Below, in pieces: positions 1 to 64,000 of a stretch of 64,000 nucleotides of DNA (positions are counted from its first letter, which is position 1; each line of letters opens with the position of its first letter). Source of the DNA: an uncultured Verrucomicrobiae bacterium (lineage in GTDB: Bacteria > Verrucomicrobiota > Verrucomicrobiia > Limisphaerales > Palsa-1400). Both the position numbers and the translations under genes were made by a program. The stretch is from assembly GCA_963825315.1 (NCBI GenBank), contig CAWGST010000001.1:2645460-2709459 (forward strand), given 5' to 3'. The notes below the pieces were generated by a model. The model ran no database searches, had not been told where the DNA came from, and saw only the letters and a program-made list of their open reading frames with translations.

Positions 1-725
1 GGCGTTCCGGCGTCAAACATGATTGCTCCTCTGTGATGGAACTCTGGCGTGGTGAAGGAACCGCCTTGCATAACAAGTTAAATGAAGAAATAGAAATCGA
101 ATCTGATTTTTTATTTCCCCTGCTCAAATGCTCCGATCTGGCAAATGGAAGAGCCAAACCCGGGCGTTTTGTACTGGTGACGCAAACGCGGGTGGGTGAA
201 GACACTTCCGAGATTTCTGCAAAAGCTCCGCGCACTTGGAATTATTTGCATTCGCACAGAAAACGTTTCGACGCGCGAAAAAGTTCCATTTACGCGAATC
301 GCATTCCATTCGCCCTTTTTGGCATCGGCGATTATTCATTCGCGCCGTGGAAAGTGGCCATATCGGGACTCCATAAAACACCGCGTTTTGTTCTGGTGGA
401 GCCTTTTCAAAAGAAGCCCGTGTTCTTCGATGACACGTGTTATTTCCTGCCGTTTCAGAATGAAGAAGAAGCCAGAGTCGTTGCGGATATTCTCAATTCA
501 GAACCTTGTTTGTGTTTTATTTCTTCGCTTTTGTTTGAGGATTCCAAGCGCCCAATCACAGTTGAATTGCTGCAACGGCTCAACCTTCATGCGCTCGCCA
601 GGGAATCTGGATTAGCCGATGTGTGGGCCTCGGTTCGCAATCAGGAAAGCTTTTACCCTGATGGAAGGAATGCGCTTCAAGCAGAATTTATTATGGAACG
701 CCACACGCGGATGAATAAAAGTTAG
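1..725 (+). CDS. DNA methyltransferase (restriction-modification type), C-terminal part, truncated by the window edge
   Basis: The frame is open back to base 3 (RSGVKHDCSSVMEL). The motifs GVKHDCSSVMEL, FGIGDYSFAPWKVAISGL and PVFFDDTCYFL resemble the C-terminal region of a SAM-dependent DNA methylase family; catalytic motifs lie outside the window. Confidence 0.6.
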   Translation, partial: RSGVKHDCSSVMELWRGEGTALHNKLNEEIEIESDFLFPLLKCSDLANGRAKPGRFVLVTQTRVGEDTSEISAKAPRTWNYLHSHRKRFDARKSSIYANRIPFALFGIGDYSFAPWKVAISGLHKTPRFVLVEPFQKKPVFFDDTCYFLPFQNEEEARVVADILNSEPCLCFISSLLFEDSKRPITVELLQRLNLHALARESGLADVWASVRNQESFYPDGRNALQAEFIMERHTRMNKS

Positions 726-771
726 GCAAACTCCGGCGGCTTCTGCCAGTCTGGACCGTTGGCAATTGTTT

Positions 772-1458
772 ATGCGCCTGCTCATTGTCGAGGACGACCT
801 GAAAACGGCCCGCGCTCTCGCCGCCGGGCTGGAGCGCGCCGGCTTTTCCATCGCCACCGCCCACTCCGGCGAGGAGGGGTTCTGCCTCCTCAACGCCGAA
901 TCGTTTGATCTGCTCGTGCTCGACTGGATGCTGCCCGGCCGCAGCGGCATCGAAATCCTCAAGACGCTCCGCGCCCGCGGCGGAAAAACACCCGTCCTGC
1001 TTCTCACGGCTCGCGATGCCGTCGAGGACCGCGTCCTCGGCTTGGAATGCGGAGCGGACGATTATCTGGTCAAGCCCTTCGCCTTTGCCGAATTGATCGC
1101 GCGCATTCGCTCGCTGCTGCGCCGGAGCGCGGACGCCGAGCCGCTGAAAAAAACCGTGGCGGATTTGGCGCTGGATTTGGAGACCCGCCGCGTCTGGCGG
1201 GCCAGCAAGCCCATCGAATTGACCCCGCGGGAGTTCGACCTTTTGGCGTATCTGTTGCGTCAGACGGGCCAGGTGGTGACACGCGAGATGCTGGCCAGAG
1301 ACGTGTGGCACGAGGCCAACCGCATCACTCCCCTGGACAATGTGATTGACGTCCATGTGGCCCACTTGCGCCGCAAGGTGGATGGAGCTTGCGCCCTCAA
1401 ACTCATCCACACTGTTCGCGGGGTGGGTTTTGTTCTGCGCGAGGAGGTCCAGGGATGA
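772..1458 (+). CDS. OmpR/CusR-family two-component response regulator
   Basis: Receiver domain (LLIVEDD, LDWMLPG, DDYLVKPF) plus winged-helix (LTPREFDLL, IDVHVAHLRRKVD, TVRGVGF). Confidence 0.95.
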   Translation: MRLLIVEDDLKTARALAAGLERAGFSIATAHSGEEGFCLLNAESFDLLVLDWMLPGRSGIEILKTLRARGGKTPVLLLTARDAVEDRVLGLECGADDYLVKPFAFAELIARIRSLLRRSADAEPLKKTVADLALDLETRRVWRASKPIELTPREFDLLAYLLRQTGQVVTREMLARDVWHEANRITPLDNVIDVHVAHLRRKVDGACALKLIHTVRGVGFVLREEVQG

Positions 1459-2501
1459 AACCAGGGTTGCGGCGGCGCTCACTGCGCTTGCGCCTGGCCT
1501 TCTGGAACGCGGCAGCGGGAGCGGTCTTGTGGCTGGCCGGCCTGGGGGTGGCGGCGCTCTCCGGATTTTGGCGGCCCGCAAACCTTTCGGACTGGTTTCT
1601 CCCGCTGCTCGCGGGCTGCCCTTGCGGGGCAATTGTTTTGGGCATCGCCAGTTATTTCATCGCCGGTCATGTTCTGAAACCTCTCCAGGAAATGGCCGGC
1701 CTGACGCGCCGTTTGTCGGCCAGCGCTTTGCGCGAACGACTGCCCGTGGCCAATCCGCACGATGAACTCGGACAACTCGCCGCCGGTGTCAACGATATTC
1801 TCCGGCAACTCGAAACCTCCTTCGCCGAACTCGACCGGCTCACCGCCGACGTTTCCCACGAGTTGCGCACGCCGCTGACCGCGATGCGCGCGGTCGGCGA
1901 AGTGGCCCTGCGCGACCGAAATCCTGCCATTCTTCATGACGCCGTCGGCAGCATGCTGGAAGAGATCGGCCGCATGAACCAACTCATCGAGCGGCTGCTG
2001 CTGCTGACCCGGTCCGATGACAGCGAGATGCCACTGCAAATGGAGGCCGGGCTGGTGCGCCGGGTGCTGGTGGAAGTGAACGAGTCCTTGAGCCTGGTGG
2101 CCGGGGAAAAACAGCAACAACTCAAGACGGAGTGCCCGGACCACTTGCTGGCGGTCTTCGATCCCGCGCTGCTTCGGCTGGCCCTTTTGAACCTGACTCA
2201 GAACGCCATTCGCTACAGCCCCGCCGGAAAACCCATCACCCTGCGCGCTTTCGCCGGGCAGGACAGCATCGTGGTCGAGGTCGCCGACGAAGGCCCCGGC
2301 ATCGCGGAGGAACATCAACAGAAAATCTTCGAGCGATTCTACCGGGTGGACAAAGCCCGCTCGCGCGCGGAGGGGGGCGTGGGTTTGGGTTTGGCGATTG
2401 TCAAGTGGTCAGTCCAGCGGATGGGGGGCACGGTGGAACTCGACAGTGAAATCGGACGCGGCAGCGTGTTTCGCATCCGCTTGCGCGCGCCAGGCGTTTA
2501 G
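1455..2501 (+). CDS. Sensor histidine kinase (HAMP-HisKA-HATPase)
   Basis: ATGA overlap with the regulator. Two TM segments, H-box DVSHELRTPL, N-box NLTQNAIRY, G boxes DEGPGI and GLGLAIV. Confidence 0.95.
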   Translation: MKPGLRRRSLRLRLAFWNAAAGAVLWLAGLGVAALSGFWRPANLSDWFLPLLAGCPCGAIVLGIASYFIAGHVLKPLQEMAGLTRRLSASALRERLPVANPHDELGQLAAGVNDILRQLETSFAELDRLTADVSHELRTPLTAMRAVGEVALRDRNPAILHDAVGSMLEEIGRMNQLIERLLLLTRSDDSEMPLQMEAGLVRRVLVEVNESLSLVAGEKQQQLKTECPDHLLAVFDPALLRLALLNLTQNAIRYSPAGKPITLRAFAGQDSIVVEVADEGPGIAEEHQQKIFERFYRVDKARSRAEGGVGLGLAIVKWSVQRMGGTVELDSEIGRGSVFRIRLRAPGV

Positions 2502-2586
2502 CCGCCCGATAAAAAGTAGGAGCCGCCGGTAAAAGCTCTAACATTCTGCTTGTTTTCCGGGCTGACGGGCCTGCATTAAAGCCGCC

Positions 2587-2838
2587 ATGAGCTTGGTGGA
2601 AATTGAAGCTGAATTGGATCAATTGGGTCCCGATGAACTCCGCCACCTTGCCTTAAAATCGTGGATGACATTTGTGGAGAAGGAACGACGCCAGGACGGC
2701 GTCAACGAGTGCGACGAGGGTGACGCCCGCCTTTTGGCCGCCCTGGACGAAGCGATTGCGAAGGCCGATGCGTCTCCAGGCCAGGGGCATTCGGGGAGCG
2801 AGGCTCGCGCCCGGTTGAACGAATGGACTACAGGGTAA
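2587..2838 (+). CDS. Putative addiction-module antitoxin
   Basis: 83-aa acidic ORF overlapping a downstream RelE/ParE-like ORF. Confidence 0.5.
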   Translation: MSLVEIEAELDQLGPDELRHLALKSWMTFVEKERRQDGVNECDEGDARLLAALDEAIAKADASPGQGHSGSEARARLNEWTTG

Positions 2839-3032
2839 TTTTCAAAGACACTTTTTTAGCCGACCTTGAACGAATTGTGCGGTTTATTGCCGTTCATAAT
2901 CCGTCAGCCGCGCGCAAGCTGGGTGACATGATTATTCAAAGCAGTGAAAGCCTCCGTTCGGTATTCTTAAATCTTTCGCCTTCAGGCAGTTGCGCAACTG
3001 AAGGCTCCGGTTACAAAAATATTTTAAAATAA
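2823..3032 (+). pseudogene. RelE/ParE-family toxin, C-terminally truncated
   Basis: The N-terminus YRVIF..FLADLERIVRFIAVHNPSAARKL is ParE-like. It degenerates after ~45 aa (69 aa in total versus ~95-100 typical). Confidence 0.6.
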
Positions 3033-3149
3033 TGTGCAAATAATTGTTGTTTTGGTGAATAACTATGCTATAGTGTAGTCCAATGAATGGCTAATTGAAG
3101 CCATGATGAAGAATTGAAATGACCAGCCAACAACAAAACCCTGAAAACG

Positions 3150-3260
3150 ATGAAAACACGCAATGGCACAATCGCCCGCCTGCCGCACGATGTCCGCGAA
3201 GAATTGAATGTTCGACTGGAACGCTCCGAACCAAGCCCCCAATGGCCCGCCTGGTTGGAG
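3150..3260 (+). pseudogene. Fragment resembling the N-terminus of DUF3486/Mu gp27-like proteins
   Basis: MKTRNGTIARLPHDVREELNVRLE..WL pattern, after which the frame runs into a tandem repeat. Confidence 0.35.
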
Positions 3261-3290
3261 GCGGATAACCGGGGGACTCCAGTCCAGGTC

Positions 3291-3320
3291 CGTCGCAGTC
3301 AGTCGCAGTCAGTCGCAGTG
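3291..3320. repeat. 10-bp tandem repeat (agtcgcagtc) x3
   Basis: cgtcgcagtc agtcgcagtc agtcgcagtg read directly. Confidence 0.8.
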
Positions 3321-3494
3321 ATAAAATGGCGGGATCATGCGCCGTCGCCGCATCTCCGGGGCAGGGGACAGGGGTTCCAGACCGCTTGGCCCGGAGCCGA
3401 AACCTTAAGAATTCTTCAGACAAACTTCAGTGACACACCGCGCCCTCCATTGCCTATGATTTGAAACGGCACAAAGGGGTCTCGAAGACACACT

Positions 3495-4919
3495 ATGTAT
3501 TGGCTCAGTAAATGTCTGCACCAGGTCCGCCGGTTGAACCGCCGGACATTGATCTTCCTCGCCGCCCTTGGCCCCGGCATTATCACCATGATCGCCGACA
3601 ATGACGCCGGCGGCATTTCCACCTATGCCCAAACCGGCGCCAAGACCGGCTTCAGCCTGCTCTGGGCCATTATCATCCTGATCCCCATGGCCTATTATGT
3701 GCAGGAGATGACGGTGCGCCTGGGCGCCGTCACCAAGCGCGGGCACGCCGAAGCCATCTTCGATGGTTTCGGCAAGTTCTGGGGCTGGTTCTCCATTTTC
3801 GATTTGGCGGTCATCAACTGGTTGACGCTCGTGACCGAATACATCGGCATGACGCAGGCGATGAGCCTGTTCAACGTCCCGCCATGGGTCACGTTCCTCG
3901 GCGTGACGATGCTGCTCACCGGCATCGTCATCACCGGGCGTTATTGGACGTTCGAGAAAATCACGCTCTTTTTCTGCCTCTTCAACCTGGTTTATATCCC
4001 CGCCGCAATCTGGGCGATGCAGACCGGGAACGTCAAGGAAGGCTGGAGCACGGTTGGAAAAGGTTTTTACCATCCGGATTTCACCTTCGGCATGTCGGGC
4101 GCGGCTTTGCTGACCCTGATCATGGCGAACATCGGCACCACCATCACGCCGTGGCAGATTTTCTTTCAGCAATCCGCCGTGGTGGACAAGGGCATGGACG
4201 TGAAACAAATCAAGTACGGGAAATTCGACACCTTCTTCGGTTCATTCATGACCTGCGTGGCGGCGGCGTTCATCATCATCGCCACTGCCGGCGTTTTCTA
4301 CTACAACCCGTCCAATCCCACCTCCGCCACCCTGGCGGCGGACAGCGCGGCCCATCGCCTCACCGTCGGTCCCTGGTCGAAGGTTGATCCCTCGTTCCAC
4401 AGTTGGCAGGACATGGATTCGGCCGCCAAGACCGCCGAGGCCATGACCGCGGTCATGCCCGCCGGTTCGCACTGGGGCCAGTGGGCCAGGACGCTCTTCG
4501 CCATTGGCCTGTTCGACGCCGGGTTGCTCGGCGCGCTGTGCATTTCACTGGCGACAAGCTGGGCGCTGGGTGAAGTCTTCGGCTGGGCGCATTCCCTCAA
4601 CCGCGGCGTCCGGGAAGCGCCGTGGTTCTATGTCGCCTGCGTGCTGATGCTCATGTCGGCCGGGGTCGTCTCGCTCGTGGCCAGCATTGACGCGCAGAAC
4701 ATCATCACCATCTTTGTGCAGGTCGTGGCGGTGACGCTGCTGCCGGCCGCGCTGATGTTTTTGATTTTGCTGCTCAACGACAAACCGCTCATGGGCGATT
4801 ACGTCAATACCCGCTGGCAGAACATCGCCAACTGGAGCATCGCGGCCTTCGTCATCGTCATGTCAACCGCCTACGGCGTTTCCGTGCTGTTCCCCGAATG
4901 GTTCGGAGCGGGCAATTAG
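3495..4919 (+). CDS. NRAMP/SLC11-related divalent cation transporter (NRMT-like, probably Mg2+/Mn2+)
   Basis: About 11 TM helices. GPG...DNDAGG in TM1 (not the canonical DPGN) and NIGTTITPWQIFFQQ in TM6. Confidence 0.85.
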   Translation: MYWLSKCLHQVRRLNRRTLIFLAALGPGIITMIADNDAGGISTYAQTGAKTGFSLLWAIIILIPMAYYVQEMTVRLGAVTKRGHAEAIFDGFGKFWGWFSIFDLAVINWLTLVTEYIGMTQAMSLFNVPPWVTFLGVTMLLTGIVITGRYWTFEKITLFFCLFNLVYIPAAIWAMQTGNVKEGWSTVGKGFYHPDFTFGMSGAALLTLIMANIGTTITPWQIFFQQSAVVDKGMDVKQIKYGKFDTFFGSFMTCVAAAFIIIATAGVFYYNPSNPTSATLAADSAAHRLTVGPWSKVDPSFHSWQDMDSAAKTAEAMTAVMPAGSHWGQWARTLFAIGLFDAGLLGALCISLATSWALGEVFGWAHSLNRGVREAPWFYVACVLMLMSAGVVSLVASIDAQNIITIFVQVVAVTLLPAALMFLILLLNDKPLMGDYVNTRWQNIANWSIAAFVIVMSTAYGVSVLFPEWFGAGN

Positions 4920-4930
4920 GAGAACCTGCC

Positions 4931-6219
4931 ATGAACAACCCCCAAAACAACGTCACCTCCAAGCCGCCAGGCTTTGAAGCCTTTCAATTCCTGTATTTCT
5001 CCAGGCTGCTCAAGCGCCGGATTTGCCTCGACAAAACCAACCGGAAAAACGGCCGTCTCACCGACCTGGTTTTCCGGCTTTCCGAGCCGTATCCCGAAGC
5101 GGTCGGGATCTACATCGAACACGGCAAAGGACATCCGACCGAATTGATTCCGTGGGAAAAGGTGGCGCGGATTGAAGACGAAGCCATTTTCATCACGCCG
5201 TCCGAAACCGGCCATCCGTATCCGCCGTTCCTTGACCAGAAAGGCTGGATTCTGCTCAACGAACACCTGATGGGCCAGACGATTCTGGATACGGACGGCC
5301 GGCGCACGGAAGTGGTCAACGACGTTCACCTGCTTTTCTCCAAAGGCCGGATGATTCTGGTTCATGTGGACATCTCCTTCAACGGCTTTCTCCGCAAATG
5401 GGGTTTGGAACGCTTCGCCACGGCCAAAGATCAGTGGATTGCCTGGCGCTATGTCCAGCCGCTCTCGGTGGAAGACCACACCAAGGACATCGTGACGCTC
5501 TCGGTCGCCCGCGAGCAGGCCCTGGAACTGCCCGGCGAAGATCTGGCCGACGCGCTCGAAGTTCTTTCCGGCGACGAGCAACAGGCGATGTTTTCCGCGC
5601 TCGACCCGGACAAGGCCGCCGAAGTGCTGGGCGAAGCCGAACCCCGCGCCAAACGGCAGCTCATCGCCTTTTTGTCGGAGGAAAAGGCGCGCCAGGTGCT
5701 GGCCATAATGTCCGTGCTGCAAATGGCCGATTTCTTCTCCAATTTGCCTCACGCAAAAGCCGCCGAACTGATGAAACTGTTGCCGCCGGCCGGGCCACGC
5801 GCGTCAACGCCATCATGTCCAACACCGACGTGCCGGCGGCGACATTGATGAGCGAAAAATTTTTCGCGTTCACGCCAGAAGCGAAAGCGGCTGATGTTCT
5901 GCATTCGCTCCGCAATTTCGCCGGGGATAACCGGAACATTGCCTATCTCTACATCGTGGCGGGCGAGGGGAAAACTCTGCAAGGCGTGGTGGACTTGCGT
6001 GATCTGGTGGTTGCGCCGGAGAACGCCAGCCTGGGGGAGCTGATGATTTCGCCCGTCGTCACGGCGGACCACGATTGCCTGCGCGAAGATTTGGTGGCGC
6101 TGTTCGCCAAATACCAGTTCCACATGCTGCCGGTGGTGGACGCCCAGGACCGGCTGCTGGGAATCGTCCGCAACCGGGACATCCTGAAAGGCACAAAGTT
6201 TGAGCCCAAAGCGGATTGA
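4931..6219 (+). pseudogene. Soluble MgtE-like protein (PRC-barrel + MgtE N-domain + CBS pair), frameshifted near 5790
   Basis: ORF 4931..5848 carries the PRC/MgtE_N part (DLADALE..). The CBS pair (YLYIV, GVVDLRDL, LPVVD..LLGIV) is in another frame ending at 6219. One missing base at ccg gcc ggg would give LPPxRATRVNAIMS. No TM domain. Confidence 0.75.
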
Positions 6220-6423
6220 TTTATGCCCCGCATCAAAACAACACGAACGGTCCGGTTTGCCTTGTGGGCCTTGCGGATTTACCTGTTGCTCCTGCTGATG
6301 CTGATCGGCCTCAAATTCGCGCGCGTCTTTTCCAGTTCGCAAAAGCAAGACAAGGCCGCCACAAGCCCCCCGGCGACAGCGACTGTCAAAACCAACCAGA
6401 CGACTGTTGGAACCAAGCCATAA
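6220..6423 (+). CDS. Small single-TM membrane protein
   Basis: 66 aa with a hydrophobic stretch IYLLLLLMLIGL; starts immediately after the upstream stop codon. Confidence 0.55.
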   Translation, partial: FMPRIKTTRTVRFALWALRIYLLLLLMLIGLKFARVFSSSQKQDKAATSPPATATVKTNQTTVGTKP

Positions 6424-6527
6424 GCAACCCCCCGCGTGCTTCCTTTATGTCATGTTTTAAGCATAATACATTTTTTTTGACCAAATATCTTTTTAGGGTT
6501 ATAAATTACAACGCGCTGTTTTTATAC

Positions 6528-7898
6528 ATGAAGATTAATTTTTGCCTTCGGCCTTTGTCCGCCATGGTGGCCGCCGCCATCTTCCTGGCGGGGCGGTGCT
6601 CCGGCCAGGATGCCGCCCAGACCAACAAGGCGCCGCCGCCAACACCGCCAATTCCGGCCGCCGCGGAGGAACCGTTTTGGAATCTTCACATGGAGGCGAC
6701 CTGCATTGGCCAGTGGCACCCCGGTTTCCCGGCGCAGTATTCCGGCCCGCAAAGTTTGGACAGCCATGCCGAATCAGCGGAAACGGTTGATTACGACCTG
6801 TTCCTCGGCGCGCGGCTATGGCAGGGAGCCGAATTTCATGTGGACGGCTTGTTCTGGCAGGGGTTCGGCTTCAACCACACCTTGGGCATTGAAGCCTTTC
6901 CCAACGCCGAGGCCTACAAAGTCGGCGCGCAAGCCGGCAACGTCACCCCGGCCCGCGTCTTTCTCCGCCAAACCATCGGGCTGGGTGGCGATCAGGAACC
7001 GGTGGCGGATGACGCCTTTCACCTCGGCGGGCGGCAGGACATATCGCGCATCACGCTGACGGTCGGACAAATCAGTGTCCTGGACATTTTCGATCAAAAC
7101 TCCTACGCCGGCGACCCGACAACGCAGTTTCTGAACTGGGCCTTGGTCGGCGACGAAGCCTGGGACTATCCGGCCAACAGCATGGGCTACATCACCGGAT
7201 TCGCCGCCGAATTGAACCAGCCCAACTGGACGGCCCGCTACGGATTCTTCCAGATGCCGCAGCGGGCCAATGGCATGGCCGAAGACCCCGCCTTCCTGCG
7301 GGCCTGGGGCATGGTCACGGAATTGGAACGCCGCTTTGCCATCCATAATCATCCGGGCGCGGTGCGTTGGCTCGCTTTCCTGAACCGCGCGGACATGGGC
7401 AGTTTCGCGGAGGCGGTGGACAACCCGACGCGCCCGGCCAATATCGTTGACACCCGCCAGTACCGCCTCAAATACGGCTTCGGACTCAATGCCGAATACG
7501 AACTGATCCACGGCATCGGCGTCTTCACCCGCCTGGGCTGGAACGACGGCCAGACCGAAAACTGGGCCTACGCCGACGTGTCCAAGTCCGGCTCGGCGGG
7601 GTTGAGCATCAAGGGCGCTTTCTGGAACCGCCCCAACGATACGGTGGGATTGGCGGGGATCATTAACGGCATTTCGCGCGTCGAGCAGGATTACTTCGCC
7701 GCGGGCGGTCTCGGCATCCTGGCTGGAGACGGAGCGCTCAGTTACGGTTTGGAGAAGGCCCTCGAAACCTATTACAAATTGCAGATTTGGAAAAACATCA
7801 ATGTCACGGCGGATTATCAGTATGTGATCGATCCGGCCTGCAACGCGGCGCGCGGTCCGGTTTCAATTTTGGGCATGAGATTCCACTGGGACTTCTAG
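6528..7898 (+). CDS. OprB-family outer-membrane porin (carbohydrate / high-affinity Mn2+ porin MnoP-like)
   Basis: Signal peptide, FPNAEAYKVG, WDYPANSMGY and ETYY..DYQY motifs, and a C-terminal aromatic FHWDF. Confidence 0.85.
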   Translation: MKINFCLRPLSAMVAAAIFLAGRCSGQDAAQTNKAPPPTPPIPAAAEEPFWNLHMEATCIGQWHPGFPAQYSGPQSLDSHAESAETVDYDLFLGARLWQGAEFHVDGLFWQGFGFNHTLGIEAFPNAEAYKVGAQAGNVTPARVFLRQTIGLGGDQEPVADDAFHLGGRQDISRITLTVGQISVLDIFDQNSYAGDPTTQFLNWALVGDEAWDYPANSMGYITGFAAELNQPNWTARYGFFQMPQRANGMAEDPAFLRAWGMVTELERRFAIHNHPGAVRWLAFLNRADMGSFAEAVDNPTRPANIVDTRQYRLKYGFGLNAEYELIHGIGVFTRLGWNDGQTENWAYADVSKSGSAGLSIKGAFWNRPNDTVGLAGIINGISRVEQDYFAAGGLGILAGDGALSYGLEKALETYYKLQIWKNINVTADYQYVIDPACNAARGPVSILGMRFHWDF

Positions 7899-7927
7899 CT
7901 CCTCAGGGCGGGAAGTGCGGCAGCGGT

Positions 7928-9196
7928 TCATTGCATGGGCAACATCTCATTGAGCGTTGCATGCATTTGGGCGGAGGCCGCGCGGGCTTGCTGATACCGC
8001 TGCAAACAGGTCAATTCGCCGTCGAGCGACACGCCGTGCGCCAATTCGCGTTCGTTGGCCAGCATTTGCGTCACCGCCTGGCTGCTGCTCAAATCGTCGC
8101 TGACCTTCGAGAGGGCGCGGCCCAGGTTGGAAACGGTTTGGGCATAGCTTTGGCCGAAGGTCTTCAGGACCGGCGCCGCCGCATTGTTTCCGTTCGCCCC
8201 CGCCGCGCCGCCGGCCTTCAACAGTGACGGATCATTGGCCACAGTGCTGTTGACACCAATGTCCGACGCGCCGGTCCCGGTAAAAAAATCCCGGCCGGCG
8301 CCGCCGTTCAAGCCGCAGCCGGAACTGTAAATGGAATTGAACCGTGTGATCAATTGCGAGGCCAGGTTGTTCAGCCCGCTTTGCAAGCCGGCCAATCCGC
8401 CGTCGCGGGCGGTGATTTTCCCGGCAATGCTGCCGCCGGCCGGCTTCAGCCGCGTGCCGGCGTTTTGCGCCTGGATTCGCAAATTTTCATTTTTGTCCGG
8501 ATACGTTGCCAGGCTGTCAGGCGTTTTTGCCCCGGAAACCATGGCGACGCCGCCGATGCTGACGTTGACGCCGCCGTCGGCCCGGGGCGTGGCAATGATG
8601 TTGACACAGCCGGACAGCATTTCCAGGCATTGCTCGCGCTGATCGGCCAAAGTGCCGGCCCTCCCGCCCGAAGCCCGCGCCTCCAGGATCTGCTGGTTCA
8701 AGCCGGCAATGTCATTCAGATTCTGATTGGCCCGGACCACGTCCTTTTGAATTGAAGCATTCAAATCGTTTCTCAAACCGTTCAGCCGGGAAGAGGCGCG
8801 GTTGAATCTCGCGGCGACGTCCTGCGCGCTTCGCACAATGCCGCGCCGCAGCGGGACGTTGGCCGGGTCGCGGTACAGGGTTTCAAAGGAGCTGAACAAA
8901 TTCGACAGGTCGGTGTCCAGTCCATTGAGGCCATTGGGCGCGGCGCTGAAACGGATGAGCTCATCCAGACAGGTCCCGGCGTTTTGCAGGTTCGAGTGCT
9001 GGGCGGCCAGCGAGCCGGTCACACTGGCTTCGGCCTGGAGTTGTGCGTCCAGCAGAGGATCGCGCGCCGCGGCGATGACCGCGGCTTCGACTCCCCTCCC
9101 TTCCCAGCCCGCCAGCGCCAGCACGGAAGCGGCGGCCTGAATGGCCCGTTGTTGGCGGGCCCGTTTTTTGACATCGGTGTCAAGTAATACAATCAT
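7928..9196 (-). CDS. flgK: Flagellar hook-associated protein FlgK-like, degenerate
   Basis: RDPLLD, LNQQI, LADQR, GGSIAG and the C-terminal GVSLDGELT..YQ.A match FlgK architecture. The N-terminal NxAN..GYxRQ motif is eroded. Confidence 0.75.
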   Translation of the reverse strand: MIVLLDTDVKKRARQQRAIQAAASVLALAGWEGRGVEAAVIAAARDPLLDAQLQAEASVTGSLAAQHSNLQNAGTCLDELIRFSAAPNGLNGLDTDLSNLFSSFETLYRDPANVPLRRGIVRSAQDVAARFNRASSRLNGLRNDLNASIQKDVVRANQNLNDIAGLNQQILEARASGGRAGTLADQREQCLEMLSGCVNIIATPRADGGVNVSIGGVAMVSGAKTPDSLATYPDKNENLRIQAQNAGTRLKPAGGSIAGKITARDGGLAGLQSGLNNLASQLITRFNSIYSSGCGLNGGAGRDFFTGTGASDIGVNSTVANDPSLLKAGGAAGANGNNAAAPVLKTFGQSYAQTVSNLGRALSKVSDDLSSSQAVTQMLANERELAHGVSLDGELTCLQRYQQARAASAQMHATLNEMLPMQ

Positions 9197-9208
9197 AATT
9201 TCGACGGG

Positions 9209-9706
9209 TCAGTTTGCCTCCTCCTGCAGTTGTCGCGTCGCCCGCGAGAGAGCCGGCAACCGGCCCCGGCCGTTGCAATGGGAGGTCTGGCCCCGGGGGC
9301 AAAGTGAATTCAAAAGTTGCTGCATCAATTCGACCGAGCGTTTCAGCATCAAATGATTCTGGCGCGCCCGGCGGCGCACACGAAATAAAAGTTCGTTGTT
9401 TTCATCCACCAGCGCCTTGAGCAGCGGCTGGTAATCCGCCGGCAACAAGGGAATCAGGTCCTTAAAAGACGTCGTCTCCGCCTCGCCCGCCGCCCCGGCG
9501 ACAGCGTGGCGGCACTCCTCCCGCCGCTTCCGGGCTTCCTGGATGGCCAAACCTTGCCCCTGGACCAGGCTGATGGACTGGGACACTTCATTCGCGGCGC
9601 GGGTCATGAGATATTCCTGCTGCCGGTCCAACAGGGCCAGCATTCCGCCGTAATTCTTCAATTCGTCACGGAGGGCTTCGATTAATTCTTTGATGCTTTC
9701 TATCAT
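9209..9706 (-). CDS. flgN: Flagellar export chaperone FlgN-like
   Basis: Helical 165-aa protein (LRDELKNYGGMLALLDRQQ, RRARQNHLMLKRS) directly upstream of flgK. Confidence 0.65.
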   Translation of the reverse strand: MIESIKELIEALRDELKNYGGMLALLDRQQEYLMTRAANEVSQSISLVQGQGLAIQEARKRREECRHAVAGAAGEAETTSFKDLIPLLPADYQPLLKALVDENNELLFRVRRRARQNHLMLKRSVELMQQLLNSLCPRGQTSHCNGRGRLPALSRATRQLQEEAN

Positions 9707-9984
9707 GGGTAATTTACGGCTTCCTGCTCACACTTCTTTAGCGGGGGCGCCTTCAAGGTCTTCGACGTCGCCGCCCGCGGTAAGACCTGGCGGTCAAATG
9801 CCACTGGCGGTTGCGCGGCCTGGCAACCCCCTCCATAAACTCTCTGGGTGCCGATCATTTCAACCCCTATCAGCATCCGCTGTGCCATGACAAAAAACCC
9901 TTATTTAACAGGGGTTTTGTGAGGTCATGGCCCGAAAAGAGGAAAAACATGCCACGCCGGACAGGATGAATTTGCCCCCGGCCC

Positions 9985-11929
9985 CACGGCTGGCTCATGA
10001 GGAAGTGGAAGTTGCCTAAAGACAGGAGGTTATTCACTTTGGACTGGACACCGGTTTGAAACTTTTTTAACCTGTGGACATGTCGAAACCTACTCGCATG
10101 CCGCAAGCCAGCGAACAAGTCGTGTTGGAGGAACTCCAAGTTGAGTTGGTCAACCTGGACGAGTTGCCGCGATTTCAGTCGTTGCTGCGACGGCATCATT
10201 ATCTTGGAGGGATCAAGCCGGTGGGCGAGCGGCTCTATTATGTGGCCGCCTGGCGCGGCCAGTGGCTGGCCTTGTTGGTCTTTTGTGCAGCGGCCAAACA
10301 TTTGCGTCATCGGGAGAAATGGATTGGCTGGACGGAAGCGCAGCGGCGCAAGCGGTTGGGCTTGGTCACGAACAATGCGCGTTTTTTGGTTCTGCCGCAG
10401 TGTCACTATCCCAACCTGGCGACGCGGGTCATGGGTCTGTGTTTGGGGCGGTTGCCGCGGGACTGGCAGGCGCGCTACGGTCATCCGGTGTGGCTGGCAG
10501 AGAGCTTTGTTGACACGCAGTTGTTTCGGGGCACGGCCTACAAAGCCAGCGGCTGGACCGAACTGGGACCGACCCAAGGCTATGGCCGTTGCCAGCAGGA
10601 CTACTATGTCAAACATGACCGGCCCAAAGCGCTCTTTATCAAAGAACTCAAGCAGAACGCCCGACGCAGTTTGTGCGCCGACCACCTGCCGGCGGCGATG
10701 GCGGTGGTGGTGGAAAGCAAGGTTCCGCCGCCGCCGATGATGCGCACGGGAGAACTGCGCTCGTTGCGCGATCATTTTGCCTCGGTGCCGGACTTTCGCG
10801 GACGGGTGGAAAGCTATCCATTGAGCGGCGCGCTGGCCATGGTGGCCTGCGCCCATCTCTGCGGCGCTCCGCGCGGCCACCGGGACCTGAAGGCATTTGC
10901 GCGGCGTTTTACCCAGGCGCAGTTGCGTGCCTTGGGGGTGCGGCGCGATCCCAAGACCGGTCGCTATCCTTCTCCCAGCAAAGCCACTTTCGGGCGGGTG
11001 TTGCAGGCGGTTGATCCGCTCCGGGTGGAAGCGGCGTTGCTGGACTGGCAGGCCCAGGTGCGAGGCCCGGCACCGCCGGGGCAGTCGCTGGCCGCTGATG
11101 GCAAGGAGCTGCGTCACGCGCAAGGCGCACAAGTGGTTACGCTCACTCACCCGGCCAGTCAATATTATCGCGGCAGCCAGTTGGTTGAGACCAAGTCCAA
11201 TGAAATCCCCGCCGTGCGTCAGTTGCTGGAGCGGGTGGAGGTGGCGGGGTCTCTGATCGGCATTGACGCCTTACATACCCAGCAGGAGACGGCGCGGCAA
11301 ATCGTGCAGGAAGCCGGGGCCGATTATTTATTGACGGTCAAAGCCAACCAAAAAGAACTGCGCCAGACCCTGGCCCAACGGCTGCCCAAACCGGAGCAGC
11401 TTTTTTCCCCCTCCAGAGCCGTTGCCGCCGCCTTGGGCACACACGGGGCCACAGAAGAATCGGGGCCGCAAAGAAATCCGCACCCTTTGCGCATCGGTCA
11501 TTAACCCGGAGCAAGCCTGCTTCCCGGGAGCAGCCCAAAGCGCGATCGTTCTGCGACAGGGCTTGGGCGATAAGCCCGACACCCAGTATCTGCTGACCAG
11601 CCGCGAGCCGGAACGCTTGCCCGCCCGCCAGTGGCTCGACGAGCAACGCAATTATTGGGGCATCGAAGCCGGATTGCACCAGCGCTTGGACGTGAGCGCC
11701 GACGAGGATCGCAGCCGGGTACGCCATCGCAACGCCGCCTGGGTTTTGAGTATGTTCCGCCGCATCAGCGTGAGCCTGTTCATGCACTGGCGCGCGCAAA
11801 ACTCCAGACGGGCCAAGGCCACCTTGCCCGATTTCCACGAAGAAATGGGCTTGGACCATCAGCGCCGTGCCTTCGCCCTCGTCAACTCGAAGAAATCCAC
11901 AGCTTTGGAGGGTTCATGAGCCAGCCGTG
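9985..11929 (+). mobile_element. ISAs1-family insertion sequence, complete
   Basis: Perfect 16-bp terminal inverted repeats CACGGCTGGCTCATGA (9985-10000) and TCATGAGCCAGCCGTG (11914-11929). 9-bp target duplication CCCCGGCCC (9976-9984 and 11930-11938). Confidence 0.93.
10074..11919 (+). CDS. DUF4338 (DruA-like) fused to ISAs1 DDE transposase, split over two frames at ~11401-11411
   Basis: N-terminal HHYLG..GERLYY / NNARFLVLP / AESFVD..GTAYKASGW. Transposase motifs ADGKELR, KSNEIPA, IDALHTQ, VKANQ. The second ORF (+1 frame) carries KNRGRKEIR, RNYWGIEAGLHQRLDV..EDRSR. Confidence 0.85.
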
Positions 11930-11994
11930 CCCCGGCCCTGTTCAAGCAATTAAAGCGTTGCCAGCGCCGCCCAAAAACGCTATCAATCATAATC

Positions 11995-12483
11995 ATGCCA
12001 ACAGTCGGCGAACAACTGCGCGCGGCGCGCGAGACGCAGAAATTGGAAATTCACCAGGTGGCGGATTGGACCAAGATCCGCAGCGACCATATTCGCGCCC
12101 TGGAGGAAGGCAATTACAGTGTTTTTTCCGCCCCGGTTTACATTCGCGGTTTTGTGCGCACTTATGCCACTCTCTTGAAACTCGATTCCGCGCAAATCCT
12201 TCAGCAACTCAGTCGTGAACTGGCCAGTTCCGGACAGCAGGAACCCTGTTTGTCCCAGCCCGCCAGCGGCGCGCTGGATGACGCCATGTTCCATTTTTCA
12301 AAGTTCGTCCGGCGGCTGGCCTTGCCCGCGGTGGGGACGCTTCTGATCCTGGCGGCGGTCGCCGTCTCTTATTTCGTCTGGCTGCGTTACCAACACAAGG
12401 ATCCGTTGGAGGGCTTGGGGCCGGGTCTGTATCAAGCGCCGCCAGCCGGCGAAACCCTGCCCCTGCCCAAACCCGCCAGTTAG
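11995..12483 (+). CDS. RodZ-like helix-turn-helix membrane protein
   Basis: GEQLRAARE..TKIRSDHIRALEEG..YIRGFVRTYA followed by one TM helix. Confidence 0.85.
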   Translation: MPTVGEQLRAARETQKLEIHQVADWTKIRSDHIRALEEGNYSVFSAPVYIRGFVRTYATLLKLDSAQILQQLSRELASSGQQEPCLSQPASGALDDAMFHFSKFVRRLALPAVGTLLILAAVAVSYFVWLRYQHKDPLEGLGPGLYQAPPAGETLPLPKPAS

Positions 12484-12522
12484 CACGTTTGCCTTTTCTG
12501 CCCGGCCCCGTAAGTTGTCCCC

Positions 12523-14157
12523 GTGACGAAAACGCCAACAACAACGCCCGTGCGCGTCGGACTCATTTCCCTCGGTTGCGCCAAAAACCTGGCCGATGCG
12601 GAAATCATGCTCGGCTCCCTCCTCAAGGCCGGATTGGAAATCACCAACGAAGCCAGCCAGGCGGACGTTGTCATTGTCAATACCTGTTCCTTTATTGACG
12701 CCGCCCAGGAAGAAAGCGTCGATGCCATTTTGCAATCCGCCGAGGTGCGCGCGCAGACCCGGCCCGGCCAGGGCCTGATCGTCTCCGGCTGCCTGCCGCA
12801 ACGCTATCGCGACGTTTTGCCCGCTCTCCTGCCGGAAGTCGATGCCTTCATGGGCATCGATCAAGTCGCGCAGGCGGCGGAGATTGTCCGGCAGGCCCTG
12901 GCGCGGCGGCGGGAGAAACTGGCCCGCCCGGCAAAAAATCCTGGCGCGCGGGCAAAATCCAGGGAACAGATTGCGCGTCGCATCGCGCAACTGGACCGCG
13001 CAAAACCGGCCCCGGCCGAAGCGCCGCCCGCCGCTCCGCTCCTCCAGGTCAACCTGCGGCCCGGTTACATTCCCGATTTTGCCACGCCGCGCTTCCGGCT
13101 GACGCCCAAACATTTTGCTTACGTGAAGATTGCCGAGGGCTGCAATCATCCGTGCAGTTTTTGCATCATTCCCCGCATGCGCGGCTCCCATCGCAGCCGC
13201 GGCCAGGCCGACATCCTCCAGGAGGCCCGGCAACTCATCGCCGACGGCGTCAAGGAACTGAATCTCATTTCGCAGGACTCGACCTACTACGGCCTGGACC
13301 TGCGGCCCAACGCCAGCCGCGCCATTTCCTCGCCGGAAAGATTCTCCGCCACCGCCAAATCGCTCGCCGCCGGAGCAACGACCCTTTGCACGCTCCTGCG
13401 CGAACTCAACGGGTTGCCCGGCCATTTCTGGGTGCGGCTGCTTTACACCCACCCCGCCCACTGGACCGATGAGCTGATTGAAACGATTGCCCAATGCCCG
13501 AAAGTGGCGCGCTACGTGGACATGCCGCTGCAACATATTCATCCAAACATGCTCGAACGCATGCGCCGCGAAACCTCGTCGCAGTACATCGCAGACTTGA
13601 TCGCAAAAATTCGGGCGGGCATTCCCGGCATTGCCATTCGCACCACATTCATCGTCGGTTTCCCGGGCGAAACAGAGGCGTGTTTCCAGACTTTGCTCGA
13701 CTTCATCGCCGAAACCCGGTTCGAGCGGATGGGCGTCTTCACCTATTCCCGGCAAGACGGCACACGCGCCGGCAAAATGGAAGCCCAAATTCCCGACACG
13801 ATCAAAAAGCGCCGTCAAAAGCTGGCCATGGCCGAACAATTGAAAATCGCGCGCGGCATCTCGCAATCTTTTGTTGGCCGGGAGATGGAAGTCCTGGTCG
13901 AACGGCAAGCGCATTGGCGGGATCTACCCAAGGACAACGTCAGCTCGTGGGAGCACGGATTGATTCGTTCCTCCGCAGCGGCGGCGGAAGGCCCGCAATC
14001 CGCCCGGCGCGGCCCATTCCTGATCGCGCGCGGCCAGGCCGACGCGCCGGACATTGATGGGCGCGTCTATATCCGCGGCAAGCTGGAAGCGGGCCAGTTT
14101 GCCCGCGTCAAAATCACCGGCCACACCGACTACGATTTGGTTGCCGAACCCCTCTGA
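12523..14157 (+). CDS. rimO: Ribosomal protein S12 methylthiotransferase
   Basis: SLGCAKNLAD, VNTCSFI, radical-SAM CxxxCxxC (EGCNHPCSFCIIP) and TRAM-end DAPDIDG. Confidence 0.95.
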   Translation: MTKTPTTTPVRVGLISLGCAKNLADAEIMLGSLLKAGLEITNEASQADVVIVNTCSFIDAAQEESVDAILQSAEVRAQTRPGQGLIVSGCLPQRYRDVLPALLPEVDAFMGIDQVAQAAEIVRQALARRREKLARPAKNPGARAKSREQIARRIAQLDRAKPAPAEAPPAAPLLQVNLRPGYIPDFATPRFRLTPKHFAYVKIAEGCNHPCSFCIIPRMRGSHRSRGQADILQEARQLIADGVKELNLISQDSTYYGLDLRPNASRAISSPERFSATAKSLAAGATTLCTLLRELNGLPGHFWVRLLYTHPAHWTDELIETIAQCPKVARYVDMPLQHIHPNMLERMRRETSSQYIADLIAKIRAGIPGIAIRTTFIVGFPGETEACFQTLLDFIAETRFERMGVFTYSRQDGTRAGKMEAQIPDTIKKRRQKLAMAEQLKIARGISQSFVGREMEVLVERQAHWRDLPKDNVSSWEHGLIRSSAAAAEGPQSARRGPFLIARGQADAPDIDGRVYIRGKLEAGQFARVKITGHTDYDLVAEPL

Positions 14158-14335
14158 CGGCGCGAATCGGTTTTGAGTGGGACTTCTTGCCACGAAGGGC
14201 GAAGCGACAGCCGGCAGGGAGACTCGGAAGCCCCTCACCGCATTCCCCGCAATTCCTTGGGTATTCGTGCCTGGACATTGGTCATTCCTTTTTGCTTGGC
14301 ATCGGCTCTCTCGCATCCTCTATCCTCCCGCGCTA

Positions 14336-15901
14336 ATGGCAAGTTCACCCGCCAACTTTTTAAACGCCGCGGATTGGGGCATCATCGTTCTTTATTTGGG
14401 AGGCATCATCGCGCTGGGCAGTTGGTTTGGCAGGGACCAGCACAATACGCGCGATTATTTCCTCGGCAGCAGGGATATTCCGTGGTGGGGCATCGGGTTT
14501 TCCATTGTGGCGGCGGAAACCAGCGCGCTGACCATCATCGGCGTGCCGGCCATGTCTTACGCCAGCCGGGGCGATTTGTCGTTTCTGCAATTGATCATCG
14601 GTTATGTCATCGCCCGGATCATTTTGGCGGTCGTCATGGCGCCGCATTATTTCAAGGGGGAAATTTATTCGCCCTACCAGCTTTTTTCCAATGCCTTCGG
14701 AAACGGCGCGCGTCAGACGGCCGGCGGGTTCTTCTTGTTGAGTGAGACTTTGGCGGCGGGCGTGCGGGTCTATGTCGCCTGCATCCCCGTCAAGTTGATG
14801 CTTGGCGACAAATGGCTGGCCGCTTTTGGCGGCGGCGATCCGATTCTGGGCGCCATTGTTTTGTTCGTCGTTTTGTCGCTGGTCTATACCTGTATCGGCG
14901 GGGTCAAGGCGGTCATCTGGACCGATGCGGTTCAGTTCGGACTTTTTTTGTTGGGCGGCCTGTTCACCTTGTTTTATATCCCGCGCTTTTTTCCGCACGG
15001 GGCCGGGGAAGTGTTTCGCATGGCGGCGGCGGCGGGAAAACTGCACTGGCTCAATGCCCGCGTCGATGCCTCCACCCTGTGGCGGGAGCCGATCAACATC
15101 TGGATGGGCGTTATTGGCGGCACGGTCATGGTCATGTCTTCGCATGGGGCGGAGCAGTTGATCGTGCAGCGGGTGCTGGCCTGCAAGACCGTGGCCGACG
15201 GACGCAAGGCGCTGGCCTTGAGCGCCGTCGTCATCTTTCCGCTCTTTCTCATCTTTTTGCTCGTGGGGGTCATGCTGTGGGTTTATTACCAAAAATTCCC
15301 CCTGGCCATGCCGATTCCCGAAGTGCGCCCGCACAGCGGCATCCAGGCCAACGATTTCATTTATCCGATCTTCATGCTCACCGGTGTGCCGCATGTGTTG
15401 AAGGGCCTGCTGATCGTGGCCATTCTGGCGGCGGCGATGTCCTCGGTCAGTTCGGCGCTCACCTCGCTGGCCTCGGTTTCGACGATGGACTTTGTCAAGA
15501 AACTATTGCCGGACCGGTCGGAGGCATTTTTCCTGCGCTTCAGCAAAATCTCGACCATTGTGTGGGCGGGGGCATTGATTTTTGTGGCCTATTTGAGCCG
15601 GGAAGTGGCGTTCGTGCTGGAGGTGGCCTTCAAGTTGCGCGGGTTGACCAGCGGCGCTTTGCTGGGCGGTTTGTTGCTGGCGCTCTTTTGGAAACACGGC
15701 GCCGCCGCGCCCGTGATCACGGGAATGCTTTGTTCGCTGGCCGTGATGACCTGGATCAGCCCGCTGGCGCAGGAGCATCTTCCGCCAAGCTGGCCGCATC
15801 TCCCCATCGTGATCGCGTTTCCGTGGTACACCCTCATCGGTTCCTCGGTGACGCTGGCCGTGGCTTTCATAATGTCGAAGCTGATGCCGAAAACCGGCTA
15901 G
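14336..15901 (+). CDS. Sodium:solute symporter (SSS) family transporter
   Basis: YFLGSR..PWW..SIVAAETS, GGVKAVIWTDAVQ and AAAMSSVSSALTSLA motifs; many TM helices. Confidence 0.9.
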   Translation: MASSPANFLNAADWGIIVLYLGGIIALGSWFGRDQHNTRDYFLGSRDIPWWGIGFSIVAAETSALTIIGVPAMSYASRGDLSFLQLIIGYVIARIILAVVMAPHYFKGEIYSPYQLFSNAFGNGARQTAGGFFLLSETLAAGVRVYVACIPVKLMLGDKWLAAFGGGDPILGAIVLFVVLSLVYTCIGGVKAVIWTDAVQFGLFLLGGLFTLFYIPRFFPHGAGEVFRMAAAAGKLHWLNARVDASTLWREPINIWMGVIGGTVMVMSSHGAEQLIVQRVLACKTVADGRKALALSAVVIFPLFLIFLLVGVMLWVYYQKFPLAMPIPEVRPHSGIQANDFIYPIFMLTGVPHVLKGLLIVAILAAAMSSVSSALTSLASVSTMDFVKKLLPDRSEAFFLRFSKISTIVWAGALIFVAYLSREVAFVLEVAFKLRGLTSGALLGGLLLALFWKHGAAAPVITGMLCSLAVMTWISPLAQEHLPPSWPHLPIVIAFPWYTLIGSSVTLAVAFIMSKLMPKTG

Positions 15902-15999
15902 AACAACCAACATCCCGGGTGACTCATGATGAGAAGAAAGTTATTGCCAGGCAACGGCTTATGAATCAAAGGCCATCCCGATTTTCCGCTTCTGATCAA

Positions 16000-16239
16000 T
16001 CAAAACAACTCGTCAGGCAGAGGAAGATTCCGGCACAAACTGCCAACCTCGCGTCCGATAATTTTGGCAATTGCGCACAATTTTTTGAAGGACGGATTGC
16101 GCTGACCCCTTTCAACTCCGCCAATATAGCTGGGTGCAGTATTCGACGCCAGCGCGAGCTCCTCCTGGCACAGCCCTTTGACTTTGCGCGCGTGTCGAAT
16201 CCTTTCTCCCAAGAGTTGGAGGGAAGCCGATCTTTTCAA
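16000..16239 (-). CDS. XRE-family HTH transcriptional regulator
   Basis: GERIRHARKVKGLCQEELA...YIGGVERGQRNPS. Confidence 0.85.
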   Translation of the reverse strand: MKRSASLQLLGERIRHARKVKGLCQEELALASNTAPSYIGGVERGQRNPSFKKLCAIAKIIGREVGSLCRNLPLPDELF

Positions 16240-16338
16240 TCAAAGCAGGGTCGGCCAAAGCGCAATTTTTCGTCCAGTCACTATGGTAATAGTTTTGTGC
16301 TAGCATTAAATTCGGAACAGCCCATTATCCGGAAAGAT

Positions 16339-17703
16339 ATGAAGAAAACATTTGCCATTGCGCTGGCGATCCTTCTTGCATTCAGCCTCTCCTTACGCGC
16401 TCAGACAGAAACGGGGTCGCCAGTCCCGCCCGATGAGGTACCGCAATACGGCACGTTTTTTTCCGCTCAAAATTGGCCGCCGATGCCTTATGATTGGGCT
16501 CCAGATTTGCCGGTTTATTCACTCGGCCAGGGTCTGTTCGTGATCGACGACAGTTCGCTAAATTACTCCAACCCTGGCGCATTGGGAGGCGCATGGCGAC
16601 GAGGCGCAGATGAAAGGGCACGTTCCATGGATGACAGCGGCGTGCCTGCGCCGCCCGGCGATGGCGGCGGCGGCACGAATGCGTCCGGCGGGGAGGGCGG
16701 GTCGAGTTTTTCCGCCCAGGTGTTCACAACGAATGATTTATGGCTGGAAATCGACTCGGTGACGAATCAGACGGCTGCGTTAGTCATTCATCCGCCGTGG
16801 AATGTGACCAATGGCGTTTACGGTTTATATTTCACGACGAATCTGGCGATTCCTTACGATTGGATTTGGTTACTGGCATCCACTGCGGGTCAAACGAATC
16901 TTGTGGCGGGCAATCTGCCGCCGGCGCAAGGCTTTTTTATGCTGGGACCCCCAACTGCCATCCGCCCCGGCTTCACCAACAACAGTTTGGCTCCGAACGA
17001 TGATGACTGTTCTGGTCTCGTCTCCGGCAATGACCTCGACTATTTAACAAATTTATTAGCAACAATAGGTTTCCCCGTCAATTTCTTTGGCACATGTTAC
17101 ACCAATCTTAATGTGAACAATAATGGCAACGTAACTTTTGATACTGTTCTACCGAATTTTACACCCACAAATCTCGTCGATCTTGTCACAAGTGATATTG
17201 TCCCAGGTATTATCGCCCCATTTTGGGCGGACGTGGATACAAGAGGAACTAATTCGGGTGTGGTGACCTATGGCTCCGGCACTGTCGATGGCCAGATCGC
17301 TTTCGGGGTCAATTGGATTGATGTCGGCTATTTCGATGAAGAGGATGACAAACTAAATTCATTTCAGTTGGTCCTGATGGACCGGTCTGCTCGGACGAAC
17401 GGAGATTTTGATCTTGAGTTTAACTACGCTCAGCTCCAATGGGAAGCAGGTGATGCCAGCGGAGGTTGTGATGGTTTATGGACCGGCTTTGATTGTGACG
17501 GACATGATTTGGGTGGTTCTGCGGCTCGAGCGGGCTATGCCGGCGCAGGCGGTGAAGCGTTTGAACTGGAAGGATCGGGAACTGGCGGCGCATTTCTGGA
17601 CACGAATACAGTGACCGGATTGATTTACACCAACTTCAACAGCACCGTGCCGGGACGATATGTTTTTCAGTTTCACAATGGCGTTCCATTGGGAACGCCT
17701 TGA
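16339..17703 (+). CDS. Secreted protein with C-terminal nidogen-like (NIDO) domain
   Basis: Signal peptide MKKTFAIALAILLAFSLSLRA. NIDO-like motifs VNNNGNVTF, IAPFWADVDTR, NSFQLVL, FNYAQLQW. Confidence 0.75.
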   Translation: MKKTFAIALAILLAFSLSLRAQTETGSPVPPDEVPQYGTFFSAQNWPPMPYDWAPDLPVYSLGQGLFVIDDSSLNYSNPGALGGAWRRGADERARSMDDSGVPAPPGDGGGGTNASGGEGGSSFSAQVFTTNDLWLEIDSVTNQTAALVIHPPWNVTNGVYGLYFTTNLAIPYDWIWLLASTAGQTNLVAGNLPPAQGFFMLGPPTAIRPGFTNNSLAPNDDDCSGLVSGNDLDYLTNLLATIGFPVNFFGTCYTNLNVNNNGNVTFDTVLPNFTPTNLVDLVTSDIVPGIIAPFWADVDTRGTNSGVVTYGSGTVDGQIAFGVNWIDVGYFDEEDDKLNSFQLVLMDRSARTNGDFDLEFNYAQLQWEAGDASGGCDGLWTGFDCDGHDLGGSAARAGYAGAGGEAFELEGSGTGGAFLDTNTVTGLIYTNFNSTVPGRYVFQFHNGVPLGTP

Positions 17704-17727
17704 CAAAAGGCCATTCAACTTTATAAT
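17700..17727 (+). promoter_or_regulatory. Consensus sigma70 promoter, probably giving a leaderless mRNA
   Basis: TTGACA (17700-17705), 16-nt spacer, TATAAT (17722-17727), then ATG at 17733 with no Shine-Dalgarno. Confidence 0.7.
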
Positions 17728-17732
17728 AAAAT

Positions 17733-18332
17733 ATGAAACCGTATATGACTTTGAAAGCCAGCATGGTTCTAGCTGCTTTGGCATTGTCATGCTTCCCACA
17801 ATCGGCCACAGCTCAAGGCAATCTTGTGTTTAATGGTGGTTTCGATACCAGTGCTTCAGGCTGGACGTTGACGGGCACGACGGGCATTGCCTTCTACAAC
17901 GTCAAAAATGGAAATCCGCCCGGCGATGTTGTCCTCGAAGGCTTAACAGCTTCAGCAACCCAAACAGTCAACGGTTTAATCGCTGGCACTAGCTATATCG
18001 TGTCAGGAGATTACCAAGGCCTTGATGGATCTCTTTCCGCGAGTCCGAATTTTGAAGTGACAATGAATGGCACCATATTGTTTGAAACCGTCTTTTCCGG
18101 AAACGTCAACTGGGAGAACTTTGGTGTTCTCTATACCGCTTCCTCATCGGATGCCGTTCTAACCATTCTTGCATCCAGCTCGTATTGCGGTATTGACAAC
18201 ATCTCCGTGGAAGCTGTTCCCGAACCAGACAGTCTTTGCTTGATTGGCGTTGGCGGAATGATGAGCGCAATGTTTTTCAGGAATCGTCGGGAAAAGTTTA
18301 TCAGTGCCGGGAAATGGGTGTTCCCGGCTTGA
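17733..18332 (+). CDS. PEP-CTERM sorting-domain surface protein
   Basis: Signal peptide, NLVFNGGFD sugar-binding-like start, and C-terminal VPEP + TM + RNRR. Confidence 0.85.
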   Translation: MKPYMTLKASMVLAALALSCFPQSATAQGNLVFNGGFDTSASGWTLTGTTGIAFYNVKNGNPPGDVVLEGLTASATQTVNGLIAGTSYIVSGDYQGLDGSLSASPNFEVTMNGTILFETVFSGNVNWENFGVLYTASSSDAVLTILASSSYCGIDNISVEAVPEPDSLCLIGVGGMMSAMFFRNRREKFISAGKWVFPA

Positions 18333-18516
18333 TGGGAGCAGTGAAACTTTTCTGGCCAGGTCGGTTCCATGGATTTCCAAAACTTCCACACGTTTCTAAA
18401 CGCTTGTTTGCCGCAGAGGAACGTGCAAGGTGTCAGGCAAGGTGTCAGGCAAGCGTCAGTTCTCTCTTTTTAAAGTGAAGCTGACTGGAAAAATGAACTT
18501 CACCGCTGCTCTTTGG

Positions 18517-18589
18517 CAGAATTGAAATTATGGCGATCACACCCCGGCAATTCGAGCAGATCCAGGCGAGGCTGAGCGGCTCAAAGCGC
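18517..18589 (+). repeat. 73-bp direct repeat copy 1 (duplicated ruvC 5' end)
   Basis: Matches 19686-19758 with 2 mismatches and includes ATGGCGATCACACCCCGG. Confidence 0.9.
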
Positions 18590-18633
18590 CGCCGCCAAAG
18601 GGTCAGCAGCAACTTTTTTAACGGAGAAAAGCC

Positions 18634-19659
18634 ATGCCCAAAAAGAAATCAGATCAATCTCAGGTAGTGCTATATCAGACCCCCGATGGAAGGGTAACCG
18701 TAAACGTGCTGTTTGCGCGGGATAATTTTTGGCTGACACAGCGGACAATGGCCGATCTTTTTGGCGTAAAGATACCCGCAGTAAACAAGCACCTGAAAAA
18801 CATCTACGCGAGCGGGGAACTGACGCCGGGGGCAACTATTTCCAAAATGGAAATAGCTCAACTTGAAGGTGGCCGCCAAATCTCACGCGAAATCGAGTTC
18901 TACAATCTGGACGCTGTGATTGCCGTGGGATACCGGGTCAATTCCATCAAGGCGACGCATTTTCGGATTTGGGCGACAAACACCTTGCGGGAATACATCG
19001 TCAAGGGGTTTGTCCTCAACGATCAACTGCTCAAGAACGGGCGGGAATTCGGCAAGGATTATTTCGACGAGTTATTGGAGAAAATCCGCGAAATCCGAGC
19101 CAGCGAGCGGCGGGCTTATCAGAAGATCGCGGACGTATTCGAGCAGTGCAGCAGCGATTACCGGGGCAACAGCGAGGAAACGGAGTTGTTCTACAAGATG
19201 GTTCAAAACCAGCTTCACTTTGCGACCACCGGCAAAACCGCCGCCGAAATCGTTTATCAGCGGGCGGACAGCGACAGGCCGTTCATGGGGCTGACGACTT
19301 GGAAGAATTCGCCCCAAGGCAAGATTCTCAAGGGCGATGTAACCATAGCAAAGAATTACCTGAACCAGGTTGAAGTTTCAAAACTGAACCGGCTGGTGGG
19401 CATGTTCATAGATTATGCGGAGGTGCGGGCATTGAACCGGCAGGTGATGACGATGAAGGACTGGTTGAAGCAGGTCGAAAAGTTTTTGAACTATACGGAT
19501 CAGCAGGTGCTTCGTCACGCCGGGAAAATCTCGCATGAAATGGCGGTGGCGAAGGCACATGGGGAATTTGAAAAATATCGGGTGAAACAGGACGTGGAAT
19601 ATATCTCGGACTTCGATCAGGCATTGGCGCGATATCTGAAAGGGAAAAACGAACCATGA
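18634..19659 (+). CDS. RhuM-family protein
   Basis: VVLYQTPDG, WLTQRTMADLF, YNLDAVIAVGYRVNS..ATHFRIWAT, KGFVLND, DYFDELLEKIREIRASERRAYQKI. Confidence 0.85.
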   Translation: MPKKKSDQSQVVLYQTPDGRVTVNVLFARDNFWLTQRTMADLFGVKIPAVNKHLKNIYASGELTPGATISKMEIAQLEGGRQISREIEFYNLDAVIAVGYRVNSIKATHFRIWATNTLREYIVKGFVLNDQLLKNGREFGKDYFDELLEKIREIRASERRAYQKIADVFEQCSSDYRGNSEETELFYKMVQNQLHFATTGKTAAEIVYQRADSDRPFMGLTTWKNSPQGKILKGDVTIAKNYLNQVEVSKLNRLVGMFIDYAEVRALNRQVMTMKDWLKQVEKFLNYTDQQVLRHAGKISHEMAVAKAHGEFEKYRVKQDVEYISDFDQALARYLKGKNEP

Positions 19660-19685
19660 CCCGTCACGTCAAACGGGCTAGCTAA

Positions 19686-19758
19686 CAGAATTAAAATTAT
19701 GGCGATCACACCCCGGCAATTCGAGCAGATCCAAGCGAGGCTGAGCGGCTCAAAGCGC
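19686..19758 (+). repeat. 73-bp direct repeat copy 2 (start of intact ruvC)
   Basis: Matches 18517-18589. Confidence 0.9.
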
Positions 19759-20307
19759 ACTCCCGTCCCGGTTTTTGCGGGCAGTTATCGCGCAAGCTCA
19801 AACAGAAACCAGATCATCATTGGCGTGGACCCTTCGTTGCGCGGGACCGGCTATGGGGTCATCCAGTTGGCCCGGCCGAATCCGCGCGCGCTGGCCCACG
19901 GCACCATCGCCTGCCCGGCGGGCTGGGAACGTTCCCGATGCCTGCTGAAGATCATGCAAACGTTGCGCGAGGTCGTGGCCAAATACCGGCCGACCGTGTG
20001 CGCGATCGAGGGACTCTTTTACGCGCAAAACCTGCAGACGGCGCTGATCATGGGCGAGGCGCGCGGAGCGGCCCTGGCGGCGCTGGCCGAAGCCGGGTTG
20101 GACATTTTTGAAATCGCGCCGCGCAAGGTCAAGCAGGCGGTGGTGGGTTATGGCGCGGCGCAGAAATTGGCGGTGGGCAAAATGGTGCAGCGCTTGTTGC
20201 AGCTCCCGGAACCTCCGTCGCCCGACGCCGCCGACGCCCTGGCCCTCGCCCTGGCCCATGCGCAGGACAGCCAGAGAACCTTCGGCGCGGGAGCGAAGAG
20301 GATTTAA
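19699..20307 (+). CDS. ruvC: Holliday junction resolvase RuvC with N-terminal extension
   Basis: IIGVDPSLRGTGYG, AIEGLF, GEARG, VKQAVVGYG.A.K, DAADALALALAH. Confidence 0.93.
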   Translation: MAITPRQFEQIQARLSGSKRTPVPVFAGSYRASSNRNQIIIGVDPSLRGTGYGVIQLARPNPRALAHGTIACPAGWERSRCLLKIMQTLREVVAKYRPTVCAIEGLFYAQNLQTALIMGEARGAALAALAEAGLDIFEIAPRKVKQAVVGYGAAQKLAVGKMVQRLLQLPEPPSPDAADALALALAHAQDSQRTFGAGAKRI

Positions 20308-20320
20308 GTGAGCCGGAGCT

Positions 20321-20908
20321 TCATAAATCCGCCAGATACAGGCGGCGATTGCGCCAAAGATAAATGGCGCCGGAGGAGAAGGTCAGGATGACGGCGACAT
20401 CCAGAGCAAGGGTCGTAAACCACCCAATCCAGGGCCGGCCCGAAGGGAACCCAAAGAGGATCTGTCCAAAAGGCCCCCATTGCTCATAACTGTGGAAAAT
20501 CAGAATCAAAAGAATGGCCACTATTTGTGAAATCGTTTTATGTTTGCCAAATCCTTCCGCCGCCAGCACCAGATTCTTCGAGGCGGCCAGCAACCGCAAT
20601 CCCGTGATGGCCAGTTCCCGCGCCACCACGATGACCGCCATCCACGCCGGCATCCAGTTCCGGCCGACAAAGGCGATAAAGGCCGAACAGACCAGTATCT
20701 TGTCGGCCAGCGGATCCATGAGTATGCCGAAGTTGGTGATGAGATGGTCGCGGCGCGCAATCTTGCCGTCGAAGTAATCGGTCAAACCCGCCGCGCTGAA
20801 AAGAGCCAGGGCGATGGTTTCATGAAACGGGATTTGGGAAAAAATAACCGCCAGGAAAAGCACGGTGAGGGCAAATCTGGAAATTGTCAATTTGTTCGGA
20901 ACGTTCAT
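20321..20908 (-). CDS. pgsA: CDP-diacylglycerol--glycerol-3-phosphate 3-phosphatidyltransferase
   Basis: NVPNKLTISR and the CDP-alcohol motif DYFDGKIAR....G..MDPLADK. Confidence 0.92.
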   Translation of the reverse strand: MNVPNKLTISRFALTVLFLAVIFSQIPFHETIALALFSAAGLTDYFDGKIARRDHLITNFGILMDPLADKILVCSAFIAFVGRNWMPAWMAVIVVARELAITGLRLLAASKNLVLAAEGFGKHKTISQIVAILLILIFHSYEQWGPFGQILFGFPSGRPWIGWFTTLALDVAVILTFSSGAIYLWRNRRLYLADL

Positions 20909-21102
20909 TCACATTTTGGAAATCATCTTCGGCAGGTGATATAAAGACAGATTCCGCCCGCGAAGCAAACATTTCCTGAGTTCAGACGCAAGGGATCACT
21001 TCTTTGGATTGCCACCCAAAAAAGTGGAATGCGCCCTACCGCTGTGAGCAACCCAAAATATGTTGAAGTCGCGCCTGCGGTGACGTTCAATGTGCCGCTG
21101 GT

Positions 21103-22971
21103 TTGAAAACCCCTCCTCAACCTTCGGTCCACGCGGCGGGCCGCGATTACCCGGCGGGCGAGCTGGTCAGGCGCCTGCTCGGCGTGGCGTGGCATTATCG
21201 CGCGGATTTCCTGCTGTCCCTCGGCCTGAGCTTGATGCTTCTTCTGCTGGGCCTGCTGGGCTTGCAGTTGTTGGGGGTGGTGATCGATGTGATTCGTCAT
21301 GCTCTCGATGCGTCCCAACGGGCGCCCGTTTATCCTTTCGGCTGGATGCCGCCCGCGGCATGGCCGGCCTTGCCGGTCGTTACGGTGTTGTCGCTGGCCA
21401 TCATCGCGCAAGCGTTGCTCAGGGCCGTGCTGACTTATGCTTACAATTTGACCACGGCGCGCCTGACGCAAGGGGAGATCGTGCCGGACTTGCGCGACCA
21501 GCTTTACGCGCGGTTGCAGCGGTTGAGTTTCCCGTTTTTCGACTTGCACGGTTCCAGTTCGATCTTCAACCGGGTGACAGGCGACGTGCAAAACACGCGT
21601 CTGTTTGTTGATGGCGTGCTGTTGCAGGGGATCAACATGCTTTTGACGCTGGCGGCTTATGGCGTGTTCATGTGGCGCATTCATCCTTCCTTGACGGTGG
21701 CGTGTCTCGGGGTGGCGGTTCCTCTCTGGTGGGTGACGCATTATTACTCGGGCCGCCTGCGCCCGGCCTACCTCCGCAACCGCGAGATCACCGACCACTT
21801 GGTGCAACTCTTTTCCGAGAGCATTCGCGGGATGCAAACCGTCAAGGGCTTCGCGGCCGAGCCTCCGCAGATTGGCCGCTTCGAGGAAGCCAACTCGCTG
21901 GTCTCAACCCAGCAACGCCGCATTTTCCTCGACTTGTCCGTCTTCACGCCGGTGACGCAATTGTTGTCCCAGCTCAGTCTGGTGATTCTGTTCAGTTATG
22001 GCGGGTGGCTTTACGTCAAAGGACAAATTCCATTGGGCGGCGGATTGGTTGTCTTCGCCGGATTGCTGCAACAATTCAACGGCCAGGTCGCCAGCATTTC
22101 CACCATCGCCAACTCCGTCCAACAAAGCCTCGCCGCCGCCCGCCGTGTTTTCGAGGTGCTGGACACGCCCCTGGGCGTGGAAAGCAAACCCGGCGCCGCC
22201 ACCCCGCCGCGTCTGACCGGCCGGGTGGTGTTTGAGAACGTGACCTTCGGCTACGACGCTGAAAATCCCGTGTTGCGCCAGATCTCGTTCGAGGCCAAAC
22301 CGGGCCAGGTCATCGGCATTTTTGGCATGACCGGCGCGGGCAAGAGCACTTTGTTGAGCTTGATACCCAGATTCTACGATCCGCAACAGGGACGAATTCT
22401 AGTTGACGGACATGACTTGCGGGAATTGGATTTGGACGCCTGCCGGCGGCAGATCGGCCTGGTTTACCAGGAAAGTTTTCTGTTTTCCAACACCGTCAGC
22501 GCCAACATTGCCTTTGGCAATCCTCACGCGACGCCGCGGCAAATCGAGGAGGCGGCCCGCATTGCCTCCGCGCATGAGTTTATCACCGCGTTGCCGCGCG
22601 GCTACGCGACCGTCCTGGGGGAATCCGGCGTGGACCTTTCGGGCGGCCAGCGGCAGCGTCTGGCTTTGGCCCGGGCCTTGTTGCTCCAGCCGCCCATCTT
22701 GATTCTGGATGACCCGACCGCCTCGGTGGATCCCAGGACGGAGCATGAAATTGCCTCGGCCTTGCGCGTGGCCATGGCCGAACGCACCGCCTTCGTCGTC
22801 TCCAGCCGCCTCAGTTTGCTGCGCCGGGCGGATCTGATTCTGGTGCTGGAGGACGGACGCCTCACCCAAACAGGGCGGCATGATGAATTGGCGCATCGGC
22901 CCGGCCCTTACCACGAGACGGCGCTGCTGCAACTGATGGACTTGGGCCAGCCGGAAGGACGGGCCGCGTGA
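21103..22971 (+). CDS. ABC exporter subunit (TMD-NBD)
   Basis: Walker A GMTGAGKS, signature LSGGQRQR, Walker B ILDD. Confidence 0.92.
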   Translation: MKTPPQPSVHAAGRDYPAGELVRRLLGVAWHYRADFLLSLGLSLMLLLLGLLGLQLLGVVIDVIRHALDASQRAPVYPFGWMPPAAWPALPVVTVLSLAIIAQALLRAVLTYAYNLTTARLTQGEIVPDLRDQLYARLQRLSFPFFDLHGSSSIFNRVTGDVQNTRLFVDGVLLQGINMLLTLAAYGVFMWRIHPSLTVACLGVAVPLWWVTHYYSGRLRPAYLRNREITDHLVQLFSESIRGMQTVKGFAAEPPQIGRFEEANSLVSTQQRRIFLDLSVFTPVTQLLSQLSLVILFSYGGWLYVKGQIPLGGGLVVFAGLLQQFNGQVASISTIANSVQQSLAAARRVFEVLDTPLGVESKPGAATPPRLTGRVVFENVTFGYDAENPVLRQISFEAKPGQVIGIFGMTGAGKSTLLSLIPRFYDPQQGRILVDGHDLRELDLDACRRQIGLVYQESFLFSNTVSANIAFGNPHATPRQIEEAARIASAHEFITALPRGYATVLGESGVDLSGGQRQRLALARALLLQPPILILDDPTASVDPRTEHEIASALRVAMAERTAFVVSSRLSLLRRADLILVLEDGRLTQTGRHDELAHRPGPYHETALLQLMDLGQPEGRAA

Positions 22972-24797
22972 GCAACCCCGAGGCCATCACCTCAGACCGC
23001 GAGGCCATCACCTATTATGATCCGGCCGAGCACCGCGAAGCCGATCAGGTCCCGTTGCGTCTGGACCTGATCCGCCGTGTATTCTCCTACACGCGGCCTT
23101 ACGCGGCGCGGCGGAACTGGCTTTTCGTATTGACGTTTGCCAGGGGTTTGCAGTTGCCCGCGCTGGCCTGGATGATCGGCCGCACCATTAACGGCCCCAT
23201 CGCCGGAAAAAACATCGCGGGAATATGGCTCCATGCCGCCGGCTACCTGGGTTTGACGCTGTTCATGGTGGCGACCCTGTATTTCCGGCAGCGCTTCGCC
23301 CTGGAACTGGGCGAGGCTGTGGCGCATGACATGCGCTCGGCCCTCTTCCGCAAACTCACCACCCTGCCGATGTCCTTTTTCAACCGCACCAAGTTCGGGC
23401 GCATCATCAGCCGGTTGACCTCGGACATCGACAGCGTGCGGGTGGGCATCCAGGATGTGGCGTTCATCGTGACCGTGCAGGCCCTGCAAATGGCCGGTTC
23501 GGCGCTGCTCATGGCCTGGTATGATTGGAAATTATTCTCCCTCATGCTGCTGCTCGTGCCGATGATCTGGCTGGTCAACGCGCGCTATCGCCGTGAAATG
23601 AGCGGGCGCTTGCGCAAAGTCCAGCAGTCCTGGAGCCATGTCAGTTCCACCCTGGCCGAATCGGTCGGCGGCATTCGCGTCACCCAAGCCTTCGTGCGCC
23701 AGGAAATCAACGCCGGTTTCTTTCGCAAACTCATCGCTTTGCATGGCGACAATAACGTCGGCGTGGCCCGCGCTTCAGCCGTCTTCGTGCCGTTGCTGCA
23801 ACTGAAGAGCCAGCTTTTCCTGGGGGCCGCGGCCTTGCTCGCCGGTTACGGCGCCTTGCAACCGCACGGTTGGCTGCACATTGATGTCGGCAACCTGGTC
23901 ATCTTCTTCTTTCTGGCCAACTTGTTCTTTGAGCCGGTGCAGGTCATCGGCAACCAATACAACCAGGCCCTGACCGCCATGGCCGGCGCCGAACGCCTCT
24001 TTCGCCTTCTCGACCAGGAACCGGACTGGCGCGACGCCCCGGACGCAAAGCCTTTGCCCGCTCTGCGCGGCCGCGTCGAATTTCAGTCCGTCTATTTCGA
24101 GTACCAACCCAGCCGGCCCGTTCTGGCCGACATTTCCTTCGTGGCCGAACCGGGACAAACCGTGGCGTTGGTTGGCCCCACCGGCAGTGGAAAAACGACC
24201 CTCGTGGCCCTGCTGCAAAAATTCTATCTGCCAACGCGCGGCGCCGTGCGCATCGATGGCCACAACCTGCTGGACGTCACCAGTGACTCGATTCTCAGGC
24301 AAATGGGCAACGTCCAGCAGAACAATTTCCTCTTTTCCGGCTCGGTCATTGACAACATCCGCTTCGCCCGCCCCGGCGCCACTGAAGCCGACGTGCGCGC
24401 CACCCTTTCCGCCCTCGACTGTCTGGACTTGATCCAGAGCCTGCCCGACGGCCTGCAACATCAGGTCGGCGAAAAAAGCGCGGCCCTTTCCCTCGGCCAG
24501 CGTCAATTGGTTTGTTTTGCCCGCGCCCTGCTCGCCCAGCCTCGCATCGTGGTATTGGACGAGGCGACCAGCGCGATCGACACGGTGACAGAAACCCGAT
24601 TGCAACGCGCGCTGGAAGTTTTGTTGCGCGGGCGCACGGCCTTTGTCGTGGCCCACCGCCTCAGCACCATCCGCAAGGCGGACCTTGTGCTGGTCCTCGA
24701 CCAGGGCCGCATCGCGGAGCGGGGCACACACCAGACGCTGTTAAGCGCCGGCGGCATTTACGCCCGCCTGCACAGGGAATTCATCGGCAAGCATTGA
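22968..24797 (+). CDS. ABC exporter subunit (TMD-NBD), likely heterodimer partner
   Basis: Walker A GPTGSGKT, SLGQRQ, VLDEATS, AHRLST; GTGA overlap with the upstream gene. Confidence 0.92.
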   Translation: MSNPEAITSDREAITYYDPAEHREADQVPLRLDLIRRVFSYTRPYAARRNWLFVLTFARGLQLPALAWMIGRTINGPIAGKNIAGIWLHAAGYLGLTLFMVATLYFRQRFALELGEAVAHDMRSALFRKLTTLPMSFFNRTKFGRIISRLTSDIDSVRVGIQDVAFIVTVQALQMAGSALLMAWYDWKLFSLMLLLVPMIWLVNARYRREMSGRLRKVQQSWSHVSSTLAESVGGIRVTQAFVRQEINAGFFRKLIALHGDNNVGVARASAVFVPLLQLKSQLFLGAAALLAGYGALQPHGWLHIDVGNLVIFFFLANLFFEPVQVIGNQYNQALTAMAGAERLFRLLDQEPDWRDAPDAKPLPALRGRVEFQSVYFEYQPSRPVLADISFVAEPGQTVALVGPTGSGKTTLVALLQKFYLPTRGAVRIDGHNLLDVTSDSILRQMGNVQQNNFLFSGSVIDNIRFARPGATEADVRATLSALDCLDLIQSLPDGLQHQVGEKSAALSLGQRQLVCFARALLAQPRIVVLDEATSAIDTVTETRLQRALEVLLRGRTAFVVAHRLSTIRKADLVLVLDQGRIAERGTHQTLLSAGGIYARLHREFIGKH

Positions 24798-24914
24798 CCA
24801 CCAAGGAGGAATTGCGCCGGTTCCGTTCGCTTTGGATCGTAACTATGGATGCACTCGACTATGCCAACTGGCGCACAATGTTTGATTGATTTGTTCCGAG
24901 GCAGAGGATAAGAG

Positions 24915-26427
24915 TGAGGTGGACCCCAAAAACTAGACCAGTGGTTAAGATGGACTTTTACCGATCTGATGAGAGAAAGCAGATCGATGAAAGCAAAACG
25001 CAAACGGCACAGTAGTGCCTTCAAAGCCAAAGTGGGATTCGAAGCCCTGTTGGGGCTTAAGACGGTCGCGCAACTGGCGCGAGAGTACGCGGTGCATCCG
25101 ACGCAGGTCACGCAATGGAAAGCCACCATTCGGGACCGGTTGCCGGAGTTGTTCGAGGCGGGTGCGGCGGGCCACGAGGATCAGGAGGAATTGATCGCGC
25201 AGTTGCATCAAAAGATTGGGCAGTTGACCGTGGACCTGGACTGGCTCAAAAAAAAATCCAAACAGATGGGTCTTTAACATGCTTGGACGAACTGGTCGGT
25301 CCAGATGCGAAGGTGAGCGTGCGCCATCAGTGCGAGCTGTTGGAGGTCTGCCGCGGCACGTATTATTACCTGGCCTGTGCGGAGACGGAGGAGAACCTGG
25401 GGCTGATGCGGCAGTTGGACCAGATGCATTTAGAGCATCCGGTTTATGGGAGCCGCAAGTTGACCGTGCTGTTGCGCCAGCAGGGATGGGCCATCAATCG
25501 CAAGCGGGTGCGGCGGCTGTTGCGCTTGATGGGGATCGAAGCGATCTACGCCAGGCCGCGCACCAGCCTGCCCGGGCCGGGACACCAGATTTTTCCGTAT
25601 CTGTTGAGAGATTTGGTGGTCACGGGGCCGGATCAGGTCTGGTGTTCGGACATCACCTATGTTCCTATGGCCACGGGGTTTATGTATTTGGTGGCGGTGA
25701 TGGATTGGTGGAGTCGCCGCGTGCTGGGCTGGCGGTTGAGCAACACGATGGACACGGCCTTCTGTGTGGACGCTTGGGAAATGGCGTTGCGGCAGGGACG
25801 CCAGGCACCATTGATCTCCAACACCGATCAGGGTTCGCAATTCACCTCGCCGGTGTTTATCGACGCGGTGCAATCGGCCGGAGTGGACGTGAGCATGGAC
25901 GGGCGCAAACGGTGGCTGGACAACCGTTTCATCGAACGGCTCTGGCGGAGCGTCAAGTATGAGGACATCTACCTCCAGGATTACAGCGGCGGCTTGGACG
26001 CCGGACGCGGGCTGGGAAAATGGTTTGACAGTTACAATGACGAGCGGCCCCACCAGGCGCTGGGCTACACGACGCCCTCGGAAGTCTATCGGGCGCCCGA
26101 CTCCTACGGCGCCAAGCCGGCGACCTTGGAAGCGATGCAACCGCAACCCGGAAGAGGCGCAGAAAGGGTGTAGGCAGCCGCTGGCGCGCCCGCAAAGCCA
26201 CTCACAGAAAAGACTTGAAAACAGACCGCCTACGGCGGTAAGAATAGAGGTGCTAACAAAACGGAGAGGGAGAGCGGACTGGAATCAACGAAGGTTCGTT
26301 CTCTCTTTTCGAAAGTTCTTTGAAGCGCAAATCAGGCAAGAGACAACAAGAAACATATATGACAACAGATCGAAGGAGTCCATCTTAATTTATGCGCTTC
26401 GTGGTCTAAATGATGGGGTCCACCTCA
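24915..26427 (+). mobile_element. IS3-family insertion sequence
   Basis: Imperfect TIRs TGAGGTGGACCCCA...TAGACCA and TGGTCTA...TGGGGTCCACCTCA with TG..CA ends; orfA/orfB inside. No target duplication seen. Confidence 0.9.
24987..26173 (+). CDS. IS3 transposase OrfAB via -1 frameshift
   Basis: OrfA 24987..25277 (HSSAFKAKV..HPTQVTQWK). A9 run at 25248-25256. OrfB in the -1 frame with WCSDITY, NTDQGSQFT, DNRFIERLWRSVKYE. Confidence 0.9.
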
Positions 26428-26428
26428 T

Positions 26429-26518
26429 CCTGAGATCCATCCCAATGGGCGGTTTGCCCGATTACATGATCCAGAAGGAAATCCCATCGAGCTGTGGGAG
26501 CCTGACGAAATTGGCTAA
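26429..26518 (+). pseudogene. C-terminal fragment of a VOC/glyoxalase-family gene
   Basis: Reads PEIHPNGRFARLHDPEGNPIELWEPDEIG* starting right at the IS3 right end. Confidence 0.65.
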
Positions 26519-26624
26519 CAAGCGCGCTCCAGACCCCTGCGTTTTGGCCATTTTAATATACGACCGCTGTTTGTATCCTCATTGTCAGACATCATTCGCA
26601 CATGTAAAGTTTCAGGCTTAAATC

Positions 26625-27269
26625 ATGAACAGAATAACGATTCTACTTATTGCAGTCCTCACCGCAGCCGCTGGATGTTCCCGCCCTGGGATTAAAGGCG
26701 ACGGAGTGATCCAAACTGAGGACCGGTCGATTTCTGAATATTCCAAGGTCGCGGTCGCGGGCGGTTACAAGATCAAATGGTCCGCCGGCAGACCCGCGCT
26801 CAACATTTCCGCCGACCAGAACCTGCTTCCGCTTATCAAAACGGTCGTCCGCGGCAACACTCTGCAAATTGACTCGAAGGAAGACCTGGCGCCGACCAAA
26901 AGCATCAGGATTATTCTCTCCAGCGCATCTCTGGCGGACGTGCAATTGACTGGCGGCAACAGTTTCAAGGCCAGCCAGCTCTCCGGCCAGGACCTGAGGC
27001 TCCAATCCACCGGCGCGTCGCAGATCAGCGTTGATGGTTCCGTCACGAAACTGGAAGCGAACCTGACCGGAGCAAGCAGGCTCAATGCGAAATCTTTGCA
27101 GACTCAAACCGCCACGCTATCACTTCTCGGCGCTTCGGACGCCGATGTCACCGTCACCGACACTCTCAAGGTATCCATAACAGGCGCAGGCGAGCTCACT
27201 TATTTCGGCAACCCAAAATCGGTGGAGCAGAACATCATTGGCGCGGGAAGCGTTCAGCATCGGCCCTGA
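26625..27269 (+). CDS. GIN-domain (DUF2807) lipoprotein
   Basis: Lipobox AAGC, IKGDG..TEDR, ADQNLLP, repeated xxGASxx beta-helix units, GAGELTYFGNP. Confidence 0.8.
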   Translation: MNRITILLIAVLTAAAGCSRPGIKGDGVIQTEDRSISEYSKVAVAGGYKIKWSAGRPALNISADQNLLPLIKTVVRGNTLQIDSKEDLAPTKSIRIILSSASLADVQLTGGNSFKASQLSGQDLRLQSTGASQISVDGSVTKLEANLTGASRLNAKSLQTQTATLSLLGASDADVTVTDTLKVSITGAGELTYFGNPKSVEQNIIGAGSVQHRP

Positions 27270-27335
27270 CGCCCGGCCGTGGTTGAATCCTTAAACCACG
27301 GATCGCAGGGATGACATTGATAAAGCCAGATAAAC

Positions 27336-28232
27336 TCACCGCGCCCCGCCCAGGTAGAGCAGGCTCGCGGGAATCTGTTGTTCGGAAACGTCCGATTCAT
27401 CCTCGATGAAATACCACTTGACACCCACTTTTGCCGCCGCGCGCAAAATGGCGGGCAGATCAAGCTGGCCCGTGCCGAACACCACATCGTTGCTGTCCGG
27501 TGAACTGCCGGTGAGCAGGCCGGTGGGCGTGCCTTTTTTCATGTCTTTCAAGTGCATCAACTCAAAGCGCTTCGGACACTTCTCCAGCAACTGCACCGGG
27601 TCCCGCCCGGCATGAGCGATCCAGAAGATGTCCATTTCAAACTTCACCTGGTCGGGATTGGTCTCCCGCATCAACAAGTCGAAAAGAGTTCCATTCTCGA
27701 ATGGTTGAAATTCATACCCGTGCGTATGGTAGAAAAAGACCATGTGATGCCGGGCGGCCAGGGCGCCCGCCCGATTGAACACCGCGATGGCCTGGCGGCA
27801 CACGGCTTCGTCGAATGCTCCCTGGTGTGGAATCCAGGCGCACCCGACGTACTTCAAACCAAATGTTTCGGCCTCGGCCAGCACGCCCTCCGGGTCATCG
27901 CGCCATCGCTCGTAGGAAAAATGGCCCGAAACGGCCTCAAGTCCGTGCGCGTCCAGTTGCGCCTTGAACTCCGCGGGCGTCAATTTGTAAGTGCCGGCCA
28001 GTTCAACATATTTGATCCCCCAACTCCGCACCTCGGCCAGCGTGCCGGGAACATCTTTGCCCATTTGCGCGCGCACGCTCCACAATTGCAGGCCGACGGG
28101 GCCTTTGCACAGATTTCCGTCCATGCTGGCGCAGCCGGCCAGAAGCGCGGCCGCGCAAGCCATCGTTCCCCGCGCGGCGGCGGCCAGTGAAGTTCGACGG
28201 CGGCGCGAGTCAATTATTTGTTTAGATTTCAT
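27336..28232 (-). CDS. Sugar phosphate isomerase/epimerase (xylose-isomerase-like TIM barrel), exported
   Basis: [34 protein letters not shown]; RR-rich Tat-like N-terminus. Confidence 0.85.
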
Positions 28233-28419
28233 AGGGCGCCATGATGGTCCTGGAGCGGCCTTGTTGTCCATAGTTATTGCCGGGAAAATGACGAATGACG
28301 AAATCCTAATGACCAATCAATGCCCAAATGACCCAATGACGTAATTTCGTCATTTGTGCTTCGACATTCGTCATTCCAATTTGCCTTGCCAAACCCTCCG
28401 TCTGCTTAAAAATGCCGCC

Positions 28420-30155
28420 GTGCCTGAGAACACCGCCAGAATTGTCCGGCCCTTGTGGCTGCTGATGCGGATCAATTCCCTGCAAGGCTGGCGGCGGCTC
28501 AAATCCATCCACTCGACCTCGGCCCCCGTGGCGTTGGCCATTGGATTGTTCGTGGTGGCTTACCTGGGCGTTTCGTTTGTGCTGTTCCACCGTGGCCTGC
28601 GGTTTCTCAATAACTTCCCCGCCCTGGGCGCGCTCCTGACTGAACGGCTCTTTTTTCTGCTCTTTGTCTTTCTGCTTGTCCTGCTGGTGTTCAGCAACCT
28701 GGTCGTCGGTTATGCCAATTTTTTCCGCAATCGGGAAACCAGCTTTTTGATCAGCCTGCCCATCTCTTCCCAAACCATCTATCGCTGGAAATTCATTGAG
28801 TCCGCCCTCCTGGCGTCGTGGGCTTTTATTTTCCTGATTGCGCCGCTCCTGGCCGCTTACGGATTGATGCGCGGAGCGCCGTGGCACTTTTACCTGATGA
28901 CCGTGGCGGCGCTGGCCCTGTTCATCGTTTTGCCCGGCGTGGCCGGCGCCTGGGCGGCCATGAACCTGGCCCGATACCTCGACCGCCGCTCCTTTCAGGT
29001 CGTGGCCATCCTCCTCACGCTGGCCGTCCTGACCTTGATGGCGGTTTGGTTCCGCCCGGAAACTTTGACCGACACCTCGACCGACCCGCGCGTCCTGGCC
29101 ACGCTGGACAAACTGCTCATGCGCACTCATTTCGCCGAATGGCCCTGGCTGCCCAGTTATTGGCTGTCCACCAGCGTTTTGCAATGGTCGGAAGGCGCCT
29201 GGACCGCCGCCGGATTCTTTCTGCTCGTCCTGCTCAGCCACGTTCTGTTCTTCGGCTGGCTTTCCTTCAACTGTTCCGGAAGGCTTTTCTACGAATCCTT
29301 TTCCACCGTGCAAAGCCGCGAAAGCATCTTCGCGCGCTGGAGTTGGTTTCGGCGCCGGCGCCGCGCCAGGTTCATGTTGACTACGCCGCGGGGCCGGTGG
29401 AAAAGTTTTTCCGGCTGGCGCACCCGGGGCCGCCCGACGTTCTGGCCCTGCTGGTCAAGGACGCCCGCATGTTTTGGCGCGACACCACGCAATGGGGGCA
29501 AACGCTCGTTCTCTTTGGCTTGCTGGCCGTCTATGTCATCAACCTGCGCCATTTCTCGCAGGAACTGACCAATGCATTCTGGCTGCACCTGGTTTCCTAT
29601 TTGAACCTGGGCGCTTGCGCGCTGAACCTGGCCACCCTGACCACGCGCTTTGTCTTTCCCCAATTCTCCCTCGAAGGCAAACGGCTCTGGATTGTGGGGA
29701 TGGCCCCGATGGGTTTGGTGCGGGCGCTGCAAGCGAAATTTTGGCTGGCCAGCCGCGCCGCTTTGCCGGTCGCCCTGGGTCTGATCCTGCTTTCCTGTCG
29801 CATGTTGCAAATGCCCCTGAACCATACCCTCTATCTCGGCCTCATCATCGCCATCATGACCCATACACTCGTTGCGCTGGCCATGGGCCTGGGCGCGCTC
29901 TTTCCCAACTTTCGCGAGGACAACCCGACGAAAATTGTCAGCGGATTCGGCGGCACGTTATGTTTGGTCCTGAGCTTTCTTTACATTGTCGGTTCGGTCG
30001 CGCTGTTGGAGGTCGCCTCGCCTTGGGGCGGGCATGGGGGAGCTTCGGCCCGCTGGATTCTGGCCGCCTGGTTGGGCTTTGCCATTTTCTCGGTCATCAT
30101 CGGCTGGATACCGTATCGCCTGGGCTTGAGACGGGTTAAAACGTTTGAGCTATAG
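28420..30155 (+). pseudogene. Putative ABC-2-type permease subunit, frameshifted near 29350-29380
   Basis: The polytopic ORF 28354..29568 continues in ORF 28818..30155 (LLVKDARMFWRDTTQW, RFVFPQFSLEG, PNFREDNP) as one family-length protein. Confidence 0.65.
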
Positions 30156-30265
30156 CCGTGACCATTCAATTCCAGACATCCTGCCCGCTCACACCTCAGG
30201 GCAAGCCGAGGCCGTAGTAGCGGGTCAGTTTGGCGCGGATAGGGAAGCCCATTTGGGCGATGCCG

Positions 30266-31180
30266 TCACCACGCTGATTGTTGGTAGGGTGTGCGCTGTG
30301 CCAGCCATGCCAGATCGACGTCAGGGGTACCAATGATGGCCTCATTGTGGTATGAAACATACTCGACCACATGAATAGTTCGAGAATCCAACCACTTATG
30401 GATCTCGGCATGGCCATCGGCAAAACTGATTGAAGCTCCATTATTGTGATTGGCCCCCGGCAGTTGAGTAAATTGTCCACCGCCTGCATCCACCCCATTT
30501 GTTTCGGCGGGGTCAACATAAAATTGGGCGTTATTGATGGAATCAGGATTCACGTCCAGGAACACAAAACTCATGGCGGGTCCCAGGATGGTAAAACCAC
30601 TCATTTTGGTAACTGGATTAGTGAGACCAGATGGCCAACCAACGAGCCATCGCCCTCCAGGCCCAACGAGTCCATTCATGGCAATACTGCGACAACGATA
30701 CGGCCATCCAGCCGCGCGCTGCGGTGGACTGAGGTAAACATCGGCGGGGCAGCGAAACAGTTGCACGTCGTTAGCGACGTACGGCCCCAATAACGAAGCT
30801 CCCGCTCCGATCAAGCCTAGTGTGTTGGTGTTGTCAGTATTCTGAACAGTCCAATCGAGCTCCCCTTCGCACCAGCATGGCGTCCCCCTCCACGGCGGGG
30901 TGGGGTAATTCTGGTTGTCATGATTATCGGCAAGAATATCATGGTTGTCTTGGGCATAAAGGATCCAGGCCTGGGTCATCTGGCGCATGTTGCCCAGGCA
31001 TTGGAAGGATTTTGCTTCCTGCTGGCTGCCAGCCAATGCGGGCCGAAGCAACAACGCCAGAATTCCCAGAATGAACAGCACCACCAGCAAATCGGTCAGC
31101 GTAAAGGCACCGCAGCCGTCGTCGGGACCATGCCGCTGAGTGGCGAACAACTTGAAATCAGTTCGACGGTTTGTATTCAT
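30266..31180 (-). CDS. Prepilin-type N-terminal / H-X9-DG domain protein (DUF1559-like)
   Basis: GAFTLTDLLVVL, CLGNMRQMTQAW..Y, FRCPAD, HNNGASISFADGH. Confidence 0.85.
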   Translation of the reverse strand: MNTNRRTDFKLFATQRHGPDDGCGAFTLTDLLVVLFILGILALLLRPALAGSQQEAKSFQCLGNMRQMTQAWILYAQDNHDILADNHDNQNYPTPPWRGTPCWCEGELDWTVQNTDNTNTLGLIGAGASLLGPYVANDVQLFRCPADVYLSPPQRAAGWPYRCRSIAMNGLVGPGGRWLVGWPSGLTNPVTKMSGFTILGPAMSFVFLDVNPDSINNAQFYVDPAETNGVDAGGGQFTQLPGANHNNGASISFADGHAEIHKWLDSRTIHVVEYVSYHNEAIIGTPDVDLAWLAQRTPYQQSAW

Positions 31181-31197
31181 AGGCTTTGCTGGATGGT

Positions 31198-34100
31198 CTA
31201 GAACCCCACGACCTTGTAAAATCTTTGGCCGGCGGCGGGTGTGGGGTCCGTAAAATATCCTGTGCCACCGAGAATGGCCGCATTGCCCGGCAGGATCTGC
31301 CATGCCGGGTCGGCCAGGTTGTCCTTGAATTGAAACTGGTAGGTTTTCCCGGGCAGCGCAGGCCAGATGAGCGTGGGATTCTGGCCGGGTGAAGCGCCCG
31401 GAATGGCCTGAACATAAAAAGTCGGGATCATGCCGGCGGTAAAAAGGTTGAAAACAAAAACATCGCTGGCGCGGTTGTAATCGTTTGTCACGAGGTCGGA
31501 GGCCGCGCTTTGAAGAAGCAGAGTCTGTCCATCGCCGCTAAAGAATGGGTTAAGCGACCAGTTATCCGCCGGGAAATTGCCGAACTGGCTCGCGGTCACC
31601 AGCGTGGTCGCGTTGCTGTTCCGGTCATAGATGAAGAGGTTGGGCACGCCGTTGCTGTCGCCCGGCGCCAGATTGCTCGCGTAACTGCGATACGCCACAA
31701 ACCGGCTGTCCGGGCTGATGACCGGCGAATCCGAGACGCCGTTACCCGCCCCGCTGCCGTTGAGATTGTGACTGATCAGAAAATTGGTTTTCGCGAGAAC
31801 ATCAAAGAGGCAAACGTTCTTGAGATTGTTGGTGTTCATTGCGGAGATGGGCGCATTGGTCACGTAAACCAGCAGGCTGCCGTCAGCACTGAAGTTCCAG
31901 GTTCCCGAGGTTAAAAAAGTGTCGGCGCTGCCGGTGGCGACGGTCGAGTTGTTGGTGGGGTTGAAGAGGTCAGCAATGAATAATCCAGTGGCGGTGCTGT
32001 AGGCGAGCCTTTGACCATCCGGACTTATGAAAACTTGCGCCAGGCTGGCCGTGGCATTGGTGTAAACCAACGTGGCCAATAACGAGTTCCATACATACAG
32101 ATAAGTGGACGATGAACCTGCGATTTTTCCAATGAAGGCGACGAAATGTCCATCCGGTGTCATCGCCGACGAGGAGACGGCCGGACTTGAACTTGCCGCC
32201 GTCAGCGCATAGGTGGCGCCCAATTGCAAGTCGCGCAGGAACAGATTCTCGGTTCCGTTTCCAAATGAGCCGGTGGCGAGATTTTGCGCCTGGCTGCGAA
32301 ACAGGACAAACCGGCCATCGCTGCTGAAGACGGGTGAATAAGAACCGGCATTGCCGGGGCCGCTGCCGCTCAGATTCACGCTGACCAGCGTGGTCGTGCC
32401 GCTTTGCAAATCCCGTTCGAATACGTCCACCGCGTTGTTGGTATCGCCCGGCACCAGATTGGCCGCCGAACTGGAGAACACAACATAACGCCCGTCGCCG
32501 CTGATGGAGGCTTGGGAAGAAAAGCCCGCCCCCGACCAACCGTTGGTGGCCACACTGACGAGGATGGTCGTGTCCGAAACCAGGTTCCGAACAAACACAT
32601 CGCGAAAGCCGTTCTGGTCATTGGTCACAAGATTGTCCGCATCGCTCGTGAAGCACACATATTGGCCATTGGCGCTCATGGGAGCGGTGGAAAGAGTGCT
32701 GGGACCATCCGGCGACTGGGATTGAATGAGGGGATTCTGGACCGAAACCAATTCTATCGCATTCGACTGAAGGTCGTAAACCCATGTATTCAGGTAAAGG
32801 TTACGGTCGGCGGTGTTGATGCTCTCGAAGGCGAGAAACCGGGCGCCATCGCTGAGTTTTGGAAAGGCCGCCGGATTGACGCCCATGCCGACGCCGTTGG
32901 TGTCCGAATCCACCAGAACCGTTGTGCCTGCCTGCGTGTCACGGTAATACAGATGGTTTTCGCCCACCAGCGAGTTGGTGGTCAGGTTGGTGGAGCTGCT
33001 GACAAACGCCACGTACCTCCCAGTGCAATCGACCAGCGGCGACCAGGAGCTGCCACTCGCAGGGACGGAATCGCTCAGATCAGCGCTCACCAAAAGATTC
33101 GTGCCAGTGCTCGCGTCCCACAGGTAAACTGCGGTACTCGAACCGTTGGCGGTGGTGTTGGCGACGTTCGCCACGAAGCTTCCGTCCGGACTCAAGTTGA
33201 GGGTGTACATGTCCTCATAAGCGCCGCTCGGAGCGTTGGCATTCGTGTTCACCACATCGGTCTGGCCCGAGAAGAGATGGTAACGAAGGACAACCCCGGC
33301 CGGTTTGGCATAGCCAGCCACACTGACCTCGTAGGCAACCAGCGTGCCGTCGTCGCTGAGGTCATGGCTGAAGCAAACGCCGTTGCTGGAGCCGAAGACC
33401 AGTTGCAGTTGGGAGCGGGCGCTGGCGCTGGCCCAGTAGGTGGTTTGCAGCACGAGATCACGAACGTAGATATCGCCGATGTTGGTAACACCGGCGACGA
33501 GATTGGTGGCCGTGCTGTAAAAAGCCACAAATCGGCCGTCGGGAGTGATGACTGGCGCAGCCGAAGCACTCCCCGCTGTGGTTCCGGTGGACCTGGCGCC
33601 AGGACTGGCCAGAGTGGTTGTGCCCGATTGCATGTCGCGCACAAAAATATCGGGGATGCCGTTCGCATCACCGGCCACCAGGTTGCTGGCGGAACTCACA
33701 AACGCCACGTACCGGCCATCGGGCGTCATGACCGAACTGCCTGAGTTTCCATTGCCAAATCCACCGTTGGTGCTGACGCTAACCAGGATATTGCTGCCAC
33801 TGACCAGATCGCGCATAAAGACATCGGTGGCGTTGTTGGTGTCGCCGCTCACCAGGTTGTCGGCGCTGCTCTGGAACAAGGCAAACCGGCCGTTGGTGGA
33901 AATGCCCGTCGCGAGTGAATCGCCATCGCCACCGCCGTTGCCCGTCTCATTGACGCTGACCAGGGAGGTCACCTCATTCGACCGGTCGCGAAGATACACA
34001 TTCAATCTGGCCGGAAGCAAAACCGGGACGGGATTGCTGTTGCCGAACAGCGTCAGGTTGTTCGCTGCGCTGCTAAAGAGAACGAAACGCCCATCCGCGC

Positions 34101-34263
34101 TGATGATAGCCGGTCCAGAATCGCCGTTGCCACCGGCAGCCGAGGCAAGGGATGGATCTCGAACAGAGATCAAGCCGAACGGACTCGCGGAGGCCAGGGC
34201 ACCGGCGAAAACCATTGAAAGGATCAGAGACGAAATGTGCGAATGCGGATGAGGCGGCCTCAT
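31198..34263 (-). CDS. Large secreted TolB-like/PD40 beta-propeller repeat protein
   Basis: Signal peptide, many ISADGRFVxF / SNLVxGDTN..DVFxRD repeats, C-terminal TYQFQFKDNL..W...RFYKV tail. Confidence 0.85.
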   Translation of the reverse strand: MRPPHPHSHISSLILSMVFAGALASASPFGLISVRDPSLASAAGGNGDSGPAIISADGRFVLFSSAANNLTLFGNSNPVPVLLPARLNVYLRDRSNEVTSLVSVNETGNGGGDGDSLATGISTNGRFALFQSSADNLVSGDTNNATDVFMRDLVSGSNILVSVSTNGGFGNGNSGSSVMTPDGRYVAFVSSASNLVAGDANGIPDIFVRDMQSGTTTLASPGARSTGTTAGSASAAPVITPDGRFVAFYSTATNLVAGVTNIGDIYVRDLVLQTTYWASASARSQLQLVFGSSNGVCFSHDLSDDGTLVAYEVSVAGYAKPAGVVLRYHLFSGQTDVVNTNANAPSGAYEDMYTLNLSPDGSFVANVANTTANGSSTAVYLWDASTGTNLLVSADLSDSVPASGSSWSPLVDCTGRYVAFVSSSTNLTTNSLVGENHLYYRDTQAGTTVLVDSDTNGVGMGVNPAAFPKLSDGARFLAFESINTADRNLYLNTWVYDLQSNAIELVSVQNPLIQSQSPDGPSTLSTAPMSANGQYVCFTSDADNLVTNDQNGFRDVFVRNLVSDTTILVSVATNGWSGAGFSSQASISGDGRYVVFSSSAANLVPGDTNNAVDVFERDLQSGTTTLVSVNLSGSGPGNAGSYSPVFSSDGRFVLFRSQAQNLATGSFGNGTENLFLRDLQLGATYALTAASSSPAVSSSAMTPDGHFVAFIGKIAGSSSTYLYVWNSLLATLVYTNATASLAQVFISPDGQRLAYSTATGLFIADLFNPTNNSTVATGSADTFLTSGTWNFSADGSLLVYVTNAPISAMNTNNLKNVCLFDVLAKTNFLISHNLNGSGAGNGVSDSPVISPDSRFVAYRSYASNLAPGDSNGVPNLFIYDRNSNATTLVTASQFGNFPADNWSLNPFFSGDGQTLLLQSAASDLVTNDYNRASDVFVFNLFTAGMIPTFYVQAIPGASPGQNPTLIWPALPGKTYQFQFKDNLADPAWQILPGNAAILGGTGYFTDPTPAAGQRFYKVVGF

Positions 34264-34395
34264 AAATGATCCTCATTATTCATGCTTTTCGGCTTAACCG
34301 GCCTAATGATGACGGATTGGAGGCCGGGAGACAAGCAAAAAATAGCTTCATCAAGGGCAGGCAATGCCACTCTCATACAGGTTTCCTTTCGCACT

Positions 34396-34545
34396 TGAGA
34401 ACATCGTTCATCTACACATAACTCGCACGAGGAAGCGCGAATCTTTCAATTATTTTGCATTTTTTCTCCCTGCTCATTTGCCGTGCCGCAGGAGCCAAAC
34501 CAGAAGCCTGTGGTCATTTCATAGAGAACTTTTCCAAGGGAATAC
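34396..34545 (-). pseudogene. Collapsed duplicate of the Ser/Thr kinase 3' end plus downstream regulatory region
   Basis: 34396-34504 resembles 38522-38632. 34506-34540 matches 38905-38939 (LGKVLYEMxTG) with 1 mismatch. About 270 bp between the two blocks is missing. Confidence 0.8.
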
Positions 34546-34573
34546 CGGTCTTGAAGGCCATTAACGCGGTCCA

Positions 34574-37500
34574 TTATTGCAGAGCAATGACGCGATAGAA
34601 TCTCTGGGCGCCGGCGGGAGCGGGGTCGATGGCGTAACCCTGGCCGCCGACGATGCTGACGTTGTTGGTCAAGTTCTGCCACGCAGGGTCATTGAGGTCG
34701 TTTTTGAACTGCACCTGATACGTCCTTCCCGGCGTGGTTAACCATGTGACGGTCGGGTCCTGGGCGGCCCCGTTTTGCCAACTCACACCGTTGAAGGTGA
34801 GGCTTTGAATAACGAAGGAGCCATCCGAGTTGGTGGCGGCGGATGAGAACGGCTGGAACGCGAAGAGGTCACCCCATTCGTTGTAATCTCCCGACGCGAG
34901 ATCCGACGCCCAACTTTCGAACACGAGGGTTTCGCCCGCGCCGCTAAAGACGGGGGTCAACGATCGGTTGTTGGCCGGTCCGTATCCGAATAAATCGGGA
35001 GTGAGCAGTGTTGTCGTCCCTGTGAGCCGGGAATAAAGGAAAAGGCCAGGCACACCGTTGGTGTCGCCCGGCACGAGGTTGTTGGCAAAACTGCGATAGG
35101 CCACAAAAAGTCCGTCGCCGCTGATGGTTGGGGAATCCGAGTTTCCGTTGCCCCCGCCGCTGGAACTGTCATTCTGGCCGACAAGAATGTTGCTGCCTGT
35201 GGCAAAACTGTACAGATAAATTTGGTTGAAGGCCCCTGTCTGGCCCGCGACATAAACGAGATATTGGCTGTCCGCGCTGAATTGCATGGTGGCATGAGAG
35301 GAGGACGGCACGTTGCTGAGAGCCATACTTGTCCTGGCGACAGTATCAACTGCCCACGACTGGCTGGTGCCGTAATAGCCGATGCGCGTTCCGCTGGGAC
35401 TGATGGCAATGGGGCCGCCTCTCGTCAATTGGGAATTGGTGTAAATGTTTTCTCCAGACTGGGCGCTCCATAGATAAACGGTTGTTGAACTCCCGGTTCC
35501 GTAGGCGACGTGTAGGCCATCCGGGGTCATCGCGCCTGTGCAGCTCGCCGAGGTGCTGGCAAGCGCCGTGATGGCGCGGGTTGTGCCGGCCTGCATGTCG
35601 CGCCAATACAGATTTCCGGCTGGGTTGCTCACGGAGCCGGCAGCCAGATTGCCCGCTGTGCTTTGAAAGAGAACATAGCGGCCATCGCCGCTGATCGACG
35701 GCGAGTATGACGACCCGTTGCCAGGCCCGTTTCTGTTAGTATTGACACTGACAAGCAGGGTGGTGTTTGACTCAAGGTCGCGCAGAAAAACGTCCCGGGC
35801 GTTGTTGGTATCATTGGCCACAAGATTGCTGGCGCTGCTGGCAAACACCACATAGCGCCCATTGCCGCTAATGGCCGGGCTTGTGGACATGCCATTGCCT
35901 GGACCGGTCCCGTTCGTATTGACACTGACGAGGTAATTCGTGCCGGCAAGAATATCGCGCACAAAAACGTCCCGGTATCCGTTTGTATCGCCGGGAACAA
36001 GATTGTCCGCCTCGCTGTAAAAGGCGACGTAGCGGCCATTTGTGCTGACGCATGAACCGCCAATCTCGCTGGGACCGTCCGGGGTGATCGAGGCCAGCGC
36101 CGGAAGACTGGCCGAAATGAGCTCAGTCGTGTTTGCCGGCACATTGTGAACGAATACGTTGTAAACGTGGTTGCTGTCATTGGCCACGAGGCCTTCGCCG
36201 AGGGATTCGAACGCCACGGCATTGCCGTTGGTGCTCAAACGCGGAAATGTCATCAAACTTTCCGGGGAACTCGCGCCGTAACTGTTCGCATCGATCCACG
36301 TCGTTGTTCCCGCCTGCATGTCACGGAGAAAAAGATTGGTGCCCACGGCCGGAGAATTGGCGGTCAAGCTTGAGGCGTTGGCAAGGAAGGCGACGTAGCG
36401 CCCGGTGCAATCCATGGCCGGCCAATAACAGAGTGAGGTTGCTGGCACAACGCCGCCGGCGTTTCCGCTGGCCAGGGTCGTGGTGTTGCTTTGCGAGTCC
36501 CAGACTTCCACACAGGTTCGGCCAAGGGTGCTCCCGACGTTGGCAACGAACGCGATAAACCGTCCGTCGGGTGTCATATCGAGGTTCCGGGTGTTCAGCT
36601 CGGAGCCCGAGAGAAATCCGAGAGCGTTCGTGTTGACGATATCTGTCAAACCTGTTGCCAGGCTGTAACGGAGGATGACGCCTCCCAGCAACGAGGAAGA
36701 AACCCCGTTGGTCAGGGGACATGCCTCGTAGGCGACAAATTGCCCGTCGTGGCTCAGACTGAAATTGCAGGAAATGGCATTGGATGTGCCTTGCAATGAG
36801 TACATCACAGCATGAGCATCGGCACTGACCCACGTCGTCGTGCCGCCGATCAGGTCGCTGAGGAAAATCTCGCCAGTATTGGTAACTCCGGCCACGAGGT
36901 TGGTCGCCGCGCTGTAAAACGCGACATAGCGGCCATCGGTTGAAATCGCGGGCAACTCGGAACTGCCAGGCGAGCCGGCGACACCGGTGGACTGCGCGCC
37001 AACGCTGACCAGGGTTGTCGTTCCTGCCTGCGTATCGCACACGAAAACATCGGGAATCCCGTTGGTGTCACCAGGGGATATATCGCTCGAGGCGCTGACA
37101 AACGCCACATAGCGGCCGTCAGGGGTCATTACTGAACTCCGGGAAACTCCGTTTGGAGCGATGCCGTTGCTGCCGGCGCTGATGAGTGTTGTCACGCCGT
37201 TGACCACATCGCGCAGGAAAATCTGGCTTGTTCCAGATGGATTGTTTGTGACCAAATTACTTGCGGTGCTCTCAAACAGTGCGAATCGGCCGTTGGTGGA
37301 AATGGCGCTGGGCCAGGAATCGCCGTTGCCGCCGTCTGTCCCGGCAAGGTCGATGCTGACCAGGATCGTGTTTCCATTGGTTCGATCATGCAAAAAAACG
37401 TTTATGTGTGGTGTGAACAGAGTTGGAATGGGAATCCCGTTGCTGCTCATGGCCAGATTATTGGCCAGGCTGGCGAACAAGATATATCTTCCATCTGCGC

Positions 37501-37714
37501 TTATGACGGGTGCCAAAGAATCTCCGCTGCCACCAGCGGGCGGGGCAAAAATCCCACTTGCGACGCTAACAGGCTGGACCGCCGCATGGGTCGGCGGGCA
37601 AAACAGGGCCACGCAAAGCAGAAGGAATGCGACGTATTTCATGCCTGCGCCGGAGAGCATTTGATTGTTGGCCATAATTGGTGTTCTCGAAGGTTTACTG
37701 ATGGCAGGCGGCAT
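34574..37714 (-). CDS. Large secreted TolB-like/PD40 beta-propeller repeat protein (paralog)
   Basis: Same repeat architecture as 31198..34263, with C-terminal TYQVQFKNDL..W...RFYRV. The true start is probably an internal Met near 37640-37680. Confidence 0.85.
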   Translation of the reverse strand: MPPAISKPSRTPIMANNQMLSGAGMKYVAFLLLCVALFCPPTHAAVQPVSVASGIFAPPAGGSGDSLAPVISADGRYILFASLANNLAMSSNGIPIPTLFTPHINVFLHDRTNGNTILVSIDLAGTDGGNGDSWPSAISTNGRFALFESTASNLVTNNPSGTSQIFLRDVVNGVTTLISAGSNGIAPNGVSRSSVMTPDGRYVAFVSASSDISPGDTNGIPDVFVCDTQAGTTTLVSVGAQSTGVAGSPGSSELPAISTDGRYVAFYSAATNLVAGVTNTGEIFLSDLIGGTTTWVSADAHAVMYSLQGTSNAISCNFSLSHDGQFVAYEACPLTNGVSSSLLGGVILRYSLATGLTDIVNTNALGFLSGSELNTRNLDMTPDGRFIAFVANVGSTLGRTCVEVWDSQSNTTTLASGNAGGVVPATSLCYWPAMDCTGRYVAFLANASSLTANSPAVGTNLFLRDMQAGTTTWIDANSYGASSPESLMTFPRLSTNGNAVAFESLGEGLVANDSNHVYNVFVHNVPANTTELISASLPALASITPDGPSEIGGSCVSTNGRYVAFYSEADNLVPGDTNGYRDVFVRDILAGTNYLVSVNTNGTGPGNGMSTSPAISGNGRYVVFASSASNLVANDTNNARDVFLRDLESNTTLLVSVNTNRNGPGNGSSYSPSISGDGRYVLFQSTAGNLAAGSVSNPAGNLYWRDMQAGTTRAITALASTSASCTGAMTPDGLHVAYGTGSSTTVYLWSAQSGENIYTNSQLTRGGPIAISPSGTRIGYYGTSQSWAVDTVARTSMALSNVPSSSHATMQFSADSQYLVYVAGQTGAFNQIYLYSFATGSNILVGQNDSSSGGGNGNSDSPTISGDGLFVAYRSFANNLVPGDTNGVPGLFLYSRLTGTTTLLTPDLFGYGPANNRSLTPVFSGAGETLVFESWASDLASGDYNEWGDLFAFQPFSSAATNSDGSFVIQSLTFNGVSWQNGAAQDPTVTWLTTPGRTYQVQFKNDLNDPAWQNLTNNVSIVGGQGYAIDPAPAGAQRFYRVIALQ

Positions 37715-38501
37715 GCGCGGTCAGCCACAGCCAATCGACATTGGTGCTCGAAACTGGAATACCGGCATAGCCGATCATCACGCCATACGTCACAGGTATC
37801 ATGAGGGATGTGGTCTGCCACTGATGAATCTCCCCATGTCCGTCTGCAAAAGAGATCCCGCAGCCTCCTTCGAGATAAGAAGCTGGCACATGGTAAAATA
37901 ATGGTGTCGCGAATGATACCTCAAAATAACCGTCGTTGATGCTCCCTGGATGCACGTCACTAAAGATAAATGTGTTGCCTGGAGAAGGACAGGTGAGGTC
38001 AGAGCCACGGATATAACACAAATATCCTGGGCTGTAGGAAATCCCAAGCGTCGTTCCCATCTGGCCGTTCATCGAATAGCTCCTGAGGCGCTGTCCGTTC
38101 GCGGAAGGAACGACATCGGCGGGGCATTTTAAAACAGTGATGTTGCTGCTGATATAAGGGAATATGAGTGTGTTAGTGTATAATGAAACATTTGTATTCT
38201 CATTCGCGGCAAACCAGTTTTCACCTGTTATGGCAGGGCACCATCCACGGTTGGCCGGAGTGCCGAGGGGCGCGTTGGGGAGCATAACGTCATTATTATC
38301 ATCCAGGTACATCGCCCAGGCGTTTTGCATTTGCCGCAGGTTGGCGAGGCAGCCGGCGGCGGCGCTCCTGCTTTTTGAAGCGGCCAGCGCCGGGAGCATC
38401 ATCCCGGCCAGCAGGATGATGACCGCGATGACAACCAACAATTCAACCAGAGTAAAGCCTTTGCGGGAATCCGAAGATAAATCCTTTGCATTCATACTCA
38501 T
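37695..38501 (-). CDS. Prepilin-type N-terminal / H-X9-DG domain protein (DUF1559-like)
   Basis: KGFTLVELLVVIAVI, CLANLRQMQNAW..Y, KCPAD, GISFADGH. Confidence 0.88.
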   Translation of the reverse strand: MSMNAKDLSSDSRKGFTLVELLVVIAVIILLAGMMLPALAASKSRSAAAGCLANLRQMQNAWAMYLDDNNDVMLPNAPLGTPANRGWCPAITGENWFAANENTNVSLYTNTLIFPYISSNITVLKCPADVVPSANGQRLRSYSMNGQMGTTLGISYSPGYLCYIRGSDLTCPSPGNTFIFSDVHPGSINDGYFEVSFATPLFYHVPASYLEGGCGISFADGHGEIHQWQTTSLMIPVTYGVMIGYAGIPVSSTNVDWLWLTAHAACHQ

Positions 38502-38601
38502 AACGAACTTGCCTGCTTTTGTGAGAACAAAGTTCTTTTATACATAACTCGCACGAGGCAGCGCCAATCTTTCAATTTTTTTGCATTTATTTTCTTCCCG
38601 C

Positions 38602-39591
38602 TCATTCGCTGTGCCGCAGGAGCCAAACCAGACGCCAGACCAGAAAGATGAGGAAACCCGCCCCGATCGCCGCCCCAAAGACGCCAATCACCCAGCCCAG
38701 CGACCGGCCGGTGCCCCAAATCGAAATTCGCCGGTTGAATTTGAATGAAAGCAGCGCCATCATGAACTCATCGGCCGAACGATAGCGCAACCACGGATTG
38801 GTCCGACACGCCTTCAGAACGATTCGGATGAATTGCGCCAGTTCAAGGTCATCCACCGTCGTCCCCAAATCCGCGGGCAAAACCGGGTATTCTTCCGCGC
38901 GGTTGCCTGTGCTCATTTCATAGAGAACTTTTCCAAGGGCATAGATGTCCGCCTGAGCCGTTCCGGGGCCTTCCGGCGCGATGAAACCCTCGGTGCCGAC
39001 ATACTCGCGCTCGTCGGACATCCCGGTGACCAGACCCACGTCGGCCAGCTTGGGAAAACCGTTGACAAAAATGATGTTCGACGGTTTGAGATCGCGGTGA
39101 ATCAGGTTTTGCCGGTGCAGAAATCCCAGCGCCGACGCGATGGCAGCGCCCAAGCGGATGCATTCCCCGACAGGCAGGCGGCCTCGCTGGCGAATGTCTT
39201 GCGCCAGCGTCCGCGGCAAATAAGTTTCGGCATTGATGGCTTGCCCGGTGGTTACGCCGTCGGCCAACTCCATGACGCAGTAAAAATAACCCTCCGCCTC
39301 GCCGCCCCCGACTTGAAGAATATCCACCAACCCGTCGTGCAATCGCGAAACCGGCTCAAATCTCAAAATGCCGGCCAACTCGCTCAGGGATATCTGCCGC
39401 CGCCCGCCCGCCCGAAAACGCACAATCTTGACGGCGCGATAGGCCCCGAGCGTGTTCCTGGCCAGCCAAACCTCACCGCTCGCGCCGCCGCCGATCCGCC
39501 GAATCATCTGATGTTCGGGAATGGAGACGGGCGGCCGGACGGAGGACGGTGAAATTGAGTCATGGCCGGAAGAATCTGGAGTTTTGTTCAT
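38602..39591 (-). CDS. Hanks-type Ser/Thr protein kinase with C-terminal TM helix
   Basis: IGGGASGEV, AVK, HRDLKPSN, ADVG, GTEGFIAPE, DIYALG; one C-terminal TM. Confidence 0.93.
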   Translation of the reverse strand: MNKTPDSSGHDSISPSSVRPPVSIPEHQMIRRIGGGASGEVWLARNTLGAYRAVKIVRFRAGGRRQISLSELAGILRFEPVSRLHDGLVDILQVGGGEAEGYFYCVMELADGVTTGQAINAETYLPRTLAQDIRQRGRLPVGECIRLGAAIASALGFLHRQNLIHRDLKPSNIIFVNGFPKLADVGLVTGMSDEREYVGTEGFIAPEGPGTAQADIYALGKVLYEMSTGNRAEEYPVLPADLGTTVDDLELAQFIRIVLKACRTNPWLRYRSADEFMMALLSFKFNRRISIWGTGRSLGWVIGVFGAAIGAGFLIFLVWRLVWLLRHSE

Positions 39592-39613
39592 GTCGCGTTT
39601 CCAACCGCTGGCG

Positions 39614-40252
39614 CTAATGCCGGCCTTTCTCCAGAGCCAGGATTTCCTCTTTGATCATGGCCGCAACCCGGTGTTTTGCCAGGTAAACCCGGGGGGCGCT
39701 CACGCCCAGCATCTGCGCGACTTTATTGACAGGCCACTGCCGGAGCGCATAGAGATCAAAGATCTGGAAATGCTCCTCCTTGACCCGGCATTTGACCCGT
39801 GCGATGGCGCTCTTCAGCAAGTTCTCTTTCCATTCCAGCTCCCAGGCGGCTTCATCATCGTCCCCCGCCATGCATGGCATCTCGCCCTGCTCCTGTGGCG
39901 CGGCTGGCCCGTCAGACAAACGGCGCGTTCTCTTTCTCAATTGGTCGGCGATGCGCCAGCGTGTAATGTTGCGAAGCCAACCCTTAAATGAACCCAGGCT
40001 CCGGTCGCACTTGAATTTATGGATGTCTCTGGCCACGCAAATGACGGTCTCTTGAACCACCTCCTGTGCCTCCGTCTCGGTCAAGCCGGAGCGAAGCGCA
40101 ACCGAATAAATCAGCCGCCAATACGTGTCAAAAAAATCCTGCCAACTCTCATTGTCCTGCCAATCATGCAAACGGTTAAGCAAGCTGTATCGGGTGGGAA
40201 TAGCATGGTCTGTTTGCGACCCCATGCTCTTAATTTGCCCGGATTCCATCAC
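39614..40252 (-). CDS. ECF RNA polymerase sigma factor
   Basis: WQDFFDTYWRLIY, EAQEVVQET, GSFKGWLRNIT and region-4 HTH (VAQMLG..VYLAKHRV). Confidence 0.9.
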   Translation of the reverse strand: MMESGQIKSMGSQTDHAIPTRYSLLNRLHDWQDNESWQDFFDTYWRLIYSVALRSGLTETEAQEVVQETVICVARDIHKFKCDRSLGSFKGWLRNITRWRIADQLRKRTRRLSDGPAAPQEQGEMPCMAGDDDEAAWELEWKENLLKSAIARVKCRVKEEHFQIFDLYALRQWPVNKVAQMLGVSAPRVYLAKHRVAAMIKEEILALEKGRH

Positions 40253-40279
40253 AAAAGCAACTCATTTCGAGCCAACCTA

Positions 40280-40939
40280 TCACTTGACAGGAATTTCTGA
40301 AAAATGCGCCAGCGCCTCAAACAAGTCCCTTTTCTCCGGCAAATTGCGGCAGCGTCCGGGGCCTTTGACCAGGCCGTAGCCGATCCCGTAGGCCAGGCCA
40401 TTGACCACACAGGCGTCGGTTTGGTTTTTTTCCAATTGCCGCTCCGCCAGGGCAATGACCCGCATGCGATCGCCTTCCAACTCATATTTCCAACCCACCA
40501 ATCGCGCCTTGGGAAACCAGCCGCGCAAGCGCCCGAGGATTTTCGGCGTGGGCGCCAGCTCCGCCAGCACCGTTCCGCGCCGGGTGGAAATCTTGCGTGA
40601 TTTGATTTCCGATAATTCTCCGCCCGACGCCCGACGCCAGATTTTGCCGAAGGTGAAATCGCTCACCGCCGCCGCATGAAAAACCGCTCCGACTTCGCTT
40701 GAACCCAGCCCTTCCAGACGCCGGCTCAAGTCGGCGGCGGTGGTAAAAACCTGGACACTTTGCGCCTTGGACTCAATCCCGCAGGTTGAATAATGTCCGC
40801 GCAGCAACTCCACCTCGTGTCCATGTTCGACGAGGTAATCGGCCAATTCCGAACCGAGAGCGCCCGTGGAGAAATTGGTCAGGCGCCGGACTTCGTCCAG
40901 TTCCTCGTAAGTTGGCCCCGCCGTGACAATGCATTTCAT
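40280..40939 (-). CDS. CoaB-like phosphopantothenate--cysteine ligase domain protein
   Basis: IVTAGPTYEELDEVRRLTNFSTG, FHAAAVSDF, LVGWKYE; no CoaC domain. Confidence 0.8.
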   Translation of the reverse strand: MKCIVTAGPTYEELDEVRRLTNFSTGALGSELADYLVEHGHEVELLRGHYSTCGIESKAQSVQVFTTAADLSRRLEGLGSSEVGAVFHAAAVSDFTFGKIWRRASGGELSEIKSRKISTRRGTVLAELAPTPKILGRLRGWFPKARLVGWKYELEGDRMRVIALAERQLEKNQTDACVVNGLAYGIGYGLVKGPGRCRNLPEKRDLFEALAHFSEIPVK

Positions 40940-43539
40940 TTTGCAGTCCTTTTTGCACTGTCCGCGTCGCGCACCATCACCACATAATCGAGCGTCTGGC
41001 CCGGCACTTTCAACTTTTCGCCGGGCGCAAGGTCGCGGCTCCACAGTTCGGCGAAAGCGCGATTGAGCAGATGATCGCGCCAGACAGCCCCGGTTCCACT
41101 GGCTTTAAACCCGGCGGCGGCGAGCGACTCCCGCAATGCTTCCGCCGCGCTTGCAATCGCCGCATCCGGCTGCTTCAACGTCACGGTCGGATAAACGCCG
41201 GTCGAGAAGAGCACAAAAACCGTTGCCCCTTTCGCGGAGGGGTTGATGCGGAACTCCAGATCGGTTTTGAGCCTGGGGTCGCTCAGACGGCGCGTGGCGA
41301 TCCAATCCGCGCCTTCAACCTCGTTCGGCAGCACATCGAATGTGTTGTCCGAGGAACCGTCCACATCGGTATAAACCGGCCCTTGCGACTCGACGGGACG
41401 GCCGATAAAGCAGGCGGGATTTTCCGCGTTGGAGCTTTGCAAATCCTGCACCAGCGCGGCGGGGTCCGGCGCGCCTGCCGGTTTCTGGTAAATAATCATG
41501 CGGTCGCCGTGCCCCCGGCCATCGTCAACCTCCACAACGTTTCGCCCCGGCTTGAGCGGCGTTTTCCAGAAGAACACGTTTGCCACCGGGATGCCGGACA
41601 CGGGCGCAACTGTCCCGTCCCGCTTTTTCATCCCGGAATCCGGTATGCGATAACTTTCATTCTTAATTTTCTCAAGAGGCGCTCCGTTCAGTGTCAACTG
41701 TAATTCTTCGGCGTTGGAGTAGGCCTTTATGCCATTGTCGGGCGCAAAGGCCCGCAGAAAGTGGTGCCGCCCGCAAAGATGCACCACCGGCCTGGCGGGA
41801 TTGAGGAACGACTGAAACAAATAGTAAGTGTCCTTCGGCATGCCCGCCAGCGTCAGCAGCCCCTTGGTGTTGCGATTGTTTTTGAACTTCAAGTTGTAGA
41901 ACTCGCGGAAGTTCCACCATAAGAACATGGGGCGATTCTGCACGTCATTGCGGCAAACGGTCTGGAGCCGATACTCGGTAAACATCTCCGAGTACTCCTC
42001 AGGCTCGTATTTATCAACGGACCACTGAATGGCGCCGTACGGAACATGGTGGGTGATCCAATCGCCCGATCCGGTCTCGGAAACAATGGCATTTTGCGGC
42101 AGTCTGCTGAAATTGGTATAGGGGCCGTCGGTGTACCAGCCGTCGTAGGTGTTGTTCGCCACAAAATCGCAGTTCTGAGGTTCCCTGCCATTGGCCGCGT
42201 AAGTCACCAGGCGCGTGGGGTCCTCTTCCTGCCGAATCACGCTGGCGTAGTGGCTGACCACGTCCACAATGGTTTCGTTGCCGGCGCTCCAAAAAAGGAT
42301 GCTGGGATGGTTCCAGTTTTGCCGCACCATCTCACGGGTCAGGCGCTCGCCGTCGGGCGTAACGGTTTTTTCCTCGTTGCCCCGTGTCCAAGCCTGCCCC
42401 GAGAAGCCGTTCTCGGCCCACACCGCAATGCCGCGCTCGTCCGCGATGTCGTATTCCAGATGGCTGTGCGGATAATGCGGCAGACGGACCATGTTCACGC
42501 CCAGATCGGCTATCCACTGCCATTCGCAGCGCAAATCTTCATCGCTCACCGCGTTCCAGGAGTATTCATTTTGCGCATGCTTGTTGACGCCGCGAAACTG
42601 CGTCTCGCGCCCGTTCAGGAAAAAGCGCTTGTCCTTGATCGCGATGGTGCGCAGTCCCACCCGCTCCGTCACTGCGTCGCTTACCTGTCCGCCCACGCTG
42701 ATTTCAGTGCGAACCGTGTAAAGATTGGGCTGCCCAATATCCCAGAGTTTGGGCCGGGCGATTTTTCCCGCGGCCTTGATTGTGGCCGTTTCTCCGGCGG
42801 CAATGGTTTGTTTCGCCTCAAACTGCGCGCAAGCCGCGTTGCCGGGGTCGGTGACAAAATGGCGAACCACCACATCAACGGGCAGGGCGAGGGGATTCCG
42901 CACCACCGTCAGGGCGTTGAGATCGGCGTTGGCCTTGGTGATGCTGCCGGGTGTCAAATAAACGCCGCTCGAACCCATGTCCGGGAAAATATGCACCGCG
43001 CCGGTTTTCGCCAGCCAGGCCTTGCGGAACATGCCGCCATTGACGTAGTAGAGCGAGGAGCGCGAAAAGCAGTTCCGCGCGTCGCCATCGCGGTTGCTCA
43101 CGCGCACGGCCAGGGTGTTGGCCTGGCCGATCTTTAGCGCGTCGGTCAGGTCAAAGGCAGACGCCGAAAACGCGCCCTTGTGCCGGCCGATGAACTGGCC
43201 ATTGACGAAGACGTCTTTCACCGAGGCAGCCCCTTCCAGCACCAGATACACACGCCTGTTCCGGTCGGCCTCCGTCAGCGTTATGGTCTGGCGATACCAA
43301 CCGGCGGAGTTGTCAGGAAGGCCGGATTGGCGAAATACATGCGGAACAGCGATTTGCTTCCACTCCGCCGTTGTCGGTGGCTGGATCGTCGTCGCGTTGG
43401 TTTCAGCATCTTCGACAAACTCCCAAGTCGTCAGTGGAATGGACTCGCGTGGAGATGTTGCGGTTGATTTTGATTGCGTCCGCGTCGTGCATCCAGCGCA
43501 AGCGAGAGCAGCGAGTACGATTGTAACGAGTAATTTCAT
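40936..43539 (-). CDS. Glycoside hydrolase family 2 (beta-galactosidase/glucuronidase-like) lipoprotein
   Basis: Lipobox ACAGC, FFLNG..FRGVNKH, VRLPHYP, NHPSILFWSAGNE, VSETG. Confidence 0.88.
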   Translation of the reverse strand: MKLLVTIVLAALACAGCTTRTQSKSTATSPRESIPLTTWEFVEDAETNATTIQPPTTAEWKQIAVPHVFRQSGLPDNSAGWYRQTITLTEADRNRRVYLVLEGAASVKDVFVNGQFIGRHKGAFSASAFDLTDALKIGQANTLAVRVSNRDGDARNCFSRSSLYYVNGGMFRKAWLAKTGAVHIFPDMGSSGVYLTPGSITKANADLNALTVVRNPLALPVDVVVRHFVTDPGNAACAQFEAKQTIAAGETATIKAAGKIARPKLWDIGQPNLYTVRTEISVGGQVSDAVTERVGLRTIAIKDKRFFLNGRETQFRGVNKHAQNEYSWNAVSDEDLRCEWQWIADLGVNMVRLPHYPHSHLEYDIADERGIAVWAENGFSGQAWTRGNEEKTVTPDGERLTREMVRQNWNHPSILFWSAGNETIVDVVSHYASVIRQEEDPTRLVTYAANGREPQNCDFVANNTYDGWYTDGPYTNFSRLPQNAIVSETGSGDWITHHVPYGAIQWSVDKYEPEEYSEMFTEYRLQTVCRNDVQNRPMFLWWNFREFYNLKFKNNRNTKGLLTLAGMPKDTYYLFQSFLNPARPVVHLCGRHHFLRAFAPDNGIKAYSNAEELQLTLNGAPLEKIKNESYRIPDSGMKKRDGTVAPVSGIPVANVFFWKTPLKPGRNVVEVDDGRGHGDRMIIYQKPAGAPDPAALVQDLQSSNAENPACFIGRPVESQGPVYTDVDGSSDNTFDVLPNEVEGADWIATRRLSDPRLKTDLEFRINPSAKGATVFVLFSTGVYPTVTLKQPDAAIASAAEALRESLAAAGFKASGTGAVWRDHLLNRAFAELWSRDLAPGEKLKVPGQTLDYVVMVRDADSAKRTAK

Positions 43540-43615
43540 AAGTTATCGGCCATAAATCTTCTCCGGCTTTCGGTTTGTCGGTCAGGCAGGCCGTGACCAC
43601 AAAGGCGTTGGGGGT

Positions 43616-43873
43616 TCACGCACCGTATCCCTTGGGAGGGTTTTCTCGTAGCGCGATCGGGGCGGCGGCGGATTCAAACCCTTCCAACTCCACCCGCCGC
43701 ATTGTCTCTTGACCGCCGAAACGCTTTTGCGCGTCGAGAATTTCCAGCCCGGCCAGACGCCCTTCGCTGTCGTAATCCGCGGCGATGCCCTCGGCCAGAT
43801 GTTTGGTCGTGACCGTGGTTTTGCGGAAGGTGATGCTCAACGCATCCACTTCGGCGTCATAGCTGATCTTCAT
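43616..43873 (-). CDS. DUF2283 family protein (putative antitoxin)
   Basis: MKISYDAEVDALSI...IAADYDSEGRLAGLEILDA. Confidence 0.85.
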   Translation of the reverse strand: MKISYDAEVDALSITFRKTTVTTKHLAEGIAADYDSEGRLAGLEILDAQKRFGGQETMRRVELEGFESAAAPIALRENPPKGYGA

Positions 43874-43876
43874 GCC

Positions 43877-44131
43877 TTAAAAGTAATAGGTATAGACGGT
43901 TATCACAACTATTTCTTCCGTCTCCTCGACAAAGACAGGGCGCACCTGCTTGGTGGCATAAACCTTTCCGTTCCACTCGCGCTCATAGGCAAAATCTTTT
44001 CTGCACTCCAACCGCCCAAGCTCGGCTGCGCCCCACGCGCAAGTGCGGATGGCGTCCTCCACTTCCGCCACGGTGAAACCGCGTGAAGCGATATAACCCA
44101 AAGCGTGTTTGGAAAATCGAATTGTTTTCAT
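43877..44131 (-). CDS. DUF4258 family protein (putative RelE/BrnT-like toxin)
   Basis: IRFSKHA..RGF..EVEDAI...IVVITVY; 3 bp upstream of the DUF2283 gene. Confidence 0.75.
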   Translation of the reverse strand: MKTIRFSKHALGYIASRGFTVAEVEDAIRTCAWGAAELGRLECRKDFAYEREWNGKVYATKQVRPVFVEETEEIVVITVYTYYF

Positions 44132-44186
44132 TTCGCCGGGATGATGGGTGCAACCAGTTTACTTAAGTCCTTTTCATCTCCGGGCT

Positions 44187-44313
44187 GCCGAACGATTCAG
44201 CTTACCGACCGACCGCCGGGAACGGGCGTCGGCAGCGAATCCAGCGCCCGAAAAAGCCAACCCCCACGGAACCAAAGCACGGGCGACGGTTCGTGTGCGG
44301 CGAATGGTTAGGC
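44187..44313 (-). repeat. attC-like integron cassette recombination site (full, 127 bp)
   Basis: Minus strand: GCCTAAC-CATTC-GCCGCAC...GTAAGC-TGAATC-GTTCGGC; paralog of the 45039 and 49427 copies. Confidence 0.8.
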
Positions 44314-44372
44314 GGCGTCATTTCTTTCATTTTCTTTGCCTGAAGCCGGGCTGTTTTTGGGGAATCGTTCAT

Positions 44373-44461
44373 AATGGCTGTATACCACCGCCGGTTCGTT
44401 TATTGAAACACAAAAATCCAGTTCCTCCGGGCGGCGGTTCGTGTGCGGCAAATTGTTGTGC
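44373..44461 (-). repeat. attC half-site fused to promoter-like motif (type 2, copy 1)
   Basis: Minus strand: GCACAAC-AATTT-GCCGCAC-ACGAACCGCCG...TTTTTGTGTTTCAATAAACGAA...TGGTATACA-6nt-ATG. Confidence 0.6.
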
Positions 44462-44468
44462 CACACGG

Positions 44469-44981
44469 TCATGGTTGTCCTTCCTTCTGCTTCTGAATAA
44501 TCAAGCGCAACTCAGTAATGACACGCTGCCCTGCACTATACAAATCGGAACACTTGTCTCTTCCACTTTTTACCGACTCCAAATCGGTCTCAATGATTCG
44601 GACTCCGTCGTAGCAAACAAGGTAAAAACGAATACGTCCAGCATTGGGATATGGGTAATCCTGCGTCGGGGTCGCCTCATCGTAATGCTTCTCCGCAACC
44701 TTTACAAAACTCTTGGCAGAATCGCGCACAGATTCATGACCGATGCCCCCAAAAACACCGAATGTCCCTGTCGTATACACGCTGGCATCGCCGCTAGAAA
44801 ATGAGACAACACTCACGGTCCCTGATTCGATGGGCCAGTCCATGAGAACACCGTAGGCTCGCGGATACTCCGGTGTCGGCTTCTCGCCAAACTCCGCCGG
44901 TGGTGTGGTCAACATCTTCAATCGCAATTCGCGCATCACCTCGGCAGGACTCTTTTTTGGTGGCTCGTTCGTTTGTGACAT
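44469..44981 (-). CDS. Hypothetical cassette protein
   Basis: 170-aa ORF bounded by attC-like elements. The upstream in-frame hydrophobic stretch LIAVLVIGCFTA lacks a start codon. Confidence 0.65.
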   Translation of the reverse strand: MSQTNEPPKKSPAEVMRELRLKMLTTPPAEFGEKPTPEYPRAYGVLMDWPIESGTVSVVSFSSGDASVYTTGTFGVFGGIGHESVRDSAKSFVKVAEKHYDEATPTQDYPYPNAGRIRFYLVCYDGVRIIETDLESVKSGRDKCSDLYSAGQRVITELRLIIQKQKEGQP

Positions 44982-45038
44982 GGCAGTGAAGCACCCGATA
45001 ACCAGAACAGCTATGAGAGAATATGGGCGGATGGTGTG

Positions 45039-45164
45039 ACCCGCCGATTCCGCTCACCAACCGCCTCCGGGAACGGGCGTTGGCAGCGAATCCAGCGCCC
45101 GAAAAAGCCAAAGCCCTCGAAACCGAAACGTGGACGGCGGTTCGTGTGCGGCGAATTGTCCGGC
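45039..45164 (-). repeat. attC-like site, degenerate (126 bp)
   Basis: Same body as the other two full copies, but the core triplets are altered (GCCGGAC ... GGCGGGT). Confidence 0.7.
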
Positions 45165-45168
45165 TTCT

Positions 45169-45534
45169 TCATTCGAGTGCGGCGAAACGGTCTCGACCTC
45201 TCCAGAACGGGCATTGCGGGCAAGCCTCACCCTCCGGATAATCGATCCCTTCTTCATGCGGGCATCCGAAAATCTTCTCCACCATGGCCAGCGACTTCAC
45301 CTCGTGCTCCTTCAACCGCGCGAGAATGCTCTCCTGAATGTCGAGCTTGTGCCTGACATCTTTATCCTGGCTGAAATAGCGGTGGAGCGTGCCCTCGTCG
45401 CCATCGTAAAGAAAAATGCCGAGCACCGCCTTGGTGGCCTTTCTATCATCGGGGCCATAGAACGCCAGGGTGGCAAGCGGAAACCCCCGGTTTCCGAGCT
45501 TCGCCTTCCTGCGCAGTATCTTCATCGGCTTCAT
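45169..45534 (-). CDS. Conserved-looking hypothetical cassette protein with C-terminal Cys motif
   Basis: YGPDDRKATKAV and GCPHEEGIDYPEGEACPQCPFW; the stop is 4 bp from an attC-like site. Confidence 0.7.
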   Translation of the reverse strand: MKPMKILRRKAKLGNRGFPLATLAFYGPDDRKATKAVLGIFLYDGDEGTLHRYFSQDKDVRHKLDIQESILARLKEHEVKSLAMVEKIFGCPHEEGIDYPEGEACPQCPFWRGRDRFAALE

Positions 45535-45641
45535 GGTGTCGCTGTCGCCGAACGCCAGAATGAGCGGCCGCCGCCGGGAACGCAAGCCAAAGCATGAACG
45601 GCACGTCCATACGGGCGCATTTCATTTTTTTGGGTGGCCGC

Positions 45642-45716
45642 TCCTAATCTTAATCCTAATCCTAATCTTCTTCGCCCACAATTTGGATTAAGATTATGAT
45701 TAAGATTAAGATTAGG
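45642..45716. repeat. Hexamer-array palindrome (TAATCY)n...(RGATTA)n
   Basis: ctaatcttaatcctaatcctaatc ... gattaagattatgattaagattaagattagg. Confidence 0.8.
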
Positions 45717-45757
45717 AACCAGAAACCGCCCCCCAAAAAAACATTGAAATGCGCTGC

Positions 45758-46492
45758 TCATAGTTTGATCTTCACCTGATCCTCTTGCGCCCAGTCATTG
45801 TGTCCGCAAGGAATCTCGATGAACTGAGCGCCGGGAATCTGTCTTGCCAGAGCTTCAGCATGTCCAATCGGGATGATCGTGTCATCCCTGGCTCCGAAAA
45901 TCTCAACCGGGCCGGCATAGCGCCTCAGTGATTCCACATTATCCCAAGCGTCGCGGACCAGAAGCCGGACAGGCAGAAAAGGGAAATGCCTGGCGGCTAC
46001 ATTCGCCAAAGTATCGAAAGGCGTCACCAGCACGATCTTGTCCGGCGCAATTTTCTCCCGGGCCAGAGCGCAGGCGGGGCCGCTGCCGATGGACTCGCCC
46101 AGGACACAAACCGGGATGTTCAAATTCCGAGAGCGCAAGAGTTGGTACGCCTCTGACGCCGCCCGGTTCATGGATTCCAGGGAGGGACTCCCTTCACGAG
46201 AGCCGTATCCGGGGTACTCGAGCACGTAGAGGGAATCCTGCCCAGACATGCGCCGCAGGACGTAATCCCTGTCCGCAGCCTGGCCGCCGTTCCCGTGCAG
46301 CATCAACCAAATCGCGCGGGCGTTTGGCGCTTCCCGACAATAGCCTATGACGCGGGAGCCGTCCGACCATGGAGCCAGGCTGGTGGACGGTGTATCGTGC
46401 GTCGGGAAAAAGAGCATGGACCGTTGCCGAAACCAGGCAATCGCAACGACGGCCAAGTAGAACACAAGCAGAATTGCCGCTAATCGGAGCAC
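45758..46492 (-). CDS. Alpha/beta hydrolase
   Basis: HGNGG, YPGYG, nucleophile GESIG, DTIIP, GHN. Confidence 0.88.
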   Translation of the reverse strand: MLRLAAILLVFYLAVVAIAWFRQRSMLFFPTHDTPSTSLAPWSDGSRVIGYCREAPNARAIWLMLHGNGGQAADRDYVLRRMSGQDSLYVLEYPGYGSREGSPSLESMNRAASEAYQLLRSRNLNIPVCVLGESIGSGPACALAREKIAPDKIVLVTPFDTLANVAARHFPFLPVRLLVRDAWDNVESLRRYAGPVEIFGARDDTIIPIGHAEALARQIPGAQFIEIPCGHNDWAQEDQVKIKL

Positions 46493-46505
46493 GGATTTAA
46501 TAGGG

Positions 46506-46538
46506 AAAGGCTAAAGGCTGAAGGCTAAAGGCTAAAGG
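46506..46538. repeat. 7-bp tandem repeat (aaaggct)n
   Basis: aaaggct aaaggct gaaggct aaaggct aaagg. Confidence 0.75.
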
Positions 46539-46731
46539 AAAAATTGAAAGGCACGCCCCCAAGTCGGAAGCGGATTGGCTCATTTTGGCCATGTTAACTA
46601 AGTTTATCATGGTTTGACCCGCCTTCGCCGCAGCGGCTTCGGCGCGGCAAGCCCGCTTGAACTCTGATTACGTTGCAAGGCCTTCATTTTAAAGGTTTTT
46701 TAAAAAGTGTGACTTTTTGCATAAAAACAGA

Positions 46732-47790
46732 TCAGGGCCGGCCGGGGGAGATCGAAGCAACGGGACGCACGGTCAGGGCGCACGCGATGACGGGATTGCT
46801 CCGGGGCTGACAAAGGCCGCCTTGCGCGTTGTCCAGAAATTGCCCGCCGTTAATGAAGTTGTTGGTGCAGGAATCGTTGTTGACCTGGAACGCCCTGCCG
46901 CCGCACCCGACCACCCGCAGGTTGTTGAACTTGTTGCCCGTGCATTCGGTGGCGGGGTAAAGCCACCAACCGAAACGGCTCCACTCGCCCGCCTGCGCCA
47001 TAAAGACTCCGTCGTGCCGGCTGTGGCGAATCGTCACTCCTTCAAACACGTTGTTGTGCGAATCCCGCATGAAAATGCCCAGGTCGTTGCCAGTTAGAAC
47101 CGCGCCGTCAATGACATTATGGTCGAACTCCAGATCCAGCGAGATTCCCGCCGCCAGGTTGTCGTGCAGGTTCAACTGGCTGAAATGGCTGTCCTCGGTC
47201 CGGTAACAGGCCAGCCCGTCAAATTGATTGTCGTAGGCCGTGTAATCCCGCAACGTCAGACGCCGCGTCCGCCCTGTGGACACCAAGCCGCCGGAGCGGC
47301 AACGGCGGCAGATGACATGCTCGATAATGGCGTTGTCCGCGTCGCAGACTTGAACTCCGTTGTTATTAATGAGGACGCCATTGGTAAGAATTCGCCAAAG
47401 TTCCGTCTGCTGGTGAGTCCGGTTGCCGTCCACGAGCAGGTCGGAAAGATGCAGGCGCTGTGTCGGCCCTTTGGCTTTGTCCTTCGGAGGGGCCAGGATG
47501 ACGACGGTGCAATTGGCGTTGTCGGCCAGGGACAGAATCGTCTCCGGTCCGGCGCCGCGCAACGTTTGCCCGTCCTGCCGCAGGATAATCGGCTGATGGA
47601 CGAGGTAAATCCCCCGGCCCAGAACGACTTGAGCGCCGACGCCAAGCTTGTCCAGCGCCAGTTGAATCCCTTCCCCGCCGGCGACAGGAGGGACCTCCAG
47701 CGTCGCCGCGAGGCCGGACAAAGGAATGAGGAAGAGCAAAAGAACATTGGCGGCAAATGTTCCCGCCTTCAAGCTAAAGTTTGAGCTCAA
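46732..47790 (-). CDS. Secreted right-handed parallel beta-helix protein
   Basis: Signal peptide, GIQLALD, DGN, and repeated N..DG/N..AG beta-helix turns. Confidence 0.75.
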   Translation of the reverse strand: MSSNFSLKAGTFAANVLLLFLIPLSGLAATLEVPPVAGGEGIQLALDKLGVGAQVVLGRGIYLVHQPIILRQDGQTLRGAGPETILSLADNANCTVVILAPPKDKAKGPTQRLHLSDLLVDGNRTHQQTELWRILTNGVLINNNGVQVCDADNAIIEHVICRRCRSGGLVSTGRTRRLTLRDYTAYDNQFDGLACYRTEDSHFSQLNLHDNLAAGISLDLEFDHNVIDGAVLTGNDLGIFMRDSHNNVFEGVTIRHSRHDGVFMAQAGEWSRFGWWLYPATECTGNKFNNLRVVGCGGRAFQVNNDSCTNNFINGGQFLDNAQGGLCQPRSNPVIACALTVRPVASISPGRP

Positions 47791-47832
47791 ATTATTCCTT
47801 CGATGGTCATAGTCGCGTGCCGATTAATTTTT

Positions 47833-47924
47833 ATTCTACAACGGCTGGTTCGTTTGTTGAAACACAAAAATCCAGTCCCTGCGGGCGGGGGTTCGTGCGC
47901 GGCGAATTGTCAGCCGATGTGATC
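47833..47924 (-). repeat. attC half-site fused to promoter-like motif (type 2, copy 2)
   Basis: Minus strand: GATCACATC-GGCTGAC-AATTC-GCCGCGC-ACGAACC...TTTTTGTGTTTCAACAAACGAA...TTGTAGAAT. Confidence 0.6.
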
Positions 47925-48128
47925 CAATCAGTTGGGCCATATAAGACCATCGCAAAGCGTGTGCCGGATAGTCAGCGCAACAGCCGCGTTCGCATTGTGG
48001 CGATTCTTTTGCGCAAAGTGGCGTTAGAGGATATCTGCCGGAATGTTATAGTTGCATCAAGACCAATGGGCTTCGTCTAAAATGCTGGACCAGCCAAAGC
48101 CAGCCGGCGCTCCCGGCGGTCTTTTAGT

Positions 48129-48962
48129 ATGACTAACTCTGAAACAAAAAGTTCCCGGGGGTTTACCCTCATCGAACTGCTCGTGGTCATGGCAATCATC
48201 GCCATCCTGGCAGCGATGCTCCTGCCCGCGCTGGCCAGGGCGAAAATGTCAGCCCAACGCACTGCCTGCATAAGCAACACCAAGCAACTGACGCTTTCCT
48301 CGCTGCTTTATATTTCTGACGCCAACGGGCGCTGCTTTCCCGCTTATGACAACGTAGCCGAAGACGCGGGCGGGCTTTGGATGAGCAATCTGACTGCTTA
48401 TGATGCGAAGGTGGACAAGGTGCGTTTGTGTCCTTCCGCCAGCATTTCGAATTACAATGTGAATCCCAATTACGCGGGCGCGGGCGCGTGTGACACCGCT
48501 TGGGTCTGGAATCAGTCAAGGCCGTGGTTGCAGGGCAGCTACGCCATAAACGGCTGGTTTTATTCCAGCACCGGCGCCGGAGCATGGCTCGCCAATCAGA
48601 ACGAGGCAACCAACTACTTTAACAAGGAAGGGAATGTTCAGAAACCGTCCCTGACACCCATCTTTGCGGACTCCGTCTGGGTTGACTTCGAGCCGATGGA
48701 AACGGACATGCCAGGTGTAAATCTTTATCTCTGCGGCGGATGGGTGAACCCTGCTGCGATGGAGCGCATCGTCACGCCCCGCCACGGCTGGACAAATCCC
48801 AAATTGGCGCCGACATTCCATCCCGTTAACCAAAGACTCCCTGGCGGCATTGATATCGGGATTATCGATGGCCATGTCGAACAACCCAAATTGGAGCAGC
48901 TTTGGAATTACTCCTGGCATTTGAATTGGGTTGTCCCAAGTCCAAGACCGGGCCTTAAGTAA
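48129..48962 (+). CDS. Prepilin-type N-terminal domain protein (DUF1559-like)
   Basis: [46 protein letters not shown]...IDGHVE. Confidence 0.9.
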
Positions 48963-48984
48963 CGGCAAATCCATCATTGCCGAT

Positions 48985-49416
48985 TCATTTGGGCGTGGTC
49001 TTGATCTCCACTAATTTTGCAATCATCGGAATGTCGCTCAATGAGGTTGCCGGAAAACGAATCCCCCGCCCTTCGGCATACGGCCTCGCTTCTGAAAACA
49101 TCTTCTTGATCGCAACGGGAAGCGAACTGGCCATGGCAAGGCCATAGGCGCGCTCACCAAGAACAATCGCCAGCCAAACCTTCTCCTTGTCCGGCGTGAT
49201 ATAGAGCAGCGTTCTCTTCTTGTGCTGCAGCAGGCACATGCGCCCAAACCCGGCTTTGGACGGCTTCCACTGCTTGTCGAGCGGAACGAACATCTCTTCG
49301 ACGGCGTGGACAATGCCAGACCACAAATCGCCGGCAGAACCGAGAATGGCCTTCAGTTCGGAGTCAGTTGGGGGTTTTGCCTTGGCGGGCATCTTACGAA
49401 TGGTGTATTGTCTCAA
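48985..49416 (-). CDS. DUF3788-like cassette protein
   Basis: KKRTLLYITP, VLGE, YAEGRGIRF, LVEIK. TTG start 10 bp after a GTTAGGC core site. Confidence 0.65.
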   Translation of the reverse strand: MRQYTIRKMPAKAKPPTDSELKAILGSAGDLWSGIVHAVEEMFVPLDKQWKPSKAGFGRMCLLQHKKRTLLYITPDKEKVWLAIVLGERAYGLAMASSLPVAIKKMFSEARPYAEGRGIRFPATSLSDIPMIAKLVEIKTTPK

Positions 49417-49426
49417 TACGCTGGTC

Positions 49427-49552
49427 GCCTAACAATTCAACTCACCGACCGCCGCCGGGAACGGGCGTTGGCAGCGAATCCAGCGTCCGAACAAGCCAAA
49501 GCCCCCGAACCCACAGCACGGGCGGCGGTTCGTGTGCAGCGAATTGTTATGA
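49427..49552 (-). repeat. attC-like integron cassette recombination site (full, 126 bp)
   Basis: Minus strand: TCATAAC (contains the upstream gene's TAA stop)-AATTC-GCTGCAC...GTGAGT-TGAATT-GTTAGGC. Confidence 0.85.
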
Positions 49553-50377
49553 ACCTTTTTTCTCAAATGGCTCCCGCAAAAACTCCCATGGATTCCATGG
49601 AATGCTTAATGGTTTTCCTTGCCGGGTCTTAAACCTTTCTCTCTGCTGCACTGTCAAAATCTGCAAGATTCTGTCGTCACGCTGCCTCGTCATCTGCTGA
49701 AGCCTGGGGATAAGCTCATTCATTTCGCGTGTGCGATCCTGCTCGGTTTCGTTCTGGCTATACCCGCTTATGAAACCACGTCCAAACTTCTGTAGGGTGG
49801 GGATCATCTCCTGATCTGTTGTGCGCACCACCTCTCGCATCTGCTCCATCTGACCCGTGTCAATTCCTAACGCAGATGCCGATTTAGCGTCGACCACAAG
49901 GAGGACTGGGCCACGAACTTGCAGGACGATTTGGTTGAGGCGATCCCTTTGCGGCGGGGTCAGGATGCGCTGCAATTCCTGAGTGTGGAACTGTGCAGTA
50001 ATCTTTCCGATCTGGCGGGATGACTCCAGATTCTGAGCTTGGTGTTCCTCTTCGGTGAGATCAGTCCATTGCTTTGCTGCTCTCCGCTGCGCGATGAACT
50101 CCATCAGACCTGGAATCTGATCCGACGGTGCCTGATATGCCTTCAGGATGGACGTGATCTGTTCTTGTGATAGTCCGATGTCGGCTTGGGCCTCTGGACG
50201 TTCAAGCACTCGGAACCGCGTTTTTAGTGTCTCCGTCTGAGGGTCAGTCGCGGGAGATACGCGGCCGATCTCAAAGAAATCGATGTAGCACCGTGCCGAC
50301 TGACTCTTCTTCGGAGCTTGGCAACCGGCGAGCAGGATCCCACACGCGGTGAGTGTGAAAATCGCTCTAAGATTCAT
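49547..50377 (-). CDS. Hypothetical cassette lipoprotein
   Basis: Lipobox LLAGC, helical body, lower GC; the stop codon lies inside the attC R'' box. Confidence 0.75.
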   Translation of the reverse strand: MNLRAIFTLTACGILLAGCQAPKKSQSARCYIDFFEIGRVSPATDPQTETLKTRFRVLERPEAQADIGLSQEQITSILKAYQAPSDQIPGLMEFIAQRRAAKQWTDLTEEEHQAQNLESSRQIGKITAQFHTQELQRILTPPQRDRLNQIVLQVRGPVLLVVDAKSASALGIDTGQMEQMREVVRTTDQEMIPTLQKFGRGFISGYSQNETEQDRTREMNELIPRLQQMTRQRDDRILQILTVQQRERFKTRQGKPLSIPWNPWEFLREPFEKKGS

Positions 50378-50475
50378 ACTTTTATTATAGCACGGTCGCT
50401 TCGTTTATTGAAACACAAAAAGCCAGTCCTTCCGGGCGGCTGTTCGTTTGCAGCGAATTGCCAGCCGATGTGATC
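50378..50475 (-). repeat. attC half-site fused to promoter (type 2, copy 3)
   Basis: Minus strand: GATCACATC-GGCTGGC-AATTC-GCTGCAA-ACGAAC...TTTTGTGTTTCAATAAACGAA...TGCTATAAT-6nt-ATG. Confidence 0.65.
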
Positions 50476-50596
50476 ATATCAATGAAAGGGTCCTCGGAAA
50501 TTGGTATTCGTTCATTTTGATCAGCGATTTTCCAAAATCACTTTCATGGTATGGTTGTAGCAAAATCATGCGCGGCTGGCAAGACGGCGCCGCAAA

Positions 50597-50627
50597 TTAG
50601 GATTAAGATTACGATTAAGATTAGGAG
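50597..50627. repeat. Hexamer array (RGATTA)n, single arm
   Basis: ttaggattaagattacgattaagattagg. Confidence 0.7.
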
Positions 50628-50649
50628 CAGTTCACCAATGACAGGGATT

Positions 50650-51138
50650 TCAATACATGACTTTTCCCGGCATCCGCCGCCATTCCTCGAAGATTTCGAC
50701 GGCCTTGTCACGAAGAATTTGTCGCATGGGCAGCCGGCGCGAGGCCGGGGGCAGCGCCAATTCACGGTAGAGAGCCTCGTCGTCAAATCCCGCCCCGGCG
50801 GCGTCGGTGCGCGTGGCCGCGAAGACGATGCGCTCCACCCGCGCCCAATAGGCCGCGCCCAGACACATCGGGCACGGCTCGCAACTGGTGTAAAGAACGC
50901 ATCCTTGCAACACAAACGCACCCAGCCGCGCCGCCGCCGCGCGAATGGCCATGATTTCCGCATGGGCCGTCGGGTCGTTGCTCGAGGTGACCTGGTTCCA
51001 GCCGGTGGCGATGATTTCATTTTCCCGCACCATGACGGCGCCGAATGGCCCGCCGTCCCTGGCGCGCATGTGCTCCGCGGCCAATTGAATGGCGCGTTGG
51101 ATGAAATCGAGGTCCCGGGAGTTTGGCGCGGGCTGCAT
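50650..51138 (-). CDS. Nucleoside/guanine deaminase (CDA-like, GuaD type)
   Basis: GGPFGA, DPTAHAE, YTSCEPCPMC. Confidence 0.9.
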   Translation of the reverse strand: MQPAPNSRDLDFIQRAIQLAAEHMRARDGGPFGAVMVRENEIIATGWNQVTSSNDPTAHAEIMAIRAAAARLGAFVLQGCVLYTSCEPCPMCLGAAYWARVERIVFAATRTDAAGAGFDDEALYRELALPPASRRLPMRQILRDKAVEIFEEWRRMPGKVMY

Positions 51139-51151
51139 TTTTTAAAATGAT

Positions 51152-52864
51152 TTAAACGAAAAGGCTGGTCTTGCGCAGCTTCATCGAATCGATCAGGCCC
51201 TGATCGGTCAGCTTCAATTCGGGAATGGGCGACAGGCTCAAGAAAGAAAGCGTCATGAACGGGGCCTCCAGTTTGCAGCCCATCGCCCCCGCCTCCGCGT
51301 TGAGCGCGTCCAGCCGCTCAATGACTTCTTCCAGGGAACGATCGGAAACCAGGCCGGCCACGGGCAAGCCCAGTTCGGCCGCGACGCGGCCCTTTCGCAC
51401 CGCGACCTGGCCCCCTTGCAATTGTTCCAGCGCCTGGATCGCCCGGCAAATATCGGCGTCATTGGTTCCGACCACCACCACGTTATGCGCGTCGTGCGCC
51501 ACCGTCGAACCCAGCGCGCCGTCCTTGAGTTGAAACCCGCGCACGAAACCGACCCCGACGTTGCCGGTGGCGCGGTGCCGTTCCACCACCACCAGCTTGA
51601 GCACATCCCGCCCGGTGTCCGGGACGACACGGCCCTGCTCGATCTTGGGCGCCACGATAATCTGCCGGGTCACAATCTGGTTGGGAACAATTTCGATGAC
51701 CCTGATTTTCCCGGCCCGCGCGGCCTTGACCTCCAGATCGCGCACCTGGTAGCGCAGGTTCATCGTCCCCCGCGGCAGGGGCGTGGCCGCGGCGGCCCTG
51801 GCCAGATATTCCCCGTCTTCGGCCACGAGGACCCCCTTTTTCCAGGTCTGGCGGACGGCGAACTTTTTCAAACTGTCAAAAACAATAAAATCCGCCCAAT
51901 ACCGGGGCGCAATGGCGCCGAGATTCTGCAGCCGGTAGTGCCGCGCCGTGTTGATGCTGGCAATTTGCAGCGCCGTGATCGGCGGCAGGCCGTGGCGGAT
52001 GGAGAGGCGCACCGCGTGGTCAATATGGCCTTCCGCAACCAGGTCGCCTGCCAGCTTGTCATCCGTGGCGTAGGAGCAATTGACCGCGTTGTGCGGGTTG
52101 ATCAGCGGAAGCAGGTCAACCAGATTCCGCTCGGTGCTGCCTTCGCGCAGCAAAATGTGCAGGCCCAGCCGCAGTTTTTCCCGCGCCTCCTCCAGCCCGG
52201 TTGATTCGTGATCGGAGCGCACCCCGGCCAGCGCGTAGGCGTTGAGATTTTTTCCGCGCAAGCCGGGCGCGTGGCCATCGACCGCCTTGCCCTTGCTCTT
52301 GCCCACGGCGATTTTGGCCAGCTCGCTTTTCGCGCCCAGATAGACCCCCGGGTAATTCATCAATTCGGCGATGCCCGCCACGCGCTCATCGGCAATCATC
52401 AAGCCCAAATCATCGGCCGTGATGCGCGCCCCGGCTGTTTCGAGCGCGGTCGCCGGAACGCAGGAAGGCAGCATGATAAAAAAATCCAGCGGCAGGTTTT
52501 TGCTTGATTCCAGAACGTAACGGATGCCGTCCAAGCCCAGCACATTGGCGTATTCGTGGGGATCGATGATCACCGCCCCCGTGCCATGAGGCACCACCGC
52601 GCGGGCGAATTCCGGCGCGGTGAGCTGCGAGCTTTCGACGTGAAAATGCCCGTCAATCAGACTCGGCGCGATATAGGCGCCGCGCAGGTCAATGGTCTTG
52701 CGTCCCTTGTAATCGCCCAGGCCGATGATCCGCCCGTCCTCCACCGCGATGTTCGCGTCATAAATCTCGCCGCTGAGGACATTGACCAGGCGGCCGTTTT
52801 TGAAAAGCAATTCGGCGGGCTGTTCGCCGCGGGCCACGGCCAGTTTATGACGCACGTTTCGCAT
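51152..52864 (-). CDS. ade: Adenine deaminase
   Basis: DGHFHVESS, DPHEYANV, DGHAP, DHE, TDD, VAHDAHN, FLSLSPIPELK. Confidence 0.93.
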   Translation of the reverse strand: MRNVRHKLAVARGEQPAELLFKNGRLVNVLSGEIYDANIAVEDGRIIGLGDYKGRKTIDLRGAYIAPSLIDGHFHVESSQLTAPEFARAVVPHGTGAVIIDPHEYANVLGLDGIRYVLESSKNLPLDFFIMLPSCVPATALETAGARITADDLGLMIADERVAGIAELMNYPGVYLGAKSELAKIAVGKSKGKAVDGHAPGLRGKNLNAYALAGVRSDHESTGLEEAREKLRLGLHILLREGSTERNLVDLLPLINPHNAVNCSYATDDKLAGDLVAEGHIDHAVRLSIRHGLPPITALQIASINTARHYRLQNLGAIAPRYWADFIVFDSLKKFAVRQTWKKGVLVAEDGEYLARAAAATPLPRGTMNLRYQVRDLEVKAARAGKIRVIEIVPNQIVTRQIIVAPKIEQGRVVPDTGRDVLKLVVVERHRATGNVGVGFVRGFQLKDGALGSTVAHDAHNVVVVGTNDADICRAIQALEQLQGGQVAVRKGRVAAELGLPVAGLVSDRSLEEVIERLDALNAEAGAMGCKLEAPFMTLSFLSLSPIPELKLTDQGLIDSMKLRKTSLFV

Positions 52865-52947
52865 GACAACTCCGGCACTCTACAGCATCCGCCCCCTGAG
52901 CAAAATAAAATAAGCAACAAGAAGACTTCCCGGGGCGGAGGGACTCC

Positions 52948-53053
52948 CAATCTTAATCCTAATCCTAATCCTAATCCTCTTAATCTTAAACCAGATGAAT
53001 CCAAGGGAGATTAAGATTACGATTAGGATTAGGATTGGGATTACGATTAGGAA
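52948..53053. repeat. Hexamer-array palindrome (TAATCY)n...(RGATTA)n
   Basis: aatcttaatcctaatcctaatcctaatcc ... gattaagattacgattaggattaggattgggattacgattagg. Confidence 0.85.
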
Positions 53054-53123
53054 CGGGCGGGCAACGCTTTGCGGCGCTTTGGCGCTTGCCAGTCAATCCT
53101 CCCGCGGCCTACACTGCCAACGC

Positions 53124-53997
53124 ATGAAAAAGATTGGTTTACTGGCCGCGCTGGCTCTGCTGGCCGCCTGGCCCCTCCAGGCCCAGTTCAACGGCGTGAC
53201 GGCGGAATTGCAATTGGTCCAGGACCAATACCTTCCCGGCGAAGACCTCCAGTTAAAAGTCCGCATCACCAACCGCTCCGGCCAGGAAATCATTTTGGGC
53301 GCGGACAACGATTGGCTGGCGATGTCCATCATGGGCGAGAATAATGTCGCTTGCCCCAGGCTGGGGGACATGCCCCTCCAAGGCCGGTTTTCCCTGCTCT
53401 CGGGCGAAGTGGGGAGCCCGGCCATTGAATCCGACGCCTTACTTTGACTTTCGCCAGGTGGGCCGATATCGCATCACGGCGAGAATCCGCATTCCGCAGT
53501 GGCGGCAGGAAATTGTCTGCAAGTCCGTTGCCTTCACCGTCGCCAACGGCGTGCCTTTGCCCAATTTGGCCAATTTGCAATTCGGGATGCCGCCGGCGCC
53601 GGGCGTGACCAATGCCGCCCCGGAAGTGCGCAGATATAGTTTGTTGAAAGTCAGTTATTTGAAGGAATTGAAACTCTATTTCCGGCTGACCGACAGCCGG
53701 GGCAAAATTTTGCGCGTCTTCCCCATTACCCGCATGACCTCTTTCACCGTCCCGGAAGCGCAGATCGACTGCTTCAACAATTTGCATGTTCTGAGCCAGA
53801 CGGGAGCCAGGTCTTTCAACTATGGTGTGATTAATCCCAAAGGCCAATGGGTCGTTCGCCAAACCTTTATGTACACCGGCACCCGCCCTGTTTTGCGCGT
53901 GGATGCGGAAGGGCGCATTTTTGTCGCCGGCGGCGCGCGCCGCCTTTCCGCGGACGACTTTCCCCCGCCCGCGCCCGAGTCCGCCAACCGGCAGTGA
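53124..53997 (+). pseudogene. Secreted hypothetical protein, frameshifted near 53410-53420
   Basis: Signal-peptide ORF (MKKIGLLAALALLAAWPLQAQ) ends at 53447. The coherent C-terminal part (LNPTPYFDF..GRYRITA) is in ORF 53344..53997. Confidence 0.6.
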
Positions 53998-54555
53998 TCA
54001 GCGGTCGGCCAATGCGCGCATCAGGCGCGATGCGGGCTGAAGCCGGGCAATTTTCCCGGGCACATCCGCCAATTTGGCCAGAACGATGTCGCGATGTCCC
54101 TTCCCAATCCACGGGGAGGAAATCAGCAGCGAGGTGCAGCCCGCATTGTGCGCGGCCTCGGCGTCCTGCCATTTATTGCTGATGACAAAGGAGCGCTCCA
54201 TGTTGACCTGCCATTTAAAAGCCGCTTCGGTGAGCAACCCCGGTTTGGGCTTGCGGCACGGACAGCAATCGTCGGCGTCATGCGGACAAATAAATATATC
54301 GTCCAGGCAAAACATCTGGCGCAATACGGAATGCATCCGGTCCAATTCGCGGCGGGACAACGAGCCATGCGACAAGCCGGGCTGGTTGGTCGTGGCAATG
54401 AGCAGGAAACCCGCCGCTTTGAGCTGGCGCAACGGTTCCATCGCCCCGGTATTCGGCTCCATCTGCTCCAGGAACAGCGGTGGCGTCGGCTGGGCTCCTT
54501 CCAGCCGGTCCAAAATTAATATTCCGTCTCGCTCTATAAATACAGCCGCTCGCAT
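53998..54555 (-). CDS. HAD-IIIA phosphatase, D,D-heptose 1,7-bisphosphate phosphatase-like
   Basis: ATTNQPG, CPH..DDCCPCRKPKPG. The first HAD motif reads FIERDG and the GD motif reads SNKWQD, so both are non-canonical. Confidence 0.8.
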   Translation of the reverse strand: MRAAVFIERDGILILDRLEGAQPTPPLFLEQMEPNTGAMEPLRQLKAAGFLLIATTNQPGLSHGSLSRRELDRMHSVLRQMFCLDDIFICPHDADDCCPCRKPKPGLLTEAAFKWQVNMERSFVISNKWQDAEAAHNAGCTSLLISSPWIGKGHRDIVLAKLADVPGKIARLQPASRLMRALADR

Positions 54556-54627
54556 AAATAGGAATACTAGCATAAGTTAGGCCATGTATGGCACAGCCGC
54601 CAGAAATTAATCACGTTTCCCGCATGT

Positions 54628-55056
54628 TTACGGGACATTGTCTGGCGCATGCAAAAACGGCTGGAGTTTTTCGAGCAATTCCTTTGGCAGGCGCCTGGGT
54701 TTTTCATCCATGCTGGCGCAGACGTGCCGCGTTTCCCCTTCGGCCAGCAGAGCGCCGCCCGCATTGAGAATGCGGAAGCCAACGCTTAACCGGATGCCGC
54801 CCATTTCGTTGACGCGCAGTTCAAGGGTGAGCAAGTCATCGTAACGCGCCGCTCCTTTGTAGGCAATCTGCAACCCGATGACCGGAAAAGCCGTCCCCGC
54901 CTCCTGCAGGCCGGGCAAGGGACAGCCCAGATGCCGGAAAAATTCACCGCGCGCCTCTTCCAGCATTTCCAGGTAACGGGAGTAATAGACATGATTGCCC
55001 ACCGTGCAATCTCCATAGATGACGCGGTGCTGATGTTGAAAAACCGATCCAGACAC
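54628..55056 (-). CDS. Acyl-CoA thioesterase (YbgC/4HBT family)
   Basis: RVIYGDCTVGNHVYYSRYLEMLEEAR, YKGAARYDD. Confidence 0.85.
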   Translation of the reverse strand: MSGSVFQHQHRVIYGDCTVGNHVYYSRYLEMLEEARGEFFRHLGCPLPGLQEAGTAFPVIGLQIAYKGAARYDDLLTLELRVNEMGGIRLSVGFRILNAGGALLAEGETRHVCASMDEKPRRLPKELLEKLQPFLHAPDNVP

Positions 55057-55243
55057 GCCACAAATTTTCGCGCCGGCATGAAAAATGTCGAGTGGAAAGA
55101 ATGCCCGGATCTTGCCAGCCGCGCATGGTTTTGCTAAAACCGCGCCATGAAAGCGTCCCGGGAAATTGGTGAACAAAAGGAATGAAAACAAATTTCCGGG
55201 GACCCTGTCACTTTCGCGTAACGCTGCTGTTCGGAACTCTCCA

Positions 55244-56161
55244 ATGAGATTTTGGGGCAATCTTAACTTGTTGCTGATGGCGAGACTTGCGCTGGCACAG
55301 AGTCCCGACGCGGGCAGCATCCGCGATGAAACCGTTCCGTCGCGGTTTCCAGGCGCGCCGCGAGCGGTGCATGTTTATCTGCCTGCGGCATACTCGGCAC
55401 AGATCAATCGCAGTTTCCCGGTTTTATATTTGCACGATGGCCAGAATGTGTTCAGCACGGCGGGCGCCAACGCCGCGTTCGGTTGGGGCAGTTGGGAATT
55501 GGACCTCACCGCGGACCGGTTGATCCGCGAAAATAAAATCCGTCCCATCATCATGGTGGCGGTGGACAATCTCGGTCTCGCGCGGATGTCGGAGTATTCC
55601 GGGCACCACGGGGCGGGGACAAATCAAAGCGGCGATTTCGATGGTTACTCGGCGTTTCTCATGCGCGAGCTGAAGCCTTACATTGACCGGAAATACCGCA
55701 CGCTGCCTGACGCCAGGCACACCGGCGTGATGGGATCGTCGCTGGGCGGGTTGTGCAGCGCGGTGCTGGCCTGGGAACATCCGGAAGTTTTTGGGAACGC
55801 GGCCAGTCTTTCCGGGGCGTTCTTTTTTGACGACAAGCACTTCCTGGAGGCCCTGCTCAAGAAAGATAAAGGGCCGCCGAAGCCGGTGAAGCTTTATTTC
55901 GATTCGGGTTCAGTGGATTTCATGGGCGGGGATGATGGGCGGCAAATGACGGCGGCGGTGGTGGCGGAGTTGCGGCGCATCGGCTGGAGGGAAAATCTGC
56001 GCTATTATGTTGATGAACATCCGATGACGCCCGAACAACTGGCCGCGACCGGATTGCGGCGGGACAAATGGAATGAAGCGCAGACGAGCCAGCACAATGA
56101 GTTTTACTGGCGGTTGCGCGCGTGGCGGGCGCTGACATTTCTGTTCCCGCCGGAAAATTGA
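55244..56161 (+). CDS. Alpha/beta-fold esterase (Fes/putative esterase family), exported
   Basis: YLHDGQNVF, GVMGSSLGG, YFDSG, HNE. Confidence 0.85.
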   Translation: MRFWGNLNLLLMARLALAQSPDAGSIRDETVPSRFPGAPRAVHVYLPAAYSAQINRSFPVLYLHDGQNVFSTAGANAAFGWGSWELDLTADRLIRENKIRPIIMVAVDNLGLARMSEYSGHHGAGTNQSGDFDGYSAFLMRELKPYIDRKYRTLPDARHTGVMGSSLGGLCSAVLAWEHPEVFGNAASLSGAFFFDDKHFLEALLKKDKGPPKPVKLYFDSGSVDFMGGDDGRQMTAAVVAELRRIGWRENLRYYVDEHPMTPEQLAATGLRRDKWNEAQTSQHNEFYWRLRAWRALTFLFPPEN

Positions 56162-56260
56162 GGGGCGCAAATCCGGCTTGCGCCAGTCCGGGGCCAAGGG
56201 AGAAATATAATCAGACTTGCGCCTGTTTCAATCGCCGTTTCATGCTAAACTCGGGCTGTT

Positions 56261-58663
56261 TTGAAATTTGATCCGGCAACGAAAGTATTTGAAGTCTCGG
56301 TCCGGGAACTGGCGCAGGATGAAGACTTTTCCCGCATCGGTTTCGGGCGGGGCGAAGGATGGCATCGCCTGGGCCTGGGCGCGGAGTTGCACGCCCGCGT
56401 CTTGCAAGACCGCTGCCTGGCCCATCCCGCCTATCGCCGGGAAGTCCATTTGCAAATTCGCCGCCCGGTCGAAGAGTGGACGGCCCTGATCACCGGCCGG
56501 CTCGACGGCTGCGCGCCGGACGGCAAGGGCGGCTGGCTGATCGAGGAATTCAAGTCCGCTTATTTTCCAACACAGGAAAGCCGCCGTTCCGGCGCGGCCT
56601 TCGAGCGCCATCAACGGCAGCTCTTGTTCTACTGCCTTATGTGGCGTCAGTTGGGCAACTCCCCCGTTTCGGCCGCGCTGGTCTATGTGGATTTGGCCGG
56701 CGGCGGGGAAACGCCCGTCGCCGTCGCCTATGATGAACCCGCCCTGGAACGCGAACTGCAACAGCGTCTCCGCCGTTTGCTGGCCATTTGGAAGGCCGGG
56801 GAAAAAGCGCGCGGGCAAAAAGCCGCGGCGGCCGGGTCGCTGCCGTTCCCCCACGAAGCCCGGCGCCCCGGCCAGAAAATAATGATTGACGCCGTCCGGC
56901 AAACGCTCGCCGCCGGCGACAATTTGCTGGCCGAGGCCCCGGCCGGCTCGGGCAAAACCGCGGCCAGCCTGCACCCGGCGCTGGCGCACGGGCTGTCCAC
57001 CGGACGCCAGGTGGTTTTCCTCACCGCCAAGACGCTGCAACAAAAAATGGCCGTGTCCGCCCTGCGCGCCATGAACCCGCACGGCGCCTTTCGCACCCTG
57101 CAAATTCGCGCCAAGGAAAAGATGTGCGCCAACGACCGCGTCATCTGTCACGAAGATTTTTGTCCCTATGCGAAGGATTACCCGGGGAAAATGGAGCGGT
57201 CGAAAATCCTCGAGCGCCTGCGCGAGGCTCATTGGCATTTTGATCCCGACACCGTCTTTGCCGAGGCCAAACAGGAAAAGGTCTGCCCTTTTGAGGCGCA
57301 GTTGGAACTGGCCCGGCGGGCCGACGCCATCGTGGCCGATTACAATTATGTCTTCGAGCCGGGCGCGGCCCTGCGCCACCTGGAGCGCGAGGAGTTGGGC
57401 AACGCCATTTTGCTGGTGGACGAGGCGCACAATTTGCCGGACCGCGCCCGCCAGATATTTTCCCCCGAGTTGTTGGAGGAAACGTTGCGTTCGGCCGGGG
57501 GCCGGCTCCTGCTCCAAGCGGGTGAGTTGTTCGAATCCATCTCCGAAAGCATCGCCAGGCTGGCGGCGCTTTTGCGCGAGACGGCTGACGTGCTGGCCGA
57601 AGGCCCCGCCATCGCCGAAATCGAGCCGCCGGCCGATGCCGTGCGGATGCTGTGGAAGGAATGGGAGCCGAAATTCATCCGTTACCTTGCGTGGAAACGC
57701 GAGCTGAAACTCGCCGCCCCGCAGGATCCGATTCTCGATTTGCATTTCGCCTGGCAGCGGTTCATCGCCGTTTTGAACCTGTTCGGCCCGGGCTTCACCT
57801 GCGTGATCGAAAGGCGGAGCAAGTCCCTTCGTCTGGCCCTCGTCTGCCTGGACCCGGCGCGGGCCTTGGCCCCCATTTTTCGCGCGGCCTCCTCGACCGT
57901 TTTGTTTTCGGCCACTCTTTCGCCCGTGGAAATGACGCGCCGCATGTTGGGCCTGGAAAAGGAACGCACCCGCTCCATCACCCTGCCGCCGCCCTTTCCG
58001 CGGGAACACCGCAAGGTCATGATCCTGCCCCAGGTGCGGACCACTTTTGCGGCGCGGGACAAAAATTTTGGCGCGATTGCCGGGCTGGTGGCCCAAATGT
58101 CCGACGCCCGGAACGGCAACGGCTTGGTTTTGTTTCCGAGCTACCAGTTCCTCGAAAAAGTCGCGGAAAGGCTGCCGCCGATTCGCGCCCGCTTGCTGGT
58201 GCAGCGTCCGAACATCGCCGAGTCCGAACGGCGCGAAATTCTCAACGCGCTGGCCGCGCCGCCGCCCGGCGGCATTTTGTTGCTCGCCGTCCTGGGCGGG
58301 ATGTACGCCGAGGGCGTTGATTATCCGGGCGAACTGTTGACCTCCGTCTACATCGTTTCACCCGCGTTGCCCCAGGTTTCCTTCGAGCGCGAACTGTTGC
58401 GCCGCTATTTTGAGGAGACCGAGCAAGCCGGGTTCGAGTATGCCTATCTCCAACCCGGCATGACGCGCGTCATTCAGGCCGCGGGGCGGTTGATCCGCAA
58501 TGAAACGGACCGCGGCGTCATTGCCCTGCTCTGCCAAAGATTTCTCCAGGAACCCTACGTCAGCCGCCTGCCCCGGGATTGGTACGACGAGTGGCCGGCG
58601 CAGTTGATTGCCCGTCATCCGGCGGAAGAGATTCGAAAATTCTTCGGCGACGCGGTTGGCTAG
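56261..58663 (+). CDS. DinG/Rad3-family ATP-dependent helicase with N-terminal PD-(D/E)XK (Cas4-like) domain
   Basis: GRLDG..IEEFKS nuclease-like motif, APAGSGKT, Fe-S cysteines (KMC..C...CPY...CPF), DEAHNL, SATL, EGVDY, QAAGRLIR. Confidence 0.9.
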   Translation: MKFDPATKVFEVSVRELAQDEDFSRIGFGRGEGWHRLGLGAELHARVLQDRCLAHPAYRREVHLQIRRPVEEWTALITGRLDGCAPDGKGGWLIEEFKSAYFPTQESRRSGAAFERHQRQLLFYCLMWRQLGNSPVSAALVYVDLAGGGETPVAVAYDEPALERELQQRLRRLLAIWKAGEKARGQKAAAAGSLPFPHEARRPGQKIMIDAVRQTLAAGDNLLAEAPAGSGKTAASLHPALAHGLSTGRQVVFLTAKTLQQKMAVSALRAMNPHGAFRTLQIRAKEKMCANDRVICHEDFCPYAKDYPGKMERSKILERLREAHWHFDPDTVFAEAKQEKVCPFEAQLELARRADAIVADYNYVFEPGAALRHLEREELGNAILLVDEAHNLPDRARQIFSPELLEETLRSAGGRLLLQAGELFESISESIARLAALLRETADVLAEGPAIAEIEPPADAVRMLWKEWEPKFIRYLAWKRELKLAAPQDPILDLHFAWQRFIAVLNLFGPGFTCVIERRSKSLRLALVCLDPARALAPIFRAASSTVLFSATLSPVEMTRRMLGLEKERTRSITLPPPFPREHRKVMILPQVRTTFAARDKNFGAIAGLVAQMSDARNGNGLVLFPSYQFLEKVAERLPPIRARLLVQRPNIAESERREILNALAAPPPGGILLLAVLGGMYAEGVDYPGELLTSVYIVSPALPQVSFERELLRRYFEETEQAGFEYAYLQPGMTRVIQAAGRLIRNETDRGVIALLCQRFLQEPYVSRLPRDWYDEWPAQLIARHPAEEIRKFFGDAVG

Positions 58664-59662
58664 AGCGTTTTAAATAAAACTGTAGCCATTCCGTTGGGCC
58701 TGTGGTATAGGCAGTTCATGCGAACTTTATCGTTGGACCTGCGCGAACGGATTTTGGCTTCCTATGACCTTGAAGAGGGGACTCGCGTGGAGGTCGGCGA
58801 TCGTTACCGGGTTTCGCTGGGCCTGGTCAAGAAGCTCTTGCAACAACGCCGACGGACCGGGGAGATCGGTCCGCGCCACCGTTTCTCCGGGCGCAAGCCG
58901 ATGATCCTGGCGGCCCATCAGCGCCAGATGCGGACTCTATTGAATCAGAAGCCCGACCTGACCTTGAAAGAGCTGCGCGCCGGCTTGGAACTGGACTGTT
59001 CTCTGCCCGCCATCCACTACGTTCTGGCGAAGATGGGGCTGACATATAAAAAAAGACACTCCATGCCAGCGAGCAAGACCGTCCGGACATTGCGCGGGCG
59101 CGCCGCGCCTGGCGGCGTCGGCAAGGCGGTTTGGACCCGGCCAAACTGATTTTCCTGGACGAATCGGGTGCCAAAACCAATCTGACCCGCCTGCGCGGGC
59201 GCGCCCTGCGGGGTCAGCGTGTCTACGCCCAATGTCCGCAGGGCCATTGGCAAACCACGACCATGATCGGCGCCATCCGCCTGGACGGTGCCACCGCCTG
59301 CATGACCATCGAGGGGGCCACCGATACGGAGGTTTTCCGGGTCTATGTCGGCCATGTCTTGTGCCCGACGCTGCGCGCCGGAGATGTGGTCATCATGGAT
59401 AACCTCTCCCCGCATAAAAGTGAGCCGACCCTTTCGCTGATCGCGCAGGCTGGAGCCCAAATCCTCTTCCTTCCAGCCTATTCCCCAGACCTCAATCCCA
59501 TCGAGCAAATGTGGAGCAAAGTCAAATCCCACCTGCGTACAGCCGAGGCCCGCACGCAGCCCGCTCTGCTCCAGGCGATTGCTTCAGCTTTGCAGAGTAT
59601 CACGCCCCGGGATGCCATGAACTGGTTTGCCTCTTGTGGCTACAGTTTTATTTAAAACGCTC
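58663..59662 (+). mobile_element. IS630-family insertion sequence, complete
   Basis: Perfect inverted repeat CTAGAGCGTTTTAAATAAAACTGTAGCCA (58660-58688 and 59637-59665), consistent with TA duplication in a CTAG target. Confidence 0.93.
58718..59655 (+). CDS. IS630 transposase via -1 frameshift
   Basis: OrfA SLDLRERI...MGLTYKK, slippery A7G at 59048-59055, OrfB IFLDESG, VIMDNL..HK, LPAYSPDLNPIEQMW. Confidence 0.9.
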
Positions 59663-59787
59663 TAGAGCGGTTACACAATTCATATAGCGATTTTTATGGC
59701 CCGCAGAACTCGCAGATGACGCAGAAACGGAGACGAAAATTCTTTTTCTTTTCTGCGGGAATATCCTATTCTGCGGACAAAAATATT

Positions 59788-60201
59788 ATGGAAGACTTCC
59801 CCCATAAAGAACAAACCTACAAAATCCTCGGCGCTTGCTTTGAAGTGTACAAGGAAAAAGGCTGCGGCTTCCTCGAAGCCGTTTACCAGGAGTGCCTGGA
59901 GATTGAACTCGAACTGCAAGGCATGGTCTTTGCCGCCAAACCGCCGTTGCACCTGAAATACAAAGGCCGCTCGCTACAGCAAACCTACCAGCCTGATCTC
60001 CTCTGCCATGAGAAAATCGTGGTCGAACTCAAAGCCGTTTCCGCGCTCGCCGACGAGCATCGTGCCCAGGTCATCAATTACCTTCACGCCACAGGCTGCG
60101 AAGTGGGCCTGCTCGTGAACTTCGGGCACTTTCCCAAAATCGAGTTCGAGCGGCTGGCCAACACGAGGAAGAAAGGCGCATCGGCAGAAGCAGAGCAATG
60201 A
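59788..60201 (+). CDS. GxxExxY protein
   Basis: GCGFLEAVYQECL, PDLLC..VVELKAV, QVINYL, GLLVNFG. Confidence 0.9.
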   Translation: MEDFPHKEQTYKILGACFEVYKEKGCGFLEAVYQECLEIELELQGMVFAAKPPLHLKYKGRSLQQTYQPDLLCHEKIVVELKAVSALADEHRAQVINYLHATGCEVGLLVNFGHFPKIEFERLANTRKKGASAEAEQ

Positions 60202-60333
60202 TACTTCCCGCTGAAAAATGAGGAGGGCATGGTCTTTGCTTTCGTTTCTGCGTTTTTCTGCGTGTTCTGCGGGCAAATAATTCCTTGGGGTCATTGGGAA
60301 TATATCGCTACATCATTTGTGGCAATGCTCTAG

Positions 60334-61593
60334 TTACCGTGGATCCACAATCGCGCCAAGAAAAAGCATCGCCCCGCTTTGATTTTCACGGATGGCCAGG
60401 AAAAATGGCCGGTCCACCACCATCCGAAAAGGCGGCTCCACCCGCCGGGCCGCCATCGCCGTTATGCCAATGCCAGTGACCGCGGCGGCTTCAGTCCCTT
60501 CTTCATTGACGTCCACGTAAGTTTTTTGCTTGACCCAATCAATATATAACGGCTCCTCCGAAATGCCGTGGAAGTTTGCCTGGCGGGTGAATGCCGCGGT
60601 CATGCCCTGCGCCTCCAGCACCTCTTTCAGATTGTACTCGTTTTCCAGTTTGAATCGCGGCAGCTCCACCGTGCCTTTCGTGGAGTGAAGCTGCGTTGTC
60701 CATTGCTCCCAATTCTCCATGGTCAGAGTTTGAAGAAATTCATCCAGGCTCTTCTTCGGCAGAAAAACATACATGCTCACGGCCCGGCCCGCATAAGGAA
60801 GCCGGACGGCTTGGAAAGCATCGTCCTCGTAATACTCAAAATCTCCCGTTCGACTCATCCTCGGATGCGTCACCGTCTGGCCGTTGCCCAGCGTGAAGGG
60901 CAAATCGCTCGTCAGCTTTTTGTCGAAAGGCACGGTCCAATCGCCCTTGAAATAAATCGCATCCAGCACAATCAGGCGATTTGCGTCCAGCGGCGGCTGG
61001 ACCATTTTTGGAATTTTGCCGTGGGTATGATCGCTGCACCAGGCATTGATTTTTTGCGCCGTCGCCGGATTTCCAAAATCCACACTGGCAACTTCCGCCT
61101 GGTAGAACTGCCGGCTGACGGCCAGGAACGAGGGATTAATTTTGGCGTCCTGGGCCGTCCACAAGCTGTTGGCAATTTCCAATTTGATCTTCGCATCCAA
61201 CTTGGACAAATGTTCGAGCAGGGCCAGGTTCGCCTCGTTCAAATCCGTCGCGCCAGCCTCCACTCGCAAAGTAGATAATATTTGCCGCAAGGTTTCGCCC
61301 TGCGCTCCGTTGGCGGCCATGGACAAGGCAAAGGCCAGTCCGGCGGGGCTGAGAAACACATTCCTACCGGGCACGGATTGGCGGGTCTGCGCGAGCAACT
61401 TCAAGCCGAAGGCATTGTAGGAACCGGCCACTTTTTCAATGGCTCCGTTGGTCTGGGCGGATGCGCTTGCAAAAATGAGGAATGCTGTTGTGAAAATGAC
61501 AAATGACGAAATCCTAATGACGAAATGATGACGAAGCCCCAACGACGAATCTCGCCAAAAGCGGCGCGATGCCCGAGGTTCCTTTTTCGTCAT
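60334..61593 (-). CDS. Serpin (serine protease inhibitor), secreted
   Basis: NVFLSP, IANSLW, INAWCSDHTHGKI, DAIYFKGDW, hinge EEGTEAAAVT, VDRPF. The start codon is uncertain. Confidence 0.92.
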   Translation of the reverse strand: MTKKEPRASRRFWRDSSLGLRHHFVIRISSFVIFTTAFLIFASASAQTNGAIEKVAGSYNAFGLKLLAQTRQSVPGRNVFLSPAGLAFALSMAANGAQGETLRQILSTLRVEAGATDLNEANLALLEHLSKLDAKIKLEIANSLWTAQDAKINPSFLAVSRQFYQAEVASVDFGNPATAQKINAWCSDHTHGKIPKMVQPPLDANRLIVLDAIYFKGDWTVPFDKKLTSDLPFTLGNGQTVTHPRMSRTGDFEYYEDDAFQAVRLPYAGRAVSMYVFLPKKSLDEFLQTLTMENWEQWTTQLHSTKGTVELPRFKLENEYNLKEVLEAQGMTAAFTRQANFHGISEEPLYIDWVKQKTYVDVNEEGTEAAAVTGIGITAMAARRVEPPFRMVVDRPFFLAIRENQSGAMLFLGAIVDPR

Positions 61594-61790
61594 TGCGTCA
61601 TTTGAACATTGATTGGTCATTAGATTCTTACCATTGAAATCTCGTCGAATTATCTCTCAGATTTTTATCCGTGTCCATCCGTGTCCATCCGTGGTTAAGA
61701 ATTTCAAATCCTTTTGGCTGGGATTTCGTCATTCGTCATTCTTGCGGCATTGGTCATTCGGATTTCGTCATTCGTCATTCTCCTTGTATC
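61493..61790. repeat. AATGAC/GTCATT short-unit interspersed repeat cluster (related copy at 28283-28380)
   Basis: gaaaatgac(a/g)aatgacgaaatcctaatgac is shared by 61493-61522 and 28283-28312; multiple ttcgtcattcgtcatt units. Confidence 0.75.
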
Positions 61791-62133
61791 CTAATTCCTC
61801 GCTGGCGGAAGTCGAGATGATTTAATGGAGGCCCGAATCATTAGCGACTTTTGGGGAGCGCGACCGTCCCGGTCGCATCCGTCGGCGTCCCGCCGGCGGA
61901 ACTCGCGCTTCCGAAACTTTCAACCTTTGCGTGGACTCTTGAGCATGTCGCTAATGATTCGGGATGGCGGATTTGTTGGTGGACAGAGCGGGCGTGGCGC
62001 GGCATTATCCCGGCATGGCGCAAAAGTCAACTGATGAAGCGCGGCGTCCGCCGGAAACGGGACCATTTGCCAACCGGAGGTTGCCATGACTCCAAATCAT
62101 CGAAATGTTGAAATGTGAGGAACTGACGACTTT

Positions 62134-63996
62134 ATGTCCATCATAGCCGAAATCAATCAGTATTCTAACGGAGCACAATTTCGTCGTGCGGATATGCACA
62201 TTCATTCTTTCGGGGAAGGTGGATCATACGACGTTGTAGATGCCGGGATGACCCCGGAAGCTATTGTCGATACTGCGCTTGAGGAGAAACTTCATGTCAT
62301 TGGTATCACCGATCACAACGTCGTCGGGAACGCCCTTCGTGCCGTTAAGTACGCCCATGGTAAACCGATTCTTGTTGTGCCCGGGGTCGAGCTTTCCACG
62401 CAACAAGGACATTTTCTGGTGTACTGCCCAACGCCTGAGAAGCTTGAAGGGTTTTACGGGAAAGTCAAGATTTCGGAGGACAAGAAGACGTGCCACGAGA
62501 CAATTCCGCAATGCCTTAAATATGCGGAGGAGTTCGACGGATTTGGGATTTGTGCCCATATCGATCGCGATGGCGGACTTGAAAACGCCCATCCAAAGTT
62601 CGATGCGTTCAAGCAGGAAGTGCTGAATTGCAGGAATCTCCTGGCCTTGGAGATATCAAAAGCGGACAAGAGCGGATGGTTCTCAAATTCAGACGATAGT
62701 CCGGACCGGAAGAACTGTGCTTCCCTTCGATGCAAACACTTGGGGCAGGAAGACGGAATTGAACTTCCTAAGGTGATGGCCTCAGATGCACATTCACTCG
62801 GAGCGCTTGGGAAGAACGCCGCAGGGAATCGACGGTTGACACGTTTCAAGATGGAGTCTCTGTCCTTCGATTCGCTTAGAATCGCTCTCCTTGATGGCGC
62901 GGCACGGGTGCGGCTTGAAGATTTGATCCCTTCTGGAATTCCACATTTTGTCGGATTGAAACTTGAAGGAGGCTTTCTAAGCGATCAAGTCGTCCATTTC
63001 AGCCGAAACTTGACGTGCATCATCGGAGGGCGCGGTGCCGGCAAATCAACGATGCTGGAATCTCTCCGTGTGGGGTCGGGCAATTCAATCGAGAACACTA
63101 TTGTTGATTGCGAAGTTTGGCCGGACGCCATCACGCTCATCTACGAAGACGAAGTGGGACAGCAGCACACACTCACAAGAAGCAAACTTAACGAGGTATG
63201 CAACAGTGATCCTGACGGCCCCAAGAAAGTTCTGATAGAGAGTTACGGCCAGGGAGAAACCGCTGAAACAATCCATCACTGCGATAAAGATCCTGCCATT
63301 CTCCTAGCCTTTCTTGATGGCTTTGTTGATGTGACGGAAATGCCAGAGAAGGATGAAGAACTCCGGGCTGCACCGCTCAAGAATCAGACTGAAATTGAAC
63401 GCCTGCAATTAGATCTAAACCGCATCCCAGAAATCGAGAATGCAAAAAAGGTTGCCGATCAACAAGTCGCGACATTAAAGAGCCAGAAGGCGGGCGAAGT
63501 CGTAGATCTTGAACAGAAACTCGCTAACGAGAGGCTATTCCGCGAGCAGCTTCGTACCAAACTCAATAGTCTTCCCACATCGATCAATGATTGCTTAACC
63601 AGTGAAGAGTTAAATAACCTCATTACTGGGCTGGACGGCAACTCACTAGCAATCGGAAAGACGGAGTTCGATGCGGTTAAGAAACTCGTGACTGACCTGG
63701 CCAACGATGTCGATACGGTATCTGTACAACTCAAAATCAGAGTCAGTGACGCCGCCACGAAGATCAGTGAACAATTGAAGCTTTGGTCAATCAAGGAACA
63801 GGAAACGCAGGCTAAGATCGAAGACCTCCGTAGGGAGCTTGAAAAGCAGAAGATCAAGCTCGACATCGCGTTCATCCGAAAAGTGACGAAGGATGCGACA
63901 GATTTCGCGACGAAGCTCGTAGAGTTGAAAAAGAGTGTTCCTAAGCAAATCGAGGCGCAGAGGCAACGACGTGACCTGGTTTCGAACGCGCCGTGA
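62134..63996 (+). CDS. PHP phosphoesterase-ATPase fusion (Ppl/TrlF-like candidate defence protein), incomplete
   Basis: PHP motifs DMHIHS, ITDHN, PGVELS, AHID, SDAH, then Walker A GGRGAGKS and coiled coil. No Walker B before the stop at 63996. Lower GC than its neighbours. Confidence 0.75.
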   Translation: MSIIAEINQYSNGAQFRRADMHIHSFGEGGSYDVVDAGMTPEAIVDTALEEKLHVIGITDHNVVGNALRAVKYAHGKPILVVPGVELSTQQGHFLVYCPTPEKLEGFYGKVKISEDKKTCHETIPQCLKYAEEFDGFGICAHIDRDGGLENAHPKFDAFKQEVLNCRNLLALEISKADKSGWFSNSDDSPDRKNCASLRCKHLGQEDGIELPKVMASDAHSLGALGKNAAGNRRLTRFKMESLSFDSLRIALLDGAARVRLEDLIPSGIPHFVGLKLEGGFLSDQVVHFSRNLTCIIGGRGAGKSTMLESLRVGSGNSIENTIVDCEVWPDAITLIYEDEVGQQHTLTRSKLNEVCNSDPDGPKKVLIESYGQGETAETIHHCDKDPAILLAFLDGFVDVTEMPEKDEELRAAPLKNQTEIERLQLDLNRIPEIENAKKVADQQVATLKSQKAGEVVDLEQKLANERLFREQLRTKLNSLPTSINDCLTSEELNNLITGLDGNSLAIGKTEFDAVKKLVTDLANDVDTVSVQLKIRVSDAATKISEQLKLWSIKEQETQAKIEDLRRELEKQKIKLDIAFIRKVTKDATDFATKLVELKKSVPKQIEAQRQRRDLVSNAP

Positions 63997-64000
63997 ACTC

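Follow-up and report, generated by a model that had tools for sequence, protein, structure and literature searches.

Organization of the locus

The 64-kb window, which is the whole stretch of DNA that was analysed (64,000 nucleotides), originates from a soil Verrucomicrobium. The genes under study lie on its minus strand in the order ECF sigma factor, tail-anchored Hanks kinase, PIL1, PROP1, kinase remnant, PROP2 and PIL2, where PIL stands for prepilin-like proteins and PROP for tandem beta-propellers (Table 1). The same order was given in the initial annotation, and every gene was found at its coordinates on that strand. The sigma and kinase genes are separated by 22 nt without an ORF between them. 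No anti-sigma candidate was found at the locus, in agreement with the absence noted earlier, and in relatives the ECF and kinase genes stay together as a conserved unit. Comparison with the related loci L081 and L082 places the likely start of the sigma gene at the ATG at 40225, which would give a protein of about 203 aa. The start of PROP1 is likely at 37675 or 37642. PIL2 starts with MNTNRR and not at the ATG at 31303.

Table 1. Features of the locus (positions in the window)
Feature	Position	Strand	Remarks
CTCGAAATGAGTTGCTTTTG	40252..40271	-	conserved element upstream of the sigma gene
ECF sigma factor	39614..40252	-	PF04542, TIGR02937; longest ORF 212 aa
Hanks-type Ser/Thr kinase	38602..39591	-	329 aa; Pkinase PF00069
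P1	38547..38574	-	TGAAAGA-N16-CGAGT; 28-55 nt past the kinase stop, 46 nt before the PIL1 start
Palindrome	38525..38535	-	GAAC-N3-GTTC; just downstream of P1
PIL1	37695..38501	-	prepilin-like, 268 aa; N_methyl
PROP1	34574..37714	-	PD40 tandem beta-propeller; PF07676, Sec signal
Kinase-gene remnant	34396..34544	-	nucleotide identity to the resident kinase gene
P2	34421..34448	-	copy of P1; 158 nt upstream of the PROP2 start
PROP2	31198..34263	-	PD40 tandem propeller, 1021 aa; PF07676
PIL2	30266..31180	-	prepilin-like, 304 aa; 32% identical to PIL1

The PIL and PROP proteins

PIL1 carries a class III signal, consisting of an N-terminal cleavage/methylation motif (KG/FTLVELLVV) and a hydrophobic helix. 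It matches the N_methyl models PF07963 (28.1 bits, cutoff 21.2) and TIGR02532 (20.9, cutoff 16.3) and is GspG-like over its first 58–60 residues or so. The N-terminus of PIL2 reads CGA/FTLTDLLVV with Asp at +5; PIL2 gave no PF07963 match, and the class III feature is not recognized in it by the model. The globular domain of PIL1 ends in ...CGISFADGHGEIHQW. Its AF2 model (pLDDT 90), searched against solved structures, found no PDB match and no solved pilin or pseudopilin.

Like GspG and the H-X9-DG/DUF1559 pilin-like proteins, the PIL family combines a class-III-type signal, a hydrophobic helix, Glu at +5 and a C-terminal ...FADGH... motif. It differs from GspG in a globular domain of about twice the size, which lacks a solved-structure match, and in the -1 cleavage position, where 35 of 44 PIL1-family members have Ala instead of Gly. 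PIL homologs are annotated as H-X9-DG proteins. In contrast to these, the His position of the motif is mostly Leu in the PIL1 subfamily (Leu in 28 and His in 5 of the 44 members), while DGH is invariant. PIL1, with Leu in place of His, gave no match to the H-X9-DG model TIGR04294. PIL2 contains the literal motif HNNGASISFADG and scores 15.8 bits, below the cutoff of 19. Neither protein matches DUF1559 (PF07596, SBP_bac_10) at E<=0.01. Some homologs at about 50% identity bear a precomputed PF07596 match, and a distant kinship of PIL and DUF1559 is therefore likely. PIL-like genes are very abundant, and a third one is located at 48129-48962 of the window.

The products of PROP1 and PROP2 share 47% identity and score 66.7 and 58.9 bits, respectively, with the PD40 model PF07676 (cutoff 20.9). 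The predicted AF2 structure of PROP1 contains about 16 four-stranded blades followed by a C-terminal beta-sandwich module of about 80 aa with the terminus RFYRV. Its fold matches are tandem propellers (E 1e-19 to 1e-21), including tricorn (1k32). The PF07676 scores and the model place the proteins among the PD40 beta-propellers. They have an ordinary Sec-type signal peptide and a binding-type fold without a catalytic domain. With the TolB/PD40 (COG0823) and tricorn-protease propellers they share the PD40 repeats (59-67 bits) and a periplasmic or secreted location. They differ in packing about 16 blades into about 1,000 aa and adding the beta-sandwich, in lacking a protease or other catalytic domain, and in their constant length of about 1,000-1,050 aa and pairing with a pilin-like gene. 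With scores of 20.2 and 32.1, the two proteins stay below the cutoff of the TolB equivalog model TIGR02800 (343), which shows that PROP is not a TolB ortholog, and no tol/pal genes are present near the locus.

Conservation of the PIL-PROP pair

An adjacent PIL gene on the same strand accompanies 23 of the 26 full-length PROP homologs in Verrucomicrobiota. Both gene orders occur, PIL>PROP and PROP>PIL; PROP2 belongs to the PROP>PIL subfamily. The identities among PIL proteins correlate with those among their PROP neighbours (r = 0.70, 17 pairs), and none of 2000 permutations reached this value. On these comparisons, PIL and PROP are a conserved, co-diverging pair in Verrucomicrobiota. The adjacency and the co-divergence bear out the 1:1 pairing that was noticed initially at the present locus, and the gene combination proposed there recurs in relatives within Verrucomicrobiota. 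The arrangement ECF-STK-PIL-PROP is found in L081, L082 and L093 amid unrelated flanking contexts and also in L109. L097 has ECF-STK-PROP-PIL, and further sigma/kinase-linked pairs are present in L238, L241 and L248.

Most PIL-PROP pairs have no adjoining sigma/kinase genes. L092, which harbours the closest relative of PIL1-PROP1, has neither these genes nor the promoter-like motif described below. In the near-identical strain L001 the promoter, PIL and PROP are cleanly deleted and the sigma and kinase genes are kept. Since the pair often occurs without a sigma/kinase neighbour and is deleted in L001, its linkage to these genes is facultative. In L085 the same kinase and promoter are followed by genes for a small secreted protein and a PMT-like membrane protein.

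According to the initial annotation, PIL would be a pilin-like adaptor assembled by a T2SS/T4P-type machine, and PROP the exported adhesin or cargo that it carries or presents. The class III signal of PIL1 (N_methyl, 28 bits) with its GspG-like first 58 residues, the strict 1:1 co-diverging pairing and the binding-type, non-catalytic fold of PROP are consistent with such a role. So is the presence or absence of the pair among near-identical strains, which is common for surface proteins. However, the signal peptide of PROP is of the ordinary Sec type, Ala predominates at -1 in the PIL1 family, PIL2 fails the N_methyl model and the PIL globular fold resembles no solved pilin or pseudopilin. Furthermore, no secretion machinery (GspD/E/F, PilB/C/Q, prepilin peptidase) was detected in a Pfam scan of the window ORFs of at least 200 aa or in the sequence flanking the related cassettes. 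We regard a machine-assembled adaptor as less likely than not. Our preferred reading is that PIL is a cognate pseudopilin-like protein, whose N-terminal helix would at first hold it in the inner membrane. PROP as the binding module and PIL as its partner or tether would then act together in the cell envelope. A physical interaction of the two is suggested by adjacency and co-divergence, which form its sole basis.

A promoter-like motif upstream of both pairs

The sequence TGAAAGA-N16-CGAGT occurs twice in the 64-kb window, where 0.08 matches are expected, and the two copies, P1 and P2, are located where they had been predicted, upstream of PIL1 and PROP2. The palindrome GAAC-N3-GTTC next to P1 can be read again after P2 (34399-34409) and in L081. 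In relatives, motif sites are found after the kinase gene, before PIL/PROP pairs and before the sigma gene. A PWM run over all collected sequence (5.1 million positions, both strands) matched solely upstream of PIL/PROP or the sigma gene. It recovered P2 with a score of 58.7 though P2 was outside the training set, and the L097 site was also recovered untrained. An unbiased exact motif scan of 185,579 genomes gave about 23 sites of extended similarity. The G+C content of their loci is 53-59%, and those for which a title was listed are Verrucomicrobiota MAGs. In 14 of the 15 exact-scan loci with family genes, the motif immediately precedes, in the same orientation, the sigma gene, the kinase-to-PIL/PROP junction or PIL/PROP. 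Of the loci retrieved by means of the sigma factor, four of the five with a sigma identity of at least 56% contain the motif, the exception being a deletion, and none of the 78 below 56% does. Within this collection the motif is restricted to this sigma clade. Only 7 of the 20 loci ascertained through PROP contain it, and it is also found ahead of other secreted proteins without a PIL partner.

We propose that the motif is an ECF-type promoter ahead of both operons, with TGAAAGA as the -35 element, a 16-nt spacer and CGAGT as the -10 element, and we infer that it is read by the sigma factor of this locus. A search for RNA runs containing this sequence found none.

The origin of P2 can be traced to the kinase remnant. 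The 39 nt at 34506-34544 are 95% identical to the stretch of the resident kinase gene that encodes YALGKVLYEMSTG (subdomain IX). They are joined directly to a 115-nt segment (34396-34508) with 87% identity to the kinase 3′ end and the kinase-PIL1 intergenic region. An ORF of 42 codons (34446-34574) runs across the remnant. The two segments confirm that the remnant had been recognized correctly, and by their identities it is a copied version of the resident kinase gene that carries an internal deletion and is joined to a copied promoter. The second pair gained this promoter-like motif through the copying of the kinase-3′-end/promoter segment.

Kinase control of the pairs had been suggested initially, and the shared, clade-specific motif strongly suggests sigma/kinase control of both. 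This control is well supported by the sequence comparisons, with the facultative linkage described above as a qualification. The proximity of the sigma/kinase genes to PIL/PROP might also be incidental, if the pairs simply belonged to a very large family of paralogs. The abundance of PIL-like genes, including the third gene at 48129-48962, and the many pairs without a regulator would fit this. On the other hand, the same set of four genes is found in both gene orders and within at least three flanking contexts that are unrelated to one another, and the motif is common to the upstream regions of the sigma gene and PIL/PROP. It is absent from the third PIL gene in the scan of the window. An incidental neighbourhood is disfavoured and appears highly improbable. 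In our judgement the region is probably a cassette composed of a regulator, the ECF sigma factor and the kinase, and an output, the PIL1-PROP1 and PROP2-PIL2 operons. The copy of the same dedicated putative promoter ahead of each pair gives experiments a way into this large, functionally uncharacterized protein family.

The ECF sigma factor

The sigma factor scores 40.2 bits with Sigma70_r2 (PF04542, cutoff 24) and 70 bits with TIGR02937 (cutoff 42.9), the latter covering residues 36-203, and is assigned by these scores to the group 4 (ECF) sigma-70 factors. The nearest PVC models of NCBIfam are far below their cutoffs (TIGR02989, 29 against 124.6; TIGR02984, 27 against 183.8). Its sigma-2.2 motif is GLTETEAQEVVQET. 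The initial annotation had pointed to TETEAQE in place of the canonical DAED. The string is present, but in the alignment with SigE of M. tuberculosis it is E-A-Q-E that falls on D-A-E-D. Among 120 homologs, position 1 is Glu and position 4 is Asp or Glu in all 120. Position 3, which corresponds to the phospho-Thr of EcfP, is Gln in 110 of them.

Activation of a sigma factor by a kinase has precedents in EcfP/PknT of Vibrio parahaemolyticus (PMC8999054) and EcfK/PknS of Xanthomonas citri (PMC13147305), with a polymyxin-resistance regulon (PMC8999054) and the T6SS (PMC13147305) as the respective outputs. In ECF43 the DxxD motif is swapped for an uncharged one, with the consensus QTTA, and its Thr is phosphorylated (PMC8999054, PMC13147305). 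Like the ECF43 pairs, the locus co-encodes an ECF sigma factor and a transmembrane Hanks kinase without an anti-sigma gene, and the output would consist of neighbouring envelope or secretion genes. Unlike ECF43, the sigma factor has EAQE/EAQD, in which neither acidic residue varies and Gln stands where the uncharged motif has the phosphorylated Thr at position 3. The retained acidic residues and the Gln speak against a charge-restoring switch of the ECF43/EcfP type; the initial argument from DAED is not supported, and the known activation mechanism thus does not transfer directly. Comparable by description are the kinase-associated groups ECF59-62, ECF217, ECF267 and ECF283 of Planctomycetes and relatives, in which a DAED-like motif is kept and which share with this locus the PVC superphylum, a kinase neighbour, the lack of an anti-sigma factor (except ECF267), and acidic sigma-2.2 residues with Ser/Thr nearby. 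We know of no regulon or promoter described for these groups in Verrucomicrobiota.

It is quite possible, if somewhat short of probable, that kinase control of the sigma factor involves no EcfP-like charge switch. The kinase could act as an anti-sigma factor does and tether or sequester its partner at the membrane, or it could phosphorylate the sigma factor at the N-terminal T19/S22, at T57 or at T108 in the linker. These Ser/Thr residues are conserved and are candidate phosphosites, and the DAED-equivalent acidic residues are kept. Kinase-linked ECF groups that keep DAED may act differently (PMC8999054), and EcfK uses a second site in the linker (PMC13147305). However, the conserved Ser/Thr may be purely structural, T57 being at a helix N-cap position.

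The kinase and the proposed regulatory pathway

The kinase scores 88 bits with PF00069 (cutoff 31.7), and its translation contains intact catalytic motifs (GGGASG, AVK, HRDLKPSN, DVG and APE), which identifies it as a Hanks-type Ser/Thr kinase. A single C-terminal TM helix spans residues 297-326 of 329, with the conserved tail WRLVWLLRHSE at its end. Unlike the kinases of the EcfP and EcfK pairs, it has no extracytoplasmic domain and no sensor domain of its own, and its proposed output differs in being pilin-like/propeller pairs. All kinases of the clade end 2-4 residues past the TM helix, with the invariant tail motif WRLxWLL[KR]H. Kinases beside related sigma factors (44-52% identity) have the same kinase-TM layout, with the TM helix at about 300-340. 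These long kinases continue past the helix with a pair of WD40 propellers, with PEGA plus FGE-sulfatase or with TPR domains.

We propose that the sensor-less kinase is switched on at the membrane and activates the sigma factor, by analogy through phosphorylation, and that RNA polymerase with this sigma factor would transcribe both pairs. ECF/kinase signalling of this kind is known; the regulon would be newly defined here. Instead of or besides being output, PROP could be the detached extracytoplasmic input of the kinase, possibly docked via the PIL membrane helix, with ligand binding by the propeller relayed through the WRLxWLL[KR]H tail. The sigma factor would also transcribe the pair, so that a positive feedback loop would result. 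The domains past the TM helix in the related kinases, the end soon after the TM helix and the invariant tail in the present clade, and the secreted propeller encoded by the next-but-one gene at many of its loci point in this direction. Against it, tblastn gave no match between PROP and the long kinases, the PD40 and WD40 propellers being without detectable homology here, and most PIL-PROP pairs have no kinase neighbour. In addition, L001 retains the kinase without the pair, and other membrane and secreted proteins follow the kinase and promoter in L085. We consider a sensor role of PROP unlikely and retain its role as output as the preferred reading.

The CTCGAAATGAGTTGCTTTTG element upstream of the sigma gene is common to L081, L082 and L001 despite differing flanking genes and is distinct from the TGAAAGA/CGAGT motif. 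It may represent a housekeeping-type promoter (TTGMTT-N17-weak -10). The subclade of the window has this element before the sigma gene and not the TGAAAGA/CGAGT motif, so that only in the sister clade would the sigma gene be autoregulated.

Gene organization of the cassette

The genes of the cassette lie on the minus strand in the order ECF sigma factor, Hanks Ser/Thr kinase (STK), prepilin-like protein PIL1, large secreted tandem beta-propeller PROP1, kinase remnant, PROP2 and PIL2. ORF and family analysis of positions 30266-40252 bears out this order and the family matches as they were read in the initial annotation. The remnant lies in the 310-nt gap between PROP1 and PROP2. The longer PIL2 ORF with its start at 31303 would overlap with PROP2 and is probably spurious. 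The genes on either side bear no relation to the cassette: a DFP/CoaB-like gene and a GH2 glycosidase gene are located upstream, and an ABC_tran_2 gene on the opposite strand is located downstream. The DNA comes from a Limisphaerales-type soil Verrucomicrobium. No RNA runs containing the locus were found; it is present in soil DNA metagenomes only. All functional statements made here are predictions from comparative sequence analysis.

Coordinates of the cassette, its predicted regulatory elements and other features of the window
Feature	Position	Strand	Remarks
ECF sigma factor	39614-40252	minus	Sigma70_r2; TIGR02937
Conserved element CTCGAAATGAGTTGCTTTTG	40252-40271		upstream of the sigma gene
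Hanks kinase, 329 aa	38602-39591	minus	start 22 nt past the sigma stop
Conserved kinase tail	38602-38640
Motif copy P1	38547-38574		kinase-PIL1 spacer
Palindrome GAAC-N3-GTTC	38525-38535
PIL1, 268 aa	37695-38501	minus	prepilin N_methyl motif
PROP1, 1046 aa	34574-37714	minus	PD40 repeats
PROP1 C-terminal module	34577-34760
Motif copy P2	34421-34448		upstream of PROP2
Palindrome GAAC-N3-GTTC	34399-34409
PROP2, 1021 aa	31198-34263	minus	PD40 repeats
PIL2, 304 aa	30266-31180	minus	from MNTNRR
OprB porin, Nramp, MgtE_N-domain protein	3495-7898
FlgK-like flagellar hook-associated protein	7928-9196	minus
NIDO-domain protein, 963 aa	14812-17703
Low-GC stretch	16000-20000		0.51-0.52 vs ~0.58
RhuM-family gene	18634-19659
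rve-type integrase/IS gene	25115-26173
Right-handed beta-helix (NosD-like) protein	46732-47790	minus
Third prepilin-like gene	48129-48962	plus	N_methyl 38 bits
Serpin, full-length	60334-61620	minus	PF00079, 380 bits

Conservation of the cassette and of the PIL-PROP pair

The gene combination singled out in the initial annotation is conserved in relatives, in a modular way. Among the related loci from other genomes and metagenomes (L-numbers), L081 and L082 carry the closest sigma homologs found in metagenomes, and both have the order ECF-STK-PIL-PROP in wholly different surroundings. The sigma factor and the kinase of L081 each share 77% identity with those of the window, and the L082 products share 73% (sigma), 66% (PIL) and 71% (PROP). 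The same order is found again in L093 and L109, as well as in L241 and L248, in each of which the promoter-like motif described below sits between the kinase and PIL genes. L097 shows the other order, ECF-STK-PROP-PIL(-PIL-PIL).

The PROP family is very large, with more than 7,000 database proteins at E<=1e-30; its members are about 1,000-1,050 aa long and mostly match over the full length at about 50% identity. Retrieval of loci by PROP1 alone led only to distant PD40 proteins in other phyla, and an alignment-based search was used instead. Of the full-length PROP homologs in Verrucomicrobiota-type loci, 23 of 26 are directly adjoined on the same strand by a PIL-like gene, located either before PROP, as in PIL1-PROP1, or after it, as in PROP2-PIL2. 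Across 17 pairs, PIL-PIL identity correlates with PROP-PROP identity (r = 0.70; 0 of 2000 label permutations as high), which implies that the pair is inherited and diverges as one unit. The 1:1 pairing proposed for the window therefore holds in its relatives too. Within the window, PIL1 and PIL2 share 32% identity and PROP1 and PROP2 47%, and the two pairs are old paralogs.

A sigma/kinase module adjoins PROP in a minority of the loci found through PROP (3 of 20). The loci L001 and L082 are 98-99% identical across 20 kb with one exception, a clean 4,039-bp deletion in L001 (L082:11636-15674), which takes the promoter, PIL and PROP except its last few codons and leaves the sigma and kinase genes intact. 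The two loci represent a strain-level presence/absence polymorphism of the PIL-PROP pair. Together with the minority adjacency, this deletion indicates that the linkage between the sigma/kinase module and the pair is recurrent but facultative, and that the pair is dispensable at strain level. The cultured relative Pedosphaera parvula Ellin514 has a PIL-PROP pair without the motif and without an adjacent sigma/kinase module of the window clade. In this strain GT2 and PMT_2 genes come after the pair (L295:11235-13732). In L085 (11752-14736) the place of a PIL-PROP pair behind the sigma/kinase module and promoter of the window type is taken by two other genes, whose products are a secreted protein of 170 aa and a multi-pass, PMT/ArnT-like membrane protein of 795 aa. 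The PMT-like and GT2 neighbours in these two loci hint at a link to glycosylation.

A promoter-like motif ahead of both pairs

The motif TGAAAGA-N16-CGAGT has only two matches in the 64-kb window, P1 and P2, against 0.08 expected by chance. It is also found between the kinase gene and the next gene in L081, L082, L085, L093, L097 and L109, ahead of PIL/PROP pairs without an adjacent regulator in L095, L096, L098 and L105, and directly ahead of the sigma gene in L002, L097 and L109. A 52-nt position weight matrix was scanned over both strands of the sequence collected (5.1 million positions) at a threshold of >=22 bits. No match was obtained outside these three kinds of site, and the matrix recovered the second site of the window and the second site of L097, both of which were outside the training set.

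The exact pattern was scanned in 185,579 genomes, one per species. Among the matches listed, most are chance matches in AT-rich genomes and at least about 23 are sites with clear extended similarity, all of them in loci of 53-59% G+C; those with listed titles belong to Verrucomicrobiota MAGs. Likewise among the matches listed, the motif is immediately upstream and on the same strand in 14 of the 15 loci with any of the four gene families. It precedes the sigma gene in L210, L238, L241, L244 and L290, the gene at the kinase-to-PIL/PROP junction in L184, L241, L248 and L267, and PIL/PROP in L185, L215, L232, L249, L282 and L291. When loci found through the sigma factor are considered, the motif is present in four of the five with sigma homologs of >=56% identity, the exception being the L001 deletion, and in 0 of 78 with homologs below 56%. 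The -35/-10 layout, the place ahead of the sister-clade sigma operon and the restriction to one sigma clade are the signature expected of an ECF target promoter. We infer that the window-clade sigma factor reads this motif. The best supported reading of the locus is that P1 and P2 place both pairs under the control of the sigma/kinase module, and we consider this probable. Generic sigma-70 promoter and terminator scans performed no better than on shuffled sequence.

The origin of P2 can be traced in the kinase remnant. Its first segment (39 nt) is 95% identical to the stretch of the resident kinase gene encoding YALGKVLYEMSTG. It is joined directly to a second segment of 115 nt, which matches the final ~35 nt of the kinase gene plus the intergenic promoter region at 87% identity. 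The two segments represent a copy of the kinase gene that lacks the 5′ part and about 270 nt of internal sequence. Since their identity to the resident DNA is far above that between PROP1 and PROP2, the copy or conversion is fairly recent. The remnant provides PROP2-PIL2 with a duplicate of P1. The PROP-then-PIL order also occurs with a complete regulator, in L097-type loci.

Autoregulation of the window sigma gene through the motif was considered and rejected, because another conserved element, CTCGAAATGAGTTGCTTTTG, lies upstream of it. This element is distinct from the TGAAAGA/CGAGT motif and, within the window subclade, is common to L081, L082 and L001 despite their different flanking genes. 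It may be a housekeeping promoter, which would suit a constitutively produced regulator with post-translational activation.

A palindrome, GAAC-N3-GTTC, is located ~12-22 nt downstream of CGAGT at both window sites and is also seen in L081 (~11680); it may act as an operator or form a hairpin in the leader. In L182, L212, L218 and L229 the motif is followed by genes for secreted repeat proteins with an MKTK(R/Q)NLIQIGLL-type leader and no PIL partner beside them. These include a 462-aa protein (L182), an LRR-type protein (L218) and an RCC1-like propeller (L229), and the types represented are RCC1-like propeller and BspA/LRR-like.

The sigma factor and its kinase

In the ECF43 group, DxxD of sigma-2.2 is replaced by an uncharged motif (consensus QTTA; STTA in EcfP and QATE in EcfK), and phosphorylation of the motif Thr provides the negative charge (PMC8999054, PMC13147305). 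The initial annotation read TETEAQE in the window sigma factor as a comparable departure from DAED, and the alignment does not support this. E-A-Q-E aligns onto D-A-E-D of M. tuberculosis SigE, the first position is Glu and the fourth Asp or Glu in all 120 homologs, and 110 of them have Gln at the third, where EcfP has its phospho-site. Unlike ECF43 with its Thr-bearing uncharged motif, the window sigma factor keeps both acidic residues. The Thr flagged initially (GLT) is three residues upstream of the motif in a typical helix-cap position and is Thr or Ser in 112/120 homologs. Other conserved Ser/Thr residues include T19 and S22 in the N-terminal TRxSLLxRL motif, and T108 at the linker start, which is Thr in 74/120. 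The family behaves like the kinase-linked PVC ECF groups with a DAED-like motif. No Verrucomicrobia-specific account of ECF groups was found in the literature. By analogy, it is plausible that phosphorylation by the kinase, at some site, is what activates the sigma factor, a proposal we regard as evenly balanced.

The kinase has the full set of catalytic motifs and ends three residues past its sole TM helix. The same layout, with the conserved extreme C-terminus WR[LI]xWLL[RK]H, is found in 14 orthologs. This tail is kept in all tail-anchored kinases of the clade (window and 13 orthologs), and the core of the TM helix is variable. Kinases beside more distant sigma homologs (44-52% identity) have the TM helix at the equal position, followed by large extracytoplasmic regions with two WD40 propellers, PEGA and FGE-sulfatase, or TPR (L050, L056, L057, L071, L004, L014, L049, L063). 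The contrast between sensor-less and sensor-bearing kinases is the basis of an alternative in which PROP and PIL feed back as the missing sensor of the kinase. Gene fission as the source of PROP and the long-kinase propellers was considered and dismissed, since the repeats are WD40 in the kinases and PD40 in PROP and tblastn gave no match; the resemblance is kept as a functional analogy only. Feedback by PROP and PIL is possible and would not exclude control through P1 and P2, but we consider it unlikely. A kinase-linked ECF clade such as this one, with its acidic sigma-2.2 residues retained and no sensor domain in the kinase, falls outside the EcfP model.

The PIL and PROP proteins

The PIL1 model is of high confidence (pLDDT 90) and shows an extended helix at the N-terminus ahead of a globular domain of mixed structure; its fold had no match in the PDB. 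The PIL1 family differs from classical prepilins at position -1, which is Ala in 35 and Gly in 9 of 44 members (alignment A3); Ala before the invariant Phe is unusual for prepilin peptidase substrates. The H-X9-DG position is mostly Leu, not His. Phe+1, Glu+5 and the C-terminal DGH are essentially invariant.

In the PROP1 model (pLDDT 80) a signal-peptide helix is followed by about 16 blades of four strands each and by a beta-sandwich at the C-terminus, with no catalytic domain. Foldseek returned only generic tandem propellers, including tricorn protease, which give no functional information. A C-terminal beta-sandwich module of about 60 aa, ...TYQVQFKxxLxDPxWQ...RFYRV, is shared by PROP1, the PROP2 C-terminus and L085:11780-12292, and had no Pfam match at E<=10. 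It occurs in 1,522 representative clusters of proteins from 55 to more than 3,000 aa, in almost every case as the very last part of the chain, and tandem arrays of up to 12 copies are sometimes seen. A function in sorting or anchoring is possible.

The initial annotation viewed PIL as an adaptor and PROP as an adhesin or cargo exported by a T2SS/T4P-type machine. A role of PIL as an export or anchoring adaptor for PROP on a type-IV-filament machine is conceivable, and we put it forward tentatively and with some doubt. An improbable further reading, in which the pairs are pseudopilin-tethered surface or periplasmic receptors, can also be formulated. The secreted 16-blade propeller would capture an external ligand, and PIL would connect it, through helix-helix coupling in the membrane, with the conserved WRLxWLL[KR]H tail of the kinase. 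The kinase, having lost its own sensor, would activate the sigma factor, which would direct further transcription of these receptor pairs. If this holds, the three parts would make up a self-amplifying system for envelope sensing, and the H-X9-DG/DUF1559 pilin-like superfamily of PVC bacteria would have its first assigned function.

Few families have expanded as much in Planctomycetes and Verrucomicrobia as the pilin-like proteins of this superfamily, which to our knowledge have no known function. ECF sigma factors linked to kinases have been described before, and their occurrence in PVC bacteria is also on record. We found no prior description of the conserved PIL/PD40-propeller pair, of the promoter motif and its regulon, of a sensor-less kinase clade with a conserved tail, or of acidic sigma-2.2 retention in the window sigma clade. 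What is newly supplied for PIL is a specific conserved partner (the ~1,000-aa PD40 tandem propeller), a specific regulator (the kinase-linked ECF sigma clade) and a concrete predicted promoter. With these three elements, a family that lacked annotation becomes a system open to testing. Should the regulon prediction fail, the region would be ordinary regulator-plus-neighbour gene content.

Other genes of the window

The third prepilin-like gene of the window lacks the TGAAAGA/CGAGT motif and adjoins, in divergent orientation, the gene of the NosD-like protein. The low-GC stretch contains the RhuM-family gene and follows the gene of the NIDO-domain protein. The RhuM/low-GC stretch and the integrase/IS region, ~4 kb from PIL2, may be mobile DNA. 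The OprB porin, Nramp and MgtE_N-domain genes are close to the FlgK-like gene. The window also contains a gene for a serpin, a protein family uncommon in bacteria.

Follow-up and report, generated by a model that had tools for sequence, protein, structure and literature searches.

Three repeats (D4a, D4b, and D4c) in a Verrucomicrobiota chromosome (Limisphaerales, from soil or peat) are very probably integron attC sites, and the gene cluster that they belong to is best explained as a CALIN, i.e., a short chromosomal cassette cluster without an integrase. The CALIN assignment is made because neither an integrase nor a remnant of one is present in the window (the whole stretch of 64 kb that was analysed; all features are listed in Table 1). 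The sites share a structure with a larger family of repeats, and in relatives this family is associated with bona fide integron integrases (IntI). The only unusual detail is that three truncated sites (D6a, D6b, and D6c) are joined to a promoter-like module.

Table 1. Features of the cassette array and its flanks (positions counted from the first letter of the window; R1 is the covariance model of the repeat family).
Feature	Position	Strand	Evidence
GH2 glycoside hydrolase, distal flank	40936..43539	-	
Toxin-antitoxin-like pair at the distal array end: DUF2283 (43616-43873) and DUF4258 (43877-44131)	43616..44131	-	DUF4258: PF14076, 24.6 bits, just below the cut-off of 25; DUF2283: PF10049, E 2e-13
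D4a, attC site	44187..44313	-	R1 107.3 bits
D6a, attC 5' arm and promoter-like module	44375..44476	-	R1 11.7 bits, E 0.15 (weak, over the full length)
Hypothetical cassette gene, 170 aa; stop within the first bases of D6a	44469..44981	-	
D4b, attC site; hairpin retained, both core triplets gone	45039..45164	-	R1 117.4 bits and alignments
Small hypothetical gene upstream of D4b (called start 45535, 121 aa)	45169..45585	-	
Alpha/beta hydrolase, 244 aa	45758..46492	-	PF00561, PF12146, PF12697
Right-handed beta-helix protein, 352 aa	46732..47790	-	PF13229, E 3e-11; exceeds typical cassette gene size
D6b, attC 5' arm and the same promoter-like module (TCAACA-N16-TAGAAT)	47829..47930	-	R1: undetected
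Protein with prepilin-type N-terminal methylation domain, 277 aa	48129..48962	+	Gene call; inverted relative to the array
Cassette gene, DUF3788 domain (called start 49393)	48985..49416	-	PF12663, E 6e-17
D4c, intact attC site	49427..49552	-	R1 123.8 bits, E 2.5e-37
Cassette gene, 276 aa, no known family	49547..50377	-	No significant Pfam, NCBIfam, or PADLOC match
D6c, attC 5' arm (R''-L''-5' stem) and ~55-nt promoter-like module	50380..50481	-	R1: undetected
Upstream backbone: cytidine/dCMP-type deaminase cda (50650-51138) and adenine deaminase (51152-52864)	50650..52864	-	

The bottom strand of an attC site (here the plus strand of the window) folds into an imperfect hairpin, whose shape is read by the integrase. 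The recognition features are the R box, an unpaired spacer, the L box, and bulged bases. The integron integrase cuts the R' triplet (G|TT, top strand) and thereby excises or inserts the upstream gene as a circle.

The three repeats are 126-127 nt long and 78-87% identical across 113 nt, and an 18-nt core common to them occurs six times in the window, compared with 0.22 expected occurrences. An earlier note on this DNA had described them as paralogous elements that read R''-spacer-L''...L'-R' on the minus strand and had suggested a search with a covariance model; both the elements and the layout were recovered. The model used (R1) was built from the repeat family itself, so that its minus-strand scores of 107-124 bits alone prove membership of the family and not attC identity. 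Recovery was strand-specific, the best site reaching only 14.4 bits when scored on the plus strand. Beyond the three sites, R1 gave no other match above 12 bits in 64 kb, and the matches are confined to 44.2-49.6 kb. A second family of three elements, D6, had been overlooked.

In D4c, R'' is TCATAAC (49552-49546) and holds the TAA stop codon (49549-49547) of the upstream 276-aa gene. L'' reads GCT[G]CAC, with [A]CGA[A]CCGCCGCC after it, and R' is GTTAGGC (49433-49427) with the predicted crossover at G(49433)|TT. The site folds into a single long imperfect hairpin (z = -3.1). The earlier note had taken the stop codon inside R'' as part of a classic cassette geometry, and its location was confirmed; the accompanying claim that the next gene starts 10 bp past GTTAGGC needs a TTG start codon, and the gene caller starts this DUF3788 gene at the ATG 33 nt downstream (49393). 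The extra G reported for L'' is on the top strand, so that on the bottom strand each of the three window sites has C at bulge position 16, where G is usual. D4a has R'' GCCTAAC (44313-44307) and R' GTTCGGC (44193-44187). Its 3' arm contains one extra T, which weakens the predicted fold, and its minimum-energy fold differs from the canonical hairpin (z = +0.27). D4b has indeed lost both core triplets (R'' GCCGGAC and R' GGCGGGT, i.e., AAC to GAC and GTT to GGC), and its 10/137 pair has changed from A-T to G-C; it is predicted to be incompetent for recombination. D4a and D4c fall under the R'' RYYYAAC / R' GTTRRRY pattern and D4b does not.

About 145 further sites of the family were found in roughly 30 MAGs, nearly all of them Verrucomicrobiota (47 sites in a first set of loci, 76 in a second set, 19 in syntenic loci, and 3 in metagenome contigs). 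A two-arm pattern is the better genome scan; the 18-nt core was rejected as a query for being too unspecific, with chance matches in GC-rich genomes. Within each locus, all family sites lie on one strand (e.g., eight sites spaced by 385-572 nt in L080). At 25 of 30 sites an ORF on the same strand ends -40 to +12 nt from R'', compared with 25% at random positions, and on the opposite strand the association was found at only 9 of 30 sites, which bears out the expectation that copies elsewhere would lie at gene 3' ends. The core family is 125-132 nt long, with subfamilies of ~103 nt and ~118 nt, and the window sites are inside the range of 57-141 nt that serves as length criterion for attC.

The consensus of the family is R'' GCCNAAC ... 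R' GTTNGGC; of 29 sites, no fewer than 28 contain AAC, and 24-25 contain GTT. The L'' box (GCT[G]CAC) pairs with L' (GTGAGC), and the spacers (5-6 nt) are unpaired, variable in sequence, and non-complementary. On the top strand, the arm with AAC has three bulged bases, which correspond to bottom-strand positions 16, 20, and 24, with 3 + 3 bp between them. On the bottom strands of 29 sites, T occupies position 24 in 28 cases; position 16 has C in 17 and G in 10, and position 20 has T in 18, A in 6, and G in 4. An attC site is characterized by two to three extrahelical bases on the AAC arm, of which the first and the last are a 6-bp stem apart, and by a distal T on the bottom strand, and the geometry found here matches that described for VCR2 and attCoxa2 (PMC5027507). 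The family hairpin, whose folding the earlier note had proposed to check, is kept by compensatory changes: in an alignment (A3) fitted to the model's own structure, double changes occur in 24 of 29 pairs and in 79 cells, versus 25.9 +/- 4.4 in shuffles (0 of 500 reach this number). In the same comparison, the covariation score is 0.198 versus 0.091 when shuffled (0 of 500), and pairing amounts to 89.5% versus 21-45% with slid partners. The 29 closest copies alone show weak covariation, their stems being too conserved, and variant sites differ in arm sequences or loops and have the same bulges.

In two relatives, L102 and L035, an intI gene is divergent from and adjacent to an array of the same repeats. 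The encoded proteins score 404 and 265.9 bits, respectively, with the curated model for integron integrases, TIGR02249 (cut-off 265), and both contain the IntI-specific insert, so that intI genes do exist beside these repeats in relatives. The window itself had been described as free of an integrase, and tblastn with IntI1, IntI_L102, and IntI_L035 detected neither intI nor a remnant over the whole 64 kb (best E 0.38); a CALIN thus fits. Each of the checks suggested in the earlier note that could be applied favoured its reading. A complete integron would have intI, attI, and Pc beside the first cassette, which the window lacks. A sedentary chromosomal integron is a complete integron in all genomes of a species or has more than 19 attC sites (PMC4889954), and the window has three full sites and no intI.

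As in the CALINs of Cury et al. (2016, PMC4889954), which are searched with a default clustering distance of 4 kb and with 10 kb for pseudogenes, at least two attC sites occur with no intI or intI pseudogene nearby. The array also falls in the size class below six sites, to which 83% of CALINs belong, and its cassettes are mostly of unknown function and include no resistance genes. Unlike in typical CALINs, the third site is 4.26 kb from the second (the gap between D4b and D4c is 4,263 nt), which is past the 4-kb default of IntegronFinder, half of the elements between genes are truncated attC arms with a promoter-like module, and one gene is inverted. With the Vibrio cholerae repeats (VCR), the family has in common a length of ~125-130 nt, homogeneity within the family, bulges at bottom-strand positions 16, 20, and 24 with a conserved T at 24 (PMC5027507), and co-oriented arrays of small unknown genes including toxin-antitoxin cassettes. 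It departs from the VCR in having an unrelated primary sequence, in carrying C or G at position 16, where the VCR have G, and in spanning many Verrucomicrobiota MAGs and not one genus, and the window array is without intI, attI, and Pc. The earlier note had placed the array in a lineage where such elements are little studied, yet integrons in Verrucomicrobia, and CALINs in abundance, are already on record (PMC4889954). What is added to a phylum in which integrons had been noted, not described in detail, is a well-characterized attC family with VCR-like three-bulge geometry across roughly 30 mostly Verrucomicrobiota MAGs, and R1 and the consensus are reusable for cassette annotation in Verrucomicrobiota MAGs.

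It is highly improbable that the repeats are instead a palindromic intergenic family unrelated to integrons (REP/BIME/MITE-like elements or transcript-end hairpins) that resembles attC by chance. The uniform orientation per locus tied to ORF 3' ends, the AAC/GTT boxes together with the 16/20/24 bulges, and the canonical arrangement of arrays that start beside a divergent, bona fide IntI all argue against such a family, as do the lack of copies in the window outside a 6-kb stretch and of any relevant Rfam match at gathering thresholds, even though the intergenic location, a sequence conservation of 75-87% across genomes (above that usual for attCs of mobile integrons), and lone 5' arms outside arrays (L038, L065) would suit it. 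Because they have no T-run, the sites are not intrinsic terminators. A different question is raised by three further relatives (L213, L234, and L235), in which a divergent gene 55-1500 nt from the first site of a family array encodes a tyrosine recombinase of 296-352 aa. These proteins keep all catalytic residues, lack the ~45-residue IntI insert, and fail TIGR02249 (145-166 bits vs the cut-off of 265). As three related arrays adjoin recombinases that fail the IntI model, IntI is possibly not the sole enzyme that acts on the family. The stronger version, that the repeats are substrates of a shorter Xer-like tyrosine recombinase without the insert, which would make the system integron-like and not a classical integron, draws on the same catalytically complete enzymes and is improbable: two arrays (L102 and L035) have a true IntI, L235 and L102 belong to one MAG, whose IntI might act on both arrays, the bulged bases, with which the insert of IntI makes contact (PMC5027507), are conserved here, and the Xer-like genes may be degenerate intI or chance neighbours.

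The array is partly frozen, as the earlier note had suspected, since D4b is dead, three sites are truncated, and at least nine assemblies have one and the same gene order (99.3-100% identity). No cassette presence/absence polymorphism was seen across the assemblies found for this population. The dead and truncated sites and the same gene order in every assembly found weigh against a reading in which the genome has a complete integron at another place and the array is still active as its satellite. The array would then originate from a rearrangement or from IntI-mediated insertion at a secondary site, and an IntI acting in trans would exchange cassettes via D4a and D4c. Such a satellite is conceivable, if doubtful, as D4a and D4c have lost neither AAC/GTT nor the full hairpin, half of the surveyed CALINs are in replicons encoding IntI (PMC4889954), and both proposed events are recognized origins of CALINs (PMC4889954 and, in its available part, 10.1101/2022.09.11.507474). 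Moreover, the MAG AMR_MDS_5606 has family sites on at least three contigs (L102, L235, and L238), and a 16-site array occupies the position beside adenine deaminase in L143.

In the preferred reading of an orphan array, only D4a and D4c would be recombinable, because the AAC/GTT triplets are kept there alone, and only by an integrase provided in trans; recombination of D4c with D4a would excise a circle of 5,240 bp. With D4b presumably dead and with a lineage-wide promoter-like module presumably in place of the attC 3' half in the D6 elements, which are 5' arms, recombination would no longer be possible at most gene boundaries and the array would effectively be fixed. Because no Pc promoter is present, transcription probably starts from the three D6 modules and would comprise three units: from D6c the 276-aa gene and DUF3788; from D6b the beta-helix, hydrolase, and 121-aa genes; and from D6a, through D4a, the DUF4258/DUF2283 pair. 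The window clearly illustrates the decay and fixation of an orphan array in a natural population from soil or peat. On the upstream side, the array directly borders the conserved genes cda and ade, its first element being the truncated D6c, and synteny with the closest relatives stops exactly at the cda stop codon. An "empty site" was not found in these relatives, where a different convergent gene follows the cda stop. A sharp change of identity in L263 was considered as array boundary and discarded, being a homologous-recombination breakpoint inside the GH2 gene (near 43190).

The three D6 elements have only the attC 5' arm in common with the D4 sites. D6c is without an L'/R' arm and is the first element past the conserved backbone gene cda; its module reads TTTCAA-N18-TATAAT, followed after 6 nt by the ATG of the 276-aa gene. 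D6b is upstream of the group of beta-helix, hydrolase, and 121-aa genes, and D6a, with a residual stem of 9-11 bp, directly follows the 170-aa gene, 61 nt upstream of D4a. The promoter activity of these modules is putative: a sigma-70 consensus scan flagged D6b alone among the D6 copies, and promoter-like sites in the region show no enrichment over shuffles. The module is also found upstream of unrelated genes in 15 metagenome contigs and in SPRUCE 67, its conservation stops a few bases past the ATAAT-like hexamer, and the order module-gene-attC was seen again in L248 and L253. For six module-bearing loci, the sole Rfam match at E <= 0.01 was a tmRNA fragment in L246. Two derivations of D6 were rejected. 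D6 is not a diverged short attC, given that no alignment was obtained with the 3' arms in the ~103-nt subfamily and that R1 misses D6b and D6c. The idea that the right half of D6 is an L'/R' arm that degenerated into a -10 box was given up because the same module is found without an attC arm in metagenomes.

In class 1 integrons, fused or immobilized cassettes with a truncated attC are known, such as the qacEdelta1/sul1 3' conserved segment. When the 3' part of an attC is lost, the crossover point is gone and neighbouring genes are locked together. The D6 elements are likewise missing the 3' part of attC, with the difference that the missing half was replaced three times by the same conserved module, which is also found outside of integrons. 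Like the reused or "mobile" promoters described in the available part of PMC3575422, the module (~55 nt) is highly similar before unrelated genes in several genomes or contigs; unlike them, it is joined to an attC arm, which that part does not mention, and is a promoter only by prediction. The attC stem and the usual upstream flank of the module have a 10-nt sequence in common (CGCCGCCCGG). As a tentative and rather unlikely proposal, D6 could represent a route for domesticating orphan arrays, in which a promoter module reused in the lineage replaces the 3' half of attC by joining at CGCCGCCCGG. If true, one event would remove the crossover site, immobilizing the cassette, and supply Pc-independent transcription, so that loss of mobility and gain of expression would be coupled, and Limisphaerales might use the module generally to activate acquired genes. 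Of all that is described here, only these attC-arm/promoter chimeras and the Xer-like recombinases may hold something new on integron evolution.

The array genes had been called co-oriented, which holds for most of them, the prepilin-type gene being on the opposite strand. In the segment from D6b to D4b, several genes exceed the usual size of cassette genes, and no site separates them. No R1 site follows the DUF4258/DUF2283 pair (43540-43615); DUF4258 is listed as a type II toxin family of the RelE/ParE superfamily (PMC11980606). PADLOC and NCBIfam assigned no defence or named functions to the cassette genes. Among the other fetched arrays, homologs were found for the prepilin-type protein only; in L218 and L054 these lie between attC sites and in cassette orientation.

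A repeat search of the window recovered the three paralogous elements described in the earlier note as one real family (D4a, D4b, and D4c; 78-87% identity), together with a second three-copy family (D6a, D6b, and D6c). Alignment of the six elements showed that both families have only the first ~45 nt in common (…AACAATTCGCCGCACACGAACCGCCGCCCG). The 18-nt core of this common part occurs six times in the window vs 0.22 times expected by chance, and all six copies lie on the minus strand within 44.2-50.5 kb, where the elements follow the minus-strand order D6c, D4c, D6b, D4b, D6a, D4a. Upon folding, either strand of D4c forms a single long imperfect hairpin (z ~ -3); D4b folds more poorly, and for D4a the minimum-energy structure differs from this hairpin. 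The genes between the elements are mostly small, unrelated, and encoded on the minus strand, so that the description of short, unrelated, co-oriented genes holds for most of the block, but not for the inverted prepilin-type gene.

Features of the array, its flanks, and other repeats in the window
Feature	Position	Strand
D4a, attC site (span in the repeat search)	44196-44308	-
D4b, attC site (span in the repeat search)	45047-45159	-
D4c, attC site (span in the repeat search)	49435-49547	-
D6a, attC 5' arm plus module	44375-44476	-
D6b, attC 5' arm plus module	47829-47930	-
D6c, attC 5' arm plus module	50380-50481	-
Cytidine/dCMP-type deaminase (cda) and adenine deaminase, one flank of the block	50650-52864	
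Run of TAATC-like units	~50595-50625	-
276-aa protein, no known family	49547-50377	-
DUF3788	48985-49416	-
277-aa protein, prepilin-type N-terminal domain, inverted	48129-48962	+
352-aa beta-helix	46732-47790	-
244-aa alpha/beta hydrolase	45758-46492	-
121-138-aa hypothetical	45169-45585	-
170-aa hypothetical	44469-44981	-
DUF4258	43877-44131	-
DUF2283	43616-43873	-
GH2 glycosidase, other flank of the block	40936-43539	
Copies of the motif AATGACGAAATCC	28294-28306, 61502-61514, 61721-61733, 61760-61772	
Two large paralogous genes (1021 and 1046 aa)	31198-37714	-
Upstream regions of these paralogues	34396-34508, 38522-38636	
73-nt repeat	18517-18589, 19686-19758	

The window repeats are attC sites of a Verrucomicrobiota family. 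Its members are 125-132 nt long and follow the consensus GCCNAAC - 5-6 nt - (C)GCT[N]CAC[N]CGA[A]CCGCCGCC … GGCGGCGG·TCG·GTG·AGC - 5-6 nt - GTTNGGC, in which the three bracketed bases are unpaired and all located on the AAC-carrying arm. Since the arm with the extrahelical bases defines the top and bottom attC strands (PMC5027507), the minus strand of the window is the top strand and the plus strand is the recombinogenic bottom strand. On the latter, the bulges occupy positions 16, 20, and 24, with 3 + 3 paired bases between them; IntI1 requires a 6-bp stem from the first to the last bulge for efficient recombination (PMC5027507). At position 24, 28 of 29 sites have T, in agreement with the "conserved T" (PMC5027507), and positions 16 and 20 are variable, as expected of unpaired bases. 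The same three-bulge layout is found in VCR2 and attCoxa2. One departure concerns position 16: attC sites usually have G here, as do 10 of the 29 family members, but all three window sites have C.

An attC-style structure was written on an alignment of 29 copies (A2), from which the covariance model R1 was built. Applied to the window, this family-built model recovers only the three D4 sites (107-124 bits), next to a weak degenerate match at D6a (11.7 bits), and does so strand-specifically (D4c: 123.8 bits vs 14.4 bits on the other strand), which answers the covariance-model check proposed earlier. Among the 29 closest copies covariation is weak because the stems are nearly invariant. In a set of 50 sites including divergent members, whose alignment was fitted to the model, 24 of 29 pairs showed compensatory double changes, and the number of double-change cells was 79 vs 25.9 ± 4.4 in shuffles, none of which reached 79 (0/500). 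Pairing dropped from 89.5% to 21-45% when the partner columns were slid. At the site L031-5159, for example, GCTG[G]AG[A]CGA[A]CTGCCG pairs with CGGCAG·TCG·CT·CAGC; other sites keep the arms with entirely different or shorter loops, and in a ~103-nt subfamily the distal stems covary freely.

Scanning genomes with the core and then running BLAST with the full elements placed D4 in a conserved family forming dense arrays in Verrucomicrobiota MAGs, such as eight copies spaced 385-572 nt apart at the locus L080. With R1, 47 further sites were found over related loci, 76 more after a two-arm-pattern scan, 19 at loci syntenic with the window's adenine deaminase, and another 3 in contigs from metagenomes; each locus has its sites on a single strand throughout. 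The family is carried by ~30 assemblies, nearly all labelled Verrucomicrobiota, and the few other carriers are short contigs in otherwise labelled bins. At 25 of 30 evaluable sites an ORF on the same strand (40 aa or longer) ends between -40 and +12 nt of R'', compared with 25% at random positions of the same loci and 9/30 on the opposite strand, so copies elsewhere do sit at gene 3' ends, a point that the earlier note had left to be checked. ORF starts lie at most 60 nt after R' at 17 of 30 sites (27% at random).

A more distant relative, another Verrucomicrobiota MAG, carries at least 16 attC sites of a 118-nt subfamily (33-48 bits) at L143:13061-21511, all in one orientation and separated by small ORFs. 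These sites follow immediately on the downstream side of the adenine deaminase, in the same chromosomal neighbourhood as the window array but in the opposite orientation; the stretch of this locus covered contains no intI. At L038:7139-7168(-), in the SPRUCE 67 MAG, 30 nt are identical to the 5' arm of D4c; they lie within the 5' end of a gene for a serpin, whose signal peptide they would partly encode (MKANNSLHTNRRPRF…). Isolated attC 5' arms abut gene starts at L065 and L031 too.

An IntI1 sequence, used as a probe only, matched ORFs at L102 (50% identity, E 8e-78) and L035 (36% identity). Both ORFs pass the curated integron-integrase model TIGR02249 of NCBIfam (404.2 and 265.9 bits, cut-off 265) and contain the IntI-specific insert (LPDALARKYP…W.W.WVFP). 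In L102, intI (231-1376, minus strand) is accompanied by attC sites at 1868-2003 and 2359-2495 (plus strand), and in L035, intI (4123-5289, plus strand) by four attC sites within 1143-3706 (minus strand). In both, intI is transcribed away from the array, whose top strand reads away from intI; this is the canonical integron layout and independently agrees with the bulge-based strand assignment. In the window, tblastn with three IntI proteins (E ≤ 10) returned noise only, and thus neither an integrase, as stated before, nor a remnant was found. The window element, with attC sites and no integrase, is therefore a CALIN as defined in PMC4889954, and in relatives bona fide IntI serves its attC family. 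The earlier reading as integron cassettes or CALIN is hence supported by attC anatomy, cassette geometry, the IntI beside family arrays, and the lack of a window integrase.

In L102, a GTCGCAATATT-like motif occurs four times in the spacer between intI and the first cassette (1340-1620), which also contains a GTTAGAC core; the motif copies are candidate IntI-binding repeats, and the core is a candidate attI crossover point. Beside the first attC site of three other loci (L213:1480-2547(-), L234:2063-2983(+), and L235:2032-2967(-)) a divergent tyrosine recombinase is encoded that fails TIGR02249 (145-166 bits vs cut-off 265) and lacks the ~45-residue IntI-specific insert, with all catalytic residues present; L235 belongs to the same MAG as L102 with its true IntI. 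Verrucomicrobia are already listed among the phyla with integrons (PMC4889954), and possible new leads are only the attC-arm/promoter chimeras and the Xer-like recombinases by some related arrays.

The D6-specific core was found in 15 contigs of a metagenome scan and in one more copy in SPRUCE 67. Anchored alignment delimits a ~55-nt conserved block (GGRACTGGATTTTTGTGTTTCAAYAAACGAACCGGCCGTCGCATAAT), whose conservation stops a few bases past an ATAAT-like hexamer, with unrelated genes beginning 7-40 nt further. Judged from sequence, this profile fits what a promoter preceded by an AT-rich upstream element would show; promoter activity stays putative, as a generic sigma-70 scan flagged D6b and not D6a or D6c. 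Most module copies have another upstream flank (…GGATCGGACGGGCGCCGCCCGGAGGGAC); the attC 5' arm takes its place in the window's three copies only. Both flanks end in CGCCGCCCGG, which suggests that arm and module may have been joined by microhomology. The module-gene-attC order recurs in L248 (attC of 94.8 bits) and L253 (26 bits); R1 found no attC in the other module-bearing contigs, and the window holds no module beyond the three D6 copies. The conclusion is that each D6 element combines a truncated attC with a reused, putative promoter module, for which the reused promoters described in PMC3575422 serve as comparison. As Pc is absent, the three predicted D6 modules are most likely the transcription source for the array. 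This promoter-like module (~55-100 nt; …TGGATTTTTGTGTTTCAATAAACGAACCGGCCGTCGCATAAT…) recurs upstream of unrelated genes in peat/soil metagenome contigs (L243-L257 and L125:7924-7949), mostly away from any attC, and no Rfam family matches it.

The array shows partial decay and is fixed in its population. AAC and GTT are kept in D4a and D4c; in D4b, which had been noted to lack both core triplets, they read GAC and GGC. Because one of the D4b changes is compensatory, the hairpin persists with the crossover triplets gone. The L'/R' arm is absent altogether from the D6 elements, and R1 found no attC in the window after the DUF4258/DUF2283 pair or between genes of the four-gene D6b-D4b segment. Gene order is the same in every assembly with array genes, at 99.3-100% identity (ERZ25039540 (1.44-Mb contig), ERZ25039509, ERZ25039526, ERZ25039473, GCA_052915825.1, GCA_052916085.1, GCA_052915745.1, and two Logan runs), and no cassette gain, loss, or shuffling was seen across these assemblies; this supports the earlier description of the array as partly frozen. 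Because DUF4258 is listed among the type II toxin families of the RelE/ParE superfamily (PMC11980606), the DUF4258/DUF2283 pair may be toxin-antitoxin-like. PADLOC defence models matched none of the window's cassette proteins.

The flanking adenine deaminase has 92-93% amino acid identity to those of Limisphaerales / SPRUCE 17 MAGs. Synteny with the closest relatives breaks off exactly with the stop codon of cda, beyond which they carry another gene; this places the array at a synteny breakpoint rather than a clean insertion site. Between the cda stop and D6c, where synteny ends, TAATC-like units form a run (CTAATCTTAATCGTAATCTTAATCCTAAT). On the other side, comparison of L263, from a second lineage, with window positions 41843-45921 showed that GH2 is ~87% identical up to ~43190, beyond which identity rises to ~100% for the first ~350 nt of GH2 and throughout the array. 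Position ~43190 is a homologous-recombination breakpoint inside GH2, and the array region has thus recently moved between diverged backgrounds.

Elsewhere in the window, the motif AATGACGAAATCC, located within longer GAATGACGAA-type repeats, is present in four copies vs 0.15 expected. Three of them, in both orientations, surround the 5' end of a serpin gene, whose annotated N-terminus may be translated repeat sequence. The two large paralogous genes consist of ~59-aa (177-nt) repeats, and their upstream regions are 86-89% identical over ~110 nt, suggestive of a duplicated promoter or leader. The two copies of the 73-nt repeat (97% identity, 1,169 nt apart) span an ATG and are probably the duplicated 5' end of two neighbouring genes.

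Follow-up and report, generated by a model that had tools for sequence, protein, structure and literature searches.

Chimeric integron-type sites carrying a putative attI-like, promoter-bearing module in a Limisphaerales bacterium

Hairpins, cassettes and chimeric sites in the window

We analysed 64,000 nt of DNA (the window) from an uncultured Verrucomicrobiae bacterium, GTDB lineage Verrucomicrobiota; Verrucomicrobiia; Limisphaerales; Palsa-1400 (assembly GCA_963825315.1, contig CAWGST010000001.1, positions 2,645,460-2,709,459 of the forward strand). Three elements, here B1 to B3, were found on the minus strand where the original prediction had placed them, among attC-like hairpins (A1 to A3) and cassette genes. 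The features, in the direction of the minus strand, are as follows.

50378..50475, minus strand: B3, chimeric site, attC-type left arm followed by the constant module
50460-50466, minus: R'' of B3, GGCTGGC
50433-50441, minus: junction 9-mer of B3, AGCCGCCCG
50379-50440, minus: constant module of B3
50408-50413, minus: -35-like TTTCAA of B3
50384-50389, minus: TGn-extended -10 TATAAT of B3, followed by AAAAGT and the ATG at 50377
49547..50377, minus: cassette ORF, predicted lipoprotein of 276 aa, between B3 and A3
49426..49556, minus: A3, full attC-like imperfect hairpin, R'' CATAAC to R' GTTAGGC, immediately past the lipoprotein stop codon
47833..47924, minus: B2, chimeric site within a divergent intergenic region
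47909-47915, minus: R'' of B2, GGCTGAC
47882-47890, minus: junction of B2, CCCCGCCCG
47857-47862, minus: TTTCAA of B2
47833-47838, minus: -10 of B2, TAGAAT
46732..47790, minus: beta-helix protein gene, first gene downstream of B2
45038..45168, minus: A2, attC-like hairpin whose R boxes are degenerate (GAC / GGC or GTC)
44469..45035, minus: cassette lying between A2 and B1, from a widespread 186-187-aa family
44373..44461, minus: B1, chimeric site that closes the 187-aa-family cassette at its 3' end
44455-44461, minus: R'' of B1, GCACAAC
44428-44436, minus: junction of B1, CGCCGCCCG
44403-44408, minus: TTTCAA of B1
44379-44384, minus: hexamer of B1, TATACA, in which T6 is lost
44186..44317, minus: A1, attC-like hairpin, R'' GCCTAAC to R' GTTCGGC
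43616..44131, minus: pair of genes, DUF4258 and DUF2283, that follows B1 and A1

We found that A1 to A3 are AAC/GTT-based imperfect hairpins with bulges, each directly 3' of an ORF and with an R'' complementary to the 5' end of its cassette; A2 is degenerate. In A3 the DNA fold z-scores were -2.5 and -3.0, the covariance model scored 147.6 bits, and the R'' region AGGTTCATAAC is complementary to the 5' end of the lipoprotein cassette, GTATGAATCT. All three hairpins lie on the minus strand between 44186 and 49556, and no Phage_integrase match was obtained on the scanned ORFs across the 64-kb window. Since at least two attC sites share one strand and no integrase was found nearby, we class the array as a CALIN.

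B3 directly precedes the lipoprotein gene. B2 heads three minus-strand genes (46732-47790, 45758-46492 and 45169-45585), the first of which has a leader of about 35-53 nt with AAGGA ahead of a TTG start, 42 or 60 nt from the B2 hexamer. Hairpin A1 follows B1 65 nt later, and firing of B1 would bring transcription next to the DUF4258/DUF2283 pair. At the family's start codon (45030-45032) the cassette upstream of B1 reads ATC, so its annotated ORF is only 170 aa (44469-44981).

The three B elements have a 21-mer in common, with 0 expected by chance, and TTTTGTGTTTCAAYAAACGAA matched three times in the window with 0 mismatches, as against 0 matches in 100 shuffles. An nhmmer profile search of the window did not find a fourth B copy. 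The left arm GGTTCGTGYGCGGCRAAT occurs six times (B1-B3 and the full hairpins A1-A3) where 0.68 occurrences are expected, which bears out the view that the B elements keep the R''-spacer-L'' arm of an attC. Its start, TAACAATTCG, is typical of known attC sites. The AAC of R'' is kept in B1 (GCACAAC) and degenerate in B2 (GGCTGAC) and B3 (GGCTGGC), and the R'' region of B1, GTGTGGCACAAC, also fits a cassette 5' end, matching the complement of the conserved 5' end of the upstream cassette family at 10 of 12 positions. About 25 nt of upstream flank are common to B2 and B3.

A six-way alignment of the A and B elements showed that each B follows the attC left arm up to a shared 9-mer, CGCCGCCCG, and then continues as a constant module of about 62 nt. 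Homology of 91% between the window and L057, a locus with a G-type unit, begins exactly at this junction (window position 50440), and apart from the 9-mer we found no significant similarity between the G-type and A-type left parts. Because the alignment switches at a shared 9-mer and the left parts are otherwise dissimilar, the B elements are attC left arms joined to a separate module. The chimeras in the window may have arisen by recombination at this 9-nt microhomology.

The original prediction also held that the B elements do not end in L'/R'. This stands as regards the hairpin: left/right arm complementarity gave z = 0.8-1.7 in B, compared with 2.3-9.4 in A, fold z-scores of B ranged from -0.3 to -1.8, and a covariance model built from A1-A3 gave B1 no more than 15.5 bits, owed to its left arm. 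For the sequence end it needs qualifying, since the wider family runs on to an R'-like G↓TT core (the arrow marks the crossover point). Without a complementary right arm B is not a folded attC, and for this reason its excision like a normal attC is probably impossible.

A module family with a conserved -10-like hexamer

The constant module core was present in 3 Verrucomicrobiota MAGs and 28 metagenome loci; 28 distinct module copies come from Verrucomicrobiota genomes and peat or soil metagenomes. Two copies, L057 and L059, came to light by protein homology and not by searching with the core; their cores have diverged, yet TTTCAATAA, TGGTAAAAT and AAAAG are kept. Across the family the right part is constant (consensus CCGGAGGGACTGGATTTTTGTGTTTCAATAAACGAACCGGCCGTCGCATAATAAAAG↓TT) and the left parts vary, so that L040 and L044 carry the same module and gene behind different left parts. 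The order module, ORF, attC recurs in the window, L039, L031, L012/L046, L047 and L059, and the window, L057 and L059 have module, gene and attC in common as one unit. In most loci a same-strand ORF starts 5-28 nt past the hexamer; L043 differs, its module pointing at a convergent gene from that gene's 3' side. A long version of the module has a conserved non-coding block between two cores, and direct repeats of the form CGGTT(T)GA..ATCGGA lie upstream of the module.

The conserved block of the right part, as originally described, is thus upheld as a promoter-like module that is conserved across genomes and distinct from a decayed attC arm. The proposal that attC sites were converted locally into promoters fails: many Verrucomicrobiota have the module behind other left parts, so it pre-exists, and those in the window are chimeras formed secondarily. 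Judged by these copies, it exists independently in Verrucomicrobiota of the order Limisphaerales and relatives.

Each B element carries a -10-like hexamer: TATACA in B1, TAGAAT in B2 and TATAAT in B3. Alignment of copies elsewhere had been set beforehand as a test that could refute the promoter reading, and we found the hexamer conserved in other genomes. At a fixed offset a TAnnnT hexamer with at least 4/6 identity to TATAAT was present in 27/28 copies (8.5% of random positions), at least 5/6 identity was reached in 21/28 (0.9%), and A2 and T6 were both kept in 25/28 (4.2%), counts that are not independent events as the copies are related by descent. The hexamer is absent in L032. A TGn extension of the -10 is present in B1, B3, L057 and L059. 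Upstream lies a weak -35-like TTTCAA at 18 nt spacing or TTCAAT at 17 nt, where 16-18 nt would be expected, each 3/6 to TTGACA, a consensus that may not be that of this phylum, and a T-rich tract lies farther upstream of TTTCAA. A simple sigma-70 scan flagged only B2 among the B elements (TCAACA-16-TAGAAT) and gave no excess of promoter-like matches in the B region.

Position provides a further line of evidence. B2 lies in a divergent intergenic region, and the module of L039 adjoins a divergently oriented upstream ORF with no domain identified. At both places a promoter is needed because the upstream neighbour is divergent. These features suggest that the module may act as a promoter with a predicted start close to its end. 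B elements might also "fix" cassettes, as first proposed.

An ATG had been reported exactly 6 nt after the hexamer in two of the three elements. It is there in B1 (44372) and B3 (50377), but only B3 opens a real gene. The B1 hexamer has lost T6 and no real ORF follows: its ATG opens a 56-aa ORF, left uncalled by the gene callers, which extends across attC A1. The string TATGAAY is common to B1 and B3, and the two ATGs are perhaps not independent. The "exactly 6 nt, leaderless" pattern therefore rests on one real gene, that behind B3.

The cassette boundary at the module 3' end

The original prediction overlooked that the family consensus extends 4-5 nt beyond the hexamer to AAAAG↓TT, the cassette crossover point. 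G is found at +5 in 14/28 copies and T at +6 in 15/28; in all window copies the G↓TT core is degenerate (GTA in B3, ATT in B2, ATT in B1). We compared the reverse complement of the sequence after AAAAG with R'' of the attC behind the ORF, and found agreement at 12/12 positions in L031, 9/9 in L047 and 8/9 with one bulge in L046; the corresponding pair in the window, B3/A3, is TATGAA/TTCATA. The 187-aa cassette family follows two kinds of end, a diverged module in L065 (...GATAAAAG↓TTAGCC) and an ordinary attC in L062 (...GAATCG↓TTGGGCC). At least five unrelated cassettes begin at the same position relative to the hexamer. No R'' complementary to the 5' end of B itself was found.

At L031, L047, L046 and L065 the end of the module coincides with the crossover that opens the first cassette, as in an attI site. 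Unlike an attI, which adjoins intI and is single in its integron, the module occurs in three copies in the window and two each in L031 and L046, and no integron integrase was found on the scanned ORFs in the flanks of about 30 module loci. Within arrays the module also closes cassettes in place of attC (the second module of L031, and B1). An integron integrase may use the module.

Known systems, rival readings and significance

The class 2 site attI2, whose region holds the Pc2 promoters Pc2A and Pc2B (PMC5559693), resembles the module as we read it: a double-stranded site with the start of the first cassette at its terminal G↓TTRRRY crossover and a promoter embedded. The module core AATAAAAG↓TT is similar to that of attI2, given as AATAAAATG↓TT in PMC12901181, and beyond this short core of about 10 nt no homology to attI1 or attI2 was found. 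Unlike attI sites the module has no adjacent intI and occurs several times per array and genome, among housekeeping genes; unlike in attI2, no more than 4-5 nt separate its putative -10 from the crossover, so that leaderless transcripts would be expected. DeltaattI-type cassettes (attC-ORF-DeltaattI; cores AAACAAAG↓TTRRRY and AATAAAATG↓TTRRRY; PMC12901181) are array cassettes that end, like those with B, in an attI-like 3' piece replacing a complete attC, with a varying 5' extent and a constant 3' end at the crossover. In B the retained piece measures about 62 nt, is joined through a 9-nt microhomology to an attC left arm that is intact, and lies in a chromosomal CALIN of Verrucomicrobiota, whereas DeltaattI lies in mobile class 1 or class 2 integrons. 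Compared with a canonical attC (59-be), B has a genuine R''-spacer-L'' arm and lacks the complementary L'/R' arm and with it the defining imperfect hairpin of about 57-141 nt.

Gene-less promoter cassettes of the Vibrio superintegron are non-coding and drive downstream cassettes without Pc; they were demonstrated recently, in Vibrio only, and one TSS was mapped within an attC (PMC11014356). They are complete cassettes of 491-666 bp with unrelated sequences and their own functional attC, whereas B is about 100 nt long, belongs to one conserved family and has its predicted promoter at the junction itself. We rejected B as such a cassette (Blanco et al. 2024) on its length and the lack of a foldable attC of its own. 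At attG sites cassettes insert at GWT in double-stranded DNA and are expressed only with an upstream promoter, and these SALIN or CALIN cassettes lie, as here, outside platforms with no integrase nearby (bioRxiv 10.1101/2022.09.11.507474; PMC4889954). The attG sites are diverse and single-copy in the genome; here one conserved module is reused and supplies a putative promoter.

We lean, by a little, towards reading B as a chimeric integron-type site in which an attI-like, promoter-bearing junction module is fused to an attC left arm. Its 5' half would be the R''-L'' arm of the local attC family, switching to the module at CGCCGCCCG, and cassettes would begin at an attI-like or DeltaattI-like crossover core made up of the last bases of the module. 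A sigma-70-type -10, TGn-extended in the lipoprotein lineage, would sit 4-5 nt upstream of this core, so transcription would start at or a few bases from the first nucleotides of the downstream cassette. The predicted outcome is leaderless or very-short-leader mRNAs, and expression without a platform Pc in arrays with no nearby integrase, both CALIN and single cassettes.

The same boundary could belong to a multi-copy attI-like or DeltaattI-like recombination site with no promoter function, TAnAAT being an inverted L-box bound by integrase and the cassettes expressed from elsewhere. Conservation does end at AAAAG↓TT, cassette 5' ends are complementary to their own R'', direct repeats lie upstream, and the module is like DeltaattI both in its core (PMC12901181) and in its constant 3' end with 5' parts of variable length. 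An imperfect inverted repeat is present in GCATAAT-AAAA-GTTAGGC (5/7 to GCCTAAC), and reading the hexamer as the L-box of a simple site of attI type (GCATAAT vs GCCTAAC) is equally possible. However, 26/28 copies have a hexamer that closes with T, as is invariant in a -10, and not with the C expected of RYYYAAC; no integrase was found beside any copy on the scanned ORFs, several copies occur per array, and in head positions the ORFs start too near the module for another promoter or leader. We consider this reading unlikely. The missing integrase would suit a resident promoter that was merely duplicated or homologously recombined: cassettes would have landed by non-specific attG-type (GWT) insertion and been kept because they were expressed, the chimeras would be by-products of homologous or illegitimate recombination, and the module would be no dedicated site. 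Insertion at attG needs GWT only and cassettes near resident promoters are expressed (bioRxiv 10.1101/2022.09.11.507474), L040 and L044 have module and gene in common and different left parts, and module, gene and attC go together as one unit in L057, L059 and the window. A non-specific process would scatter the junctions, whereas at least five unrelated cassettes start at one position, and replacement of attC at cassette ends in L031 and B1 is DeltaattI-type behaviour; this account strikes us as quite improbable.

Functionless, broken attC sites with a chance -10 likeness in an AT-rich patch would fit B1, with its TATACA, the lack of a real downstream ORF and the missing start codon of the cassette upstream, as well as the degenerate A2. 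This is contradicted by a right part that is a distinct sequence with at least 28 copies in other genomes or samples and a retained hexamer, which leaves very little room for relics. We give even less credence to a cis-regulatory RNA, small RNA or terminator transcribed from upstream. A local hairpin in the G-type left arm has one compensatory change, and the long version of the module holds its conserved non-coding block, but there was no Rfam match and no terminator-like match on B, the consensus fold reached only -7 kcal/mol, the constant part showed no covariation, fold z-scores were not significant, and the constant part lies upstream of the predicted start.

The promoter-bearing junction module, if real, may account for the expression of cassettes that lie a long way from any integrase. 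It would bear on how CALIN cassettes, single-cassette insertions and the distal parts of large arrays are expressed, and a conserved, portable module that joins cassette junction and promoter would be a simple answer for a little-studied phylum. Leaderless cassette expression would be predicted; cassettes often have no ribosome-binding site. More tentatively, and doubtful as it stands, Limisphaerales-type Verrucomicrobiota might have a decentralised integron expression platform. Multi-copy attI-like landing pads with built-in promoters, scattered in the chromosome and arrays with no adjacent integrase, would have the start site at the cassette junction; an integrase acting in trans would insert any cassette, at once transcribed leaderless, and chimeras with attC left arms would lock cassettes in place. 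The module would matter, too, for the proposal that attI sites descend from double-stranded sites of the genome (bioRxiv 10.1101/2022.09.11.507474). As a defined 62-nt sequence, it provides a search key for cassette heads in Verrucomicrobiota metagenomes.

The B elements and their place in the array

The original prediction described three repeats, here named B1 to B3, in which an attC left arm runs through a conserved block to a -10-like hexamer. We found all three where described, on the minus strand. The conserved block, TTTTGTGTTTCAAYAAACGAA, has three perfect matches in the window and none in 100 shuffles, and a profile search revealed no fourth B copy in the window. As had also been claimed, an ATG lies 6 nt past the hexamer in two of the three, B1 (44372) and B3 (50377). 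The left arm, GGTTCGTGYGCGGCRAAT, occurs six times in the window against 0.68 expected; three of these copies belong to the B elements and the remaining three to A1 to A3, each of about 130 nt.

44373-44461, minus strand: B1, hexamer TATACA at 44379-44384
47833-47924, minus strand: B2, hexamer TAGAAT at 47833-47838
50378-50475, minus strand: B3, hexamer TATAAT at 50384-50389
44186-44317: A1, full attC-like hairpin
45038-45168: A2, full attC-like hairpin
49426-49556: A3, full attC-like hairpin, base CATAAC...GTTAGGC

Each A element is a long, imperfect hairpin with AAC and GTT at the base and bulged bases; given also DNA-fold z-scores down to -3.0 and positions directly 3' of ORFs, we read these elements as attC sites. 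On the minus strand the order is deaminase (50650-51138), B3, a 276-aa lipoprotein, A3, a DUF3788 protein, a plus-strand N_methyl protein gene, B2, a beta-helix protein, an alpha/beta hydrolase, a 121-aa ORF, A2, an ORF of a 187-aa family, B1, A1, a DUF4258 and DUF2283 pair, and GH2. The pair (43616-44131, minus strand), the last unit after A1, has a toxin-antitoxin-like size and layout, and no attC was detected between it and the GH2 gene. A simple AAC...GTT hairpin scanner was too crude, missing A1 and the attCs of two outside loci (L039, L047), and was used solely for a few extra sites (the third cassette of L031, L042 and L004). The window matches ENA ERZ25039540 contig_7199 (1.44 Mb). Five further assemblies of the same locus are more than 99% identical and colinear, and are uninformative on strain variation. 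The names carried by homologues of a cassette protein support placing the organism in the Verrucomicrobiota, probably in Limisphaerales.

The scanned window ORFs yielded no tyrosine recombinase, and the array region is therefore a CALIN, an attC cluster with no integrase nearby. Pfam detected no integrase among 30 ORFs of the window and 10 locus ORFs of integrase size, and turned up only an rve IS transposase at 25115-26173; no integrase was found in the flanks of the outside loci either. The IS-type transposase genes, rve/HTH_21 at 25115-26173 and DDE_3 (named so in the L051 gene table) at 59131-59655, do not adjoin the array.

Several other repeats were observed. AT-rich inverted repeats of hexamer runs, (CTAATC)n...(GATTAG)n, for example TCCTAATCTTAATCCTAATCCTAATC...GGATTAAGATTATGATTAAGATTAAGATTAGGA, lie at 45642-45723, 50588-50626 and 52939-53052, between genes of the array and ahead of the adenine deaminase gene, and show a weak cross-match (13 bits) to the attC covariance model. 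Two 73-nt direct repeats, 97% identical (18517-18589 and 19686-19758), flank a RhuM-family gene (18634-19659), and the second includes the start of ruvC (19699-20307); this region looks like an insertion of about 1.17 kb with a duplicated ruvC 5' end. Another 73-nt repeat, 86% identical (34396-34468 and 38522-38594), lies upstream of large minus-strand genes and is possibly a promoter or leader that they share. The adjacent minus-strand ORFs 31198-34263 and 34574-37714 (about 1020-1050 aa) have dense internal repeats with a period of about 177 nt (families D1-D4) and are probably paralogous repeat proteins.

A module family, joined in the window to attC left arms

The B sequence equals the A sequence up to CGCCGCCCG and diverges beyond it. 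The predicted lack of a normal L'/R' end in the B elements was borne out by arm-to-arm complementarity, with z of 0.8-1.7 for B and 2.3-9.4 for A. This test was negative for B and for most module copies, and the B single-strand folds were no better than shuffles.

A 20-mer of the core of the right part matched three Verrucomicrobiota MAGs, plus 19 evident chance matches, and a 22-mer search gave 28 loci in peat and soil metagenomes. All of these loci share a conserved stretch of about 62 nt, CCGGAGGGACTGGATTTTTGTGTTTCAATAAACGAACCGGCCGTCGCATAATAAAAG, which we call the module. To its left, 13 loci carry a 'G-type' sequence, GCGCCGGTTTGAAAATGCAGATGGATCGGACGGGCG, and the rest carry unrelated sequence. 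We rejected the G-type part as a homologue of the A-type attC left arm; the similarity was not significant, and a 9-mer is all that the two have in common. In the proposed conversion of attC sites into promoters, the attC left arm is supported; the right part belongs to this wider family and is not a local conversion. By their sequence, the window B elements are an attC left part and a module right part, joined at a microhomology found in both parents.

Homologues of the B3 lipoprotein are found in L057/L058 (90% identity) and L059 (81%). The surroundings differ, yet the gene has a module before it and an A-type attC after it (69 bits in L059). These modules carry the G-type left part, and the nucleotide homology of the L057 and L059 loci to the window starts exactly at the junction, window position 50440, which directly proves the chimera.

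A long version of the module, with two cores and a conserved non-coding block between them (TTATTGATTATGAACAACTTGCGACTTTCGGATTCGGTCAGAAGACC), is present in L026, L029, L034, L041, L031 (4640-4840, minus strand) and L065 (4800-5000). The short version could come from deletion between the repeated cores. A small ORF in the long version (MNNLRLS...) was rejected as coding, as its frame is not kept between loci. Upstream of the G-type part lies a further conserved extension of about 100 nt, GGCGGCGGTSAG..GGGATGCAA..TGGCGGTTGACAATGGATCGG (L057 4229-4330, L059 2470-2570, L004, L029 and L041), in which the CGGTT(T)GA...ATCGGA motif appears a second time in direct orientation. Differing upstream ORFs enter this extension in the same frame; judged by the translations, the L057 ORF is DinD-like and the L004 ORF FRG-like. 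In blastn against plasmids A3 and the module gave chance matches only, which leaves them unconnected to the attC or attI sequences of known mobile integrons.

Cassette junction and promoter-like features

In about 10 module copies, conservation ends at AAAAG|TT, where the bar marks the cassette crossover point.

Cassette starts after the junction compared with the R'' region of the attC
L031: after junction GTTAGGCGGCAT; attC R'' region ATGCCGCCTAAC; match 12/12
L047: after junction TTCGGCAAT; attC R'' region ATTGCCGAA; match 9/9
L046: after junction GTTGGCAT; attC R'' region ATGCCGAAC; match 8/9, one bulge
Window B3/A3: after junction GTATGAATCT; R'' region AGGTTCATAAC; match partial

Upstream of B1 lies a cassette whose family, of 186-187 aa, has 269 homologues. 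Its relatives lie behind an ordinary attC end in L062 (GAATCG|TTGGGCC) and behind a diverged module in L065 (GATAAAAG|TTAGCC); in L064 the R'' region GTGTCGCCTAAC mirrors the 5' end GTTAGGCCACAC. The B1 sequence GTGTGGCACAAC fits the family at 10/12, which identifies the B1 left arm as the true attC arm of this cassette. Cassettes and module are separate units, brought together at a single fixed position.

In the window cassette the family start codon (ATGCGCCCA) reads ATCCGCCCA (45030-45032, minus strand). Since homology to its relatives reaches upstream past the annotated ATG (44981), a lipoprotein-type signal peptide has probably been lost, and the cassette may be decaying. In L060 (7978-8001 and 11068-11091), from a different lineage and on a 1.99-Mb contig, the B3 lipoprotein has a homologue of 49% identity. 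The cassette there starts at G|TTATGAA (R'' TTCATAAC) and is preceded by TACGAATTCGTATATTATATG. This sequence recurs ahead of another ORF, so that here, too, an AT-rich box resembling a -10 lies at a cassette junction. L060 also holds a separate intergenic repeat family (AAATAGGGACAGACACCTAATTCTTTGAGAAA).

Conservation of the -10-like match in other copies had been named as a check, and 27 of 28 copies match TATAAT at 4/6 or better at a fixed core offset. The match reaches at least 5/6 in 21 of 28 distinct copies and the second-position A and sixth-position T are kept in 25, although common descent means that the copies do not count independently. At random positions of these sequences the corresponding rates are 8.5%, 0.9% and 4.2%, respectively. 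Eleven hexamer variants were seen, and thus the invariant positions were retained through change. L057 and L059 came from the protein search and are therefore unbiased for the core; with about 14 of 65 module positions changed relative to B3, they still keep TTTCAATAA, TGGTAAAAT (extended -10) and AAAAG. In most loci a same-strand ORF starts 5-28 nt past the hexamer; were transcription to start 6-8 nt after the -10, the mRNAs would be leaderless or have a very short leader. At -35 the match is weak, and B2 alone passes a simple sigma-70 scan.

Other candidates were rejected. GTTTC-N7-GAAC does not fit the Verrucomicrobia LexA motif, TGTTC-N4-GAACA; the -24/-12 spacing of a sigma-54 promoter does not fit by eye; and a terminator reading of CCGG-AGGGA-CTGG-T5 had no match in the scan.

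Readings of the module

Among rival readings, the module may act purely in recombination, its hexamer then being an L-box, or it may be an ordinary promoter put to repeated use, with cassettes that arrived behind it by attG-type insertion; that the copies are functionless relics is unlikely. An RNA element is also unlikely: no relevant Rfam family was found (window at the gathering threshold, seven loci at E<=1) and the constant part has neither consensus fold nor covariation. A global attC-like fold was likewise rejected (RNAalifold -7 kcal/mol, no covariation in the constant part), and single-sequence folds of the module were not significant. The sequences fit best with a junction module of attI-like or DeltaattI-like type that carries a predicted outward promoter and, in the window, is fused to attC left arms. 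We favor this reading because unrelated cassettes use one fixed junction, because the -10 invariants are kept, with T instead of the C of the RYYYAAC box, and because the module heads co-oriented genes.

Related arrangements have been described. In class 2 integrons the Pc promoters lie within attI2 (PMC5559693). Cassettes of the DeltaattI type finish with a 3' portion of attI whose length varies and whose cores read AAACAAAG|TTRRRY and AATAAAATG|TTRRRY (PMC12901181), and gene-less cassettes with promoter activity occur in Vibrio arrays (PMC11014356). In contrast to these, the module described here is a single conserved, multi-copy unit in Verrucomicrobiota, lies without an adjacent integrase, has its -10 only 4-5 nt from the crossover and is chimeric with attC left arms.
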